The notes: generated by a model from the letters alone, not told the origin. 64,000 nucleotides of DNA from Nitrospinaceae bacterium (GCA_965237905.1 OZ250172.1:736001-800000), one strand, 5' to 3'; numbered from the stretch's first letter, positions 1 to 64,000 are shown. A program made the numbers and translations.

Positions 1-70
1 AAGTCAGGATTTAATAGATATTTACCGTTGAGAAACGGTTGATCCCCATATTCATTTCGAAGGAAAACCC

Positions 71-955
71 ATGAAAGTATCACTCGCCAGCGCCCTTGGA
101 ACCTGCTTCGGAGTTAAGGACGCCATCAATCTCGCCCTGGAACCCCAGTTCAAGGGAGATCTCACTATTGTCGGCCAACTGGTTCATAACCGGCAGGTCA
201 ATGAATCGTTGAAAAAGAACGGAGTCTCCGTCGTCGACGGAGCCAATGCCCTCGACCAGATCAAAACCAAAAAAGTCATGATCACGGCTCACGGTGCGGC
301 TGAAAAAATGAAAAAGAAACTGACGGATGCCGGGGTGGTCGTGTTCGACGCCAGTTGTCCACTGGTGATGCGTGTCCACAACACGATTAAATCCATGGTG
401 GATAAAAATTATTTCCCCGTTGTGATTGGGCAGGAAGATCACGTCGAAGTCAAAGGCATTGTCGGTGATCTCGATGACTATGTTGTGGTGGGAAGCGAAG
501 ATGATTTGGAAAAACTGAGAACCACCGGAAAAAGAAAATTCGGCATCGTCAGCCAAACTACCCAACAGGTGGAAAAAGTAGAACAAATCGTTGCGAAAAT
601 CCGGAAAATGGATTGCGTCGACGATGTCGCCTTCGTCAACACCATTTGCCAGCCGACCCGCGACCGTCAAATTGCCGTGGGAGATCTGGCGGATCAGGTG
701 GACCTGATGATCGTCATCGGCGGTTACAACTCATCGAATACCAAAAAACTGATGCAAGTATGTGATGAGAAGAATGTGGAAGCCCATCACATTGAGGCCT
801 CATCGCAGTTGGACCGACAGTGGTTCATCAACAAAAAACATGTCGGCATCACGGCGGGAACCAGCACGCCGGAATACATTATCAATGACGTGCATTCGGC
901 GATCCTCGAAATCGCCAGGGAAATGGACAAACTGGAAACCCAGCCGGTTCATTAG
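71..955 (+). CDS. ispH: 4-hydroxy-3-methylbut-2-enyl diphosphate reductase
   Basis: GTCFGV, LVHN, AHG, DASCPLV, HVEVKG, SQTTQ, TICQPT, SSNTKKL and GITAGTSTP motifs; RBS GAGG upstream. Confidence 0.97.
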   Translation: MKVSLASALGTCFGVKDAINLALEPQFKGDLTIVGQLVHNRQVNESLKKNGVSVVDGANALDQIKTKKVMITAHGAAEKMKKKLTDAGVVVFDASCPLVMRVHNTIKSMVDKNYFPVVIGQEDHVEVKGIVGDLDDYVVVGSEDDLEKLRTTGKRKFGIVSQTTQQVEKVEQIVAKIRKMDCVDDVAFVNTICQPTRDRQIAVGDLADQVDLMIVIGGYNSSNTKKLMQVCDEKNVEAHHIEASSQLDRQWFINKKHVGITAGTSTPEYIINDVHSAILEIAREMDKLETQPVH

Positions 956-1105
956 GCCTGGAGAACCGGGCTCATTCAGGAACCGTTCCGAAATCCTACG
1001 AAGGTTCCATAAAACTGAAATTTTATTCATTCGACCGGTTACAGACACGGGCCGCCAATCGCCCCGTCTACGGAACGTGTAAGCCTGGGGGGTTTAAAAC
1101 GCAAA

Positions 1106-2215
1106 GTGATGGAGGACTGGGAATATTGCCAAAAAGCTTTGCCGAAAGTCAGCCGGACTTTCGCGCTCAATATCTCCGTCCTCAAGGGCGATTTGCACCG
1201 AAGTATCCTGACCGCCTACCTGTTCTGCCGCATCATCGATACCATTGAAGACGCCGCTCAACTCGACCCCAAAATCAAAATCAAACTGTTGCTCGAATTT
1301 TCCCGCCTGATCCAGGACGCGGATTACCGCAAAGGCGCTTTGACCTCCTGGCTCCGGGAATGTGAAGCCGTCGACGGCAGTCCCAATGATCTGGAACTGC
1401 TATCCCAGACCGAGCGGGCGTTCAATGTGTTTGACACGTTGAAAAAAAATCACCAGGCGCAGATCATCCCTTCGGTCTCGGAAATGGCCCGAGGCATGGC
1501 TTACTTTCAGAAAAAATTCGATGCCAACGCCCTCACCCTTTTGGAAAACGAAAAAGAGTTGGAGGAGTACTGTTACTTCGTGGCGGGTGCGGTCGGTGAA
1601 ATGCTCTGTAATCTGTTTCTGGAAGAGATTCCTCATTTGAACCCACAGGCCCGGCAAACCATGCGCGACACTGCGGTTTCGTTCGGCCTCGGCCTGCAGA
1701 TAACCAATATCTCCAAGGATATCATTGTCGACCGGGGACGCGGCTGGTCCTATGTGCCGCGCTCTTACATCGAATCCAACGGCCTGACGGTGGAGGAGTT
1801 CAGCGCCGGGGCCTCGGAGGAAAAAAATCTTCAGATCCTGGCACAACTTCTTAACAAAACCATGGGACACTTGCAGGATGCCTTAAAATTTACCCTGGCT
1901 ATTCCCCGGGAAAATACACGCATCCGGCTGTTTTGCATCTGGCCGTTGTGGATGGCAGTGGAGACAGTGGCCGTCCTCCATAACAACCGGGAACTTTTGA
2001 AATCGGACGACCCCGTCAAGATATCGCGGAAGACCGTCCGGCAGATTCTGCGCCGGACACGTCTACTCTGTTATTCGGACACTTTGCTGAAACTGTCCTT
2101 CGAACGCATCCAGAAACGCGCGGAATTGATCCATCCGCCGGAGTTCGATCTCAATAACCTGAAATCCCGCTTATCTGCCATGTCCCTGGAGGACCAGGCG
2201 GCTCTGCGAACCTAA
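1106..2215 (+). CDS. Squalene/phytoene synthase (squalene synthase-like)
   Basis: VSRTFA, YLFCRIIDTIED, YCYFVAGAVG and FGLGLQITNISKD motifs of head-to-head prenyl synthases. Confidence 0.9.
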   Translation: MMEDWEYCQKALPKVSRTFALNISVLKGDLHRSILTAYLFCRIIDTIEDAAQLDPKIKIKLLLEFSRLIQDADYRKGALTSWLRECEAVDGSPNDLELLSQTERAFNVFDTLKKNHQAQIIPSVSEMARGMAYFQKKFDANALTLLENEKELEEYCYFVAGAVGEMLCNLFLEEIPHLNPQARQTMRDTAVSFGLGLQITNISKDIIVDRGRGWSYVPRSYIESNGLTVEEFSAGASEEKNLQILAQLLNKTMGHLQDALKFTLAIPRENTRIRLFCIWPLWMAVETVAVLHNNRELLKSDDPVKISRKTVRQILRRTRLLCYSDTLLKLSFERIQKRAELIHPPEFDLNNLKSRLSAMSLEDQAALRT

Positions 2216-2220
2216 ATCTC

Positions 2221-2670
2221 ATGACAGAAGATAAACCCAGATTTACCGACAATAATGATGAAACCATCACCGATAACCTGACCGGCCTGATGTGGGCCAA
2301 AGAGGATTCCTGGCAAATGGAAACCCGGTGGCTCTCTTGGGACGAGGCCCGCGAATATATCCACAGCATGGCCTATCAGCAATTGGCCGGGTACAACGAC
2401 TGGCGGTTCCCGGAAAAGGAAGAAATGTTGATACTGGTAGATCCGGACCATTGCATCCAGGATAAATACGGAAAAGACATGAAAATGAATCCGGTCTTTC
2501 CCAATGGCCCACTGGCCACCGTCTGGACGGCAGATGGCATCGGTTCGGACGGATATATCGTGAATTTCACGACAGGGAAGGCCGACTCCCTGTATAAAAG
2601 CAAAAGCGGCCGGATGGCCGTCCGGGCGGTCCGGGGTACTAAAATGAGCGAACGTCCTACCCAACGATGA
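2221..2670 (+). CDS. DUF1566 (Lcl C-terminal) domain protein
   Basis: RFTDNNDETITDNLTGLMW, W..A..Y, LAGYNDWRFP..EE, terminal VRAVR. Confidence 0.85.
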   Translation: MTEDKPRFTDNNDETITDNLTGLMWAKEDSWQMETRWLSWDEAREYIHSMAYQQLAGYNDWRFPEKEEMLILVDPDHCIQDKYGKDMKMNPVFPNGPLATVWTADGIGSDGYIVNFTTGKADSLYKSKSGRMAVRAVRGTKMSERPTQR

Positions 2671-2745
2671 CCTTTCTCTGATACAATCCTTTTTGCATTC
2701 CCATCATCTTAATTTGAGCCATTAACCGCTTTTGAGGATACTGCT

Positions 2746-3192
2746 GTGAATAAAAACAGTCTCTATGCCCTGGCCGGTTCCATTTGGGGACTGGTGGGAT
2801 TATTTCTGATGATTCGGGGAGCCATGATGTACCAAGCCGCCCTGGAAACGCAAAACGCCACCCAAACAGCGCTGGCGATCTCCATCGCAGTCAGCATCAT
2901 TGTAGGTATAGCCAAGGGCCGGTTCGTGCTCTCCAAAACTGCGCGCCGCAACAAATCGCGTATTGAAAGTATCGAAGGACCGTTGAAAGTCCATCATGTG
3001 TACGCCAAGTCGTTTTATATTCTGATCGCCGGGATGATTCTACTCGGCGTCTCCCTGCGAACGTTCAACGAGTATCTGGGGGGCTATGTGGTGGTGGCCG
3101 CTGTCTATTGCGGCATCGGCCTGGCCCTGATGGTCTCCAGCCTGACCTACTGGAAGAGAGAAACTCAACCCGCTGTGGAAGAAAATTCCTGA
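2746..3192 (+). CDS. Hypothetical membrane protein (about 4 TM)
   Basis: Four hydrophobic segments; RBS GAGGA before GTG. Confidence 0.75.
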   Translation: MNKNSLYALAGSIWGLVGLFLMIRGAMMYQAALETQNATQTALAISIAVSIIVGIAKGRFVLSKTARRNKSRIESIEGPLKVHHVYAKSFYILIAGMILLGVSLRTFNEYLGGYVVVAAVYCGIGLALMVSSLTYWKRETQPAVEENS

Positions 3193-3211
3193 GACAGGCG
3201 CCTCGATCCTT

Positions 3212-3619
3212 ATGAAAAATTTCTTCCTGACGCTTCATATGGTTTCGATGTGCCTCGTGATCGGCACCCTGTTCCTGCAATCGCTGACCGTCGTGCTCCG
3301 CCTGCGCCTGAAATCGGCCCATGAACGCGAAGGTCTCCGAAAAACACAGGTCCGTATTCACAAATTTATTTATTATCCGATCCTGTTCGTGACAGTCGCT
3401 TCCGGTCTCTATCTGGCGATCAAGACGGGGGTATTCGACGAGGCCCAATGGATTTATCCCAAGCTGGGCCTGCTGGTGGTGTTGGTGGCTTTGGGCTTTC
3501 AGAACGGCCGGCAGATCAATCAGGAACATTTACCCAAAAAATACGCTATGATGGTGCATATCGCCATATTCATCATCGCCGGCGGCATGATCTATCTCGC
3601 CACCGTCAAACCGTTTTAA
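3212..3619 (+). CDS. 4-TM membrane protein (DUF2269/CopD-like)
   Basis: LHMVS, SGLYLA and WIYPKLGLL pattern. Confidence 0.65.
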   Translation: MKNFFLTLHMVSMCLVIGTLFLQSLTVVLRLRLKSAHEREGLRKTQVRIHKFIYYPILFVTVASGLYLAIKTGVFDEAQWIYPKLGLLVVLVALGFQNGRQINQEHLPKKYAMMVHIAIFIIAGGMIYLATVKPF

Positions 3620-3625
3620 TGAGCC

Positions 3626-3778
3626 ATGGATATAATTCTCACCATCATCGCCAGCGTTCTTTTGCTCGTGGGATTCCTCGTCGTCTGCCGCTCCAGCCTC
3701 GACGATGAGGACGAGTACGAAGAGGAGGAAGAAGAAACCCCCGCGCCTCCCGCCACCCACGACAAAAAATCCTCCTGA
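3626..3778 (+). CDS. Small single-pass membrane protein, 50 aa, acidic tail
   Basis: Translated by hand: MDIILTIIASVLLLVGFLVVCRSSLDDEDEYEEEEEETPAPPATHDKKSS; starts 6 nt after the upstream stop; below the ORF-track cutoff. Confidence 0.65.
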   Translation: MDIILTIIASVLLLVGFLVVCRSSLDDEDEYEEEEEETPAPPATHDKKSS

Positions 3779-3861
3779 CCCGGGCAAGGCCCGGAGCTAA
3801 TTTTGCTGAGGCGGTATGGCGCGATTGAACCGTTACTTTCGCCTCTCGTAGCCTAAAATAT

Positions 3862-3895
3862 TCCTCCCCTTACTAAGGGGAGGATATAGGTGGGG
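3862..3895. repeat. REP-like palindrome TCCTCCCCTTACTAAGGGGAGGA
   Basis: Perfect stem; related to the CCCCCTTTACAAGGGGG copies at 4637 and 16437. Confidence 0.7.
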
Positions 3896-3911
3896 TTGGT
3901 TTTAATATTTT

Positions 3912-3933
3912 GTAGTTGCCCCATTTATGGGGC
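3912..3933 (+). repeat. GTAG-type REP (GTAGTTGCCCCATTTATGGGGC)
   Basis: GTAG tetranucleotide plus palindrome; near-identical copy at 55812-55833 on the minus strand. Confidence 0.8.
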
Positions 3934-3963
3934 AGTTTTAAAAACTACAAAAGTAAAACATTT

Positions 3964-4566
3964 ATGCAAAAATCTTATCCAAACCGAGAATTCGAACGCC
4001 TGACCCGGCAAGCCGCGGAATGTACCACCTGTCCGAATATGGTCAACCAGAGTGCCGTCCTCGGACCCGCCAACGGTTCGATCGATTCCGACATTCTGTT
4101 TGTCGCAGAAGCTCCCGGACGCTTCGGTGCCGGGCGTACCGGCATCCCGTTTTCCGGCGACAAGTCCGGCGATAATTTTGAAGCGTTGATCGCCCACGTC
4201 GGACTGACGCGACAGGACATCTTCATCACCAACGCGGTGTTGTGCAATCCGCTTCACAACGGCAACAACCGCCGTCCGACTACAAAGGAAATCAGCAACT
4301 GTTCCTCTTATTTGAAATCGGTGCTGGAACTGGTGCGGCCAAAAGTCGTGGTCACATTGGGAGGCGTCGGACTGGAAGCGATCAACCGGATACTGGGCAC
4401 CCGCTACACATTGGCAGAGGTCATTGGCAAGCCTCAGCGAACTGAGCGTTTTACGCTCCTACCGCTGTACCATCCCAGCCCGCGCGTCACCAACTGGAAA
4501 CGGCCGTTGAGCGTTCAAAAACGCGATTTTAAAAAGATTTTGAAAATCGCCCTTAGCGAGATCTGA
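3964..4566 (+). CDS. Uracil-DNA glycosylase, family 4/5 (Fe-S)
   Basis: CxxC, FVAEAPG, TGIPFSGD, ITNAVLCNP, NRRPT, YHPSPR; the upstream TTG lies inside a REP, so ATG 3964 is preferred. Confidence 0.92.
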   Translation: MQKSYPNREFERLTRQAAECTTCPNMVNQSAVLGPANGSIDSDILFVAEAPGRFGAGRTGIPFSGDKSGDNFEALIAHVGLTRQDIFITNAVLCNPLHNGNNRRPTTKEISNCSSYLKSVLELVRPKVVVTLGGVGLEAINRILGTRYTLAEVIGKPQRTERFTLLPLYHPSPRVTNWKRPLSVQKRDFKKILKIALSEI

Positions 4567-4636
4567 CCTCAATTTTCGCGCCTGCACCTTGACCGGGTAC
4601 CCACGAAATCTTATATAGATATAGACACAAAGGAAG

Positions 4637-4666
4637 AATCCCCCTAACCCCCTTTACAAGGGGGAA
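4637..4666. repeat. REP-like palindrome AATCCCCCTAACCCCCTTTACAAGGGGG
   Basis: Near-identical to 16437-16464. Confidence 0.75.
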
Positions 4667-4699
4667 ATTTGCTCCGGCGCTTCGCCGGAAGGAGGAATC

Positions 4700-5011
4700 A
4701 TGTTTGAACGCAATCCTAACAAAGACATTTTCGACGAGGGTTACAAATCCCTGCAAAAGGGCATCCTGATCTTCGGCGGATCGCTGGTGGCGCTGGCGAT
4801 TCTGATTTTCATGTTCCCGGCACTGATCGGATTCATTTTCGCCGCTTTCATCCTGTTCGCCGGAACCGCAATCCTGGCAGTCGGCTGGAAGGTGTGGCGG
4901 TTTAAAAAACACCTCGGCAGTTCCGAGGAATGGTCGAAACCGGTAACCGCCTCGTTCAAGACTGAAGGCCCGCATTACACACGCCGCCGCATTTTCGTGG
5001 TGATGAAGTAG
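4700..5011 (+). CDS. Hypothetical 2-TM membrane protein
   Basis: Strong RBS AGGAGG; two hydrophobic helices. Confidence 0.75.
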   Translation: MFERNPNKDIFDEGYKSLQKGILIFGGSLVALAILIFMFPALIGFIFAAFILFAGTAILAVGWKVWRFKKHLGSSEEWSKPVTASFKTEGPHYTRRRIFVVMK

Positions 5012-5012
5012 T

Positions 5013-5945
5013 ATGCGGAGCGTCGCCTGCAAAGGTCTGGACAAACCGTGGAGCGTCATCACCTTCGGGTGCTGGCAGATCGCGCCGAGCGGCGGCTGGG
5101 GAGATTATTGCTCTCCTGAAGACGCCGACACCTCGGTGAAAACCGCGCTTGAGGGCGGCATCACCGCCTTCGACACGGCGGAAGGCTACGGCGACGGCGA
5201 ATCGGAACGCCGCCTCGGCAAGGCCCTCGGCTCCAAAAAGAATGATGTCTTGATCATTTCCAAAATATGGCCGGACGCGGACCTGACTCTCGCCAGCTAT
5301 CAGGAACGGTTGGAAGGCACCCTCCGCGCCCTGGCTCGGGACTTTGTAGACGTCTACCTCGTCCACTGGCCCGGCAGTTATTTCAATACCCCCGACAAAT
5401 CCAAAAAACTCGCGGAGATCATGATCGCCCTGCGTGACAGCGGCAAGGCCAAAACCATCGGCCTGTCCAATTTTGAAGGGGAAGATTTAACCCGTCTCGG
5501 CGCCGATGTATCCGAGTTCGTGGTCAATCAGATTGCCTACAACCTGCTGGAACGCGAATACGAAGATCAAGCGCTGGAGCTGTGCCAAAACGCCGGTGTC
5601 GGCACGATGGTCTATTCCCCCTCGGCACGCGGCCTTTTGGGTGGCCGGGTGAAGGCCGACTCCCCCACACGCCAGCAATACGAGGTGTACCAGGAACCGC
5701 TGTTCAGCCACTCGAAGGAAGTCTTGAAAACCGTTGAGGCGATCGCCGAAGAATTGAATACCGCACCCATCAATGTGGCCGTCGCGTGGGTGCTTTCCCG
5801 TCCGAATATTGTGACCGCCGCGGTCGGGTCCCGAAAACCCACACAGATCAAACAATTCTGCAGGGCGGGAAACCTCGAACTCAGCCCGGAATATCTGTCC
5901 CGGTTGACCGCCGCCAGCGACGCCTTTCACGCGCATAAATCCTAA
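5013..5945 (+). CDS. Aldo/keto reductase
   Basis: GITAFDTAEGYGDGESE, SK, DVYLVHWP, IGLSNF, NQIAYNLL, YSPSARGLL. Confidence 0.95.
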   Translation: MRSVACKGLDKPWSVITFGCWQIAPSGGWGDYCSPEDADTSVKTALEGGITAFDTAEGYGDGESERRLGKALGSKKNDVLIISKIWPDADLTLASYQERLEGTLRALARDFVDVYLVHWPGSYFNTPDKSKKLAEIMIALRDSGKAKTIGLSNFEGEDLTRLGADVSEFVVNQIAYNLLEREYEDQALELCQNAGVGTMVYSPSARGLLGGRVKADSPTRQQYEVYQEPLFSHSKEVLKTVEAIAEELNTAPINVAVAWVLSRPNIVTAAVGSRKPTQIKQFCRAGNLELSPEYLSRLTAASDAFHAHKS

Positions 5946-5991
5946 CCGCTTCCCCATTTCCTTATCATTCCATTGGGAGTATGATTGGGCC

Positions 5992-6360
5992 ATGACGGAA
6001 GAATGGCAGGACACCCCGGAAGACGACGGCATCACCCTGGGTCCGGAAGAAGCACTGGAGCGGGAGATCGCCAAATCCAAATCCCTGAAGGTGGAGCGTT
6101 TGCAACTGAGGGATCAGGTTGACCGACTCACCATTCAAAACCGGACCCTGCGCAACGAGAATAAAGCCTTAAAAAAACACCGGCAGGCCCATTCCGGCAC
6201 CCGGGAAGATTCTCAGGAAGAGGCGGATACCCCCACTTCAGACGCTCCGCGGCCCACCAGCCGCTTTCTGCCTGACCGTTGGGCGTTTTTTCTGCTGATA
6301 TTCAATCTGGTCGCCATCGGAATTTTGCTACTCGTCCTACTACAAAGACCGACCCCCTAA
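5992..6360 (+). CDS. Hypothetical coiled-coil protein with C-terminal TM anchor
   Basis: Heptad-like LRDQVDRLTIQNRTLRNENKALK; C-terminal hydrophobic helix. Confidence 0.7.
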   Translation: MTEEWQDTPEDDGITLGPEEALEREIAKSKSLKVERLQLRDQVDRLTIQNRTLRNENKALKKHRQAHSGTREDSQEEADTPTSDAPRPTSRFLPDRWAFFLLIFNLVAIGILLLVLLQRPTP

Positions 6361-6529
6361 AACCGGGCAGTCTGCCCAAATATACTGAAATTATTACAAA
6401 ATAATTGAATCTCGGCTATAATTTCCCCATCTTATTGTGTAATTGACTGCAGTTTTTCAACTGGTTATTTACCCGAATTTTCAGGTTTACCATACACCAA
6501 TATCAATTTGGAACTTTAGGAGGGTACTT

Positions 6530-6994
6530 ATGTGGGTAGCTGAATTTTTTCATGTGCTGGTAGGAATCCTTTGGATCGGCCTGCTGTACTTTTTCAATCT
6601 GGTGCAGGTGCAGTCCATGCCCAAGATGACTGAGGCGGGTGCGGCCAAACCGTACACACAGATCATTCTGCCGAAGGCTTTATTCCTTTTTCGGCACGCG
6701 GCCTTGTGGACGGTGATCACGGGGATCATCTATTATGTGGTCGGACGCGGCAAGGTTCAGGGCATTCCCAGTCCTGAGATCATGGTCGGAATGGTGTTGG
6801 GCATCATCATGGCGCTCAACGTGTGGGTTCTGATCTGGCCCAACCAGAAAAAAATCATCGCCGGAGAATTGGAAGGCGACGCGTTGGCCAAAGCCAAGCG
6901 GACCGCTTTTCTCGCCAGCCGCACCAACGCCTGGCTCTCGATTCCCATGCTGATAGGCATGATAGCGGCCAATCACGGCGGTATCGGATTTTAA
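6530..6994 (+). CDS. DUF989 / urate hydroxylase PuuD-like membrane protein (no cytochrome c domain)
   Basis: HVLVGILWIGLLYFFN, IMALNVWVLIWPNQKK, ASRTNAWLSIPML; RBS AGGAGG before ATG 6530. Confidence 0.8.
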   Translation: MWVAEFFHVLVGILWIGLLYFFNLVQVQSMPKMTEAGAAKPYTQIILPKALFLFRHAALWTVITGIIYYVVGRGKVQGIPSPEIMVGMVLGIIMALNVWVLIWPNQKKIIAGELEGDALAKAKRTAFLASRTNAWLSIPMLIGMIAANHGGIGF

Positions 6995-7032
6995 TTCCGA
7001 TAACTACCCTCTGAAAAACCAATTGATTTACC

Positions 7033-7080
7033 GGAGACGGCAGGCTGAAACCTCAGTCCTGACCGTCTCCTTATTTTTTT
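7033..7080 (+). terminator. Intrinsic terminator
   Basis: GGAGACGG...CCGTCTCC stem followed by TTATTTTTTT. Confidence 0.8.
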
Positions 7081-7188
7081 CATTTCCCATTGAGCCTATA
7101 AAAGCAGCCCTTTCGACCCCCGGACCCCAAAAATTCAGGAAACCCCCTTCCCTGGAAGCGTTTCATCATATAATATAAGATATCTCCT

Positions 7189-9438
7189 ATGAACCGTGTT
7201 TCCAAAGATTCTGAGTACACTCCCTGGAAAAAATCACCCCCTAAAAAGTGGAGAAAACTTTTTAAGGTGATGGCGCTGGGGTGCGCCCTGCTCGTCGTCG
7301 GAGTTTTGGCCAGCCTGATGTTTCTGGACATGGACACCCTCCGGCAATCCCTGGCAAAGTCCTTGTCCGAAAAAACCGGCACACAGGTGGAGATACAATT
7401 TCTCGACCTGGGATATTCTCACGGCCTGGGTCTGGAAGCCAGCGGGTTGACCGTTCACAACAGCGAAGAAGGTCACCAACTGTTATCGGCAGAAAGCTTG
7501 TTCCTCGAAGTCAAAGTCCTACCTCTTTTGACCGGAGAGGTGGTGGTCGAAAATGCGGAAATTATCAAACCGAGGATCAAAGTGTATCGGGATTCCAAGG
7601 ATCCCCTGAAAACAGAGTTTAAAAAAACTTCATTGTCTTCCCTTAAGAAAAGAACCGTGGGGGACTATTCAATAGCTCAGGTGATAACGCCCGAGACTCC
7701 GGCCCAGGCTGAACAAGACCTCGCACAGGAAACTTCGTCAGCGCTGATCGACCGCCACATCATTGATGAATTTCGAAACCGACTGAAAAAATTTCATATC
7801 ACCGCTGAAAATATCCATGTGGAGCAGGGAACCCTTCAGATCATTCGCAGCGTTGCGGATGCACCGAACGAAAGTGAACCTCTCGGGTTTTCGTTTGATT
7901 TGAAAATCCGCCGACCCAGTGCCGAGGTGATCGATGTGATCCTGGAAGATCTCCATCTGGATTTGGGGTCGCTTTTTTTACTGGGAAGGGTTGAGGCCGA
8001 TGATGTGCTTTCGAAAACCTCCCGGCTGGAAGTCCAGATTCGCACCAAGCCTTTTGCCATCTCAGAATTGATCCGGGCTTTCAAACCCCTCCCGGAGGAA
8101 CAGGGCGAGACCTCCGGAAACAATGAAATCCCGTTTCAGATTGAGCAGTTGACCCTTCTCGCCTCCTGTCCACTCAACTCCGTGACGGATACGGAGACCC
8201 TGCGGCGCGACTTGAAAGCGGAAGCCCGCTTCGTGACCAAGGATGCTCAAATCCCCATCGGAGAACACGAGTTGCTGGTCTCCCAGGTCAAGGGAACAGC
8301 CAACTGGGAAGGCAGCTATATCCTGTATGAGATCCAGGGAGAAACGCTCAATGGAAGAGCCCGTATCGACGGTCAACAGCCTTTCCCCTTCAAGACCACC
8401 GAAAACCCCAATCCTTTACTGGAAACGGAGATCCACTTGACCGCCCTCGATTTTTCCCAGCTGGTCACCCCAAAAGGCTGGGAACAATCCAAAGGCCTGG
8501 TTTCCGGGGTCTTGAAAGTGGCCACCTCCTGGAATATGGAGCAACCACCGCTCGTCACCGGTTCTCTGCTGGGGGAAGATCTGGTATTGGCAGGAAAAAG
8601 TTTTAAATTATCCTCCCAGAAAACCGAGGTCCAATTCGAATCGCCTCCGGACAAACCCATATCCATGAATTTGATTTCAAACCAAGTAGTGATGGATAAC
8701 GTCCGCTTCAAGAAAGTCACGGCACAGGTCTTGCTCACCCCCGGCAAGGTGGTTCTTAAACGATCCACGTTTACCCCGAGGCATGGTACCCTCACCGCGC
8801 ATGGCACCTACCATACGCAATCAAAAAAATATCAATTGGAATTTTTGGGGAAAAACCTTTGGGCAGGCGATTACACTAAAAATCAAGTGCTGGGAATTAT
8901 GAGAACACACGGCTCGGTGAACGGTTATGTGCCTGAGAAACTTCCAGGAATCCGTGGATTGTTCGGTAACGTTTCATTAAAAATCTCCCCCGTCAATTTC
9001 GAAAAAGCGGAAGAAGTCAAAACCATTCTGGCCGTCATCGATCCTACTTTTTTCCGGAAACAAAATGCCCGGGGATTACGATTCGATGATCTGGGGGGCA
9101 ATTTTAAAATCACCAACGGAAAATTCAACACCAGCAACCTCACCTTGAAGGGTGAGCCAATGGATGTTTATTTCGAGGGCATGTTCGATGGACACAGCCA
9201 ATCATTAAACATGCTGGGAAAAGCGATCCCAAAATTCGATATGATCAGGACCTTGAAGTCTTCTTCACAACTGGCTCAATTTGTATCGAAAGCGCAATCC
9301 GATGATGGAGGATTGATCGCAACCCATTTCAAGCTGGAAGGCCCGGTATCCCACCCACAAATGACCCTGCTCGGAATCAAGCTACAAAAAGGCAAATCAA
9401 GCCAGTTACTCAAAAACCTGAAGGGTTTGATAAGATAA
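7189..9438 (+). CDS. AsmA-family protein
   Basis: N-terminal TM plus AsmA_N pattern (LLTGEVVVENAEIIKP); AsmA_2-like C-terminus (FKITNGKF...FKLEGPVSHPQ). Confidence 0.8.
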   Translation: MNRVSKDSEYTPWKKSPPKKWRKLFKVMALGCALLVVGVLASLMFLDMDTLRQSLAKSLSEKTGTQVEIQFLDLGYSHGLGLEASGLTVHNSEEGHQLLSAESLFLEVKVLPLLTGEVVVENAEIIKPRIKVYRDSKDPLKTEFKKTSLSSLKKRTVGDYSIAQVITPETPAQAEQDLAQETSSALIDRHIIDEFRNRLKKFHITAENIHVEQGTLQIIRSVADAPNESEPLGFSFDLKIRRPSAEVIDVILEDLHLDLGSLFLLGRVEADDVLSKTSRLEVQIRTKPFAISELIRAFKPLPEEQGETSGNNEIPFQIEQLTLLASCPLNSVTDTETLRRDLKAEARFVTKDAQIPIGEHELLVSQVKGTANWEGSYILYEIQGETLNGRARIDGQQPFPFKTTENPNPLLETEIHLTALDFSQLVTPKGWEQSKGLVSGVLKVATSWNMEQPPLVTGSLLGEDLVLAGKSFKLSSQKTEVQFESPPDKPISMNLISNQVVMDNVRFKKVTAQVLLTPGKVVLKRSTFTPRHGTLTAHGTYHTQSKKYQLEFLGKNLWAGDYTKNQVLGIMRTHGSVNGYVPEKLPGIRGLFGNVSLKISPVNFEKAEEVKTILAVIDPTFFRKQNARGLRFDDLGGNFKITNGKFNTSNLTLKGEPMDVYFEGMFDGHSQSLNMLGKAIPKFDMIRTLKSSSQLAQFVSKAQSDDGGLIATHFKLEGPVSHPQMTLLGIKLQKGKSSQLLKNLKGLIR

Positions 9439-9454
9439 ATAAAGCAGGAAGGAA

Positions 9455-10126
9455 TTAAACGGATTTAACGGTGAGGTCGCCGTCGAGCTGTTGTTTGATC
9501 AGCCGGTCGATATGCTGGAGGGTGCCGGTCAGGGACGACGGGCAATCGCCGCAAGCGCCCTGATAATGAATCTGCACTTCATTCCCCTCCAATCCTTTGA
9601 GGTCCACTCCGCCGCCGTCCTGGGACAACTGAAACCGGATGGAACGGTCCAGCACCATTTCAATGGCTTCCAACTTTTTTTCCTGCGGGAGCGCGTTAAA
9701 ATCGGAAACGTCGATATCGATCTTCTCGACAGCCGTATCCGACGGATACACATGGACCTTTTCGTCGATAATGTTCCACACCGGGGTCTTCAGGTGGTGC
9801 CAATCGGCTTCGTTCCCCACCGTAACGGTGACGAAATTTTTCATGATGTAAACACTCGTGATCTCATCATGGTCCACCAGAGCTGTCGCCAAGGCATCGC
9901 CCACCGAGTCTACCGGGCTGGTGAAGGACCGGTAGCCGTTCTCCAGAATCTGCGTGTTCAAAACGAATTGCAGGGCCTTGGGGTTGGGGGTCTCGCGGGT
10001 ACGGATCACCTTGAGCGCCTTTTTATCGACCGGCTTTCGCGGACGGTCTTCCGGCGGCTTCCCGGCGTTTTTCTGTTCGGCCTTGCGGGCCAGTACTTCA
10101 CTGATTTTCACGGTTCGTACCCTCAA
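9455..10126 (-). CDS. NfuA/NifU-family Fe-S carrier (Nfu_N plus NifU_C)
   Basis: TPNPKALQF; DGGGV...YQGACGDCPSS; the true start may be GTG at 10111. Confidence 0.9.
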   Translation of the reverse strand: MRVRTVKISEVLARKAEQKNAGKPPEDRPRKPVDKKALKVIRTRETPNPKALQFVLNTQILENGYRSFTSPVDSVGDALATALVDHDEITSVYIMKNFVTVTVGNEADWHHLKTPVWNIIDEKVHVYPSDTAVEKIDIDVSDFNALPQEKKLEAIEMVLDRSIRFQLSQDGGGVDLKGLEGNEVQIHYQGACGDCPSSLTGTLQHIDRLIKQQLDGDLTVKSV

Positions 10127-10247
10127 TGACTGTTAAGCCCTCATCATAATACATTTCAGTGGAAAATCAAGGCGGAGTGCGGCGAATCGCCGCAGATAAT
10201 TTAAAAACCATATATTGCGCATGGGGATCATCGATTGGCGTCAGCTG

Positions 10248-11954
10248 TCAGCCAATTCCCTCCCCCGGCAGGGGGCGCAATTTATGCACTTTCAGGGCCT
10301 GCAAGCCCTCATATCCGACAAACAGCGCCAGCCCGATCAATACCAATGACGCGCTACCCAGAAACCAGTTCGGTTGCGGCGCGGTCATGAACCGGTACGC
10401 CTGCCACGCCAGCGCTCCGATGGTGGTGATGACCATGAACACCGCCGGGGCCAGGGTATAGGTGGTCGGTTTCCGGACCCCAATCAGATACGTGGAAATC
10501 ACGAACAAAGCCACCGCCGCGATGAGTTGATTGGTCGCGCCAAAAATCGGCCAGATTTTCTGCCAACCGTCGGTCGCGCCGATGAGATACGCCAGTATCA
10601 CGACCAAAGCCGTTGTCACATATTTGTTGAGCATGACGGGTACGCGTGCGCCCGCGCTTTCCTGCACGATGAACCGCGTAATCCGCACCGCCGTATCCAG
10701 CGTCGTCATAACGAACGTGTTCAGGGCCAGCACCGCCACCATGGACGCGACGGTGAATCCCAGAAACGGCAGCATCTGGCTGACCACATTTCCGTAGCCA
10801 CTGCCGAACGCGTGAATCCATCCCCCGGCCTTCAACGTTTCGCGGAATCCGAGAGCGCCCATATCGATTCCACCCGCCGCCGGGGCCACCCAGTACAGCC
10901 CGCCACCGACCAACAGCACGGTGCAGACGGCTACCACACCTTCGGTCAACATGCCGCCGTAGCTGATCAGGCGGCCTTCGGTTTCATTGGTGAGTTGTTT
11001 GGACACGGTGCCGCCCGCCACCAGTGAATGGAATCCGGAGACGGCACCACACGCCACCAGCACGAACAGCATCGGCCACACCGGCCCCTGTCCTTCGGAA
11101 TAGGCACCGAGATATGCGGGGGTGTTGAGTCCGGGGTGCACCCACAACAAAGCGAGTATTCCCAACGCCATGCTCCCGAACAACACATAGGTCGACAAAT
11201 AATCGCGCGGTTGCAGGAGCAGTTGTACCGGCATCACCGACGCCACCGCCGCGTACAGCATCAACACCACAAACCAGAACATGAGCGGTGACAATCCGAG
11301 AACGCCTGCTTCGGACAAGGGCACAGGATATTTGAATCCGAGATAGATGCTGGACAACAGCGCCGCAATCGCCAGCACCGAGGATAGCCCGAGTGGAAAT
11401 CCCTTGCGGTAAATGGCCCAGCCTAACAACATGGATACAGGAATGATCGCCAGCGTGGGAATCACCATCTGCGGTTGGGCGATCAACGTTTTGGCCGCCA
11501 CCACGCCGAACACGGCGATCACCAACAGCATCGCCAGCACCAGAAACACTGCGAACACCGACTTGGCGCGCGGACCCATGGTGGTTTCGGCGATGTCGGC
11601 AATCGAGCTTCCCCGGTTGCGGACGGAAATCATGAGAGCCAGATAATCGTGTACCGCGCCGATGAACACGTTGCCGAGGAGAATCCAGACGAGGGTCAGC
11701 GCCCAACCGAAATGGTGCATGGCGATGATCGGGCCGATGACCGGTCCCGCCCCGGCAATGGACGCGAAATTGTGACCGAACAACACCACCGGCTTGCTGG
11801 GAACGTAATCGACGCCGTCGTTCTGCGATACGGCGGGGGTTTTAAATCCAGCGTCGGGCTGAACCACGTCGCGGTCAATCCGCGCGGCATAAAACCGGTA
11901 GCCCACGAAATAAAAAAACAGGCAGGAAAAAATAAGTATGACCAGCGTCCACAT
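10248..11954 (-). CDS. cstA: Carbon starvation protein A (CstA transporter)
   Basis: LFGHNFASIAGAGPVIGP, GAVHD, LLQPRDY, ACGAVSGFHSL, TTLDTAVR, IWPIFGATNQL. Confidence 0.95.
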   Translation of the reverse strand: MWTLVILIFSCLFFYFVGYRFYAARIDRDVVQPDAGFKTPAVSQNDGVDYVPSKPVVLFGHNFASIAGAGPVIGPIIAMHHFGWALTLVWILLGNVFIGAVHDYLALMISVRNRGSSIADIAETTMGPRAKSVFAVFLVLAMLLVIAVFGVVAAKTLIAQPQMVIPTLAIIPVSMLLGWAIYRKGFPLGLSSVLAIAALLSSIYLGFKYPVPLSEAGVLGLSPLMFWFVVLMLYAAVASVMPVQLLLQPRDYLSTYVLFGSMALGILALLWVHPGLNTPAYLGAYSEGQGPVWPMLFVLVACGAVSGFHSLVAGGTVSKQLTNETEGRLISYGGMLTEGVVAVCTVLLVGGGLYWVAPAAGGIDMGALGFRETLKAGGWIHAFGSGYGNVVSQMLPFLGFTVASMVAVLALNTFVMTTLDTAVRITRFIVQESAGARVPVMLNKYVTTALVVILAYLIGATDGWQKIWPIFGATNQLIAAVALFVISTYLIGVRKPTTYTLAPAVFMVITTIGALAWQAYRFMTAPQPNWFLGSASLVLIGLALFVGYEGLQALKVHKLRPLPGEGIG

Positions 11955-12018
11955 AGTACTTCAACCCGGGAGAATCTCCCAAGCCCCTTAAATCCTTAAA
12001 ATTAAAGGCTAATAGCTA

Positions 12019-13604
<1,586 letters not shown>

Positions 13605-13682
13605 TCAGTTGGTTTCAATTCAAAAAAATTGTTACGAGTTCAGTACCAGGTTGGGTGGCAGATTTCCGGCGACCAACCGGGT

Positions 13683-13710
13683 ATTATGGAGATTTGAGAT
13701 ATAAAGTCAA
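13683..13710 (-). promoter_or_regulatory. Putative sigma70 promoter of purA
   Basis: Minus strand TTGACT-N16-CATAAT. Confidence 0.55.
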
Positions 13711-13740
13711 CCGCTTTCATATTTACAACAAAACCAAAGA

Positions 13741-13952
13741 AAATTAACCACAGATGAACACAGATAAACACGGATGACCCCCAAGGCTGTCGAAACGTAA
13801 CGAAGGTTTCTCACCACAGAGGACACAGAGAAAACCTTAAAGCAAAATATCTCCGCTGGTAAAATAAAATCCAGATTCTTCGTCCCTGCGGTCCTCAGAA
13901 TGACAGTACTTGTTTTTATCTGTGTGTATCTGTGTTCATCTGTGGTTAATTT
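13741..13952. repeat. Composite inverted-repeat element A
   Basis: 35-bp arms AAATTAACCACAGATGAACACAGATAAACACGGAT and its near reverse complement, enclosing CCACAGAGGACACAGAGAAAACCTTAA and an AGATTCTTCG...CTCAGAATGACA REP. Confidence 0.85.
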
Positions 13953-13965
13953 GGGTTGGGGTTGC

Positions 13966-14373
13966 CTAGCCCTTGAAATCTTTCAGGCGTTGTTTGATTT
14001 CTTCAGGCGGGATGACCGGCCCCTGGCCGATACCGGGGCAGAACCCGGCGGTCAATTTCCAATGATTGCGGGTCCGCAGGTTTTCCTGCCAGAACGGATA
14101 GGTGTGGCACTGCTTGGGCTTGGCCGGGTGAATGCCACAGCCCTGTAGGGTGAGAAACTGGCACACCTGCCCCTCCTCCAGTTCCATTTCCCATACGCCG
14201 TGATCTTTTACCAGGAATTTTTTTTTGAAGTCGGACGTCTTGATTTCCAGAAACTTCGCCGCGTCGTAGATATCCCCCCGGTCGAAGTTCACCACGCCGG
14301 GCTTCATACAGCACTTGAAGCAATCGGGCTGGCACTCAAACCGAATCGGTTCTGTTTCCCACCACTTGGGCAT
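13966..14373 (-). CDS. YkgJ-family cysteine cluster protein (CxxCxxCC)
   Basis: FECQPDCFKCC, CQFL, CGIHPAKPKQCHTYPFW, CPGIG. Confidence 0.9.
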   Translation of the reverse strand: MPKWWETEPIRFECQPDCFKCCMKPGVVNFDRGDIYDAAKFLEIKTSDFKKKFLVKDHGVWEMELEEGQVCQFLTLQGCGIHPAKPKQCHTYPFWQENLRTRNHWKLTAGFCPGIGQGPVIPPEEIKQRLKDFKG

Positions 14374-14375
14374 GG

Positions 14376-15545
14376 TTAGATCAACACGAGGTCATCGCGG
14401 TGGATGACTTCTTCGTAAAAGTTGGCGCCGACGAGACTGCGCACGGCGGCGGTTTTCATTCCCTTGATCTGGTCGAGATCGCGCGAGTTGTAATTGACCA
14501 GACCGCGGGCGATTTCTTTCCCTTTCTCGTCCAGTATACGCACGGCGCTGCCGAATTCAAACTTTCCGTCCACTTTAATGATCCCCGCCGCCAACAAACT
14601 CTTGCCGCGCTCCACCAACGCCTTGCGCGCACCCGCGTCTATTTTGATCGATCCCGCCGGTTTCAGCGTGTGGGCGATCCAGTGCTTGCGGTCCTTGATC
14701 TTCGCCTCGCCCGACCAGAACAGCGTGCCGATCGGACTCCCGGCAAATACCTTTTTCAGGTTCTCGCCCTTGAGGCCGTTGATGATGAGCGTGGGAATGC
14801 CGAAGCTCATAGTCTTTTTTGCCGCCAGCACTTTCGTGAACATGCCACCGACCGCTAACGGATTCTTACTCTTGCCTGCCAACCGTTCGATTTCCGGAGT
14901 GACGCGGTCGACATGCGAGATCAACTCCGGCGACTTATCAGAATTATTTCGAGCCTTCGCGGGGTCCTCCGTGTACAAGCCGTCGACGTCCGACAGCAGA
15001 ATCAGCAGATGTGCCTCCGCCATGCAGGCCACGTTGGCCGACAGCGTGTCGTTGTCGCCGATCTTGATCTCGTCGACCGTCACCGAATCGTTTTCGTTGA
15101 CGATCGGGATAACGCCGTGCTCCAAGAGGGCTTCCAGCGTGTGCCGGACGTTCAGATAGCGTTTGCGGTTTTCGAGGTCGTCGTGGCCCAGCAGAATCTG
15201 CGCAACCTTGAGGCCCTGCTTCTCGAACGACCGCTCATAAGAGCGCATCAGGGAACTCTGGCCGATGGCGGCGCAGGCCTGTTTCTCCGGGATGTCGAGG
15301 TTGGGCCGCTTGAGATTCAGCCGCTCGCGCCCCGCCATGATCGCACCCGACGACACCAGAATCACCTCGTACCCCGCGTCGGCGATGGCCTTGATGCGCC
15401 TCGCGTAACTGCGGATGCGCTTCTGGCTGAGGCCGCGCTCCAGAGGCGCCTTGCCCGACTCGTGGTCGGAGATCACCCCACTCCCCACCTTGATCACCAC
15501 CCGCTTCGCCCGCTTCAGAATGTTTTTTCGCAGTTCCCGGCTCAT
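14376..15545 (-). CDS. proB: Glutamate 5-kinase with PUA domain
   Basis: VVIKVGS, VSSGA, AAIGQ, NENDSV, GDNDTL, GGMFTK, EEVIHRDDL. Confidence 0.97.
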   Translation of the reverse strand: MSRELRKNILKRAKRVVIKVGSGVISDHESGKAPLERGLSQKRIRSYARRIKAIADAGYEVILVSSGAIMAGRERLNLKRPNLDIPEKQACAAIGQSSLMRSYERSFEKQGLKVAQILLGHDDLENRKRYLNVRHTLEALLEHGVIPIVNENDSVTVDEIKIGDNDTLSANVACMAEAHLLILLSDVDGLYTEDPAKARNNSDKSPELISHVDRVTPEIERLAGKSKNPLAVGGMFTKVLAAKKTMSFGIPTLIINGLKGENLKKVFAGSPIGTLFWSGEAKIKDRKHWIAHTLKPAGSIKIDAGARKALVERGKSLLAAGIIKVDGKFEFGSAVRILDEKGKEIARGLVNYNSRDLDQIKGMKTAAVRSLVGANFYEEVIHRDDLVLI

Positions 15546-15627
15546 ACCATCCTTCTTTGACAAGTAAACATAAAGTATTGCATCTTAAACCATCACTCAA
15601 ACAGGTACAAGAAGAAGGATTCGCAGA

Positions 15628-15693
15628 TCACTCTTTATTGGCTTTGTTTTTCAGGAATTCCCGCAGGGCGGGGGAGTTGGCGAGACGGTTCAA
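15628..15693 (-). pseudogene. Orphan 3' end of an ankyrin-gene homolog
   Basis: Encodes LNRLANSPALREFLKNKANKE*, compared with HLANSPAMREFLQSKAK* at the end of 16469-17116. Confidence 0.65.
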
Positions 15694-16341
15694 CTAATTT
15701 GGATTGAAGGGGACCCACTTTCTGTTTTGGTTTTCACTCCTGCACATGAATTTCTTTCCCTGATATTCACAGAATTGATACGACCCGGTTTCCAGCCTGA
15801 AAGTAAAACTCCCCCCTCCTTTTATCGAGAGAAATAAGGTTCTCTGATCTGGATTGATGTAGGTGGGTTGTTTCCGCCAATGGAAGGAAGAAATCGAATG
15901 GGGAAATGACGCAATTTCTTTTTCGATAAACAGGTCCGCAAGCCTATAGCTTTGTAGGCGTTGTCCTTTAAAATCGTAAAAAACTATTACTTGACCGTAT
16001 CCCATGTTAGCCCAGTTGTCCAGTGTCACCCAATACCCCTTGTTGGAAACATAAATTTCGACAGGGGACAAAGGGTTGGCCAACTTGATTTTCTTCATAA
16101 ATCGGTAGGATTTATTCTCCTGTCGTTGATACAGCTCCGCCCTCGCGTAGGTGACTCTTGAGGCTCGCTTGGAACCAGGAGTACGCCCGAGATTGCCAGG
16201 AATGACCCGGACGAAGTATTCCCTGGATTCGCTGTAGACCTCCTTTATTCGCGGAGTCCCCCATTTGTCGGCGAATGAAAAATCTGTCAGGGGTGTGACA
16301 AACCAGACCGATAGTAGGAGTGCAATGGGAATTTTTGCCAT
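15694..16341 (-). CDS. Hypothetical exported protein
   Basis: Signal-peptide-like N-terminus; RBS AAGGA; AT-richer than its neighbours. Confidence 0.75.
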   Translation of the reverse strand: MAKIPIALLLSVWFVTPLTDFSFADKWGTPRIKEVYSESREYFVRVIPGNLGRTPGSKRASRVTYARAELYQRQENKSYRFMKKIKLANPLSPVEIYVSNKGYWVTLDNWANMGYGQVIVFYDFKGQRLQSYRLADLFIEKEIASFPHSISSFHWRKQPTYINPDQRTLFLSIKGGGSFTFRLETGSYQFCEYQGKKFMCRSENQNRKWVPFNPN

Positions 16342-16364
16342 CTCGAAATTTCCTTCTTAATTTC

Positions 16365-16466
16365 TAATCCCCTCCAGTATAAGGGAAAGGGGGTCATGTC
16401 CGATTGAAATTTTATCCGTGCTCATCGGTGGTTCCAAATCCCCCCTGCCCCCTTTACAAGGGGGTG
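16365..16466. repeat. Cluster of REP-like units
   Basis: CCCCTCCAGTATAAGGGAAAGGGG, ATCCGTGCTCATCGGTGGTT (variant of the element A/B arm) and CCCCCTTTACAAGGGGG. Confidence 0.7.
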
Positions 16467-16468
16467 TT

Positions 16469-17116
16469 TTATTTGGCTTTGCTTTGCAGAAACTCTCTCA
16501 TTGCGGGGGAGTTGGCGAGGTGGATGGGGGTGATGCCGGGCTGGCGGGTGAATGGGTCGAGGCCTTTGGCTTTCACGTCTGCTCCTTTGGCAATCAACAG
16601 CTTGGCGATGCCTTTCTGTCCGCTGAGCGCGGCGTAATGCAGGGGTGTCAGTTTCAAATTATCGCGGGCGTTGATATTGGCGCCTTTTTCCATGAGCAAG
16701 TCCGCCATCGATTCCGGCCCGAACTGCGAAACGAAGTGTAAGGGGGTTTTGCCCCAGGATTTTTCTTTGGCACCCAGATCCGCGCCGTTTTTGATGAGCA
16801 GTTCCGCAACATCCGTCTGCACCAACTGCGTCGCCAGATGAAGCGGGGTGAACGCGTCGCGGTCTCGTGCGTTGACGTTGGCGCCTTTTTCGATGAGGAG
16901 ACGCGCCACTTGCCCGTATCCGCGGTTGACCGCCCAGTGCAGGGCGGTGCGCTGGAAGCCATCACGCGCGTTGATGTCCGCGCCCGACTCGAGCAGTCCC
17001 TGCACCTGCGTCAGGTTGCCCATCTTCGCGGACTCGTGCAAATAGGTCGTCTCTTCTCCCGAACAGGAGGCGAGAAGCAGGGCCAGACAAAATCCCAAAA
17101 CCAGAAATTTATCCAC
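16469..17116 (-). CDS. Ankyrin-repeat lipoprotein
   Basis: About 5 TPLH/TALH...GADINARD repeats; lipobox LASC after probable GTG 17116; the longer ORF to 17305 is translated repeat DNA. Confidence 0.88.
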   Translation of the reverse strand: MDKFLVLGFCLALLLASCSGEETTYLHESAKMGNLTQVQGLLESGADINARDGFQRTALHWAVNRGYGQVARLLIEKGANVNARDRDAFTPLHLATQLVQTDVAELLIKNGADLGAKEKSWGKTPLHFVSQFGPESMADLLMEKGANINARDNLKLTPLHYAALSGQKGIAKLLIAKGADVKAKGLDPFTRQPGITPIHLANSPAMREFLQSKAK

Positions 17117-17328
17117 AGATGAACACAGATAAACACCGATGAAAGCATAGATTCTACCTCGGCTTCGCCTCCTCAGAATGACATACTGATGCTGAATGTC
17201 ATCCTGAGCACTAGCGAAGGATCTGGGTTTTATCCCTGTTCCGTGCTCCATGTTCCCTGTTCCGGGTTCATCCCTATTCCCTGTTCTGGGTTTATCGGTG
17301 TCCATCTGTGTTCATCTGTGGTTAATTT
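17113..17328. repeat. Composite inverted-repeat element B
   Basis: Arms CCACAGATGAACACAGATAAACACCGAT and ATCGGTGTCCATCTGTGTTCATCTGTGG; inner inverted REP pair (CTCAGAATGACA, TGTCATCCTGAG); 7-nt periodic CCCTGTT run. Confidence 0.85.
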
Positions 17329-18191
17329 TGTTTGGCTGTTTCCTGTTTGGCTGTTTTCTGTTGCGCCTGGATGCGTATGACAAACTCTTTGATCGTATCA
17401 AAGTATTCCTCCCCGCCAACGCCGTAGGTATTGTTATGTCCCGCGCCCACGATCGAATAAAACTCCTTGGGTTGTGCGGCACCCTTGTACAGTTCGCGCC
17501 CCAGCGTATAGGGAATGATCGTATCCTTCGTTCCGTGAATAAACAGTTTCGGCATGCTCAAGTGCGCCACGTATCCCAGCGTGTTCAATTCCGAGCTGAT
17601 GAACCAGCCCACTGGCAGGGCGGGAAACATTTTATCGGCCATGTCATCCGCGTTGGTGAAGGTCGACTCCAGAATCAGCCCCGCCGCCGGGTTTTGGGAA
17701 GCGGTGTACGACGCGAACGGCCTCCCAAGCGACCGCCCAAATATAAACAAGGATGGAAGCGATACTCCCGGCTGGGTCAATACCGTGTCATACGCCGCCT
17801 GGCAATCCAGATAAATGTCGTCTTCATCGGGGTCGCCCTCGCTCCGCCCAAAGCCCCGGTAATCGAAAATAAAAACGTTCAGTTTCAGGTGGTGCAGGAA
17901 GAAAATATTCTCCAGCCGGTGGGTGATGTTTCCGGCATTGCCGTGGAAAAACAGGAGAGTGGCGACCGCTTCCTCACTGGGAACATACCAGCCGTGCAGT
18001 TTGACGCCGTCTTTGGCCGTAAACCAGACGTCCTGAATCGGCAGCGGCATCTTGGACGTGTCCCACAGGCCATCGGGATATTTAATGGGATGATAAATAA
18101 TTTTATTTTCACAGCCGACCAGTAGTACGGTGAACAGCGCCAGCACTACGATCAAACCCACGAGCGTATTGAGAAGCATCTTTTTTATCAT
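17322..18191 (-). CDS. Alpha/beta hydrolase (BEM46/ABHD13-like)
   Basis: FFHGNAGNI, DYRGFGRSEG, GRSLG, IHGTKDTII, GAGHNN. Confidence 0.92.
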   Translation of the reverse strand: MIKKMLLNTLVGLIVVLALFTVLLVGCENKIIYHPIKYPDGLWDTSKMPLPIQDVWFTAKDGVKLHGWYVPSEEAVATLLFFHGNAGNITHRLENIFFLHHLKLNVFIFDYRGFGRSEGDPDEDDIYLDCQAAYDTVLTQPGVSLPSLFIFGRSLGRPFASYTASQNPAAGLILESTFTNADDMADKMFPALPVGWFISSELNTLGYVAHLSMPKLFIHGTKDTIIPYTLGRELYKGAAQPKEFYSIVGAGHNNTYGVGGEEYFDTIKEFVIRIQAQQKTAKQETAKQN

Positions 18192-19498
18192 GAGGCGGCG
18201 TTGGCCTTTTTAACCTTCACCTTGAGGCCGTTGACTTTTTCCACCACCACGGTTTCGCCTTCGGCGATGGCGCCGTCACACACAGCGGACCATAATTCTC
18301 CATGCACGTAGACAGTGCCTTCCGGGTCCAGCATTTCTTTCGCCACGCCGGTCGCGCCGATCATTCCTTCCGCTCCACTGGTCGCTTTCAGTTGGGCGGA
18401 TTTAGTGGCCAGGTACAGGGTGCCCAGCGCGATCAGGACGCTGGTGAACAGCGTCGGGTACAGTACCGAACGGGATATCTGCATGGCGGGGTCGTCGGTG
18501 TCGATCAGCATAAGCGACCCAAGGGCAATGGAAACGACCCCTCCCGCGGACAGAAGACCAAATGTCGGGGTGTTCAGTTCGGCGATGAACAGGATGCCGC
18601 CCAGCAGGATGAGCAGGAGGCCCGCGTAATTGATCGGCAGGGTCTGCATGGCGTACAGGGCGAGGATCATGCTGATGCCGCCCAGGATACCGGGCAGGAT
18701 GAGGCCGGGATTGGACAGCTCGAAATACAATCCCACCAGCCCGATCATCATCAGGATATACGCGATGTTGGGATTGGAGATGGTGTCCAGAATATTTTCA
18801 CGGGGCGACATTTTGTGATACACGATGGCCTTGCCTTTGGTGGACAGGGTCACCTTGGCATCGTCGATCATTTTAATTTCGCGGCCGTCGACGGCCAACA
18901 CCAGCGCCTCGACGTTGTTGGCGACCAGATCGATGACGGCGAGTTTTTTGGCTTCCACAGCGGAGATGGAAACGCTTTTCCGGACCGCCTGTTCCGCCCA
19001 GAAGGCGTTGCGCCCGCGCGTTTCAGCGAGGGAGCGGATATAGGCCGACGCGTCATTGAGGATTTTTTCTTCCATGGGGGAAGGCTCTTTCGGGTCACCC
19101 TCCTCACCTCCCATGAGATTGACCGGATGCGCGGCGCCGATGTTGGTGCCCGGCGCCATCGCCGCGATATGCGAAGCGATGATGATGAACGTTCCCGCCG
19201 ATGCGCCACGGGATCCGCTCGGGGCGATAAACGTCGCCACTGGAATCTTCGACATTTGAATGGACTTGATGATCTGGCGCATGGACGTATCCAGACCGCC
19301 CGGCGTATCCATGCGGATAATGATCAACTCCTCCTGGGCGGCATTGGCGTCTTTGATTTCCGTGCTGACGAATTCAGCAACTACAGGATTGATGGCGCCG
19401 GAGACTTCGACCACCACAACCTGGTCCTCCGCCCACGCCGTGGTGGACAGCAATACGGTACCGATGACACATCCTATGAACCATTTTTTCCAGATCAT
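18188..19498 (-). CDS. nfeD: NfeD long form (ClpP-like membrane serine protease)
   Basis: DTPGGL, ASAGT, APGTNIGAAHPV, EEKILND, C-terminal OB-fold VHGELWSA. Confidence 0.93.
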   Translation of the reverse strand: MIWKKWFIGCVIGTVLLSTTAWAEDQVVVVEVSGAINPVVAEFVSTEIKDANAAQEELIIIRMDTPGGLDTSMRQIIKSIQMSKIPVATFIAPSGSRGASAGTFIIIASHIAAMAPGTNIGAAHPVNLMGGEEGDPKEPSPMEEKILNDASAYIRSLAETRGRNAFWAEQAVRKSVSISAVEAKKLAVIDLVANNVEALVLAVDGREIKMIDDAKVTLSTKGKAIVYHKMSPRENILDTISNPNIAYILMMIGLVGLYFELSNPGLILPGILGGISMILALYAMQTLPINYAGLLLILLGGILFIAELNTPTFGLLSAGGVVSIALGSLMLIDTDDPAMQISRSVLYPTLFTSVLIALGTLYLATKSAQLKATSGAEGMIGATGVAKEMLDPEGTVYVHGELWSAVCDGAIAEGETVVVEKVNGLKVKVKKANAAS

Positions 19499-19670
19499 AA
19501 TCCCTCAAGAATAAAGTATTGAATACTATCATTTTTTCAGACCCTACCCGTAAAGTCAAACGGATTCGCTGGTCCATAATGGCAATTCCCAACCGTTTTT
19601 TATTTTAATTCATCCGGCAGGGGTTTGATGATAAACTAGACTGACTGATTATCGCCAGCCAAGAGGATTT

Positions 19671-20081
19671 ATGGATTACAAAACCGTTTTTATTGTCGAC
19701 CCCATCAAAGGTGAGCGCCTGCAGTTGGCGAAGCTCCTGAAGCAGGAGAAAATCACCATCTCCGGGTTCGTCAAGCTGACGGACTGTTTCAAGAAGAACA
19801 ATCCGCTGAAATGCGATGTTGTGGTTTATGTCCTGCGAACGGGCCGGGCCGAGTTGAAGGAACTCAACAAGGTGAACCACCGTGAAAAAAATATTCCCTT
19901 TGTCATTGTGACGAGCCCCGACACTGCCGAGATCGAACTGGACGAATGGAAGAAAAAGGGGTTTAAGTCCATCGACCTGGCCATCAACAAAGAAAATGCC
20001 AAGGAAATCACCTATAATTTAATATCACCGGATGGACCGGTTCCGGAACGCAAACCCCTGCAAGCGGTTCCTCTGCCCTGA
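19671..20081 (+). CDS. Hypothetical protein, degenerate receiver-like fold
   Basis: VFIVD, DVVVY and IPFVIVT pattern; no phospho-acceptor Asp apparent. Confidence 0.55.
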   Translation: MDYKTVFIVDPIKGERLQLAKLLKQEKITISGFVKLTDCFKKNNPLKCDVVVYVLRTGRAELKELNKVNHREKNIPFVIVTSPDTAEIELDEWKKKGFKSIDLAINKENAKEITYNLISPDGPVPERKPLQAVPLP

Positions 20082-20116
20082 CGGCGTGATCCCGTCTCTT
20101 CCAACGTATTGACACT

Positions 20117-20956
20117 ATGACTTCACCCTCAGCTCAAACACGTACAATAAAAATCGGCCCCCTGACCATCGGCGGCGGTAACCCCATCGTAGTCATCGCC
20201 GGACCCTGCGTGATCGAATCGGAAAAGCACGCGTTGAAAACCGCCGAACAACTGAAACGGATTTTTGCCGATGCACAAATCCCGTTCATCTATAAATCGT
20301 CCTATGATAAGGCCAACCGGTCGTCCATCAAATCGTTCCGCGGCCCCGGCCTGAAAGATGGCCTGAGAATTCTGCACAAGGTGAAAGAGGAATTGGACCT
20401 GCCGATCCTCTCGGACATCCACAAGGAAGAAGAGGTGGACCCGGCGGCGGCGGTACTGGACATACTACAAATCCCCGCCTTCCTGTGCCGGCAGACCGAC
20501 CTCGTCGTTAAGGCCGCCAAGTCGGGAAAACCGGTCAACGTGAAAAAGGGACAATTCCTCGCACCGTGGGACATGAAAAACGTAGTCGACAAAATCAAGG
20601 AGTGCGGCAACGAAGATATCATGATCACCGAACGCGGCTTCATGTTCGGATACAACAACATGGTGGTCGATATGCGGTCGCTGGTGCTGATGCGCGAGTT
20701 CGGCTACCCGGTGGTGTTCGACTGCACCCACAGCCTGCAACTGCCGGGCGGACAGGGCACGACCTCCGGCGGCCAACGCGAACTGGTGCCTCACCTGACA
20801 CGCGGCGCAGTGGCAGTGGGATGCGACATGCTGTTCATGGAAGCGCACCCCGACCCCGACAACGCGCCGTCCGACGGACCCAACATGCTCAAGTTCGACA
20901 CGCTCCCCGCTCTCTTGAAACAGATCAAGGACCTGGACCAGCTACGCTTGCAATAA
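20117..20956 (+). CDS. kdsA: KDO8P synthase
   Basis: [50 protein letters not shown]. Confidence 0.98.
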
Positions 20957-20984
20957 CCTTCTGTCCAACCGGAGTTGCCATACC

Positions 20985-21944
20985 ATGCGCCTCTCCATCA
21001 AACAATTTGTTTTCATTCTATTAGTGTTCGTCCTTTTACCAGCGTCAACGCTTGCGCAAAATTCGGGCGACTGGAAACTTCTGCCGCCGACGCCCACCGC
21101 CCGCACCGAAGTGGCGGTGGTCAACCATCAGGACAAAATTTATCTCATCGGCGGCTTCACACCCAATGGCATCACCGATCAGGTGGAGGTGTACGATCCG
21201 AAAACAAAGAGCTGGTCGAAAGCCGCCCCCCTGCCCGCTCCCCGGCACCACACCACGGCGGTTTCAATAAACGGGAGAATTTATGTGATCGGAGGATTTT
21301 CGTCGGGCATGTGGACACCGGTCAATACCACCTACGCTTACGATGCGTCCAAGAATGAATGGACGCAACAGGCGCCCATGCCGACGGAACGCGGCGCGCT
21401 GGCGGTGGGAGTGATCGACGGCAAAATCTACGCGGTGGGCGGGGCACTTAAAAAATTCTTTCGCCTGAAAAACACCGATGCCAACGAAGTGTACGATCCG
21501 AAAACCAACACCTGGAAAAAATTAACCCCCATCCCTACCCCGCGTGACCATCTTACTGTGTCCGTGGCAAACGGATTGCTGTACGCCATCGGCGGGCGCG
21601 TCAACGTCAACTACAATCACAACCTCAACGCCAACGAAGCCTACGATCCCAAATCCAACCAATGGAAAACGCGCGCACCGTTACCAACGGCACGCTCCGG
21701 CATCACTTCGCAATATGTTAAAGGAAAAATTTATGTGTTCGGCGGCGAGTCGGGTGAAGGTACCTTCAACGAAAACGAAGCATTCGATCCGAAGGCGAAT
21801 CAATGGACCACTATGCCGCCCATGCCGAAATCTTGTCATGGACTTGGCTCAGCAGTGGTGAACGGCGCGATCCATCTCCTGAACGGCGGACCCCACCCCG
21901 GCGGTGGTGGCAGTACCTACCACCAAATGTTCACGCCGAACTGA
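20985..21944 (+). CDS. Secreted Kelch-repeat beta-propeller protein
   Basis: Six IYxxGG...YDP..W repeats; signal peptide. Confidence 0.92.
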   Translation: MRLSIKQFVFILLVFVLLPASTLAQNSGDWKLLPPTPTARTEVAVVNHQDKIYLIGGFTPNGITDQVEVYDPKTKSWSKAAPLPAPRHHTTAVSINGRIYVIGGFSSGMWTPVNTTYAYDASKNEWTQQAPMPTERGALAVGVIDGKIYAVGGALKKFFRLKNTDANEVYDPKTNTWKKLTPIPTPRDHLTVSVANGLLYAIGGRVNVNYNHNLNANEAYDPKSNQWKTRAPLPTARSGITSQYVKGKIYVFGGESGEGTFNENEAFDPKANQWTTMPPMPKSCHGLGSAVVNGAIHLLNGGPHPGGGGSTYHQMFTPN

Positions 21945-21972
21945 TTTAAGGTAAAGGGAAGCAGGTTTACGA

Positions 21973-22461
21973 TCAATATCTTGAAGTATCGAGATCGGTT
22001 ATTTTGATTTCCCAGGATTTCACCTTCCATTTTTTTTCCACGGTAACTGTCAGGAAGGACTCTGACTTGGGTTGGATCACCCAACCATATTTCGTATCTG
22101 ATTCTGTAAAGACCACATCACCCTTCTCGTCAGTTCCAATGAGACTGATTTTAGCATTCTCCCATTTATAGTCCGTCCCATTCTTAACCTTGTAGGTGAT
22201 TGCATCCTTCTTTTTATCATCACTGGTAACCACTTTTACAAGTTCCACCGTAAATTGACTTTGATACTGTGTGTATTTCTGAGGATTAAGATACGAGTCT
22301 CTTAAATCCAAACTACTCCAATACAAAAATCCAAAAAAGGGTATGAGTAAAAGCCAACTAATATTTTGAGGATTCCTATACCACTTCTGAAATGCCCTAC
22401 AATGAGAGCATTTGTAAGCTTCGTCTGGTATTTCCTTTTGGCAGGCTTTACAAGGCTTCAT
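21973..22461 (-). CDS. Hypothetical protein: zinc ribbon, TM and FxLYD-like domain
   Basis: CKACQKEIPDEAYKCSHC; TM; VKNGT...IGTDEKGDVV...IQPKS; clearly AT-rich. Confidence 0.75.
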   Translation of the reverse strand: MKPCKACQKEIPDEAYKCSHCRAFQKWYRNPQNISWLLLIPFFGFLYWSSLDLRDSYLNPQKYTQYQSQFTVELVKVVTSDDKKKDAITYKVKNGTDYKWENAKISLIGTDEKGDVVFTESDTKYGWVIQPKSESFLTVTVEKKWKVKSWEIKITDLDTSRY

Positions 22462-22542
22462 AGTCTCTCCTTTAGCCTAAGATTGCGAATTATCCCTTAT
22501 GCTTCATAGGATAACGTCCATTTCTCAAATGACACCTGAATT

Positions 22543-22920
22543 TTACCGGCAGTTGGATTCGACGATTTCCTGCGGGTTGGCGATGGTTTTGCACAGAAAC
22601 GAGGGTTCGTAGTCCCAGAGCTCTGAGGGTAAAGTTTCGCCCGGTGGCAGGGAATAGACAATCACTTCGTTGTGCAGGGCGTGGGCGGCCTTCTTCGCGG
22701 CGGTTGTATTGATGCGGGCAAAGTTTCGCGGCTGACTCTTCCAACTGATGAAAACCGTATGCTCGTAGAACTTGACCCACGCGACTTCCGGCACGCTATG
22801 CAGATAGGTCAATGTCTCGTCCAATATCTGCCACGGTGGACGCTTGTCCCGCGCTTCTGCGTTGAGTGGTATCCATAGAATCAGCAGTACCGAAAAAACA
22901 AGCAAAACTTTCCGATTCAA
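22543..22920 (-). CDS. Hypothetical exported protein
   Basis: RBS GGAG then TTG 22920; signal peptide ending AEA. Confidence 0.7.
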   Translation of the reverse strand: MNRKVLLVFSVLLILWIPLNAEARDKRPPWQILDETLTYLHSVPEVAWVKFYEHTVFISWKSQPRNFARINTTAAKKAAHALHNEVIVYSLPPGETLPSELWDYEPSFLCKTIANPQEIVESNCR

Positions 22921-22933
22921 ATTTTCTCCTTCT

Positions 22934-23680
22934 TCAAAACTTTTTTTCCTTAATTTCAAAGTACTGTCTTAAAAATTCGGTTAAATTCGCCGTAGCCAGT
23001 TTAGCCTGCTTACCGAGATCGATCATGCCTTTGAGGTCGCCGGGATGGGTGAGAACATGCCAGCTGGCTTTCAGTTTCGACACGTCTCCGTTCTCTGCCA
23101 CCAGATGGGAACAGTCGATCAACTCCTGATCCGCGGTGTCGGTGATGGCCCTCACCGAAATAAAAGGAAGGTTACGCGTTTGTGCCTCCTCTGCCAGAGC
23201 CGAGGTTTCCATATCCACGGCCACCGCGGAATATTTTTCTCTCAGCTCCTTCTTTTCCTGCGGCGTTGCCGCTATGCGGTCGACCGTCAACAGGATTCTC
23301 TGGCGTACTGCCTCTGTTGTATTAAATATTTCCTTATCTAATGAATAGGTTTTCATCTCCTCGGCAGGCCCGGCAGAATCCATCCCAACAACTTTATCGG
23401 CTACCACCAGGTCGCCGACCTCCAGGGAGGGGTCCAGTGCTCCGGCATAGCCGATGGAAATCACTTCCTTCAAATCCCATTTATCGGCAATTTCAACCAG
23501 TGCCCGCCGCGCCCGTTCACGTCCCATGCCGGAACGCACAAGAACGATAGGCACACCCCGCCACTCGCCAACAAAGGCGTTGCCGGTTTGCCAGCTCAGG
23601 GTGTGGGTCATCTGCATCTCTTTTTTGATGCCGGCGATTTCATCCTTAATGGCGCCGATAATGGCGATTCGTGATCCCAT
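22934..23680 (-). CDS. Nucleoside phosphorylase / MTA-SAH nucleosidase family (HpnG-like)
   Basis: IAIIGAIKDE, SGMG, SIGYAGALDP, AVDMETSA, VRAITD. Confidence 0.85.
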   Translation of the reverse strand: MGSRIAIIGAIKDEIAGIKKEMQMTHTLSWQTGNAFVGEWRGVPIVLVRSGMGRERARRALVEIADKWDLKEVISIGYAGALDPSLEVGDLVVADKVVGMDSAGPAEEMKTYSLDKEIFNTTEAVRQRILLTVDRIAATPQEKKELREKYSAVAVDMETSALAEEAQTRNLPFISVRAITDTADQELIDCSHLVAENGDVSKLKASWHVLTHPGDLKGMIDLGKQAKLATANLTEFLRQYFEIKEKKF

Positions 23681-23783
23681 CTTTAAATTGTACCCGTTGT
23701 CGTCTTGTGAAAAAATTTTATTTTAGGCAAAGCCGGGGGCCTGTGCTATCTTTCTCCCTCTTTCACCCCGAACCGAAAGCCCT

Positions 23784-25157
23784 ATGCCCAAGGAAAAACA
23801 GACCATACCCGTCACCATCGGCGATCAGCTGGAGCTTAAGGTGGAGACCCTCGCCTCCAGCGGAGACGGCCTGTGCCGTCACGAGGGATACACGCTGTTC
23901 GTGCCGACGGGACTCCCCGGAGACGTCGTCAAGTGCGAAATCGTGAAGACCACCCCGCGCTTCGGCGTGGCGTGCGCGATCCTCTTCTACCAACAATCGA
24001 AGGACCGGGTGGAAGCGCCCTGCGCGGTATTTCCGGAATGCGGCGGGTGCAAGCTCCAGCATTTGAATTACGACTCACAGATGGCGTTCAAGGCGCAGTC
24101 TGTCACCGACGCGCTGGAGCGCATCGGGAAAATAGAGATTCCCGTGCCCATCGAGACCGTGCCCGCCGAGCATGCCCTACACTACCGCAACAAAGGAAGC
24201 TTCGCGCTGAGCCACCGCAGGGGGAAACCGCGCATCGGTTTCTATAAAGAGGGCACGCACGAAGTGGTGGACTCAAATACCTGCGACACCGTGCTGGAGC
24301 CCATCAACGCCATCAAGGAATGGGTGCGCGGCCTGATGCAACAAAACCGCCTCTCCATCTACCACGAGAAAAATCATAAGGGACTGATGCGCGGACTGGT
24401 GGTGCGCCACTCTCCGGAAACTGGAGAAAGTCTACTCGGCTTCGTGACCACCACCGGGGAATTTCCGCCCAAGTTTACCGAACAACTGTTGAACCGGAAA
24501 AGTCTGATCGACCTCGGTATCGTCGGCGTGGTGCGCAACATCAACAACATAAAAACCAACGTGATCTTCGGCAATAGAACCGAGAAACTGTGGGGACAGG
24601 ATTTCCTGACCGACCGCCTTGGCGATCTGGAATTCCAGCTCTCGCTCACCTCGTTCTTTCAGGTGAACCCGTTTCAAACGGTGAAGCTGTACGACAGTAT
24701 TAAAGAATGGGTTCTTCAGAAACCAGGTCCGGTGGTGGACGCGTATTGCGGCAACGGCGGCATCAGCTTGTGGCTGGCGAAGGCGGGCATTGGCGTGACC
24801 GGGGTGGACGATTCCGCCGCGTCGGTGGCGGATGCCAAAGAAAGCGCGAAGCGCAACAACCTGCCCAACTGCCGGTTCGTACAGGGCACTTTCGAAAGAT
24901 TTCTGGAAGATACCGACGCCATTGATCCGGCGCAAACCCTCATCGTCGACCCGCCGCGCAAGGGTTGTTCCGAGCAGGTGATTAACGCCATTCCAAAACT
25001 GAACGTCGAACGATTGATCTACGTCTCGTGCAATCCCGCCACACTGGCGCGGGATCTGGCGCGGCTGACCGATTACAGCATCAAGGCGATTAAAGTGATC
25101 GACATGTTCCCGCAAACCGCCCATGTCGAAACAGCCGTCCTCCTGGAACGAACTTAG
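23784..25157 (+). CDS. rlmD: 23S rRNA (uracil-5)-methyltransferase RlmD/RumA
   Basis: TRAM domain, CAVFPECGGC, SFFQVN, DAYCGNG, VDPPRKG, YVSCNPATLARD, DMFPQTAHVE. Confidence 0.93.
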   Translation: MPKEKQTIPVTIGDQLELKVETLASSGDGLCRHEGYTLFVPTGLPGDVVKCEIVKTTPRFGVACAILFYQQSKDRVEAPCAVFPECGGCKLQHLNYDSQMAFKAQSVTDALERIGKIEIPVPIETVPAEHALHYRNKGSFALSHRRGKPRIGFYKEGTHEVVDSNTCDTVLEPINAIKEWVRGLMQQNRLSIYHEKNHKGLMRGLVVRHSPETGESLLGFVTTTGEFPPKFTEQLLNRKSLIDLGIVGVVRNINNIKTNVIFGNRTEKLWGQDFLTDRLGDLEFQLSLTSFFQVNPFQTVKLYDSIKEWVLQKPGPVVDAYCGNGGISLWLAKAGIGVTGVDDSAASVADAKESAKRNNLPNCRFVQGTFERFLEDTDAIDPAQTLIVDPPRKGCSEQVINAIPKLNVERLIYVSCNPATLARDLARLTDYSIKAIKVIDMFPQTAHVETAVLLERT

Positions 25158-25171
25158 CCTGAAAAAAATTT

Positions 25172-25345
25172 GACAGGATAACAGGATGAGAATCAAAAAA
25201 AACATAGATCCTTCGCTTCGCTCAGGATGACAAACTGTACCGATTTGTCATTCTGAGGAGCGTTAGCGACGAAGAATCTGTGTTTTGTTTTTATCCTGTT
25301 ATCCTGTCTGCTTAAGGTTTTCTCTGTGGCCTCTGCGTTCTCTGC
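25172..25345. repeat. Composite inverted-repeat element C
   Basis: Arms GACAGGATAACAGGAT and ATCCTGTTATCCTGTC around an inverted REP pair; followed by TTAAGGTTTTCTCTGTG, the reverse complement of the module at 13824-13840. Confidence 0.85.
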
Positions 25346-25364
25346 AGTAAAAAATGAGAGCCGC

Positions 25365-26762
25365 TTAAAACCCGGCATGTTTGGGGGTGCGGGGGAAGGG
25401 AATGACGTCGCGGATGTTTTCGACGCCGGTGGTGAACTGCACCAGACGTTCGAATCCCAAACCAAAACCGGAATGCGGCGCGGAACCGAACCGGCGCAGA
25501 TCGAGATACCACCCGTACTCTTCTGGGTCCAGTTCCTTTTCTTTGATGCGCTTCATCAGCGTATCGTAATCATCCTCACGCTGACTGCCGCCAATGATCT
25601 CGCCCAGCCGAGGCAGAAGCACATCCATCGCGCGCACGGTTTCGCCACCCTCATTGAGCTTCATGTAGAACGGTTTGATGGTCTCCGGATAGTTATAGAT
25701 AATCACCGGTTTCTTGAACACCTTTTCGGCGAGGTAACGTTCGTGTTCGGCCTGCAGGTTGCATCCCCACTCCACCGAATACTCGAACTTTTCGCTGGAT
25801 TTTTCGAGCAGGCGAATCGCCTCGGAATACGGGAGCCGTTCGAAGTCGTGACTCACCACCTGATTCAGCGTTTCGAGTAGATGTTTGTCGACACGTTCAT
25901 TGAAAAATTCGAGATCGCCGGTGCAATGCTCCAGTACATCGTTGAACAAAAACTGGAGAAACTCCTGTGCCAGCTCCATATTGTCATCGAGATCGTAAAA
26001 CGCCATTTCCGGTTCGATCATCCAGAATTCTGCGAGGTGTCTACTGGTATTCGAGTTTTCGGCGCGGAACGTCGGGCCGAAGGTGTAAACCAGCGACAAG
26101 GCCATGGCGTAAATTTCAGCTTCCAGTTGACCGCTCACGGTGAGGCTGGTCTTCTTGCCGAAGAAATCTTCACTGTAATCGATTTTCCCATCGCTCTTCG
26201 GAGGGTTGGTCATATCCAGCGTCGTTACTTGAAACATTTCCCCCGCGCCTTCGCAATCGCTCGTGGTAATAATCGGCGTGTGCAGGTACAGGAATCCGCG
26301 CTCGTTGAAGAAGCGGTGGATGGAATAGGACAAGCGGTTGCGCACGCGCATCACTGCGCCGATGGTGTTGGTGCGGGGCCGCAGGTGGGAAATCTCCCGT
26401 AAGTACTCCAGTGAGTGAAATTTCTTCTGCAGGGGATAGTGTTCCGGATCGGCGGAACCATGCACCTCAATGGACGTCGCCTGCACTTCCACCGACTGGC
26501 CTTTGCCCTGCGATGCCACCAGATTGCCATGAATGGACACGCAACTGCCGGTGGTCAGCGGCTTGTCCCAATCCTTGAAGGAGTCGAGTTTATGATCGGC
26601 GATAATCTGGATATTCTTCAGGCACGACCCATCGTTGGCCTCAATAAACGAAAACCCGCCCTTGGAGTCGCGCCGCGTCCGCACCCATCCCTGCACCAGA
26701 ATGCCGTCGCGCGGTTTGTCCGTCAGCAGGGCTTTCACTGTATCGCGCTTCTTCTTTGCCAT
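25365..26762 (-). CDS. asnS: Asparagine--tRNA ligase
   Basis: [54 protein letters not shown]. Confidence 0.98.
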
Positions 26763-26866
26763 TGGGTAACCGCTCCCTTCGTTGATTGCCGGTGCCTACT
26801 ATAAGCCCTTTTTCGATTGCTTGGAAAGGACAAATTTTGCGGACAGGCCCCCAACCACAACCGCCA

Positions 26867-26895
26867 TTGACAAGACCGGCCTTTTTCGATATTTT
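26867..26895 (+). promoter_or_regulatory. Putative sigma70 promoter of the yggT operon
   Basis: TTGACA-N17-TATTTT. Confidence 0.55.
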
Positions 26896-26977
26896 AAGTC
26901 AGCATCACCGTTCCATTTAGAAAAACTCTTTTAGTTATAAATATTTATGGCCTTCACAGGCCGATAGGAAGCCCAGC

Positions 26978-27280
26978 GTGTCCAGTTATTTGTCGTTATT
27001 TTTACATGCCCTTGCGCAAGTGTTGTATATCGCATTAAATATCTATATGTGGGTTATCATTGCCCGTGCGCTGATATCCTGGGTGAACCCCGATCCCTAC
27101 AATCCGATCGTGCGATTTTTACACAGTATCACGGAGCCGGTTCTTTACCGCGTCCGCAAAGCGGTGCCGATGCATGGGATAGGTCTCGATTTATCGCCCA
27201 TCCTCGTGATATTGACAATTTATTTTCTGCAAATTTTTCTGGTAGGCTCTCTTGAACACGCCTCCATATCTCTGCGTTAA
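26978..27280 (+). CDS. yggT: YggT family membrane protein
   Basis: RALISWVNPDPYNPIVRFL..ITEP, LDLSP. Confidence 0.93.
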   Translation: MSSYLSLFLHALAQVLYIALNIYMWVIIARALISWVNPDPYNPIVRFLHSITEPVLYRVRKAVPMHGIGLDLSPILVILTIYFLQIFLVGSLEHASISLR

Positions 27281-27283
27281 CCT

Positions 27284-27712
27284 ATGAGACTTGATTACGA
27301 CAGCATTCTGAAACAAACCTTTAAAAAGTCCTTGCGTGGCTACAGTAAGGAGGAAGTTCAGGACTTTCTCAAAATTGTGGCGAAGGATTTCAAGGAAATG
27401 AAGCGGGATCTCGCGCGCTTGCGGGAAGAATTGAACCTGAAGGACCGGCAAGTCCGGGAGCTGGATGAGGCACTGTCCTCCGGGAAGACCCGGCAGACGC
27501 CCAACTTTGAAAGCTTTCGCTCGTCTCTTCAGGAAAAGGCGCGGAAGTTTGTGAACCAGGCCCGCGATGAAGCTGACCAGCACAGACGAAAAGTTGAATC
27601 CGAAGTCAACCATCTTCAAGGTGACATCCGCCGCCTGAAAGCGGAGAGACAGCATTTGATCGACAACCTCAAGGCCGCCACCAAGTCCTTCACCAACTCG
27701 CGAAACAAATAG
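27284..27712 (+). CDS. divIVA: DivIVA domain protein
   Basis: ILKQTFKKSLRGYSKEEVQDFL followed by coiled coil; yggT context. Confidence 0.85.
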   Translation: MRLDYDSILKQTFKKSLRGYSKEEVQDFLKIVAKDFKEMKRDLARLREELNLKDRQVRELDEALSSGKTRQTPNFESFRSSLQEKARKFVNQARDEADQHRRKVESEVNHLQGDIRRLKAERQHLIDNLKAATKSFTNSRNK

Positions 27713-27913
27713 AGGCCGACCCTCTGGCGAGGGAGGCAACAGGCTGACCGTTAATGACAATCAATGGGTCTGGGGCGCAACTTAATATTTTAAAGTTCGC
27801 CCCGCGCGAAGCGGCCTGACGGGGAGGGGAAACTTGCTAACCGTTGATGGCTTGCGATGATCTCCACGCGCAATTTAAAAATGGGTCCAGCGTCACGCTG
27901 GTCCGGCGGATTC

Positions 27914-28222
27914 ATGACCCTTGAAATCAAACTCTATAAGGCGGGCATTCAGTTTGCGGCGGCCATTCAGCCGCGGGCGTCGCGCAACCAGATTCTCGGA
28001 ATCCACAACCAGTGCTTGAAAATCAAACTGACTTCGCCACCGGTGGACGGCGCGGCCAACCAGGCATGCATCAAATTTCTGGCGAAAGCATTCGGCATCA
28101 GCCCCTCGCGCGTCTCCATCGTCAAGGGCGAAACCAGCAGGAATAAAACCATCCAGTTCGAAGGAATGGACCCCAAAACTTTTATGAGCATTCTCGCGTC
28201 CCTGATACCCGAAGCGACTTAA
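27914..28222 (+). CDS. DUF167 / YggU family protein
   Basis: QPRASRNQI, PPVDGAAN, GETSRNK. Confidence 0.9.
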   Translation: MTLEIKLYKAGIQFAAAIQPRASRNQILGIHNQCLKIKLTSPPVDGAANQACIKFLAKAFGISPSRVSIVKGETSRNKTIQFEGMDPKTFMSILASLIPEAT

Positions 28223-28236
28223 AATGGTAAAACGCT

Positions 28237-29273
<1,037 letters not shown>

Positions 29274-29277
<4 letters not shown>

Positions 29278-30260
29278 AAGCGATGATCCTGGCGGCGGGA
29301 TTCGGCACGCGCCTCAGACCCCTCACCGACAAGGTTCCGAAACCGATGGTGCCGATCATGAACCGGCCCATCCTGGAACACACGATTCATCTGCTCCGTA
29401 GCCACGGCATCCACGACATCACCGTCAACCTGCACCACCTGCCGGAGATGATCAAAGGATATTTTGGTGACGGCAAAGATTTCGGGGTGCAACTGCACTG
29501 GTCGCACGAACCGGAAATTCTCGGCACGGCGGGCGGCATCAAGAAGGCACAAAAATTTCTGGAGGGCGAAGCGTTTCTGGTGATCAACAGCGACGTGGTG
29601 GTGGATATCGACCTCGACAAGGTCATCTCCTTCCACAAGGCGCAGGGTTCGGCGTTGACACTGGTGGTGCGCGCAGGTGACTCGCCGGAGCAGTGCGATC
29701 CGATTGAAGTCGACGCAAACGATCGCATCGTGCACATGGTCGGCACGTCTTCCATGAACATGCCGGACGACACCACGCGCGTGCTGTTCACCGGCATTCA
29801 GGTGATGGAGCCGGAAATTTTCGACCGCATCCCGGAAAACAAATTTTACGGCACCACCACCGACGTGTTCCCCGGCATGCTGGAGGATGGATTACCGATG
29901 TTCGCGACCTGGCACACCGGCTACTGGAAAGACATCGGCACGATTCAGAGTTACCTGGACGTGCACAAGGATTTGCTGGACGGGCGCATGGAAGGCGGAC
30001 TCCCCATCGAGAACAACCCAGGCGGACAGCCACTAGTATTGATCGGGAAGAACTGTAAGATTGCCGACACCGCCAGCATCGGCCCCTACACCGTGCTCGG
30101 GGACAATTGCACCGTCGGCGACCACGCCGCCATCGAACACTCCATCTGCTGGGAAGGTGTTACATTAGGAAAGAATAGCCACGTCAAGCAATCCGTATTG
30201 GGAAACGGCGTGGCGGTGAAAGATAAAGAAACCCTCGATAAAAAAACTCTAGCCCAATAA
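29274..30260 (+). CDS. NDP-sugar pyrophosphorylase (mannose-1-phosphate guanylyltransferase-like) with LbH tail
   Basis: LAAGFGTRLRPLT..PKP, LGTAGGI, WKDIG, hexapeptide repeats. Confidence 0.9.
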
Positions 30261-30296
30261 AAAACCCCGCCCTGTTGCCAGAGCGGGGTTTTGTTT
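30259..30296. terminator. Bidirectional intrinsic terminator
   Basis: AAAACCCCGC...GCGGGGTTTT between convergent genes. Confidence 0.85.
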
Positions 30297-30310
30297 GCGC
30301 AGAATTAACT

Positions 30311-30988
30311 TTACAGCATTTTGTGGTTGCTGAGGGTCATGGCATTGACCACGACGTTGCCCTCCTGGCAGTCGATGATGCGCCGTTGTTCGGGCAGGTC
30401 GTACTGGTCGACACGCGCGTAATGGTCGGTGTAACTCTCAACGTTTTTCAGCGCGTTGGTTTCCGGGTTGAAATAGAACACCGAATACTTTTTGGTCAGA
30501 AACTTATCCTCGGCATTCTTCACGCTTTCCTCGATGTTGATGGAAAACGAAAAGCGCGGCGTTTTGCGGTTGATCTGCTGGATGCGTCCGTCCTTCACAC
30601 GGTAGAACGAACCCATGCCATCGCCGCCCATGACGATACTGCGTCCCAGGGGATGCGTCCCCTCGTCGCCGAACGTCAGTTTGTATTTGCCGTCGGATTC
30701 GTCGAACGAGCGAGGTCCGCGGTGCATGGCGATTGACGCCAGGTTCTCCGATGCGAATTCCTTCGCCTTTTCATCCTGGAGCGTCAGTTCGATGTCCTTG
30801 GAGTTCTTCACGGTGACAGTCCCGGTTTCTTCCTTGCCGTTGATGTTCACATTGATATCGGCGGTGAATCCCTTGAAGTCGGCATTCCACCGTGCGGTAT
30901 TGCCGAACACTTCGCGCAGGGCTTCACGTGCTTTCGGATCGTCCTCCTGCGTGGTTGCGACGTCCTGTTCCTTGGTATAGGTGGCCAT
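30311..30988 (-). CDS. DUF3386 family protein
   Basis: ARWNADFKGFTA, SIAMHRGPRSFDESDGK, SFYRVKDGRIQQINR. Confidence 0.8.
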   Translation of the reverse strand: MATYTKEQDVATTQEDDPKAREALREVFGNTARWNADFKGFTADINVNINGKEETGTVTVKNSKDIELTLQDEKAKEFASENLASIAMHRGPRSFDESDGKYKLTFGDEGTHPLGRSIVMGGDGMGSFYRVKDGRIQQINRKTPRFSFSINIEESVKNAEDKFLTKKYSVFYFNPETNALKNVESYTDHYARVDQYDLPEQRRIIDCQEGNVVVNAMTLSNHKML

Positions 30989-31110
30989 AAAGCAAGCTCC
31001 TTGATATATGAAAAGGTTGTCTATTGAGAGTCTTAAATCGGCACGGGGCCATGCGGCCAGCCGGCTTTTTCTGGAAGCGGTTATTGTATCACAGAGGGGA
31101 GCGGGTGGTC

Positions 31111-32157
31111 CTACTGCCCGCGGTAATACACGATAATATCGGCTTTTTTCCGGAGGACCTCGATATACCGCCCGACCAGCTTCTGGGCTTCGGTCATAAA
31201 CAGATGTTTTTGAATGGATTCCTCCACCTCCGCGAAGGGCGCATAATCCGACGGCTTGGTTTCCATGAGCTGAACGATGTGGTAGCCGTACTCGGTTTCG
31301 ACGATGCCGCTGGTCTCGCCGACTTTTAAATCGGCCACAGCCTTGTCGAATATGGGGTCGAACACGCCCTTGTACATGAAGTCGAGGTCGCCGCCCTTGC
31401 CGGCGCTTCCCTCGTCCTCCGAATATTGTTTGGCCAGATCTTCGAAACTTCCTCCCGCCTTGACTTTTCCATACACCTCGTCGATTTTCTTTTTGGAAGC
31501 CGCGCGGTATTCATCGGCCTTTCCCTTCATTTCCTCCGGCGGGGTGTTCTGCACGACATCAAAGGGAACGTAGGCGACAAAGATATGGCGCACCCGGAAG
31601 GATTCGGGCCGTTTGAAACTTTCCTTCTTGTCCTCGTAAAACTTTTTGACTTGGGTGTCGGTGATATGGACCTTGCCCTTAACCCGGTCATCGAGCAGGT
31701 TCTTGGCGATGAGGTCGACCTCGATGCCTTTTTTCAATTCATCCTCGGAGATTCCGCGGACCTTTAGAGTCTCCTGAAATTTTTCTTCCGATCCGTAGGA
31801 CTTTTTGAAATCCTGCAGTTCCTTTTCAACCGTTTCCGGAGACACGCCACTCCCCTTGGCCTGGCCCTCCTGGTACATGAGTTCCCGCACAATTTCCTTC
31901 TCGATGATGGCCCCCGCCAGTTTGGCTTTCTGCTGAGCGCTCAGGTTCTGGCCGATGCGGCGCATATCCAGGGTTATCCGGAACCGAATGTAATCGGAGC
32001 GCAGTTCGACGCTGTTGACCTTGGCCACTACTCCGGGAATATTCATGTCCTCGGTGAGGTCCTTGCCGCCCTGAGGTTCCGCCGCCCGAACGGGTGCGTT
32101 CAAGATCAAGCTTGCAAGTAAGACGATTCCAAAAATCCAGCCTGAGGGTTTAAACAT
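31111..32157 (-). CDS. SurA_N plus parvulin peptidyl-prolyl isomerase
   Basis: VVAKVN, VRHIFV, FEDLAKQYSED.GSAGKGGDL, VETEYGYHIV. Confidence 0.92.
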   Translation of the reverse strand: MFKPSGWIFGIVLLASLILNAPVRAAEPQGGKDLTEDMNIPGVVAKVNSVELRSDYIRFRITLDMRRIGQNLSAQQKAKLAGAIIEKEIVRELMYQEGQAKGSGVSPETVEKELQDFKKSYGSEEKFQETLKVRGISEDELKKGIEVDLIAKNLLDDRVKGKVHITDTQVKKFYEDKKESFKRPESFRVRHIFVAYVPFDVVQNTPPEEMKGKADEYRAASKKKIDEVYGKVKAGGSFEDLAKQYSEDEGSAGKGGDLDFMYKGVFDPIFDKAVADLKVGETSGIVETEYGYHIVQLMETKPSDYAPFAEVEESIQKHLFMTEAQKLVGRYIEVLRKKADIIVYYRGQ

Positions 32158-32214
32158 GCGTGTGACTCCAAATATATTGAGAATAGGAACGGCGCGATTT
32201 CCGCCGGTGATTCC

Positions 32215-32619
32215 TTACAGCTTCCACAAATAATCGATCAACGCCTCGATCTCTTCATCCGTCAACACGACCTTCTTACCGATAATCGTGGCCATGAAGC
32301 TTTCCCGTGGTTTGGGTTTGCTTCCCCGGTAACGGAAGTAACGGGTGTTGATATCCTGCACGTTGGCATCATTCGTAGCCCAGACGGCGGCGGGATCCTT
32401 CAACCATTTGCGGACCCAATCCTTGCTGTGCCGGTGCCGCACGCCCTGCAATCCGGGGCACACGGGAGCGAATACCGTTCCGGGATTGTGGATGTTGTGA
32501 CACAACGCACAGTGCTTTTCCTTGAACAGCGCCGCACCCGGATCGGCAAACAGGGGCGAGGGTGCGGCCCATCCTAAAAATAAAAGCAGGGAACATACCA
32601 CTCTTTGCGTCAATTTCAT
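32215..32619 (-). CDS. Periplasmic monoheme cytochrome c
   Basis: Signal peptide, CALCH, WLKDP, distal Met (ESFM), LTDEEIEALIDYL. Confidence 0.9.
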   Translation of the reverse strand: MKLTQRVVCSLLLFLGWAAPSPLFADPGAALFKEKHCALCHNIHNPGTVFAPVCPGLQGVRHRHSKDWVRKWLKDPAAVWATNDANVQDINTRYFRYRGSKPKPRESFMATIIGKKVVLTDEEIEALIDYLWKL

Positions 32620-32884
32620 AGTGGAAAATTAATCTCCTGCCCGGAGAGGGAATTGGCTGACGCTCAACTGCAACCGATGATCCTGGGGCGCAAGCGGAGA
32701 ATCTCCCCCGAACTTTTGCTAACCGTTAACGGCGACCCATACCCTTGGAGGCAATTCATGGTTGTAAAGGCATTGCGAAAGTGCGTCAAGGCTACCATCG
32801 TTTCAATCGGGTTGCAACCGGGCCAAGTTGACTCCCCTTCCGGCATGTGTGACAATCCCGGAAACCTTTTGCCGATTCTTCCCA

Positions 32885-35503
32885 ATGCCTTCCGTCCGCC
32901 TATTTTCTTCCAAGTTCATTCCGCACTTTTGCCTGTTCCTTTCCGGACTGACCAGCCTGACGTATGAGCTGATCTGGATCAAGCAGTTGCGGCTGGTGTT
33001 TGGCGGGACCCTGTACGCCATCAGTGCCGTGTTGTGCGCGTTTATGGCGGGATTGGCGCTGGGGGCGTGGGGGATTTCGAAATACCTGCAGAAGCCGGGC
33101 CGGGAGAAGACCCACCTCGTCCGGCTGTACGGCATACTGGAAATCGGGATCGGCCTCTATGCCCTGCTATTCCCCTGGTTGCTGGAGGGATTGTCGGCCG
33201 TCTATCCCCACCTGATCGATCCGGCCACAGGATCGGGATTGCCCCGGCACTTCATCGAATTTAGTCTCAGCGCATTGCTGATGCTTCCCGCCACGTTCCT
33301 GATGGGCGCGACCCTGCCGGTGATCGGAAGCTGGTCCATCGGCGCCCAAAGCTCGAAAATATTTTCCAACCTGTCATTCCTCTATGCGCTCAACACCTTC
33401 GGCGCGGTGGCGGGAGTTTTGTACACCCAGTTTATTGGAACCGCCGTCCTTGGAATCCGGGGAACCAACCTGAGTGCGGTGGTTCTGAACGGCCTGGTGT
33501 TCGTGCTCTGTTGGTTCTGGAAACCGGGCGACGCCCAAGAACCGACACCGCCACGCCAACCAGAGACCCTGGTGGACGAAGAAAATGTTCCCTCACGCGG
33601 ACTTGGCTTGCTTCTGCTGGTCGTATTAGGTTTTTCCGGATTGGTGGCGCTGGCAAGTGAAATTCTGTGGACGCGCGTGTTGGTGTTTCCTTTGGGCAGT
33701 TCGCTGTATTCCTTTGCCATCATTCTCGCAACGTTTTTGTTCGGCAACGCACTGGGAAGCCTGATGGCGGGAAAACTACTGGGTCGATCGCGCTGGGTTC
33801 TCAAATTCCTCGCGGTGGAATTGAGCATCGGTCTGCTCTGCCTGTTGATGTTCCCGGCATTTGACAATCTTACGGAATGGACACTGAAAGCCGATCAATT
33901 GTTTTATTCTTTGGAGAATACCCCTGAACGCACTCTGATGATACGGTCGCTAGCCGCTTTCGCGCTGATGATTCTGCCGACGTTGGGATTTGGTCTGGTG
34001 TATCCTTTGGCCAATCATATTCATTTCAATTTTTTCGGCAGTGTGACCGGAACACTGGGTAACAGTTACGCCGTTAATACCATCGGCGGCATTCTGGGAA
34101 CTTTGCTCACTCCCTTCCTACTGTTGCCTTTGTGGGGAATACAAAAATCTCTCTTCATCTTATATGCCGTGCTGATCGCATTGAGCCTGGCGGGGCTGGC
34201 CTGGCACCGGGGCAACCGGTTCAGGCAATGGGCGGTTGCGCTGGCTGTGGGCGGACTGGTTATTTTCGGCAGTTACGCCGCCTTCACGCCTTCGTGGGCG
34301 GGACAAAAACTGGGCGAGAACAACCTGTCCCGCGTTGAAATCAATACGGCTCCTGAAAACTTAAAACTACTCGACTACAAAGAAGGCAATTTTTCGACCC
34401 TGAGCGTGGTGGAGGATCAGCAATCCGGCGCGCGGACTTTATATGTGGACGGGTTCAGCACGGCGACCGTGTCCAACTCCGTCGGCGGAAGCGCCTATAT
34501 GCAGGCGATGGGATTCGTGCCGATGATCCTGCATCCCGATCCGAAGCACGCGCTGGTCATGTGCTTCGGCACCGGCAACACGCTGGGTACGGTATCGCGT
34601 TTTCCGGGGGTGACGGTCGACGGGGTGGAGATCGACCGTAACGTCATTTCAATGGCACATTGGTTTTCCCGGTGGAATCACGACGCGATCAACCGGGGTA
34701 ACGTGCGCCTGACTTATCAGGACGCGCGCGGGTTCATCCGTTGGACGGATAAACTGTATGATGTCATCACACTGGAGCCGATGTCGCCGGTGCAGGCGGG
34801 AGTCAATAATCTGTATTCCAAGGAATTTTACGAGCAGTCCCGACAACGGTTGACTCCGGGAGGATTGATGATGCAGTGGCTTCCCCTGCATCTGGTGGGA
34901 CCGGAAGATGCGCGGGCCATTGTCAAAACGTTTCAATCGGTATTTCCCCACACCAGCGTGTGGAACAGTTATCTGACGCGTATTGTTCTACTGGTGGGAT
35001 CGGACGAACCGCAGGTGCTCGACAAATCCCGATTCGAAGACACCATGAAGCATGCTGAAGTGAGGGAGATGGCGGAACAAATCGGGATTTTCAATTTTTT
35101 GGATATGATGGATTTTTACCTGACCGATGGAAAATCATTGGCCCCGCTGGTGGGTCGCGCTTCGGTCATCACAGACGACCGCCCCTTACTGGAGCATTCC
35201 CCGGCGACTTTGGTCCCTCCGCTGAAGCGGGAGACCGATGAATCGTTTTTAAGTCTATTGCAATACCGGGTAGGACAGTTTCCCTCCACGAGAGGAATTA
35301 GACCGGAAGAGATTACCTATTTTCAAAGGAATTATGAAATGCGAACTGCGCAGAGAATTTCAATTTTTTCGCAGAGGTACCAGGGACCGGGAGCGGGGGC
35401 TTTTGCCCGGAAAAATTACCGGGCGGGACTCGAACAGGTACAAATCTTCCTCAAAACACACGAAGGACCTTTTATTCAACTATCCGGCTCAGGCTGGAAG
35501 TAG
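32885..35503 (+). CDS. Fused MFS-like membrane domain / spermidine synthase-like protein
   Basis: SGLTSLTYELIW, FMAGLALG, MGATLP, YALNTFGA; SAM-fold CFGTGNT, VEID, QDAR, YSKEFY. Confidence 0.88.
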   Translation: MPSVRLFSSKFIPHFCLFLSGLTSLTYELIWIKQLRLVFGGTLYAISAVLCAFMAGLALGAWGISKYLQKPGREKTHLVRLYGILEIGIGLYALLFPWLLEGLSAVYPHLIDPATGSGLPRHFIEFSLSALLMLPATFLMGATLPVIGSWSIGAQSSKIFSNLSFLYALNTFGAVAGVLYTQFIGTAVLGIRGTNLSAVVLNGLVFVLCWFWKPGDAQEPTPPRQPETLVDEENVPSRGLGLLLLVVLGFSGLVALASEILWTRVLVFPLGSSLYSFAIILATFLFGNALGSLMAGKLLGRSRWVLKFLAVELSIGLLCLLMFPAFDNLTEWTLKADQLFYSLENTPERTLMIRSLAAFALMILPTLGFGLVYPLANHIHFNFFGSVTGTLGNSYAVNTIGGILGTLLTPFLLLPLWGIQKSLFILYAVLIALSLAGLAWHRGNRFRQWAVALAVGGLVIFGSYAAFTPSWAGQKLGENNLSRVEINTAPENLKLLDYKEGNFSTLSVVEDQQSGARTLYVDGFSTATVSNSVGGSAYMQAMGFVPMILHPDPKHALVMCFGTGNTLGTVSRFPGVTVDGVEIDRNVISMAHWFSRWNHDAINRGNVRLTYQDARGFIRWTDKLYDVITLEPMSPVQAGVNNLYSKEFYEQSRQRLTPGGLMMQWLPLHLVGPEDARAIVKTFQSVFPHTSVWNSYLTRIVLLVGSDEPQVLDKSRFEDTMKHAEVREMAEQIGIFNFLDMMDFYLTDGKSLAPLVGRASVITDDRPLLEHSPATLVPPLKRETDESFLSLLQYRVGQFPSTRGIRPEEITYFQRNYEMRTAQRISIFSQRYQGPGAGAFARKNYRAGLEQVQIFLKTHEGPFIQLSGSGWK

Positions 35504-35544
35504 ACACTCCCTGCCCTGCATTCAACCCATGGTAAAGCAGGGCT

Positions 35545-35949
35545 TTATTTTTTCCGGAAAGAAGGCTTTTCGTATCTTTCATCAACTTTTCCGTTTACCA
35601 CACTACTGAAAATATTGAAGATCATTTTACCGCCGAATAAAACGCCAACGACGAGAAGCAGATAAAAAACTCCGTTCACCACCATCGCTACTCCACTGCC
35701 ATTTTCCATACCCCACATTTTATTGACCGCGTCGGTGACACTTTTGATCCAGTTCGTAATACCGCTGAAAAAACTACCCGTACTATCAGCCGCGCCGGAC
35801 AACTTCTCTTTGGCCTCCTCGGACGCTTCCGAAGTTTCAGCCCAAACGGTGGCAGGATTAAAAACCACATTAGTGGTTAATGTAAATATAAAGATCGAGA
35901 ATAGACTCATTACAAATACTGCGCCTTTATTGCTCCATTTATTAAACAA
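35545..35949 (-). CDS. Hypothetical membrane protein
   Basis: RBS AGGAGG before TTG; signal peptide plus a C-terminal TM. Confidence 0.7.
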   Translation of the reverse strand: MFNKWSNKGAVFVMSLFSIFIFTLTTNVVFNPATVWAETSEASEEAKEKLSGAADSTGSFFSGITNWIKSVTDAVNKMWGMENGSGVAMVVNGVFYLLLVVGVLFGGKMIFNIFSSVVNGKVDERYEKPSFRKK

Positions 35950-35983
35950 GGTAATTTCCTCCTAAAAATTAATATTTTGAAGG

Positions 35984-36556
35984 TCAGGTCAGGATCATAT
36001 CCTGAACTTTGCCCAACCCTTCAGCGTTCTTCAATAATTCCTGACCTTCTGCACTGATACCGTTACCGAAAACATCCAGATATTTCAGATCGGAAAGGGT
36101 CATCGATTCCGACAAGGCCTTAGCCCCTTCATCACCTACATTATTCTGCGCTATATCCAACCTCACCAGACGGGACAGGTACAACGACTGAGCGAGAGCC
36201 TTCGCTCCATCTGATCCCACCTTGGTTTTCCATAAGTTCAGATATTTCAAGTTGGAGAAATTAGAAGATTCCGCGACGACACGCGTCCCTTCATCTCCCA
36301 GGTCGTTCCGTTCCAGGTGAAGCTCGACCAGCCCGGTAATGACTTGGGATTCTGCCAAAGCGCGAATGCCTTCCGGACCGATATCGTTGCGCTCCAGATT
36401 CAGCACCTCCAAACCCCGGAGGGCGTCGGTCCCAGCCACGATTTTCAAGCCATCATCCCCGATATACTTGAGCCTGAGATCCAGCGATTTGCCATCCTCG
36501 GACAGCAATTTGGGGATCAACTGCTCTACCGGTTCATCATTAAAAGGCTTGCTCAT
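35984..36556 (-). CDS. Leucine-rich repeat protein (RNI/GALA-like)
   Basis: 28-aa repeats LxxLxLxxNxIGxxGxxALAxS. Confidence 0.9.
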   Translation of the reverse strand: MSKPFNDEPVEQLIPKLLSEDGKSLDLRLKYIGDDGLKIVAGTDALRGLEVLNLERNDIGPEGIRALAESQVITGLVELHLERNDLGDEGTRVVAESSNFSNLKYLNLWKTKVGSDGAKALAQSLYLSRLVRLDIAQNNVGDEGAKALSESMTLSDLKYLDVFGNGISAEGQELLKNAEGLGKVQDMILT

Positions 36557-36851
36557 AGACGATTCTAATCCCCTTCCAAATTCTTCTCAAATACCTCTTA
36601 TTGAGTGGATTTTTAGTGTAACATGAAAGATTACAAACTGGATATACCTGATTCATTTGGCACATAAAATCAAATAGTTATGGTAGGCCAGAATACCTAA
36701 TAAGAGGAAAGAAAAAACATACCTGCCCCGATCTCAGTGCGTTTGGGTCCCTACCCGTCCCTTCCGGTGCGGTCCTCCAACTCCTGGGTTGATGTGCGGA
36801 CCGGAAAACAACATAATGTTCCCAAGGTCGAATGATCGACCGGAGACCCCA

Positions 36852-37769
36852 ATGGCGGAAAACACACAATTCAGTTACGGACCGGAAACCCTATCGGAGA
36901 TTTCCTCCCTCAGCATCCGGGCCATCCAATTGGTCGAAGGCCTGCTGTCGGGTCACCACCGGAGCCCTCATAAAGGCTCCAGCGTTGAATTCGCGGAATA
37001 CAAGGACTACTCGCCAGGCGACGATATCCGCCATATCGACTGGAAAGTGGTGGGCAAAACGGACAAATACCACGTCAAGCAGTTCGAACAATCCACCAAT
37101 CTGAAATGCACAATTCTGCTCGACGCCAGCGGGTCCATGGCCTACCGCTCACCCGACTCTAAATCCCCCGGCATGGACAAAAGGGATTATGCGCGCACGC
37201 TGGTGGCGGCCATGGGATACCTCCTCTTAAAACAATTTGACGCTGTGGGACTGACCCTGTTCAACGACGAAGTGGTGTCGCATCTTCCTCCCCGGTCCAA
37301 ACCCTCGCATTTCCAGAATATTCTGAATGGGTTGCAGGATATGGAGTTCAAGGGAGTCACCCGGGTGGAAGAAGTGGTGGGAGATTTGATCGAACGCCTG
37401 CCGGGGCGTGGCATGCTGATTTTGGTCTCCGACCTGTTAACGCGGGAAGACGATGTATTCAAAACGCTCAAAATGCTCAAGTCCCGCGGGCTGGAGGTCA
37501 TTCTGTTTCACGTCCTCCACCCGGACGAAGTAACCCTGCCGTTTGAAGGCGACCTTGTTTTTGAATCGCTGGAGGACGATCCGCCTTTGGGACTGGACCC
37601 ATTCGACGTGCGCCAACAATATCAGAAAGCCATTCAAGATCAGATCGGGTTCTACACAAAGAACTGCCCGACTTTGGGTATCGATTATCTGTTTTTGGAA
37701 ACCACCACGCCGCTGGAACAGGCGTTACGGTATTATCTTCTCCGCCGAAAAAGTTTGCGAAAAATATGA
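36852..37769 (+). CDS. DUF58 domain protein
   Basis: GHHRSPHKGSSVEFAEYKDYSPGDDIRHIDWK, LLDASGSM. Confidence 0.93.
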   Translation: MAENTQFSYGPETLSEISSLSIRAIQLVEGLLSGHHRSPHKGSSVEFAEYKDYSPGDDIRHIDWKVVGKTDKYHVKQFEQSTNLKCTILLDASGSMAYRSPDSKSPGMDKRDYARTLVAAMGYLLLKQFDAVGLTLFNDEVVSHLPPRSKPSHFQNILNGLQDMEFKGVTRVEEVVGDLIERLPGRGMLILVSDLLTREDDVFKTLKMLKSRGLEVILFHVLHPDEVTLPFEGDLVFESLEDDPPLGLDPFDVRQQYQKAIQDQIGFYTKNCPTLGIDYLFLETTTPLEQALRYYLLRRKSLRKI

Positions 37770-39919
37770 ATTTCAGTTTCACATCCCCGTGGTACCTGCT
37801 GGGACTGTTAGGCCTGGCGCTACCGATCCTGATCCATTTACTGACCCGCCGCCAGCAGACCCGGCTCAAATTTTCAGCGGTCTACCTGTTGCAACAGGCG
37901 CAGAAGCGGACGGTGCGCAAATCCCGGCCCAACAAGCTCCTCCTCCTGCTCTTGCGTTGTCTGGCGATCGGTTTTCTGTGCCTGGCGCTGGCCAATCCCA
38001 TTCTTTCGTCCGGCGGCCTGGAGAATGTTCTGGCGTCACGTCCTTCCGCCCATGTGTTTATTCTGGATGATTCCTACAGCATGTCCGCGACGAGCGATCA
38101 GGGAACTTTGTTCGACCGGGCGACGAAGACACTGACGGAACTGATCGAGAAACTTCCCAGCAACCATTCCTTCAGTCTTGTGCTCGCATCCGATCCCGCC
38201 CGCATGGTGCAGGACTGGACGGAAGACCCAGGCAAAACCCTGAAATGGTTAAAGGCGGCCCAACCCACACATCGCACCACCAGCATCGGCAAAGCCGTGA
38301 CTGCGGCGGCCGATCTCCTAAATACCGCGCCACAGGAAAACAAACGGGTTTTTATCCTGACCGATATGGATCAGAACGGCTGGGACCGGGATGAATTCTC
38401 CACGGCGTTTGCAGAAGATTCACGAACCCAGATCAAAATCATCGACTTTTCAGAATCACAAAAAGGACTCAACCGGGCGCTCGTGCAGAAGGTCAAACTG
38501 AATCAGGAATTCCTCACCAACCGCCGGGTCATCCGGGTGCAGGCCACGATCGTCAACCTGCTACCGGACCGGGCCATCAAGCAACTCCCCGTCACCCTGT
38601 TCGTCAACGGCAAGCGGCAGAGCGAAAGCACAATCGATCTGCCCGCCCAAGGCGAGGCGACTCATGAATTTTCGTTCCCTTTATTGAATAGTGATCCGAT
38701 TTTGGGCCATGTTGAAATTCAGGAAGACGCTCTGACGGCGGACAATCGGCGTCTGTTCGTCTATCAACCCGACCGCAAAATCAAAGCACTGGTGGTGGAT
38801 GGCGACCCGCGCGGTGTAGCACATCAGCACGACTCGTTTTATGTCGAGAAAGCCCTCAATCCGTTTTCTTCCCCCATGGCCGATATCGAGCCCACTGTAT
38901 CCACTCTCTCGGAATTTTCGGAACGGGATTTGAAACAGTATTCCGTGATCATTTTGTGCAACGTCCGGGACCTGGCGATCGGCCTCGAACAAGAACTGGA
39001 AAAATTCGTACTGCGGGGCGGCTCTTTGTTCATCGGTCTGGGAGATCAGGTCGACCCCAAATACTACAATGAAAAATTGGGGTTGCTTCTGCCGGTTACT
39101 TTGAAATCCATCAATCAGGTGAGAACCAAGGACAAGCCGTTCTACCTTAGGGCGCAACCCAGTGATCATCCGGCCTTGAAGGTGTTTACCGGAAGCATGT
39201 TAAAGGAGATGGCGCGTATTCCTTTTCGGACCCTCTACAGTATCGAACCCCGGCGCGGCAGAGCGTTTCAGGAGCCGATGCATTTCACCAACCAATTCCC
39301 CGCAGTGATCGAATCGGAGTTCGGCGAGGGCAAGGTTATCCTGTATGTCTCTTCTCTGGATCGGGACTGGAACAATTTCCCCATTCACCCCACGTTTCTT
39401 CCCTGGATCCAACGCTGGGTGAAATACACCGCGCAGGGCCTCGAAAATATTTCCCGCCACGACGTAACCGTGGGCGCACCGCTGGTGCTGGAGGAAATGG
39501 AACAACCGCCGTTGGTGGTCGCGCCCGGCGGCAAAATTTCCATCGCCCGGAAAAATCCCCAGTCGCCCCCGGTGTTTGAAGACACCCATCGCCCGGGAGT
39601 TTATGAATTGTATCAATGGGCAGGGCCGCCCGTTTCCGGTTCGGCGGATTCTCCACCCCCTGCGCCTAAACAGTTGCCCTCTGATGCCAAACGGTTGGGA
39701 AATTTTACCGTCAATTTCGATCCGGCAGAATCCGCCCCTGGCAAAGTTCCTGAAAAGGAATTGTCGCAATATTTTCCCGGAGCGCAGGTGGACTATTCCC
39801 CGGCCGATCAGGCGCTGAACGCGGCCTCGGTCGGCGCTGGCGTGCCTCTGACCACCCTGTTGTTCCTGATGCTGGCAGTCATGATGTTCTGGGAGGGTTG
39901 GGTCGTCCGTAAAGAATGA
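37766..39919 (+). CDS. BatA N-terminal plus vWA domain membrane protein
   Basis: LPILIHLL..R...FSA; MIDAS ILDDSYSM; ILTD; GATase-like middle region; C-terminal TM. Confidence 0.88.
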   Translation: MNFSFTSPWYLLGLLGLALPILIHLLTRRQQTRLKFSAVYLLQQAQKRTVRKSRPNKLLLLLLRCLAIGFLCLALANPILSSGGLENVLASRPSAHVFILDDSYSMSATSDQGTLFDRATKTLTELIEKLPSNHSFSLVLASDPARMVQDWTEDPGKTLKWLKAAQPTHRTTSIGKAVTAAADLLNTAPQENKRVFILTDMDQNGWDRDEFSTAFAEDSRTQIKIIDFSESQKGLNRALVQKVKLNQEFLTNRRVIRVQATIVNLLPDRAIKQLPVTLFVNGKRQSESTIDLPAQGEATHEFSFPLLNSDPILGHVEIQEDALTADNRRLFVYQPDRKIKALVVDGDPRGVAHQHDSFYVEKALNPFSSPMADIEPTVSTLSEFSERDLKQYSVIILCNVRDLAIGLEQELEKFVLRGGSLFIGLGDQVDPKYYNEKLGLLLPVTLKSINQVRTKDKPFYLRAQPSDHPALKVFTGSMLKEMARIPFRTLYSIEPRRGRAFQEPMHFTNQFPAVIESEFGEGKVILYVSSLDRDWNNFPIHPTFLPWIQRWVKYTAQGLENISRHDVTVGAPLVLEEMEQPPLVVAPGGKISIARKNPQSPPVFEDTHRPGVYELYQWAGPPVSGSADSPPPAPKQLPSDAKRLGNFTVNFDPAESAPGKVPEKELSQYFPGAQVDYSPADQALNAASVGAGVPLTTLLFLMLAVMMFWEGWVVRKE

Positions 39920-40009
39920 CCCGGATTCCCCCCGTATGTTTGCGAAACTCATTCTGCTATAATAATTTAAGCCCATGCAGTATCAATTCGTATAACTGTT
40001 GAGTTTTCT

Positions 40010-42526
40010 ATGAATTTCCGAGCACACCCCACTGCCAAATTGATCGGGACTCTGGCTCTCTGTCTGACTTTGACCGGAGCGATGCCCTCCCAAGCCGCGA
40101 CCCAGATCTCGGTAACGGAAGAACTGGTCGCCACCCTGGCCCTTCCGGAAAACAAGATCGATCTGGCCGAAACGCTCCTTTTGATCTCGCGTCATTGGGA
40201 CCCCCGGCTGGACACGGCCCCTCTCAAGAAAACGCTGGGCCGGTTGACCGAATCGGCCCGCAGTCAACTCAAGGGCAATCCCTCCCCGAAGCAAACCGTT
40301 GAAATTCTGCGCAAGGTCATTCATGAGGAGGGGAAATACCGTTACACCGAGGCGCTGGACCCGGCGGGCATGCCGGTCAATCCGGCTGAATTGTTTCTGC
40401 ACGGGCTGTTACAGACCCACCGGGGTTATTGCATGAACCTGTCCCTGCTGTATCTCATCCTCGCCGAGCGATTGAACCTGCCGTTGGTCGGGGTGCCTCT
40501 GCCGAATCATTTTTTCGTGCGTTACGACTCGTCGGAGTACCGGGTGAATATCGAAGCGACGGAAGGGGGAACAGCGTTTCCCGATTCGTTTTACGAACAA
40601 CGGTTTGGTGTGGCTAAGGGTTCGAAATACTTCCTGACCAATCTGGGTAAGAAACAAACGCTGGGGGCCTACTTCTCGAATGTCGGGCTGGTCATGTACC
40701 GCGCGGCCAAACCTCAGATCGCTATTTTTTATCTGGAGCAGTCAGCCAGCATCAATCCGCAATCCATTGACGCGCTCAACAACCTGGGTAACATCTACTC
40801 GGAATTAAAACAACACGACAAATCCATCCACGCATACGAGCGGGCCTTGAAGGCCGACCCTGGAAATTTTTCCACATTGTCCAACCTGGGACTGGCCTAT
40901 ATGGAAACGAATGCTCTGGAAAAAGCCGAAGAGACATTCCTGCAGGCAACGCAGATCAATCCTCGGTATCATCTGGCACATGAAATGCTGACGCGGATTT
41001 ACATGCAACGGAAAAAGTTTGCGAGCGCACTTCTCCATTTGAAAATCATGAAACGCCTGCAACCGGGACGGCTCCTCACCGAATTGAACATCGGAACCGT
41101 GCTCCTGGAAATGGGTCAGGCGGAACTGGCCCTGAAATACTTCGAAGACCTGCAAAGCCGCTACCCGCAGGCCATCGAGGTCAACCAACGTATAGCGGAG
41201 ACGCACTACCGGCAGAAGGAGTACCCAAAAGCGATCGTTCAATATGAGTTCATCATCGAGCGCGCTCCCCGGTTCATTGAAAATTACATTCAACTGGGGT
41301 GGATTCATTACCAAATGGGAAGCATCGCGAAGGCTATCGAAGTCACCCGGCAGGGCCTTCGGTCCAGCCCACAGGCGAACCGGCTCACCACTCTGGCCCA
41401 CATGAACCTGGGGTTTTATCATGTGCTTGAAAAAAAATTCGGTGCCGCCGAGAAGTGGTACCAGAAAGCACTCAACGCCGAAGACCCGAAAGCGGTCGAT
41501 GCGATGATCGAGGATTTGAGCGGTGCCTTCAAAAATTATCCCGGTATTCCTGAAATGAATTATTTCGGCGGGTGGATTTTATTCCAAGGCGGCCAGAAGG
41601 ATAAAGCCCGACAATGGCTCGACCGTTACCTGGCCCAAAGTCCCAAAGGCCCTTTTGCCGGAAAAGCGCGGAGCTTTCTGAAAAAAGTTGCGCTTTCGGT
41701 GCCGGAAGACATGATTCTGGTTCCCAAGGGATTTTTCATCATGGGAGCCAACGGGCACGGCGATGACGAAGCTCCGGAACACAAGGTTTACCTGGACTCC
41801 TACTTTATCGATAAATATGAAGTGACGGCAGCTCAGTTCGCCACGTTTTTAAACGATGTCAAAACCTTCAAGGAATTTTATAAGGACAGCAAATTCGGCA
41901 TGCTGATACTGGAAAAGGATTTCAGGCCCCGTAAAGGTTTGGAATCCTATCCTATCAACAACGTGACCTGGTTCGGAGCGGCGGCCTTCTGCAAATGGAA
42001 GAACAAGCGCCTGCCCACCGAAGCGGAATGGGAAAAAGCGGCGCGTGGAACCGGGGGAAACTTCTTCCCATGGGGAAACGATCCGATCGCCCCGCAAAAA
42101 GCCCGGTATCTACAGGACTGGACCGAAGAGATCGCCCACCGCGTGATGGTCCCGGTCAATTCCATGCCGGAGGGAAAAAGCTCATTTGGGCTGTTTCACA
42201 TGCTGGGTAACGTCAAAGAATGGGTGGACGACTGGTATGATCGGGAGTATTATAAGGAACAAAATCACAAGTTAAATCCAAAGGGACAGATCGGGGGGGA
42301 GTTCAAAGTCCTCAAAGGCGGGTCGTGGAGAGACCTCAGGTCCTTTGTTTACGCCTCCTTCCGGAACAACAGCTACCCGAATACGGCACTGGACGATTAT
42401 GGGTTCCGGTGCACTCAGGATGGGCTGGAAAGTTCCGCCCCCAAGCGGCTGACTTCTCTGGAACATTTATTCATTCCAGCACGGCTGGAACATACGCCTC
42501 AGGGAGGCTCAGGACACAATCCATGA
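40010..42526 (+). CDS. Transglutaminase-like (SirB1) / TPR / FGE-sulfatase fusion protein
   Basis: GYCMNLSLLY...PNHFFVRY...NIE; multiple TPRs; FIMG..APEHKV, KYEVT, RLPTEAEWEKAARG, GNVKEW, GFRC. Confidence 0.88.
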   Translation: MNFRAHPTAKLIGTLALCLTLTGAMPSQAATQISVTEELVATLALPENKIDLAETLLLISRHWDPRLDTAPLKKTLGRLTESARSQLKGNPSPKQTVEILRKVIHEEGKYRYTEALDPAGMPVNPAELFLHGLLQTHRGYCMNLSLLYLILAERLNLPLVGVPLPNHFFVRYDSSEYRVNIEATEGGTAFPDSFYEQRFGVAKGSKYFLTNLGKKQTLGAYFSNVGLVMYRAAKPQIAIFYLEQSASINPQSIDALNNLGNIYSELKQHDKSIHAYERALKADPGNFSTLSNLGLAYMETNALEKAEETFLQATQINPRYHLAHEMLTRIYMQRKKFASALLHLKIMKRLQPGRLLTELNIGTVLLEMGQAELALKYFEDLQSRYPQAIEVNQRIAETHYRQKEYPKAIVQYEFIIERAPRFIENYIQLGWIHYQMGSIAKAIEVTRQGLRSSPQANRLTTLAHMNLGFYHVLEKKFGAAEKWYQKALNAEDPKAVDAMIEDLSGAFKNYPGIPEMNYFGGWILFQGGQKDKARQWLDRYLAQSPKGPFAGKARSFLKKVALSVPEDMILVPKGFFIMGANGHGDDEAPEHKVYLDSYFIDKYEVTAAQFATFLNDVKTFKEFYKDSKFGMLILEKDFRPRKGLESYPINNVTWFGAAAFCKWKNKRLPTEAEWEKAARGTGGNFFPWGNDPIAPQKARYLQDWTEEIAHRVMVPVNSMPEGKSSFGLFHMLGNVKEWVDDWYDREYYKEQNHKLNPKGQIGGEFKVLKGGSWRDLRSFVYASFRNNSYPNTALDDYGFRCTQDGLESSAPKRLTSLEHLFIPARLEHTPQGGSGHNP

Positions 42527-42789
42527 TCGGCGCTATCGAAATACTGATCATTGCAATTATCTTCGGCATCATCTACGGCCGGGACGCCATTGACAAAACG
42601 TTCAAGAAACACGCGGACGAAGGCGTGGTGGAAAGTTTTGGGGTGGACGTCAAGGAGTTCTACAAGAAAGACCCGAAGCGGCTAATCCTCCTGGTGGCCG
42701 GAGGCTTGGGCGGTTTCATTTTCGTAGGGCTGGGGATCTATTGGGCGCTGACCCGGACTGACCTTCTGAAAATGATCGGACTGGAATAA
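42523..42789 (+). CDS. Small hypothetical membrane protein
   Basis: ATGA overlap with the upstream gene; MIGAIEILIIAIIFGIIYG (TatA-like start) plus a second TM. Confidence 0.7.
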   Translation: MIGAIEILIIAIIFGIIYGRDAIDKTFKKHADEGVVESFGVDVKEFYKKDPKRLILLVAGGLGGFIFVGLGIYWALTRTDLLKMIGLE

Positions 42790-42802
42790 CCCACCTCCCC
42801 TA

Positions 42803-43279
42803 TCAATAATTGAATCCGTTATCGCGGACGTGAAAGTAAGGGTCTCCCCCCTTCAACATTTTGCCGCTGACGATTTCTCCGACATACACCACATGGTCTC
42901 CGAATGCAGTCTGCTCGCGCAGTTCGCATTCCATATAGGCCACAGCATCGCTCAGCACTTTGATATCGTGAAACCCCTTGCTCACTTTTAATCCGTCAAA
43001 CACCGAAACGCCGGGCACCGGAGCTTTGAAGAAATGCTTCATCAAGTCGTTCGAATTCTTGCCCAACACGTTCACGATGAACGCTTGGGACGCCTCGACC
43101 AGAAGCCGCCCCTGACGTGCCACCCCCAGTGCCACGGTCAGTGCGGGCGGGTCGAACGAACACTGGTTGACCCAGCTGGCCAACACCGCGTCCTCTTTAT
43201 CTTTATGTTTTGCCGTCACCACAAACAGGCCGCTCGGAACGCGGCCCAAGGCTTTGCCTACCTCTTTTTTATGTTTCAA
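42803..43279 (-). CDS. Flavin reductase family protein
   Basis: PSGLFVVT, ASWVNQCSFDPP, GDHVVYVGEI. Confidence 0.92.
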   Translation of the reverse strand: MKHKKEVGKALGRVPSGLFVVTAKHKDKEDAVLASWVNQCSFDPPALTVALGVARQGRLLVEASQAFIVNVLGKNSNDLMKHFFKAPVPGVSVFDGLKVSKGFHDIKVLSDAVAYMECELREQTAFGDHVVYVGEIVSGKMLKGGDPYFHVRDNGFNY

Positions 43280-43379
43280 TGTCCACTCCTCAAAAAAAAA
43301 CCCATGAATCCAGATAATTTAAAAGGGCTCATTATACCCAAAACCGGCCTGGGAAACCCCGTCTCCTCCACACCAGAAC

Positions 43380-43748
43380 TTATTCTTTTTTGTTTTGCGA
43401 CCGGAATTTTTTCAAGGCCTTGATCAATTCCATCTGGGACACCCAGCCCTGTGACACCAGAATCTCCCCCAACAGGCGGTTGGTGTGCGTTTGCCGCTCC
43501 AGTAACGCCTCCACCTGTTCCTGACTCAGGTACTCCATCTCAACGGCCAGTTTTCCGAAGTTTTTAGATTTTTCTTCCGGTTTCCTCTGACGGGACAGAA
43601 TCCGAAACAACTGCTTGTTGTCGATCAATCCTTTTTGCAGAGCCAACTGTCCCAGCGGCACCCGGTCGGTTTTCTGGATTTCCAGTGCACGGGCCAGGTC
43701 CTTTTCCTGAATGATACTCTGCGCTACAAGATATTCTCCAAAAATCAC
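43380..43748 (-). CDS. Stand-alone protein of four MshEN/GSPII_N-like motifs
   Basis: FGEYLV...LARALEIQ; LGQLALQKGLI...ILSRQ; FGKLAV...LLERQ; LGEILVSQGWV...LIKAL. Confidence 0.8.
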   Translation of the reverse strand: MIFGEYLVAQSIIQEKDLARALEIQKTDRVPLGQLALQKGLIDNKQLFRILSRQRKPEEKSKNFGKLAVEMEYLSQEQVEALLERQTHTNRLLGEILVSQGWVSQMELIKALKKFRSQNKKE

Positions 43749-43763
43749 AGACAGAAGTCCTTT

Positions 43764-45995
43764 CTACTTGGTCCGCATGGCAAAAACACCGTCCCAATCC
43801 GGGGGCGGCGGATGATACTGAAACGTGATACACCGTTCGAAATAAGTCAGCGACGGGCCGTCGTCTTCGTACAGATTCAACGCGTTTTCAAAACAGGTGA
43901 TGCCCTCCTCCCACCGCTGGTTTTTATAATGGTCCAGACCCTCCTGGAAATGAGGAAGAATGAGGCGGATGTGGTCTTCCATCTCCCCCTTACGCCCGAG
44001 CAGTTCGTAAATCTTGATAGGCTCTTTTTTACCGACCACACGGATGGAGTCCAACTCGCGCGCTTCGATATCGTTCTTCGCCAACTCGTAGGTGAATTCG
44101 CTGAGCATGGTGTACGTCTGGTATTGCTTGTTAGCGCCCTCGAGCCGTGCCGCCACGTTCACCGGATCGCCTATCATGGTGTAATCGAACCGGTTCTCGG
44201 AACCCATGTTGCCCACCGTCACCTGCCCGGTATTGATACCGATGCGCATGAATAATTCATGCCGGCCCTTTCTTTTCCAGATGTTCCGCAACTCAGCCAG
44301 CCGTTTCTGCATATCCAGCGCGGCGTAGCAGGTTCGGGTGGCATGATCTTTAAAATCGATGGGCGCGCCGAAAAACGCAATGATGGCGTCGCCTTCGAAC
44401 TTGTCAACCGTCCCTTCGTATTGCATGACAATGTCGGTCATCTCCGTTAAATACTCATTCAATAAAATCACCAGTTCGCTCGCGGTCAACTGTTCTGAAA
44501 TCGAGGAGAAATTCGCCGCGTCCGAGAAAAAAGCCGTCAATACTTTGTCTTCTCCTCCCAGGTTCAAGAGCTTGGGATTTTCCACCAACTGATCCACCAC
44601 CGCCGGAGCCAGGTACTGGCTGAATGCGCTTTTGATAAACCGTTTTTCCCGTTCTTCAAATGTGAAGCGGTATAACGTAATTCCAAAATAAACCAGGAAT
44701 TGGGAAAACAAGGGGGATACCGTATGAACCCACAATCCCTGCCGGGTAAATAATATATAATCGCAGACTAGGTATCCCCCCACTCCCACCACCAGCAAGA
44801 TGGCGGTGCCAACGGCTTTGAAATAAAGGGCGACCAAACCCAACAAAATACCGGTCACCAGAATCATCGTCATATCCAGAACGGGGACCCAGGATGGGCG
44901 CTTGAGAAAATCCTGTTGAAGGATGTTTTCAATCATATTGGCGTGTACCTCCACCCCAGGATAAAGAGGACCATAAGGGGTGGTATGCAAGTCATGCAGG
45001 GCGGGGGCGGTACCGCCGACCAGGACAATTTTATCTTTCAACTGGATCGACCCCACAGTGCCATCGATGACGTCGGATGCGGACAAATAGCTAAACGTCT
45101 GTTTTGGTCCGTAATAATTCACCAGAAAATTCCCTTCCTCCGTAACGGGAATCGGGGAATCCCCCAACCGTATTTCCCCCACGCGGTGAGGAAAAATACG
45201 AACGACGGCACTCAGCTTGGTGGCTTCCCGCAACAATTGCAGACTGAATGGCGGAAATACCGCCTCCTTATGCATGCGCACCATGGGCATAAAGCGAATA
45301 ACCCCGTCGCGCCCCGGCCAAAACGACACGTAACCCGTGCTGTTGGCGGCATCCATCAACGAAGGCAGACTGAGGCCTACCGCATAAATGGGTCGCAGAA
45401 AATCGGGGGTAATCAATTGGTCGCTGAACTGCACCATTGAGTACTGGGAAAAATCCAGCAGTTCGAACTCCTTGGGTCCCATCATCGCCGCAGAATCTTC
45501 AGCCGCCTGCTCTGCTGTGGCGTACACAAAATAACCCAGTACCGTCCGCTCCGACCGGCGGATCGCATCGGCAAACCTGGAATCTGAATCACTTATTTCT
45601 TCCAGCAAATTCACCAGTTTCTTCCGGCTCATGCCAGACACGACTTTCTTCGCAATTTCATTTTTAACTTTATCGAGAGGAATGTAGGCTTCCTTTTCGG
45701 GGAAAAAAAAGTCGAAACCGATCACCGCCGCACCGGATTCAGTCAACTTGTCCACCAGCGTCGCCAGTCGGGTACGCGGCCAGGGCCAGCGTCCTTCCCG
45801 TTTCAAGCTGTGCTCATCAATGGCGACGATCACCACCTGGCCGGAAACCGGCCGCGTGCCCCGCAGGGACATTTTAAAATCGTAAGCCTTGGATTCCAGT
45901 AGCTCAAAAAGGGGAAGATTGAGGGAATAAATGAAAAGGGAAAACAGGGTGATCAACACAGAGACTGTAAAGGCGTTCAGCCAGCGAATTTTCAT
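43764..45995 (-). CDS. CHASE2-domain class III adenylate cyclase
   Basis: IVAIDE..GRWPWPR, PGVEVHAN, 3 TM; FSDAANF, DKFEGDA, RIGINTG, YTMIGDPVNVAARLE; TPR-like tail. Confidence 0.95.
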   Translation of the reverse strand: MKIRWLNAFTVSVLITLFSLFIYSLNLPLFELLESKAYDFKMSLRGTRPVSGQVVIVAIDEHSLKREGRWPWPRTRLATLVDKLTESGAAVIGFDFFFPEKEAYIPLDKVKNEIAKKVVSGMSRKKLVNLLEEISDSDSRFADAIRRSERTVLGYFVYATAEQAAEDSAAMMGPKEFELLDFSQYSMVQFSDQLITPDFLRPIYAVGLSLPSLMDAANSTGYVSFWPGRDGVIRFMPMVRMHKEAVFPPFSLQLLREATKLSAVVRIFPHRVGEIRLGDSPIPVTEEGNFLVNYYGPKQTFSYLSASDVIDGTVGSIQLKDKIVLVGGTAPALHDLHTTPYGPLYPGVEVHANMIENILQQDFLKRPSWVPVLDMTMILVTGILLGLVALYFKAVGTAILLVVGVGGYLVCDYILFTRQGLWVHTVSPLFSQFLVYFGITLYRFTFEEREKRFIKSAFSQYLAPAVVDQLVENPKLLNLGGEDKVLTAFFSDAANFSSISEQLTASELVILLNEYLTEMTDIVMQYEGTVDKFEGDAIIAFFGAPIDFKDHATRTCYAALDMQKRLAELRNIWKRKGRHELFMRIGINTGQVTVGNMGSENRFDYTMIGDPVNVAARLEGANKQYQTYTMLSEFTYELAKNDIEARELDSIRVVGKKEPIKIYELLGRKGEMEDHIRLILPHFQEGLDHYKNQRWEEGITCFENALNLYEDDGPSLTYFERCITFQYHPPPPDWDGVFAMRTK

Positions 45996-46080
45996 GGGAG
46001 AATTTTAACACAAGGGGAATTGACAAGGAAAAAGTCAGGTGAAGAAAAACCACCGGTCAAGCGGATTCGATTGCCCTGAA

Positions 46081-47676
46081 TCAACAGCCGCCTGAACCAC
46101 CGTTCTGGAAAAAATCGGTGAGAAAGGAGCTCAAGGACCCCTGCTGGACGGAATTGGTGTCGATGGAAGGCAAAGGCTGGGACCTGCCGCCTCCGCCGGT
46201 TCCGTTACCATTCAGTATCAAATCACGGGTTTCACCGAACGACGACTCATCGGCATTGATATTGACTGCACTTATATCGATATCGCGTGCTGAAACGATG
46301 GCCACGTCGGGAGCCACGTTGAAATCGCCTTTGCCATTCCCTTCGCTGTCTGCCACCGCAATAAAATCGGTCTTGGTGGTGGTGACGTCGGCATTCACGT
46401 TGATATCGTTGACAGCCAATAACTTCAAAGTCGGGAAGGCAGAAGCCATTTCTACAAAATTAATGTTCGCGCCGGACTCTAAGATCACAGAGTCTGTAAT
46501 GCCGTCTGTATCGTTCTCGGTTATGCCTTTTACGTTGATGTCGCCGTCCGTTTTCAGTATCAGATTCTCTGCGACGATATGGCGAATATCGTTGCTACCC
46601 ACACTTCCATGGGGATTATTGCCGGACTCGATATTCAGATCGCCACCGTCCGCGAGAGTGAAGAGGACGTCGCCGGTGCCGCTGTTCAGATAGCCCTTCA
46701 GGTCCAGATGATTGGCTACGATATCGATGTCCCCATTGTTGGTCGACAGGGAATTGTTTGCTGATACTGCCACCGCCTCCGCTGTGATAAAGACCTCGGA
46801 GGCATCCAGCGTTCCGGAAACCTCAACATTGCCGCCTCCGCCGGACAAAATGATCTTGCCGTCTTTCTGCTTGACTGTTTGGGCTTCGATGATTCCGGAA
46901 TGATTGATTACGTTGCTGATCACGTCGCCGGCAGATCTCGCTGTCAGTAAAACCTGTCCACCGTTGGCGCGAATGAGTCCGGAATTGTTGATTTGATCAT
47001 AGAGCACATTGCCCTTTGCGTCGGCCACCACGAAACTGATCAGGCTGTCGCCATTGAAATCCAGGGTCGCCGCCGTGCCGGAGGCCAGGACCACGGATCC
47101 CAGGTCCGCCACGATAATGGAACCGTTATTTTCCACCGCCGGAGCGGCCAGGCCGACATAACGGGCGGCATTTATGGTTCCGTTATTGATGACAGCGACC
47201 AGGCGGTTCGGGTCTTGTGAAAACTGATAATTGCCTTTCAGAAAATCGTCGTTGGAGATGTTAAGCGTGGTCGCCAGCAGGCCATGGACATCCACCTTGG
47301 CGTTCTGTCCGAATACCACTCCGGAGGGATTGCTCAGAAACACCTGACCGTTGGCAGAAAGTTTGCCGAGAATGATGCTGGGGTCCACGCCGATCACCCG
47401 ATTGAGCGCCACCGAGTTGATGTCGGGTTGCTTGAACGTGACCGATTCCTTCGAACCGATGCTGAATCCCTGCCAGTTGGTGATCAACTGTTGGGTATTC
47501 TGCTGAATCACCATATCCTGCTTTGAGGGTTGTTCGATACTGCCGGTTCCGGAGACAATCTCCCCGCCATTGGGCAGGGCATTCACCCATCCGGGTGTTA
47601 CCGCCCACAGGCCCACCAAAAGGCTGATGGCCAGCCGGTTCAATCTGCGGGTTTGTTTCGGTTCCAATTTGCGCAT
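46081..47676 (-). CDS. TpsA exoprotein (filamentous haemagglutinin N-terminal domain), short
   Basis: Signal peptide, LPNGGEIVSG, NWQGFSIG, LNRV, NGQVFLSNPSGVVFG; beta-helix-like repeats. Confidence 0.92.
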   Translation of the reverse strand: MRKLEPKQTRRLNRLAISLLVGLWAVTPGWVNALPNGGEIVSGTGSIEQPSKQDMVIQQNTQQLITNWQGFSIGSKESVTFKQPDINSVALNRVIGVDPSIILGKLSANGQVFLSNPSGVVFGQNAKVDVHGLLATTLNISNDDFLKGNYQFSQDPNRLVAVINNGTINAARYVGLAAPAVENNGSIIVADLGSVVLASGTAATLDFNGDSLISFVVADAKGNVLYDQINNSGLIRANGGQVLLTARSAGDVISNVINHSGIIEAQTVKQKDGKIILSGGGGNVEVSGTLDASEVFITAEAVAVSANNSLSTNNGDIDIVANHLDLKGYLNSGTGDVLFTLADGGDLNIESGNNPHGSVGSNDIRHIVAENLILKTDGDINVKGITENDTDGITDSVILESGANINFVEMASAFPTLKLLAVNDINVNADVTTTKTDFIAVADSEGNGKGDFNVAPDVAIVSARDIDISAVNINADESSFGETRDLILNGNGTGGGGRSQPLPSIDTNSVQQGSLSSFLTDFFQNGGSGGC

Positions 47677-47701
47677 GATGCACTATCCTCTGGATCCTGC
47701 C

Positions 47702-48505
47702 TCAGCCTGAGCACGAATCCGATTCATCTTCCTCGAATAAATCATATTCTTCCTTTAAGGCATCCGTCACAATGGAGCCTTGCCGGGGTTTTTCACGGTA
47801 ACGCGAACCCACCGCACCCATGACCACCTGCTGGATCAGGCTCTGCTCGGAACCCGTCAAAGCTTCCGGTTGCGTCGGCGGTTTGCCTTCTTCAACGACC
47901 GTTTTCATCATCTGCCCGACCATCACGTCCCCAATAACGGTGGGGTCGGCATTGAGAACCCGGATAGCGCCCGCTTGATTGGCAACCAGCGTTTTGAGTT
48001 GCGAAACGCTTAAATACCCCTGGGTACCGCGCGCCGCCACATTGGCGGTGGGGGAAAGGATTTTGAAATGGGATTTGGGATGCTTCTGTTCCTTATTGAC
48101 AATATACATGGAAATGCCGTGGCCGATGCTGATCACACCCTGACGAAGCTTCTCCTTGGCATCAAACAGATAGGACGAAATCTTCATCCGGGAGTTGGGG
48201 CCGAGGGCCATCAGGCTGGAATCTTCAAACAAAATACGCAGGCGGCTCTTGCGGCCGGTCCGAAACTCATCGCTGGCATACACCATCTGCTTGGGTTGCA
48301 ACTTCTGCCAGGGGGTCAATGACACTGGAACCACCTGGCCGGGTTGGGCATTGGCTACCGATTCCTCACCACCCGGCAGATATTCCGCGCTTCCAATAAT
48401 GGCGATAATCTTGCCCACCGGTTTTTTCTCCGCCCAGGCATTCGCCGGAAGAATCAAAATCACCACCGCCAGCAAGGCCAATCCTTTTCCTAAAAGCTTG
48501 ATCAT
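47702..48505 (-). CDS. Secreted FecR-domain protein
   Basis: Signal peptide AWA/E; D.FRTG..S...LFEDSSLMALGPNS; SPTANVAARGT. Confidence 0.85.
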   Translation of the reverse strand: MIKLLGKGLALLAVVILILPANAWAEKKPVGKIIAIIGSAEYLPGGEESVANAQPGQVVPVSLTPWQKLQPKQMVYASDEFRTGRKSRLRILFEDSSLMALGPNSRMKISSYLFDAKEKLRQGVISIGHGISMYIVNKEQKHPKSHFKILSPTANVAARGTQGYLSVSQLKTLVANQAGAIRVLNADPTVIGDVMVGQMMKTVVEEGKPPTQPEALTGSEQSLIQQVVMGAVGSRYREKPRQGSIVTDALKEEYDLFEEDESDSCSG

Positions 48506-48726
48506 CCCTTTACTCCTGCAAATTTCAATATTCCTGCATTGATGGAAACATTATATGCGTAAATGTAAATAAATGGAGGAGAAATATAGGAAATCCACAA
48601 AAATACCCCAAAAGGGGTTGTTTTTTATGTCTTTAGAACAATAAAAACTTTAGTCTTTTTTAGATATTTCGGGCAAATCCAGGAAAAGCTTGAACTCAAA
48701 TTTACAAAGAGAGTCTGAAATCAGGG

Positions 48727-50478
48727 CTAGAAGGAAATCATGCCATTGAGATAGAGCGTGTTAGAGGATCCATCCGAGGGCTCTGGACCCCCAAATGCGG
48801 GGAATCCGTAGGCGAGGGAAAAGCTGACGGCAGGGTAGTTTTCCCCCAAGGGAGGTATATTCAATCGCACTCCAAGGCCCACACCATTTAACTCCCGGTC
48901 ACTCTCACCGGCTTGCCGGTTTTTGATAAACACCTGGCCGTGGTCCAGAAAAGCAAAAAAGGATAGCACCTGGTCCAGTTGTATTGTCCGGGGATTCTTG
49001 AGCACTGTCACTTTGAAGGGAAAGGGAATCACCAACTCCGTGGATATGTAATACCCGTTGTCCCCTGCCGCTTCCGCCAGCGGGTATCCCCGCACCGATC
49101 CGAACCCACCGATCGCGAACTGATCCGGAGAAAGCACCCTTTTGGAAGCGACTTGGCCTTTAGCCTTCACCGTCAAATAGGTTTTCCCAATGAAAGCGGA
49201 CTGGTATCGTGTGACATCGAAACTGGAAAGCAAGGCATCGCCGCGCCCCTGAAACCGTGAATTCAGCGGATCGGAAACGTCACGTTCGCTGAAGCCCTGT
49301 TGCAGGCGCAGGGTATAAAACGTGCGAGCGCGTAGCGGGTCCTTGAAGAAACCCCCAACCGCAAAATAGACATCGCGCAATTTGTCGTCACTGGAGGAGG
49401 ATCCTGCAAGATCGTTTTCAAAGTTGCGAATCTCCCCACCCAGGCTCAAATAAAATTCAGAGCTACGAGTCCGGATCAGGGAATGACTTATATCCATGGT
49501 GAATATGTTGGCCTTACCGCCGGCGTTCAACACCGCCAGATCACCGCCCAAATTGAATTCGGTAAAAATGTACGACAGAGTGGCGGTAGTGCCATAGGGA
49601 CCAATGGGGATCGAATAGGAGGGATTGATGAAATCCTGATCCTCGTTGGACTTGACCCCGCGTATGGACAAGCGGTCACCCAACAATAACAGGCTTCCGG
49701 CTTCTGCCGTCAAACCGTACCGTTGCTCTCCGGTAAACCGGGAACCGAAATTGTCCGCGTCGAAAGCAATGCGGTAAGGTCGGGATTCCTCCGTCTGTAA
49801 CGTCAAGTCCGATGTGCCGAACACCTCCCCCGGTTTCAGGACGGCTTTTACATTCAATCCCTGTATGGCGTTCAATCCCAGAAGATATTTTTCCAGGGTG
49901 CTTTCCTTGAGAGCCGGGTCATCCTGCAGCGGTTTCAACCGTGCCAGGATTTCCTCCCGCTTGAATTTCTCGTTCCCCTCCACTTCAATTTTACCCAACT
50001 TGCCCTCAACCACTTGAATGGTTACGGTCCCGTTATCAATTTCCTGCTCCGGAACATAGACGCGGGTTAAGATATATCCCTTCGTGGTGTACTCAAGATT
50101 GATTTCCTGTGCGATGAGGTGGAGGATGCCGAGAGTCACTTCCAACCCGTCGCCCACCTCCAGAATAGGCGCCAGAGTGGCGTCATCGATCAACGTGTTG
50201 CCAGTCACTTCGATCTTTTTGACGATGAATTTAGGACCCGCCCCCGGGTCGACCACGGTACGGCTGTCCTTGATGGAAAGAGGCGGGAGTTCTTCTTCGG
50301 GAGGTTGGAGCTGGGGCTGGGACTGCTCCAGCGCTTTTTGGCCCACGCCGGATTCTCCCGCAGGGGGTACCGAAACCTGAGCCTGCAGGAGCGAAGGAAA
50401 CACCACCGCACTCCCAAAAGAACTAAGAGCAATGAATAGCAGACAGAGTTTGAGCGTGGTCCTGTTCGATTGGATTAT
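48727..50478 (-). CDS. TpsB outer-membrane transporter (ShlB/FhaC/HecB)
   Basis: POTRA motifs (IEVTGNT, GYILTRV, VVEG), DNFGSRFTG, GGFGSVRGY, terminal Phe; start uncertain (see findings). Confidence 0.93.
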   Translation of the reverse strand: MIQSNRTTLKLCLLFIALSSFGSAVVFPSLLQAQVSVPPAGESGVGQKALEQSQPQLQPPEEELPPLSIKDSRTVVDPGAGPKFIVKKIEVTGNTLIDDATLAPILEVGDGLEVTLGILHLIAQEINLEYTTKGYILTRVYVPEQEIDNGTVTIQVVEGKLGKIEVEGNEKFKREEILARLKPLQDDPALKESTLEKYLLGLNAIQGLNVKAVLKPGEVFGTSDLTLQTEESRPYRIAFDADNFGSRFTGEQRYGLTAEAGSLLLLGDRLSIRGVKSNEDQDFINPSYSIPIGPYGTTATLSYIFTEFNLGGDLAVLNAGGKANIFTMDISHSLIRTRSSEFYLSLGGEIRNFENDLAGSSSSDDKLRDVYFAVGGFFKDPLRARTFYTLRLQQGFSERDVSDPLNSRFQGRGDALLSSFDVTRYQSAFIGKTYLTVKAKGQVASKRVLSPDQFAIGGFGSVRGYPLAEAAGDNGYYISTELVIPFPFKVTVLKNPRTIQLDQVLSFFAFLDHGQVFIKNRQAGESDRELNGVGLGVRLNIPPLGENYPAVSFSLAYGFPAFGGPEPSDGSSNTLYLNGMISF

Positions 50479-50699
50479 TCAACGTCCGGTCTAGTCGGCG
50501 CTTACATCGCCGGTTGGATCATCCGCCGAACCCTCCCCCAAACGTCATCACTTGTTCGGCAATTCCATATTAAGTGGATAAGTCATTATATATCATTTAG
50601 ATAGAGGAAGCCATCCGAGACTTGGTTTTTCCGGGGAAGAGGCCTTTGTTAAAGCCCACCTTATGCACCGGAAAGATAACCGGAATGGAGTGATTTCTC

Positions 50700-51794
50700 T
50701 TATTCGATAGGCGAGTTGTTGCTAACTTTACAGGTTCCGTTGGCCGCCCATTTTCCGGGGATGGGTTCCCGGCAATCGGGGCAGGACCCGTTTTCGAGGG
50801 CGTTGGCGAGAACCTGAAATCCGTAACGTTCGATCAGGGTTTTTCCGCATTGCGGACACATCGTGTTTTCGGTATCGCCCACATGGCCGGGGCGGTTGCC
50901 GGAATAAACGAATTTGAGACCCGCCTTCACTCCTATTGTTCGGGCACGCAGGAGGGTTGCCACCGGGGTGCTGTCCCGGTCGGTCATCTTGTAAAGCGGA
51001 TGAAAGCCGGTGACGTGCCACGGGATGTCCTCGGAAACGGAGGCGACAAACTCGGCCATCTGAGTCAATTCTTCATCGGAATCATTGTAATCGGGAATCA
51101 CCAGCGTTACGATCTCCGTCCAGAATCCCATGGCATACACCTGCCGAATGGTTTCCAGAACCTCTTCAAAGTTCCCGCCCAGCTTCAAATACTTTTTCCG
51201 GTCGAAACATTTGAGGTCGATCTTAAACAGATCCAGCCACGGTTGCACGTACTCCAGCACTTCCGGTGTACCGTGGCCGTTGGAGACATAACCGGTGACC
51301 AATCCTCTGCTCTTGGCTTCCTTGAACACCTCGACCGCCCATTCGGAGGTGATCAACGGTTCGTTATACGTGGAAACTACGGTTCGGGAACCCTGCTGTT
51401 CGGCGAGGTCGCATAGGCCTTGAGCAGTTATGGCGTCAAAATCAAGCGTGGCGGCATCATCGCGAAGCGTCTGGGAGGTGAACCAGTTCTGGCAGTAGGC
51501 GCAACGGAAATCGCACCCCAGCATGCCGAAACTCATTGCCTGGGTTCCGGGCAGGGCATGAAAAAACGGTTTCTTTTCGATGGGATCGTTGTGAATGCCG
51601 GCGGCGTAGTTGAAAGGAACCTTCAACACGCCATCCGAATCGCTGTACCGGACCTTGCAGACTCCCCGTTGGCCGGGGCGCAATTGGCAACGGTGCCCAC
51701 AGGCCGTACAAATCAGCGAACCTTTTTCAAGAGGAATGAACAGTTCGCCGGGGCGGGTGTTTTCATCCAGTAAAGTTTGAGTTGTGGGTGTCAT
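50700..51794 (-). CDS. amrS: AmmeMemoRadiSam system radical SAM enzyme
   Basis: CTACGHRC, DPIEKKPFFH, GCDFRCAYCQNW, TYNEP, PWHVTGFHP, CPQC, CPDC. Confidence 0.93.
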   Translation of the reverse strand: MTPTTQTLLDENTRPGELFIPLEKGSLICTACGHRCQLRPGQRGVCKVRYSDSDGVLKVPFNYAAGIHNDPIEKKPFFHALPGTQAMSFGMLGCDFRCAYCQNWFTSQTLRDDAATLDFDAITAQGLCDLAEQQGSRTVVSTYNEPLITSEWAVEVFKEAKSRGLVTGYVSNGHGTPEVLEYVQPWLDLFKIDLKCFDRKKYLKLGGNFEEVLETIRQVYAMGFWTEIVTLVIPDYNDSDEELTQMAEFVASVSEDIPWHVTGFHPLYKMTDRDSTPVATLLRARTIGVKAGLKFVYSGNRPGHVGDTENTMCPQCGKTLIERYGFQVLANALENGSCPDCREPIPGKWAANGTCKVSNNSPIE

Positions 51795-51853
51795 AACCCA
51801 GCTCCTTGCCCTTTCCTGACTCACCGAGAACGGCAACTGTTTTCAAACCGAAT

Positions 51854-52306
51854 TTATTCGGTTGTTATATCTTTGTTCTTTTCCAGGGCACCAATCATGG
51901 AATGCCAGGACAAGCTTGCACATTTGATCCGCGAGGGGAATTCCCGGATTCCTTTGAACAAAGCCAGCTTGCCCAGATGATGCTCCTGCTCGTCCGGGTC
52001 CATTTCTCCCAGAACCATTTTATGAAACTCTTCGAAGATCTCTTTGGATTCGCCGACTTTCTTGCCTTTCAGAAAACCGGTCATCAGCGACGAACTGGCT
52101 TTAGAAATCGCACAACCCGAACCCATAAAGCTGACCTCTTCAATCACATCATCGGCATTGATCTTCAAATACACCGTATAATCGTCGCCGCACAACGGAT
52201 TGAACCCGTGACAAAAATGCGTGGCTTCCGGCATTTCACGGAAGTTTCGCGGCTTCTTGTTGTGATCCAGGATCACCTGTTGGTACAGCTCGTTATCGTA
52301 TGACAT
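51854..52306 (-). CDS. sufU: SUF system NifU-family protein SufU
   Basis: LYQQVILDH, NPLCGD, GCAISKAS, RIKCA. Confidence 0.95.
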   Translation of the reverse strand: MSYDNELYQQVILDHNKKPRNFREMPEATHFCHGFNPLCGDDYTVYLKINADDVIEEVSFMGSGCAISKASSSLMTGFLKGKKVGESKEIFEEFHKMVLGEMDPDEQEHHLGKLALFKGIREFPSRIKCASLSWHSMIGALEKNKDITTE

Positions 52307-52394
52307 CCAAAAATTCTCTCTATAAATAATATAGTCCCGTGTTCGTCATTATAAAAGACAAAGGAGGGATATCCAACCTAATCGATACGGAGTG

Positions 52395-53648
52395 TCAGGA
52401 GAACAGCTTGATGGCCCGGCGAATACTGGCGGCCAAGGCATCCAGCTCTTCATATTTATTGTAAAACGAGGCCGAAGCGCGGGAAGTCGCGGGCACACCG
52501 AACCGTTTCATAGTCGGTTGCGCGCAATGATGTCCGCCCCGAACCGCGATGCCGTCCTGGTCCAGCAGAGTCACCACATCATGCGGATGAATAACGTCGA
52601 TATGGAAGGACAGGATACTGGCTTTGTGGGCGGCGGTGCCGATGATGTTCAACCCGTCGATTTCGGACAGTACGCGTGTGCCGTATTCCAACAGCGCGTG
52701 TTCGTATTCGGCAATTTTATCGAGGCCGATTTCTTGAAGATAATCGACTGCTTCGCCGAGACCCATCACTTGGGTAATTGCCGGCGTTCCCGCTTCGAAT
52801 CGGGCGGGCGGATCAGCATACAGGGTTTTCTCAATCGTCACTTGGCGAATCATGTCGCCGCCGGTAACGTAAGGCGGCATCTCCTGCAACACGTCGTATT
52901 TTCCGAATAAACCGCCGACGCCGCTGGGCCCATACATCTTGTGACCGGAGAAGGTGTAGAAATCGCAGTCGATATCCTGCACATCGATTTTTATATGCGG
53001 GGTGCTTTGCGCTCCGTCGATCAGCACCTTGGCGCCCGCCTCGTGCGCGAGCCGGGTGATCTCTTTTATGGGATTCACCGTCCCGAGAGCGTTGGACACA
53101 TGATTGACTGACACGATTCGCGTTTTGGGCGACAGGAGTTTTTCATATTCTTCCATAATGAGCTCACCGCGGTCGTTGACCGGAATAACTTTGAGGTGTG
53201 CCCCTCTGTCCTGGCACAACACTTGCCAGGGCACGGTATTGGCATGATGCTCGATATTGGAGATGATGATTTCATCCCCTTCTTTCACAAACGCCTTGCC
53301 GAAGCTGTACGCCACGAGGTTGATGGCCTGAGTGGTGCCGCTGGTGAAGATGATTTCCTTTTTGTCCGCCGCGTTGAACAACCCGGCGACTTTTTGCCGG
53401 ACGTCCTCGAACATCTGCGTGGCATGTTCGCTTAATTTGTACGCCCCCCGGCGGACGGTGCCGTATTCTTCCGAGTCGAACTGGCGGACCTTCTCGATGA
53501 CGCGCCGCGGCTTCTGCGTGGTGGCGGCATTATCCAGATACACCAGCGGTTTGCCGTGAACCTTTTGCGACAACACAGGGAAATCGGCGCGAATTTTATC
53601 GACATCGAAAGGAGGTTTGGCAGTGGTCAGGGTATCGGACTCAGGCAT
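52395..53648 (-). CDS. sufS: Cysteine desulfurase SufS
   Basis: YLDNAATTQKP, EHHAN, SGHK, RFEAGTP, RGGHHCAQP. Confidence 0.96.
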   Translation of the reverse strand: MPESDTLTTAKPPFDVDKIRADFPVLSQKVHGKPLVYLDNAATTQKPRRVIEKVRQFDSEEYGTVRRGAYKLSEHATQMFEDVRQKVAGLFNAADKKEIIFTSGTTQAINLVAYSFGKAFVKEGDEIIISNIEHHANTVPWQVLCQDRGAHLKVIPVNDRGELIMEEYEKLLSPKTRIVSVNHVSNALGTVNPIKEITRLAHEAGAKVLIDGAQSTPHIKIDVQDIDCDFYTFSGHKMYGPSGVGGLFGKYDVLQEMPPYVTGGDMIRQVTIEKTLYADPPARFEAGTPAITQVMGLGEAVDYLQEIGLDKIAEYEHALLEYGTRVLSEIDGLNIIGTAAHKASILSFHIDVIHPHDVVTLLDQDGIAVRGGHHCAQPTMKRFGVPATSRASASFYNKYEELDALAASIRRAIKLFS

Positions 53649-54966
53649 GTTTCGCCTCCAATTTTTTTAAAAGTACTTCATTCAGATCCGTTACCACGTC
53701 CGGAAACGGAATCGTCTGAATCAGGCTGTCCACAAAACTGGTGGTGAGCAGGGATTTGGCCAATTCCTTGGACAAGCCGCGGGTCTTCAGATAAAACAAC
53801 TGGTCTTCGTCAATTTGCCCGACGGTCGTCCCGTGGGTGCATTTGACGTCGTCCGCGAAAATCATCAGGTTCGGCTTGTTGTCCGCATGCGCCTCGTCCG
53901 ACAGCATGAGGTTGTTGATCAACTGATCCGAGTTGGTCAATTGCGCCCCCTTATCAACAATGACGGTGCCGTCGACACTGGACCGTCCTTTATCGTTGAT
54001 GACGTTTTTGAACAACTGGTTGCTGGAGCAATGCGGCGCTTCGTGATGAATCCGGATGAAATTATGCACCTGTTCCTGATTCACCAAAACAGAGGCTCCA
54101 CTCAGGTGCAATTCCGCGCCTTCCTCTTTCAGGCGCACTTCGTAATGGTGCCGCGTCAGCCGGTTTCCCGAAGAACCATTTCTGCCGAAGAAGCGTGCGT
54201 CGCGATGCAACTGCACCCGCGTCTTTGAACAATGCCAGGACTCGGGGTCATCTTTCTGCACCTGGGTGTAGGTGACACCCGCGCCATCCTTTACAATGAA
54301 GTCATTGACCGCGTTGATGAAATAATTTTCCCGCGTTCCGGCATAGGTGACGATCATCTTGAGCTCCGCCGTTTCCCCCAATCGTATTACCAAACGAGGA
54401 TGGGAGGTCACCGGGGCCGATGCGGAACCGGTCGAAACATAAAGAAACTGCACGGGACTCTCAAACGTGGCCTTGGCGGGAATATCAATCCATACGCCAT
54501 GATGCACAAACGCGCTATTGATCGCGGCGAACACATCGTTTTCATTCTCCAGCGAGTCCAGCAGAGTTTGTTTGATTGCATCGTCGGCCACGGCTTCGGA
54601 CAGGCATTGTATTTTAAATGAATCACCGAGACCAGACAGATCCGAAAGATTTTCCTGAAACGCGCCATTCACGAATACCATCACGCTGTTTTTGCAGGCG
54701 GGATAAACTTTGCTTTGTATCCAAGCGGTATCCACCGGACCGTCGACAGCCAGTTCAAACGAGGTGCCAGCCAACTCGTGCGTATTGACGAAGGTATACA
54801 TCTCATGTTTTTTGTGGGGAAACTTCAACAACTCGAACCGCTCGATACCCGCCTGGTTGACGGGACGCAGGGAGGCCTTGGCTCGGTCTGCTTCCAGAAA
54901 CTTCTTATGGAGCGCGAGCACCGCTGTTTCCGGAGCTTCCGTTTTTTTGACTGCGGATTCGGACAT
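53641..54966 (-). CDS. sufD: Fe-S cluster assembly protein SufD
   Basis: KPNLMIFADDVKCTHG, QLFYLKTRG. Confidence 0.94.
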   Translation of the reverse strand: MSESAVKKTEAPETAVLALHKKFLEADRAKASLRPVNQAGIERFELLKFPHKKHEMYTFVNTHELAGTSFELAVDGPVDTAWIQSKVYPACKNSVMVFVNGAFQENLSDLSGLGDSFKIQCLSEAVADDAIKQTLLDSLENENDVFAAINSAFVHHGVWIDIPAKATFESPVQFLYVSTGSASAPVTSHPRLVIRLGETAELKMIVTYAGTRENYFINAVNDFIVKDGAGVTYTQVQKDDPESWHCSKTRVQLHRDARFFGRNGSSGNRLTRHHYEVRLKEEGAELHLSGASVLVNQEQVHNFIRIHHEAPHCSSNQLFKNVINDKGRSSVDGTVIVDKGAQLTNSDQLINNLMLSDEAHADNKPNLMIFADDVKCTHGTTVGQIDEDQLFYLKTRGLSKELAKSLLTTSFVDSLIQTIPFPDVVTDLNEVLLKKLEAKHA

Positions 54967-54975
54967 AATATTCTC

Positions 54976-55731
54976 TTACTTCGCCGGAGCGGTGACCCAG
55001 TCGTAACCCTGCGCCTCCAACTCGAGGGCCAGATCCTTGCCGCCGGACTTGACAATGGCGCCGCCGCTGAACACATGCACGAAATGCGGCTCGATATAAT
55101 TGAGCAGTCGCTGGTAATGGGTGATCAGGATTAACGCGTTGTTCTTGTTGCTGAGCTTGTTGACGCCTTCCGCGACCACTTTCAGCGCGTCGATGTCCAG
55201 ACCGGAGTCGGTTTCATCCAGAACAGATAATTTGGGACTGAGCACCGCCATCTGCAAAATTTCATTCTTCTTTTTCTCGCCGCCGGAGAAGCCCTCGTTC
55301 AAAAACCGGTCCTTGTATTTTTTATCCATGCCGACCAACTTCATTTTTTCGTCGAGGATTTCATCGAAGTCCAGAGGATCAACCTCTTCTTCCCCTTTGT
55401 GTACCAGTTTAGCGTTGTACGCCATGCGCAGAAACTCGGCGTTGTTAACGCCGGGAATTTCCACGGGATATTGGAACCCCATAAAGATGCCGGCCAGGGC
55501 TCGGTCCTCCGCGTCCATCTCCAGCAGATCTTTTCCGTTGTAGGTGATGCTTCCCTGCGTTACGACGTAGGACGGGTGACCCACCAGCACTTTCGCCAGC
55601 GTACTTTTACCAGAACCGTTGGGTCCCATGATGGCGTGAACTTCTCCAGCGTTCACCGTTAACGAAACGCCCGTGACGATTTCGGTCCCTTCGAACCCCG
55701 CGTGCAAATCTTTGATTTCGAGTAATGACAT
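54976..55731 (-). CDS. sufC: Fe-S cluster assembly ATPase SufC
   Basis: GPNGSGKST, FQYPVEIPGV, FSGGEKKKNE, LDETDSGLDID; ATG 55731 preferred because the ORF extension is REP DNA. Confidence 0.97.
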   Translation of the reverse strand: MSLLEIKDLHAGFEGTEIVTGVSLTVNAGEVHAIMGPNGSGKSTLAKVLVGHPSYVVTQGSITYNGKDLLEMDAEDRALAGIFMGFQYPVEIPGVNNAEFLRMAYNAKLVHKGEEEVDPLDFDEILDEKMKLVGMDKKYKDRFLNEGFSGGEKKKNEILQMAVLSPKLSVLDETDSGLDIDALKVVAEGVNKLSNKNNALILITHYQRLLNYIEPHFVHVFSGGAIVKSGGKDLALELEAQGYDWVTAPAK

Positions 55732-55758
55732 AATTTTATTCAGCCTATGAATTGTTAT

Positions 55759-55869
55759 GTAGTTGCTCGATTTATCGAGCTCTTTATACCACCCCAAGCT
55801 ATAACAAAAACGCCCCATGAATGGGGCAACTACTTTTTTCAGGTGGGATTTATCCTGTTATCCTGTCTA
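55759..55869. repeat. Inverted GTAG-REP doublet plus ATCCTGTTATCCTGTC unit
   Basis: GTAGTTGCTCGATTTATCGAGC (55759-55780, plus strand) and GTAGTTGCCCCATTCATGGGGC (55812-55833, minus strand). Confidence 0.8.
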
Positions 55870-55887
55870 ACTTTGTTTTGCTTTTAT

Positions 55888-57351
55888 CTATCCGACGCTG
55901 TTTTCGAGCTTGAGCGTCAACAGCTTCTGCGCTTCCACCGCGAACTCCATGGGAAGCTGCTTGAACACTTCCTTACAGAATCCGTTGATGACGGCGGTAA
56001 TCGCATTCTCCCTCGAGATGCCCCTCTGCTCAAAATAGAACAACTGTTCCTCGCTGATCTTGGAAGTCGACGCCTCGTGTTCCAGATGAGCGGAACTGTT
56101 GGCCGTTTCGATATAGGGGAACGTATGGGCACTGCTCTGATCGCCCACCAGCATGCTGTCGCACTGCGTATAGTTGCGGGCATTGGACGCGCCCTTGCTC
56201 ACCTTGACCTGCCCGCGGTAGCTGTTACTGGAGTGATCGGCGCAAATTCCCTTGGAGATGATACTGGATTTGGTGTTTTTACCGATGTGGATCATCTTGG
56301 TGCCGGTATCGGCCTGCATGTATCCGTTGGTCAGCGCCACCGAGTAAAACTCGCCCTGGGTATTGTCGCCCTGAAGGATACAGCTGGGATATTTCCAGGT
56401 GATGGCGGAACCGGTTTCCACCTGCGTCCATGAAATTTTGGAGTTGTCCCCGGCACACTTGCCGCGCTTGGTGACGAAATTATAGATACCGCCCTTGCCC
56501 GTTTCCGGATCACCGGCGTACCAGTTCTGCACGGTGCTGTATTTGATCTCGGCGTTGTCGAGCGTCACCAGTTCCACGACTGCAGCGTGCAATTGATTGG
56601 TATCGAACTGCGGCGCAGTACAGCCTTCAAGATAGGACACATAACTGTTTTCGGCACATATAATCAGGGTACGCTCGAACTGTCCGGTTTCTTCCGTATT
56701 GATGCGGAAGTAGGTGGACAACTCCATCGGTGAAATCGTGTCCGGCGGAATGTAAACGAATGAACCGTCGGTGAACACGGCGCTGTTGAGCGCGGCGTAA
56801 TAATTGTCCCCGATCGGAACGACGGTACCCAGATACTCTTCGACCAGCTCGGGATATTCCTGCAATGCCTCGGAAATGGGACAAAAGATAATGCCCACCT
56901 CCATCAGTTTCTTCTTGTGGGTGGTGGCGACACTGACGCTGTCGAACACCGCGTCAACGGCAACATTGGACAGGCGCTTCTGTTCATCCAGCGGAATGCC
57001 CAGCTTCTCGAAGGTGCGGAGCAGTTCCGGGTCGACCTCGTCGAGGCTTTCAATTGTTTTCTTTTTCTTCGGCGCGGAGTAGTAGGAGATATCCTGGAAA
57101 TCGATCTTCGGGTAACGCACGTTCGGCCAGGCCGGTTCCTTCATGGTCAACCATTTCCGGTAAGCCTTGAGCCGGAAATCGAGCATGAACTGCGGCTCTT
57201 TTTTCTTCAGGGAAATGGCGCGGACCACATCTTCGTTCAGGCCTTTGGGCAGGGTATCAGTTTCAATATCCGTCGTGAACCCGTACTTGTATTCATTTTT
57301 CTCCAACACCTCGTCAAGGCTGGTGGTTTTGGAGCTCGTTTCATTCGTCAT
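55888..57351 (-). CDS. sufB: Fe-S cluster assembly protein SufB
   Basis: [43 protein letters not shown]. Confidence 0.98.
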
Positions 57352-57380
57352 TATAAGTACTCCTTAATTCCTTAGAGGAA

Positions 57381-58139
57381 TCAGAATGTCGTATCCATAT
57401 TGGGCGTCACCTGGAGGTCTTTGTAAATCTCCTTCCGGAGGGTCTGCTCGATAAACGACAGAGTGCCGCCTATGGAAGACCCGCAACTGCCGCAGGCGCC
57501 CTGGTATTGAATGATAATCTTCTCACCATCCACCACTTCCTGTACCTGCACGTTGCCGCCGTCGTTCATGAGCGCCGGACGGATTTTCTCGTCCAGCACG
57601 ATATTGATCTGTTGAATCTGTTCTTCCTCGCTCAGCCCCATCCAGGCCTGTTCCTGCAGGTTCAGTTCCTTGATCCCGGCAGGCTTGCCTTCTTCCTTAT
57701 TGATCCCCGCGGCCGCCAGGGCGACTGCTTTGGCGGAGGGATAATTTTCTTTAACAAGTTTTAACAGCTCCGGCACGTTGCCGAACGCCAGTTTTTTCGA
57801 TTCCGGAACAGCGGGCGCATCGGGATCATCCCTCAAGGCGCGCTCGATATCCGCCCCCAAAAGAGAACAGGCCTCGTCCACCGTAAGGTTCTGAGCCATG
57901 GCCGACAACGTTTCGCCGATGGCCACGGACACCTTGCCGCCATAAGCAAAAAACTTGGCACTGTAGACCCGGTCTTCTTCGGTATCCACCAGCCAATAGA
58001 GTTTCATATCCTTGAACTTGGCCTCGACCAGAGCCATACCTTTTTCGGTGGCTTCTTCCTGGTAATAGGCGCCCCGGTTCTTCGGACTCTTAGCGGCGGC
58101 TTCGAATTTTTCGGAAAATTTTTCTTCGGTTACAGACAT
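57381..58139 (-). CDS. NifU-family protein (degenerate IscU-like N-domain plus Nfu C-domain)
   Basis: SPKNRG, AKFFAYG; IRPALMNDGGNV...YQGACGSC. Confidence 0.85.
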   Translation of the reverse strand: MSVTEEKFSEKFEAAAKSPKNRGAYYQEEATEKGMALVEAKFKDMKLYWLVDTEEDRVYSAKFFAYGGKVSVAIGETLSAMAQNLTVDEACSLLGADIERALRDDPDAPAVPESKKLAFGNVPELLKLVKENYPSAKAVALAAAGINKEEGKPAGIKELNLQEQAWMGLSEEEQIQQINIVLDEKIRPALMNDGGNVQVQEVVDGEKIIIQYQGACGSCGSSIGGTLSFIEQTLRKEIYKDLQVTPNMDTTF

Positions 58140-58242
58140 TTATATCACACACTGGGAAGGCGCCTAAATGACCAGAAAAAAGGACCTTATCCCAGACCGT
58201 TACAGGTTCAAACTCCATTTTATATCAAAATTCCGAGAATTG

Positions 58243-58300
58243 CGGGAATAATTAAACCAATTTCAACTGACAACGGGAATAATAAACCAATTATCAGTCG
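58243..58300. promoter_or_regulatory. Imperfect direct repeat upstream of the nifU-suf operon
   Basis: CGGGAATAATTAAACCAATT (58243) and CGGGAATAATAAACCAATT (58274). Confidence 0.5.
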
Positions 58301-58713
58301 ATATCAATCGAACATTAGATGCGGCCTAGAGGCGAAAGGTCTTATAAATTCAAGGAAAATGGCGTTTTTCAGCCCGGCGCGCCTTTCCGGTGACACCATT
58401 TGTACAAGGGGAAACCCAATAAAAAGAGGAAATTATCTCATTTTTAAAGGACCGGACGACGGACCCAAAGAAAAACGGTTTACGCCATATCAACGTAAGT
58501 ATTTGTATTAATTGATAAAATAAACTCTATTCCTTTCCAGATTTAACCTAACTGCTCCTTCTATCGTTCTATTGCTTTCACATCAGGTATGAATATTGGA
58601 TATGGGACATTGCTTTTTTCTGTAATTAAGATACAATATTTGTAGCTTCAAAATTTGTAATTTTAAATATTGCCTGTTTATCCGTACCGCCATCAATAAT
58701 TCGGAGCCCATTA

Positions 58714-59229
58714 ATGCCAAGCGTAACAATCACACGCGAGAAATTTCTCGAAGACCTGCAAGGCCGAACGTTTTCCGATGTACTGAAGGACCCTGAGCAA
58801 CCTTTCGATGCCGTTCTTGAGTTCTTTAATGATGACAACAGGCAACGCCGGATGGAGGAGTCTGAGATACACCACGACAGACCCCCCTTGGCTGGCGTCG
58901 TCCGCGAGCTGGAGTCACACCCAGCTATCGATCAGTCTCTGGCAGAAACACAGACTCAGAGGAGCAAGCGATTACGGCAGGCCGTTGGCGTGGTGGTGCG
59001 CATAATCATGGAATCACGCGGTTGGCGGAAAGCGGGTCGCAAAGGATCGCTGGGTGTCCGGGCTGGTAGGAACCCGTCGGAACCCCCCCACAACACGGGC
59101 GGGCTGGCATTCTGGTTCATTCGGGCCGAGCGCTACTTGCGTGCCGAAGGTATGCCGTTCCAGTCCGTACGAGAGCGTTACCAAAAACTTGAATCCGCGG
59201 TGTCACAACAATCGCATAGTGAAGGTTGA
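58714..59229 (+). CDS. Hypothetical protein
   Basis: 171-aa ORF with natural composition; first gene of the DUF1611-racemase unit. Confidence 0.75.
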   Translation: MPSVTITREKFLEDLQGRTFSDVLKDPEQPFDAVLEFFNDDNRQRRMEESEIHHDRPPLAGVVRELESHPAIDQSLAETQTQRSKRLRQAVGVVVRIIMESRGWRKAGRKGSLGVRAGRNPSEPPHNTGGLAFWFIRAERYLRAEGMPFQSVRERYQKLESAVSQQSHSEG

Positions 59230-59256
59230 AAGCGAATTCAGCAAAGAAAGGTAAAG

Positions 59257-60456
59257 ATGATCAGATATGAAACTACGTTTGCCAAACGGCAAAAGAAAGC
59301 ACAAAGGGAGAACAAACCTGATCCCAAAAAGACAGCCCTGGTCTACTGTGAAAATGAATTCGGCTTAGTGGACGGAAAAACCGCCTCAGCGTTAATTCGG
59401 CACTCTGAAACCTATACCGTCGTTGGGATTATTGACAGTTCATTAGCGGGCAAGGATGCAGGAGAAGAATTAGGAGAAGAAAAGAATGGTATCCCTATTT
59501 TTTCAAATTTAAAAGACGCTTTGAGTAAAATTCCAAAGGTTCCGGATTGCTACATTTACGGAAAGGCTCCCTTAGATACTTATATATCAGTCGAAGAAAG
59601 GCTTCTACTCCTAGAGGCCATGAAAAAAGGAATGGACATCATTAGCGGTCTTCATCAGTTCTTCTCCGAAGACCCCGAGTTCATCCATATGGCCGCTCAG
59701 AGCAATATCCAAATTAGAGACATCAGAAAACCTCCGCTATTAAAAGATCTGCATATCTTTACGGGTCAAATATCCAAAGTAAATGTTCCTGTAATCGCCG
59801 TATTAGGTACCGATTGCGCCTGCGGAAAAATGACTACCGCAGTGGAGCTCAACAAAACCTTAAACAATCTCGGCATAAAGTCGGTACTGATCGCAACAGG
59901 TCAAACCAGCTTGATGCAGGGAGCAAGGTATGGCGTATCGACCGATGCTCTTATCAACCAGTTTGTGGTCGGTGAAATAGAAAACTCCGTTATGCGAGCA
60001 TTTGACAAGGAAAGCCCTGACATCATTTTAGTTGAAGGGCAGAGCGCCGTCAGTCATCCTGCTTTTATGAGTTCTCTCGGCATTTTGAAAGGAAGCATGC
60101 CCGATGGCATTATCCTTCAACATCCACCTGCCAGAACATTCCGGTGTGATTTCCCTCTTTTGGCAATGCCCACGGTTGAGAGCGAAATCAAACTGATTGA
60201 AGCGATTTCTCAAGCTAAGGTGATGGCTATTGCATTGAGCCATGAAAACCTGACAGACGAAGAAATCCTGGAAATCGTGGAGGACTATGAGCAGCGGTTT
60301 CAATTACCGACAACAGATGTGCTGAGTCATGGATGCCGGAAACTTGTCGAAACCCTGGGTAAGCATTTTCCGAAACTAAATCAGAAAACCGATCGAGAGG
60401 ATTTAGCCATAGTTCCTGTATTGGCAACGAGATGGGCAAACCGCCTGGAAAAATAA
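59257..60456 (+). CDS. DUF1611 domain protein (DgcN-like)
   Basis: DGKTA..LIR, SGLH.F, GTDCACGKMTT, ATGQT, VEGQSAVSHPA. Confidence 0.9.
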   Translation: MIRYETTFAKRQKKAQRENKPDPKKTALVYCENEFGLVDGKTASALIRHSETYTVVGIIDSSLAGKDAGEELGEEKNGIPIFSNLKDALSKIPKVPDCYIYGKAPLDTYISVEERLLLLEAMKKGMDIISGLHQFFSEDPEFIHMAAQSNIQIRDIRKPPLLKDLHIFTGQISKVNVPVIAVLGTDCACGKMTTAVELNKTLNNLGIKSVLIATGQTSLMQGARYGVSTDALINQFVVGEIENSVMRAFDKESPDIILVEGQSAVSHPAFMSSLGILKGSMPDGIILQHPPARTFRCDFPLLAMPTVESEIKLIEAISQAKVMAIALSHENLTDEEILEIVEDYEQRFQLPTTDVLSHGCRKLVETLGKHFPKLNQKTDREDLAIVPVLATRWANRLEK

Positions 60457-61542
60457 ATGAAATTGCCCATGCCAAGAATAGAAATTTCCCTAACCCAAAT
60501 ACGAGATAACACACGAATGCTGTCCGAACTTTATGGGCAAAAAGGCATCTCCTTGATGGGAGTTTCTAAAGCGGTACTGGGAGAACCTTCCATTGTCGAA
60601 GCAATGATTCAAGGTGGAGTCCGATTCATTGCCGACTCTCGTATTGAAAACATTCAAAAAATGAAACAAGCCGGGATATCAACTCAGTTTGTTCTTCTCC
60701 GCACTCCTTTAAACCAGGCCGAGTCTGTTGTTCAAAATGCCGACATCAGTCTCAACACTGAGATCGAGACTCTCAAAAAACTTTCCCATTACGCAAAAGC
60801 ACATAATAAAATTCACCAGGTAATTATTATGGTGGAATTAGGTGATTTGCGTGAAGGGATCCTGCCTTGCGATCTTCCTCAATTCATCAGGAAAACTCTT
60901 TCTCTACCCCATATAAAGATTATTGGTATTGGCAGCAACTTGGCTTGTTATGGCGGAGTAAAGCCAGATGATAAAAATATGCACGAACTATCCACGCTGG
61001 CTGATCATATTGAAAAAGAATTTCAGATAAGTTTGGAAATAATTTCCGGCGGGAATTCGGCAAATTATGAGTGGTATAAATCCGCCCAGGATATCGGCAG
61101 GATCAATAATCTTCGCCTGGGCGAATCCATTCTTTTAGGTTGCGAAACTGTGAGCCGAAAAGCGATTCCAGGTTTGCACACGCAAGCATTCCAACTCATT
61201 GCCGAAGTGATCGAATCCAAGAAAAAGCCATCCCTCCCCTTTGGAGAGATCGGTCAAGATACTTTTGGGAATGTCCCCAGTTTCCAGGATCAGGGAATTC
61301 ACCAAAGAGCGATTGTTGCTTTAGGAAGGCAGGACATTGGGGCATCCAGCTTGAAACCTGATAGCGAGCTGGAAATCCTGGGATCCGGCAGTGATCATAT
61401 TATTCTCGACAGCAAGGACCACCATTTGCAGGTTGGAGATGAAGTGAAGTTCAACTTGGATTACCGTGGTCTTCTCGCCGCTATGACTTCTCCTTTTATT
61501 AAAAAACAGTTTATAAATTGCAAGAGTCACGCGGCAGCCTGA
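60457..61542 (+). CDS. Alanine/ornithine racemase family PLP enzyme
   Basis: GVSKAV (PLP Lys), ADSRIEN, MVELGDLREG, ISGGNS, LRLGESILLG, ALGRQD, GSGSDH. Confidence 0.9.
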   Translation: MKLPMPRIEISLTQIRDNTRMLSELYGQKGISLMGVSKAVLGEPSIVEAMIQGGVRFIADSRIENIQKMKQAGISTQFVLLRTPLNQAESVVQNADISLNTEIETLKKLSHYAKAHNKIHQVIIMVELGDLREGILPCDLPQFIRKTLSLPHIKIIGIGSNLACYGGVKPDDKNMHELSTLADHIEKEFQISLEIISGGNSANYEWYKSAQDIGRINNLRLGESILLGCETVSRKAIPGLHTQAFQLIAEVIESKKKPSLPFGEIGQDTFGNVPSFQDQGIHQRAIVALGRQDIGASSLKPDSELEILGSGSDHIILDSKDHHLQVGDEVKFNLDYRGLLAAMTSPFIKKQFINCKSHAAA

Positions 61543-61595
61543 CTCGCCAATAACTACAATCACTCAAGAAAAAGCTGAAATACAAAGAGGGCAAA

Positions 61596-61766
61596 ATGGA
61601 ATCTCACGCTTTTTATGTTCTAGTCACTTCAATGATTGCCAATTTTATCGTATTGGGAATTTCCCTGAACCGGCCGGATTCATTTATGCCTGTTAGCTTG
61701 TCAGCCATTTCAATTTCTCTCCAGGGATACGCCTTGCGGCTGATCGCTATCAACTCGGTCAGCTAA
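61596..61766 (+). CDS. Putative small hydrophobic protein, 56 aa
   Basis: RBS AGAGGG; MESHAFYVLVTSMIANFIVLGISLNRPDSFMPVSLSAISISLQGYALRLIAINSVS. Confidence 0.45.
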   Translation: MESHAFYVLVTSMIANFIVLGISLNRPDSFMPVSLSAISISLQGYALRLIAINSVS

Positions 61767-61975
61767 GGAGCAACACCGGCCAGCCCAGCAGAAGATCGAA
61801 TCCCTGCCCTCTCGAACGCCATTCAAGCGCGTTCCACCATATCAATCCAATAAAAATATGGAAATATCGGGATTCGAAGGGTACTCGGGTAACACCACAC
61901 TATCTCTACAATCTGACACTCAACAAAGACAGGAGGACGCCCTGGGGGAAATCCGGTGAATGGGGTAAGGGGATT

Positions 61976-62011
61976 CAGAAAGCCCGGAAGGAGCCGGATC
62001 GCCCCTCCCGG
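61976..62011 (-). terminator. Putative terminator downstream of the DUF2059 gene
   Basis: Minus-strand 11-bp stem CCGGGAGGGGC/GCTCCTTCCGG followed by CTTTCT. Confidence 0.5.
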
Positions 62012-62027
62012 ATTCTATCTGAGGGGG

Positions 62028-62564
62028 TTAAGCCTTGGTACAGTGATCTTTTTTGCAATCTTCCACAATCATTTTCAAATCATCCATATAATCCTTCAGG
62101 ATTTTCTGGATGAATACCATATTTTTCTCTTTAAAATGATTTGTAAACTCCGCCAAGGCCTCTCCGCTGGATGTCACTTCTTTTTGACCGATATCGGAGG
62201 TATAAAAAGCGATGAGTTGGTCCAACTCGCCGTCGGTAAACTTTGCTCCATAATATTTAGCCCAAGTATCTGTGATTTCCTGGGCGGTCCAAGGGGTATT
62301 CGTGGCTTTTTCTAAAAACCGGTTGAACGCTACCTCGAGCCGGGACATGAACTCTTCATTCGGGTTCAACTGGTTTTTGAGCTGGGCAAACATTTGAGCG
62401 CCCATTTTTTTACAATCCTCTTTACTCTGATCGATTTGCTGCTGCCACATTTCCAGGACGCCTTGAGCCTTCATAAGAGCCTCAATTTTTTCCACTCGGG
62501 TATCGGCGAAAGCAAGACCGGGGACAAGCATCAATACCGTAAAAATAACAATACTCAACTTCAT
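62028..62564 (-). CDS. DUF2059 domain exported protein
   Basis: Signal peptide AFA; YGAKFTDGELDQLIAFYTSDIGQK; RBS AGGAGG. Confidence 0.88.
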   Translation of the reverse strand: MKLSIVIFTVLMLVPGLAFADTRVEKIEALMKAQGVLEMWQQQIDQSKEDCKKMGAQMFAQLKNQLNPNEEFMSRLEVAFNRFLEKATNTPWTAQEITDTWAKYYGAKFTDGELDQLIAFYTSDIGQKEVTSSGEALAEFTNHFKEKNMVFIQKILKDYMDDLKMIVEDCKKDHCTKA

Positions 62565-62654
62565 AACAATATCCCTCCTTTGGGTTATTCATAATCGTGT
62601 CAAAAAACTGCCCCCTTCGAAATCCCACATCTTCAAGCTCTATCGACCGAGGTG

Positions 62655-62700
62655 ATTGCACTCCGGTGATACCCCAAATTGCACTCCGGTGATACCCCAA
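62655..62700. repeat. Perfect 23-bp tandem duplication
   Basis: ATTGCACTCCGGTGATACCCCAA twice. Confidence 0.9.
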
Positions 62701-63057
62701 GTGGCCTTCAGAATAACTATATGGGACTATTAATTAGTATAAGGGAAGTTATCCGCAATTATAGGGCCAGCCCAAAAAAGACCATCGAAGCGATCCCCAT
62801 TAAACCTTCGCCGCTCAGGACGAAGGAGTTGTTTGCAACCCGGGCTCTAATTAAGAGTGCAAAACTCAAGGGTTCTGCCCTATCTTTACCCTGAATGCCG
62901 AATCTGGATGGAACCCAGCCTTTTTCCACTATTTTGGTGCATCCGTCCGAAAAAAAAGGGTATAATTTCCTCAACTTTTCCGATAGGTTATCAAACACAC
63001 GATCGACCCCAGCGGGGTTCTTTCCGAGACAAATAAGAGCAAACGAGAGATAAGGCT

Positions 63058-64000
63058 ATGAGCGAGGCAACTCAAAAGGAACGACCCCTACTGATCGACG
63101 GAATGGGGCGGAAGATCGTCAATCTCCGCATTTCCGTTACCGATCGCTGTAATTTCCGCTGTACCTATTGCATGCCAGCCGACAACGTCGAGTTCATGGA
63201 CCGGGGCGAATTGCTGTCGTTTGAGGAAATAACGCAGGTTGCCCGCGTCGTCTCTAAAATGGGCATCTACCGCCTGCGCCTGACCGGCGGCGAACCACTA
63301 CTGAGAAAGGGCCTGCCCACTCTCGTCAAGATGCTGGACGAGCTGGAGGATATCGAGGATATTGCGCTGACCACCAACGCCTTTTTTCTGAAAGATCAGG
63401 CCGCGATTCTCAAGGAAGCGGGCTTGAAGCGCCTCAATATCAGTCTCGATGCTTTGGATAAGGACAAATTCACGCACGTCAACCGGCGCGATTGCCTGCA
63501 ACAGGTACTGGATGGCATTGCTGAATCCCGCAAAGTCGGGTTTGACTCTATTAAGATCAACGCCGTCGCCGTGAAAAATTTCTCGGAAGACGAAATCCTA
63601 AAACTGGTGGAAATGGGCCGGGAGCAGGATCTCGAAATCCGCTTCATCGAGTTTATGCCGCTGGACGCCGACAGGGTCTGGGAGCGTGACAAGGTTCTAT
63701 TCGGCCACGAAATTCTGGACATCATCAATCAGAAATACGAGCTGGTGCCCATCAAGGATTCGTTAGAGATCGGCCCCGCCAGTGAATATTCTTTTGCCGA
63801 CAGCAAGGGGAAAATCGGTATCATTACCGCCGTCAGCAATCCGTTTTGCGACTACTGCAATCGCATCCGCATGACCGCAGACGGCAAACTGCGCACCTGT
63901 CTGTTCTCCACCAACGAGCACAATCTTAAAGAACTGATCCGCTCCGGCGCTACCGACTCGGATATCGAGCAGAGAATCCGGGCCGCTCTGGTCACCAAGG
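63058..64000 (+). CDS. moaA: GTP 3',8-cyclase MoaA (truncated by the window end)
   Basis: Translated by hand: LRISVTDRCNFRCTYCMP, RLTGGEPL, LTTN, NISLD, RFIEFMP, PFCDYCNRIRMTADGKLRTCLF. Confidence 0.97.
   Translation, partial: MSEATQKERPLLIDGMGRKIVNLRISVTDRCNFRCTYCMPADNVEFMDRGELLSFEEITQVARVVSKMGIYRLRLTGGEPLLRKGLPTLVKMLDELEDIEDIALTTNAFFLKDQAAILKEAGLKRLNISLDALDKDKFTHVNRRDCLQQVLDGIAESRKVGFDSIKINAVAVKNFSEDEILKLVEMGREQDLEIRFIEFMPLDADRVWERDKVLFGHEILDIINQKYELVPIKDSLEIGPASEYSFADSKGKIGIITAVSNPFCDYCNRIRMTADGKLRTCLFSTNEHNLKELIRSGATDSDIEQRIRAALVTK

Follow-up and report, generated by a model that had tools for sequence, protein, structure and literature searches.

FecR-domain proteins and CHASE2 sensors have been brought together in earlier work. 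FecR-CHASE2 adjacency was reported in Burkholderiales, among which the 'BiofilmReg' operon of Burkholderia joins a LysM-FecR protein to a CHASE2 histidine kinase; the same study states that the signal sensed by CHASE2 is unknown (PMC5192318). A Campylobacterota cluster encodes a CHASE2 cyclase, a FecR protein, a TPR protein and a phosphodiesterase (PMC9239204), and the available portion of a report on S. meliloti names CyaD1 as a CHASE2 cyclase and assigns a FecR domain to SMc02177 (PMC5498481). The FecR-CHASE2 pairing is already published, and an earlier note on the DNA studied here was right to treat it as known; we found a FecR gene next to the CHASE2 gene, without a two-partner secretion (TPS) pair, in all five of the proteobacterial plasmid loci examined. 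The core sensor thus does not need a fibre. Nor is the pairing universal, as CHASE2 in a Nostoc plasmid locus is accompanied by DUF928 and CHAT-TPR genes and not by FecR. In the literature, we found no paper linking FecR-CHASE2 to two-partner secretion.

The secreted partners of TPS systems, the TpsA proteins, are usually about 100-650 kDa in size. According to the available sections of the review from which this range is taken, the C-termini of HMW1 and HxuA remain in the periplasm, locked by a disulfide, and the periplasmic tail of CdrA is cleaved by LapG, its release being under second-messenger control (PMC5422565). Here we describe a Nitrospinaceae locus in which, judging from its sequence and with a probability that we put at about 0.45, a TPS pair, a periplasmic FecR protein and a predicted cAMP-making CHASE2 cyclase work as one trans-envelope device.

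Gene order and conservation across Nitrospinota

The window, by which we mean the whole 64-kb stretch of DNA that was analysed, carries five same-direction genes on the minus strand; these encode TpsB, a secreted FecR-domain protein, a 531-aa TpsA, a CHASE2 class III cyclase and a 122-aa MshEN-like protein. The layout of five co-oriented genes given in the earlier note held, with all five open reading frames (ORFs) on that strand at the sites claimed and with intergenic gaps, calculated from ORF coordinates, of 221, 25, 85 and 15 bp in cluster order. The stretch was found in two DNA runs from one sample, and contigs of both match the window. In Pfam searches of the 3.09-Mb genome, no TPS, ShlB, FecR or CHASE2 match lay outside the cluster genes. 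The closest Sigma70_r2 match is ~91 kb away and the closest TonB-dependent receptor ~100 kb away, both outside the window, in agreement with the earlier observation that neither an ECF sigma factor nor a TonB receptor is nearby. No LapG/LapD-type genes were seen.

A scan of genome contigs with one peptide pattern gave 30 related loci, with matches in Nitrospinota only. The arrangement recurs across these loci, and co-conservation of the genes, on which the earlier proposal depended, is therefore borne out by the neighbourhood survey. The gene for TpsB lies immediately 5' of that for FecR in 23 of the 30 loci, and TpsA adjoins FecR in 26, two of which hold remnants of 122-137 aa. The cyclase comes after a complete TpsA in 14 of the 15 loci for which DNA is available. 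Across loci, TpsA varies in length from about 530 to >3,200 aa. Among 21 genomes of the family, 13 have both a FecR orthologue and TPS, six have neither (including all four genomes of genus g4, which are 96-99% complete), two have FecR with a TpsA remnant only, and none has TPS without FecR; a TPS match is found within ~200 bp at 15 of the 17 places where a FecR orthologue occurs. As the cluster holds the genome's sole TPS, ShlB, FecR and CHASE2 matches and its order is kept in related genomes, the association is far beyond chance. All five genes are under purifying selection, with dN/dS values of 0.06-0.25 in comparison with four relatives. These results support the conclusion that the genes form one conserved module.

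Within this module, FecR and TpsA go together most closely: besides their adjacency, their presence and absence agree in 19 of the 21 genomes, and pairs also occur without a cyclase in the available DNA. This pattern is compatible with an account in which the FecR protein is a mere accessory to the secretion or anchoring of TpsA (a stopper or chaperone), and the cyclase lies nearby for reasons of shared regulation or of history and exchanges no signal with it. The CHASE2 proteins of other architecture that genus g4 retains without FecR or TPS fit this account as well. We nonetheless regard it as distinctly improbable, given how regularly the cyclase follows a complete TpsA where this can be judged, and given that FecR genes lie beside CHASE2 in unrelated bacteria without TPS (PMC5192318, PMC9239204), which argues for a functional tie between FecR and CHASE2 themselves.

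The secretion pair, the FecR-domain protein and their cysteines

The tpsB gene (48727..50478, minus strand) encodes an Omp85-family two-partner-secretion transporter (Pfam ShlB 5.6e-30, POTRA_2 6.5e-20), the ShlB match spanning the full model (1-311). Its product has a signal peptide, POTRA, a 16-strand-type barrel and a VRGY loop motif, which we take to be the L6 motif; it thus combines the parts that define a type Vb transporter (signal peptide, POTRA and ShlB/FhaC-type Omp85 barrel). The N-terminal hydrophobic segment is present only if translation begins at 50478. There is no ATG, GTG or TTG at that position; the frame opens, directly after a TGA, at an ATA (50478-50476), and use of the first canonical start, a GTG at 50406, would delete the signal peptide. 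The ATA was also read in contigs from two runs of the one sample, and the equivalent codon is ATG in all five close relatives, which we count against the main reading.

This difference would be expected if the module were decaying in the present genome, with the start-codon change silencing TpsB and the 531-aa TpsA being a shrunken remnant of fibres of 1,000 to >3,200 aa. Genuine decay is seen at two related loci, L008 and L010, which have the 122-137-aa TpsA remnants together with tpsB fragments in L010 and loss of the cyclase in L008. We consider decay here very improbable, however, as dN/dS in comparison with four relatives is 0.10-0.18 for tpsB and 0.22-0.25 for tpsA, the module is free of stops and frameshifts, TpsA proteins of 530-576 aa with TPS domain and tail intact occur in six other relatives, and bacteria are permitted ATA as a start, if a weak one (table 11).

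In the region 5' of tpsB (50482..50590, minus strand), a perfect TATAAT (50590-50585) is followed by an 89-nt leader (50482-50570), for which RNAalifold predicts a two-hairpin fold from an alignment of seven close relatives. Any function of this conserved upstream region is presumptive. A riboswitch was considered and is not established: no Rfam family matched at E <= 1 anywhere in 43000-51000, the leader included, and a covariance model of the leader recovered, from 29 sources, only its own seven training sequences and one match at E = 0.84.

A second set of signals (48550..48618, minus strand) lies between tpsB and fecR, where a terminator-like hairpin, ACCCCTTTTGGGGT, with a T-run (48618-48605) is followed by a perfect TATAAT (48555-48550) and then by an AGGAG 9 nt ahead of the fecR ATG. 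Hairpin, T-run and TATAAT are invariant in all seven aligned relatives, and a single five-gene transcript is therefore not assured. The totals of a promoter and terminator scan equalled the shuffled expectation, with this hairpin among the listed terminators, so that the hairpin and the promoter-like site owe their weight to conservation. They separate tpsB from the other four genes, which is again counted against the main reading.

The secreted FecR-domain protein (47702..48505, minus strand; 267 aa) matches PF04773 at 2.4e-10, its 41.1 bits against a cut-off of 24 marking a periplasmic FecR domain. It opens with a 25-residue signal-like hydrophobic segment, with nothing before it and no cytoplasmic domain, and continues with the FecR domain (79-180), a conserved extension and an acidic tail that contains its sole cysteine, C265. 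The earlier description of a signal peptide without a cytoplasmic anti-sigma domain is thus confirmed by sequence and hydropathy, and the features of an anti-sigma factor (cytoplasmic domain, membrane anchor, adjacent ECF sigma factor and TonB transducer) are absent. Iron signalling of the FecIRA type is ruled out, there being no anti-sigma part, ECF sigma factor or TonB transducer. A search of plasmids and chromids with the FecR protein gave no match at E <= 1e-3.

The tpsA gene (46081..47676, minus strand) encodes a protein of 531 aa in which a Pfam TPS match (1.1e-37) covers residues 48-290. The signal peptide, the TPS domain and the proximity of the gene to that of its transporter, from which it is separated by one gene, are those of a TPS passenger; the large size is not, the protein being of ~55 kDa. 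TPS is its sole Pfam family, which agrees with the earlier remark that this short TpsA has no recognisable toxin or enzyme domain. A toxin or CDI system is ruled out by the lack of any toxin or immunity domain and by the length of only 531 aa. Beyond the TPS domain, a shaft rich in beta structure extends to about residue 492; it is succeeded by a flexible linker, the short helix SLSSFLTDFF, a Gly-rich stretch and, at the very end, Cys531, the only cysteine of the protein. The predicted model has a pLDDT of 63 overall and of 80-94 over residues 300-490, and its fold matches are the secretion domains of EtpA, HMW1 and HxuA (3e-8 to 1e-5).

The FecR protein and TpsA of the window therefore have one cysteine each, and there are none in mature TpsB or in the periplasmic part of the CHASE2 protein. 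C265 is invariant in an alignment of relatives; in all 31 complete FecR C-termini, the C-terminal cysteine is 2-7 residues from the end. In TpsA, the cysteine is last or second-last in all 16 complete C-termini, a count that includes L023 by way of the downstream frame of a frameshifted gene. Because TpsA has a single cysteine, any disulfide that it forms must be with another protein, and the FecR protein holds the only other exported cysteine of the system. With each protein ending in one conserved cysteine, a disulfide between TpsA Cys531 and FecR Cys265 is likely, and the relay from TpsA to FecR supposed in the earlier note gains a candidate physical basis. One locus, L025, is counted against the main reading, as its FecR keeps the C-terminal cysteine though no TpsA gene adjoins. 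Of 106 secreted FecR-like proteins that are more distantly related, only 11 carry a cysteine within their final 8 residues, some of the 11 being close-clade fragments or cytochrome-like proteins; since the terminal cysteine is mostly absent there, the cysteine hook is a trait of the clade. Scoring of 7,997 candidates of 768-2,190 aa yielded no fusion of TpsA with FecR, which is weak evidence against the main reading.

The cyclase, its probable output and the MshEN-like protein

The CHASE2 class III nucleotide cyclase (43764..45995, minus strand; 743 aa) gave strong matches to CHASE2 (1e-65) and Guanylate_cyc (9.1e-22). It comprises a transmembrane (TM) segment, a periplasmic CHASE2 domain (residues ~30-368), a TM bundle, a catalytic domain (486-665) and a TPR-like C-terminal end. 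The Pfam CHASE2 match covers residues 21-386 and hydropathy places hydrophobic segments at 11-29 and 372-390; CHASE2 lies between TM segments and is followed by the class III catalytic domain, which is the architecture of a CHASE2-receptor cyclase. Rhizobial CHASE2 regions match that of the cyclase at 28-30% identity. A complex prediction for FecR 26-267 with CHASE2 30-368 gave scores of 0.01 and 0.05, where the mark is 0.32, and is not evidence on binding in either direction.

The best solved relative is the catalytic domain of P. aeruginosa CyaB (3r5g, 2.8e-39), with which residues D492, K532, D536, T606, N613 and R617, invariant in 14 orthologues, align. These presumably include the metal-binding Asp pair, the transition-state Asn and Arg and the adenine-specifying Lys. 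The protein is a predicted adenylate cyclase, and cAMP is the most likely form of the cyclic-nucleotide output foreseen in the earlier note, given intact catalytic residues and the presence, in 8 of the 30 related loci, of genes for cNMP receptors, either CRP-type or cNMP-binding kinases. CRP-type genes occur at L013, L014, L020, L024, L030 and L031, and paired cNMP-binding histidine kinases at L022 and L027.

The CRP-type gene is immediately 5' of FecR-TpsA in L014, L024, L030 and L031, and lies between tpsB and fecR in L020. The first four of these loci have no cyclase within the available DNA, a layout that fits a fibre placed downstream of cAMP and not only upstream of it. In such an arrangement, FecR and CHASE2 would be a self-sufficient sensor, as the occurrence of FecR-CHASE2 without TPS genes in the five proteobacterial loci and in the Campylobacterota cluster (PMC9239204) would allow, and cAMP would control fecR-tpsA through CRP-type regulators, with FecR also anchoring the fibre; the promoter-like site ahead of fecR points the same way. 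As an alternative to the main reading we think this unlikely, although the two can coexist as a feedback loop. The present genome lacks any CRP-type regulator with an HTH match, yet its module is under purifying selection, and the paired lone cysteines indicate a physical link between FecR and TpsA and not a regulatory one alone. There is no cNMP-binding gene beside the module in this genome; two cNMP-PAS-GGDEF-EAL proteins are encoded elsewhere.

The last gene (43380..43748, minus strand) starts 15 bp past that of the cyclase and encodes a cytoplasmic MshEN-like protein of 122 aa. It adjoins the cyclase gene on its 3' side in 11 of 15 loci, and its dN/dS is 0.06-0.16 against four relatives. 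The earlier label '4xMshEN' is correct in that there are four MshEN-type 24-residue repeats, but these make up two 24-5-24 units, not four domains. A phmmer search of the PDB found PilF (3.3e-6) and the MshE N-domain 5htl (2.4e-4). The predicted model (pLDDT 83) has eight helices, and its top five fold matches are all c-di-GMP-bound MshE or PilF-GSPIIB, with rmsd values of 1.1-1.8 A over 57-58 columns but E-values of 0.4-0.9. None of ten family members matches Pfam T2SSE_N at E <= 1, and nine of the ten have sub-threshold matches to DUF4388 (PatA_N).

Set against the published MshEN motif, the sequence retains the 24-5-24 spacing twice and, for the most part, the Gly, the Leu positions and the Gln. 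In place of the motif's first Arg the four repeats have I, P, N and L, and repeats 1 and 3 lack the central Gly. Changes of charged residues in MshEN lowered affinity less than fivefold (PMC5013675). The solved relatives, identified by both fold and sequence, bind c-di-GMP (PMC5013675), and the suggestion that the MshEN-like protein is the cyclic-nucleotide effector is accordingly not supported; from its sequence, the protein resembles a c-di-GMP receptor and not a cAMP effector.

A candidate trans-envelope device and its relation to known systems

The earlier note had proposed a relay from surface TpsA through FecR to CHASE2. Its conserved module, FecR-CHASE2 pairing, suggested cysteine link and probable cAMP output are retained here, and its choice of effector is not. 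In the main reading, TpsB would export the beta-helical TpsA N-terminus first, and the last ~40 residues would be retained in the periplasm, Cys531 being disulfide-bonded to FecR Cys265. The FecR protein would then act as a periplasmic stopper that keeps the fibre in the pore, and its FecR domain would touch the periplasmic CHASE2 domain non-covalently and modulate the cyclase. Pulling, binding, cutting or loss of the fibre would in this way alter cyclase activity, and the resulting cAMP would be read by cNMP-binding proteins, such as the CRP-type regulators and cNMP-binding kinases that relatives encode inside the module. The MshEN-like protein would be coupled to the cyclase, most likely as an adaptor for c-di-GMP-type input or feedback and not as a cAMP receptor.

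A narrower version, which we consider rather doubtful, is a tripwire, in which the disulfide-hooked TpsA tail sits on CHASE2-bound FecR, and force, binding or fibre loss directly sets cAMP synthesis. In the present genome, cAMP might then act on c-di-GMP turnover through the two cNMP-PAS-GGDEF-EAL proteins, and this in turn on the cyclase through the MshEN-like protein.

For CHASE2 sensors and the FecR-domain proteins encoded next to them, the module supplies a definite partner that lends itself to experiment, namely a surface fibre. The system exports just two cysteines, one in the tail of this fibre and the other in the FecR protein. If hook and relay are real, they would show how the contact, shear or loss of an adhesin becomes a cAMP signal, and would account for a pairing of genes that is met with repeatedly in different phyla. 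The tripwire, if true, would be the first defined input for CHASE2 domains and a new trans-envelope route built on type Vb secretion. The 531-aa fibre is a version that is easy to reconstitute, and it comes from the Nitrospinaceae, a lineage which we take to be nitrite-oxidising and for which almost no signalling biology is known.

The Burkholderia and Campylobacterota clusters resemble this locus in having a secreted FecR-domain protein beside a CHASE2 membrane sensor; they differ from it in having no two-partner secretion, in FecR proteins with LysM or other additions and in outputs that include histidine kinases. In the NsrA - CyaK/CyaD1/CyaD2 - Clr cascade of S. meliloti, the FecR-domain protein SMc02177 belongs to the regulon beside a cyclase gene (PMC7529298, PMC13001267, PMC5498481). 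The likeness is by description; the available parts of these papers describe no TpsA fibre or terminal-cysteine pair, and the cascade has Clr, whereas the Nitrospinaceae genome is without a CRP-type regulator.

In HMW1/HMW1B and HxuA/HxuB of Haemophilus influenzae and in CdrA/CdrB/LapG of Pseudomonas aeruginosa, as far as the accessible text describes them, TpsA is likewise held at the cell by a periplasmic C-terminal piece. The anchors of HMW1 and HxuA are intramolecular disulfide loops formed by two C-terminal cysteines; the TpsA described here has Cys531 alone. The N-terminal (MshEN/GSPII) domain of MshE is, like the small protein, built of two units of two 24-residue helical repeats with a 5-residue spacer; unlike MshE, the small protein stands alone at 122 aa, without an ATPase, without the first Arg of the motif and without a match to Pfam T2SSE_N. 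Finally, a periplasmic FecR domain also passes an outer-membrane event inward in FecA-FecR-FecI, and in the P. aeruginosa VreA-VreI-VreR system (PUMA3), as portrayed in the available parts of its sources, a FecR-type regulator is tied to the two-partner secretion pair PdtA/PdtB (PMC2729926, PMC5422565). Both differ from the present locus, where the window holds no ECF sigma factor or TonB-dependent transducer, the FecR protein has no transmembrane anti-sigma part, and the output is a nucleotide cyclase.

A five-gene module and its conservation

We put at about 45% the reading that the module makes a type Vb fibre, in which a TpsA fibre would be hooked by a trans disulfide onto a FecR-fold protein, and the latter would communicate with a CHASE2 adenylate cyclase. 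The five co-oriented genes claimed in the earlier note were recovered on the minus strand by ORF calling and Pfam searches: TpsB (48727..50478, 583 aa; ShlB 5.6e-30, POTRA_2 6.5e-20), the FecR protein (47702..48505, 267 aa; FecR 2.4e-10), TpsA (46081..47676, 531 aa; TPS 1.1e-37 and no further match, in agreement with the claim that it lacks a toxin or enzyme domain), the cyclase (43764..45995, 743 aa; CHASE2 1e-65, Guanylate_cyc 9.1e-22, weak TPR) and a small protein (43380..43748, 122 aa; sub-threshold matches only). The gaps, in this order, are 221, 25, 85 and 15 bp, as claimed. CHASE2, TPS, FecR and ShlB each have one match in the genome, a single 3.09 Mb contig, and all four lie inside the module. 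Judged by how its homologues are named, the organism belongs to the Nitrospinaceae. By Pfam, one flank carries a radical-SAM gene, NifU, SufS and SufBD, and the opposite flank a flavin reductase, an FGE-sulfatase/TPR protein and a BatA-VWA protein. The plus-strand neighbours at 37766-42526 are a 717-aa BatA-VWA protein and an 838-aa protein with a transglutaminase-like core, TPR repeats and an FGE-sulfatase domain; the latter adjoins the module in close relatives too.

Species-representative genomes were scanned with the FecR alignment, giving 30 loci, every one carrying a Nitrospinota label or belonging to a mis-binned relative, in which ORFs were called and searched with the window's proteins. 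The layout recurs: TpsB is directly upstream of FecR in 23 loci, and TpsA adjoins FecR in 26, including two remnants of 122-137 aa; among the other four, TpsA is elsewhere in L019 and absent in L025, and the contig end is reached first in two. Where the DNA extends that far, a complete TpsA is followed by the cyclase in 14 of 15 loci and the cyclase by the small protein in 11 of 15. TpsA length varies from about 530 aa to more than 3,200 aa. Two loci, L008 and L010, hold decayed versions of the module. Their mini-TpsA remnants (L008 645-1016; L010 2389-2799) keep the signal peptide and Cys-ending tail but have no TPS domain; L008 has no cyclase gene either, while the MshEN-like gene is still present there.

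Of the 120 Nitrospinota genomes sampled, 33 encode a full-length FecR orthologue (best E <= 1e-60). Within the window's family (21 genomes), FecR orthologue and TPS occur together in 13, neither in six (including all four g4 genomes, a genus represented at 96-99% completeness), FecR with a mere TpsA remnant in two, and TPS without the FecR orthologue in none. Of the 24 TPS matches in the family, nine belong to different TpsAs, most of them giant, whose loci lack this FecR type. Judged from these genomes, the FecR-TpsA pair is gained and lost jointly, more tightly than either with CHASE2 as a family, since the g4 genomes retain CHASE2 proteins, of other sizes.

The tpsB frame opens with ATA directly after TGA (50476-50478, minus strand), a codon that is ATG in all five close relatives. 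Initiation at the next canonical codon instead, GTG at 50406, would remove the signal peptide. Contigs from two runs of a single sample, from which the genome probably derives, repeat the ATA, and dN/dS of tpsB (0.10-0.18) indicates purifying selection despite this start; the other four genes are also under purifying selection (0.06-0.25), TpsA evolving fastest. In run X2, contigs with one-base-gap variants of tpsB at 48963-49048 (depth 5-7 versus about 214) may represent a minor strain or error. Upstream of tpsB (50482-50590, minus strand) a TATAAT is strongly conserved, and an 89-nt leader is predicted to fold into two hairpins. This leader, a possible regulatory RNA, has no Rfam match and was found in the seven closest relatives only. 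The tpsB-fecR gap contains an invariant hairpin with a T-run, then a perfect TATAAT and a strong ribosome site, and the module is likely to form two transcription units.

Terminal cysteines and the proposed tether

A near-C-terminal Cys is invariant in the FecR alignment, lying 2-7 residues from the end in all 31 complete C-termini. Likewise, Cys occupies the final or penultimate position in 15 of 16 complete TpsA C-termini; L023, the sixteenth, carries a frameshift, and the frame downstream of it is Cys-ending as well. The window's FecR protein and TpsA contain a single Cys apiece, C265 and C531 respectively. These are by prediction the module's only two exported cysteines, because the single Cys of TpsB sits within the signal segment and the four of the cyclase are all in membrane or cytoplasmic parts. 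Distant secreted FecR-like proteins (P0120-P0225) are mostly without a terminal Cys; many have another C-terminal signature, a Pro-rich stretch and then a brief hydrophobic strand (for example ...VNVNIVF or ...VTITFAP).

In the TpsA model a beta-rich shaft is confidently predicted (residues 300-490, pLDDT 80-94); beyond it come a disordered linker (494-516), a short helix and a Gly-rich end bearing the Cys. By fold, the model is most similar to the secretion domains of EtpA, HMW1 and HxuA. According to a review (PMC5422565), the C-termini of HMW1 and HxuA remain periplasmic, where an intramolecular disulfide locks them in the pore, and the periplasmic tail of CdrA is cleaved by LapG. In contrast to HMW1 and HxuA, the window TpsA, with one Cys, cannot form an intramolecular loop; we infer, as the simplest reading, a trans disulfide that joins TpsA to the FecR protein.

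Cyclase output and the small protein

The adenylate cyclase CyaB of P. aeruginosa gives the best alignment to the catalytic domain (3r5g, 2.8e-39). Residues D492, K532, D536, T606, N613 and R617 are invariant among 14 orthologues, and from the Lys/Thr pattern we read the protein as a predicted adenylate cyclase. Cyclic-nucleotide receptor genes occur inside or beside the module in eight of the 30 related loci: CRP-type regulators in L013 (412-1110), L014 (9108-9812), L020 (4960-5715), L024, L030 and L031, and two tandem cNMP-binding histidine kinases each in L022 (3643-6152) and L027 (1413-3912). The main rival to the tethered-fibre reading takes the fibre as a cAMP-controlled output; input and output readings can be compatible, together forming a loop. 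No CRP-type regulator was found in the window's genome, which has seven cNMP-binding matches. Two of these are cNMP-PAS-GGDEF-EAL proteins encoded outside the window (same contig, about 2302804-2304669 and 2871301-2873136), and thus cAMP could act on c-di-GMP turnover, with these proteins as a possible bridge.

A sequence search of solved structures with the small protein returned Thermus PilF (3.3e-6) and the c-di-GMP-binding N-domain of MshE (2.4e-4). Its model has eight helices (pLDDT 83), and the top five fold matches are c-di-GMP-bound MshE and PilF-GSPIIB (rmsd 1.1-1.8 A over 57-58 columns), with Foldseek E-values of just 0.4-0.9 because the match is short. Pfam's T2SSE_N model does not match it; compared with the published motif (PMC5013675), it has two 24-5-24 units, and the first Arg is absent from all four repeats. 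The protein is thus best called MshEN-like. The earlier note had made it the reader of the cyclase product, a role that these matches do not support; we infer instead a c-di-GMP-type input or feedback component.

Comparison with known CHASE2 systems

At all five proteobacterial plasmid or chromid loci opened (Paracoccus, Ensifer, Methylosinus, Paraburkholderia and Novosphingobium), a FecR-domain gene adjoins the CHASE2 gene or is one gene apart. On a Nostoc plasmid, CHASE2 stands with DUF928 and CHAT genes in place of FecR; there (8042-14295) it is fused to an AAA-like ATPase beside DUF928 and TPR-CHAT genes, a partner set different from the FecR pairing. Of the trans-envelope signalling module first proposed, the conserved gene set and the FecR-CHASE2 pairing are supported, and the small protein as cyclic-nucleotide effector is not.

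The FecR-CHASE2 pairing as such is already published. A CHASE2 kinase is paired with a LysM-FecR protein in Burkholderiales (PMC5192318), and a Campylobacterota cluster comprises a CHASE2 cyclase, a FecR protein, a TPR protein and a phosphodiesterase (PMC9239204); S. meliloti has the CHASE2 cyclase CyaD1 and a FecR-domain protein, SMc02177, and signal perception there requires the outer-membrane protein NsrA (PMC5498481, PMC7529298, PMC13001267). Our literature search found no paper joining CHASE2/FecR with a two-partner secretion module, and the three clusters, as described there, contain no such pair, whereas the window module has one. An outer-membrane protein working with a CHASE2 cyclase is a known kind of system, of which this module would be a variant with a two-partner secretion pair.
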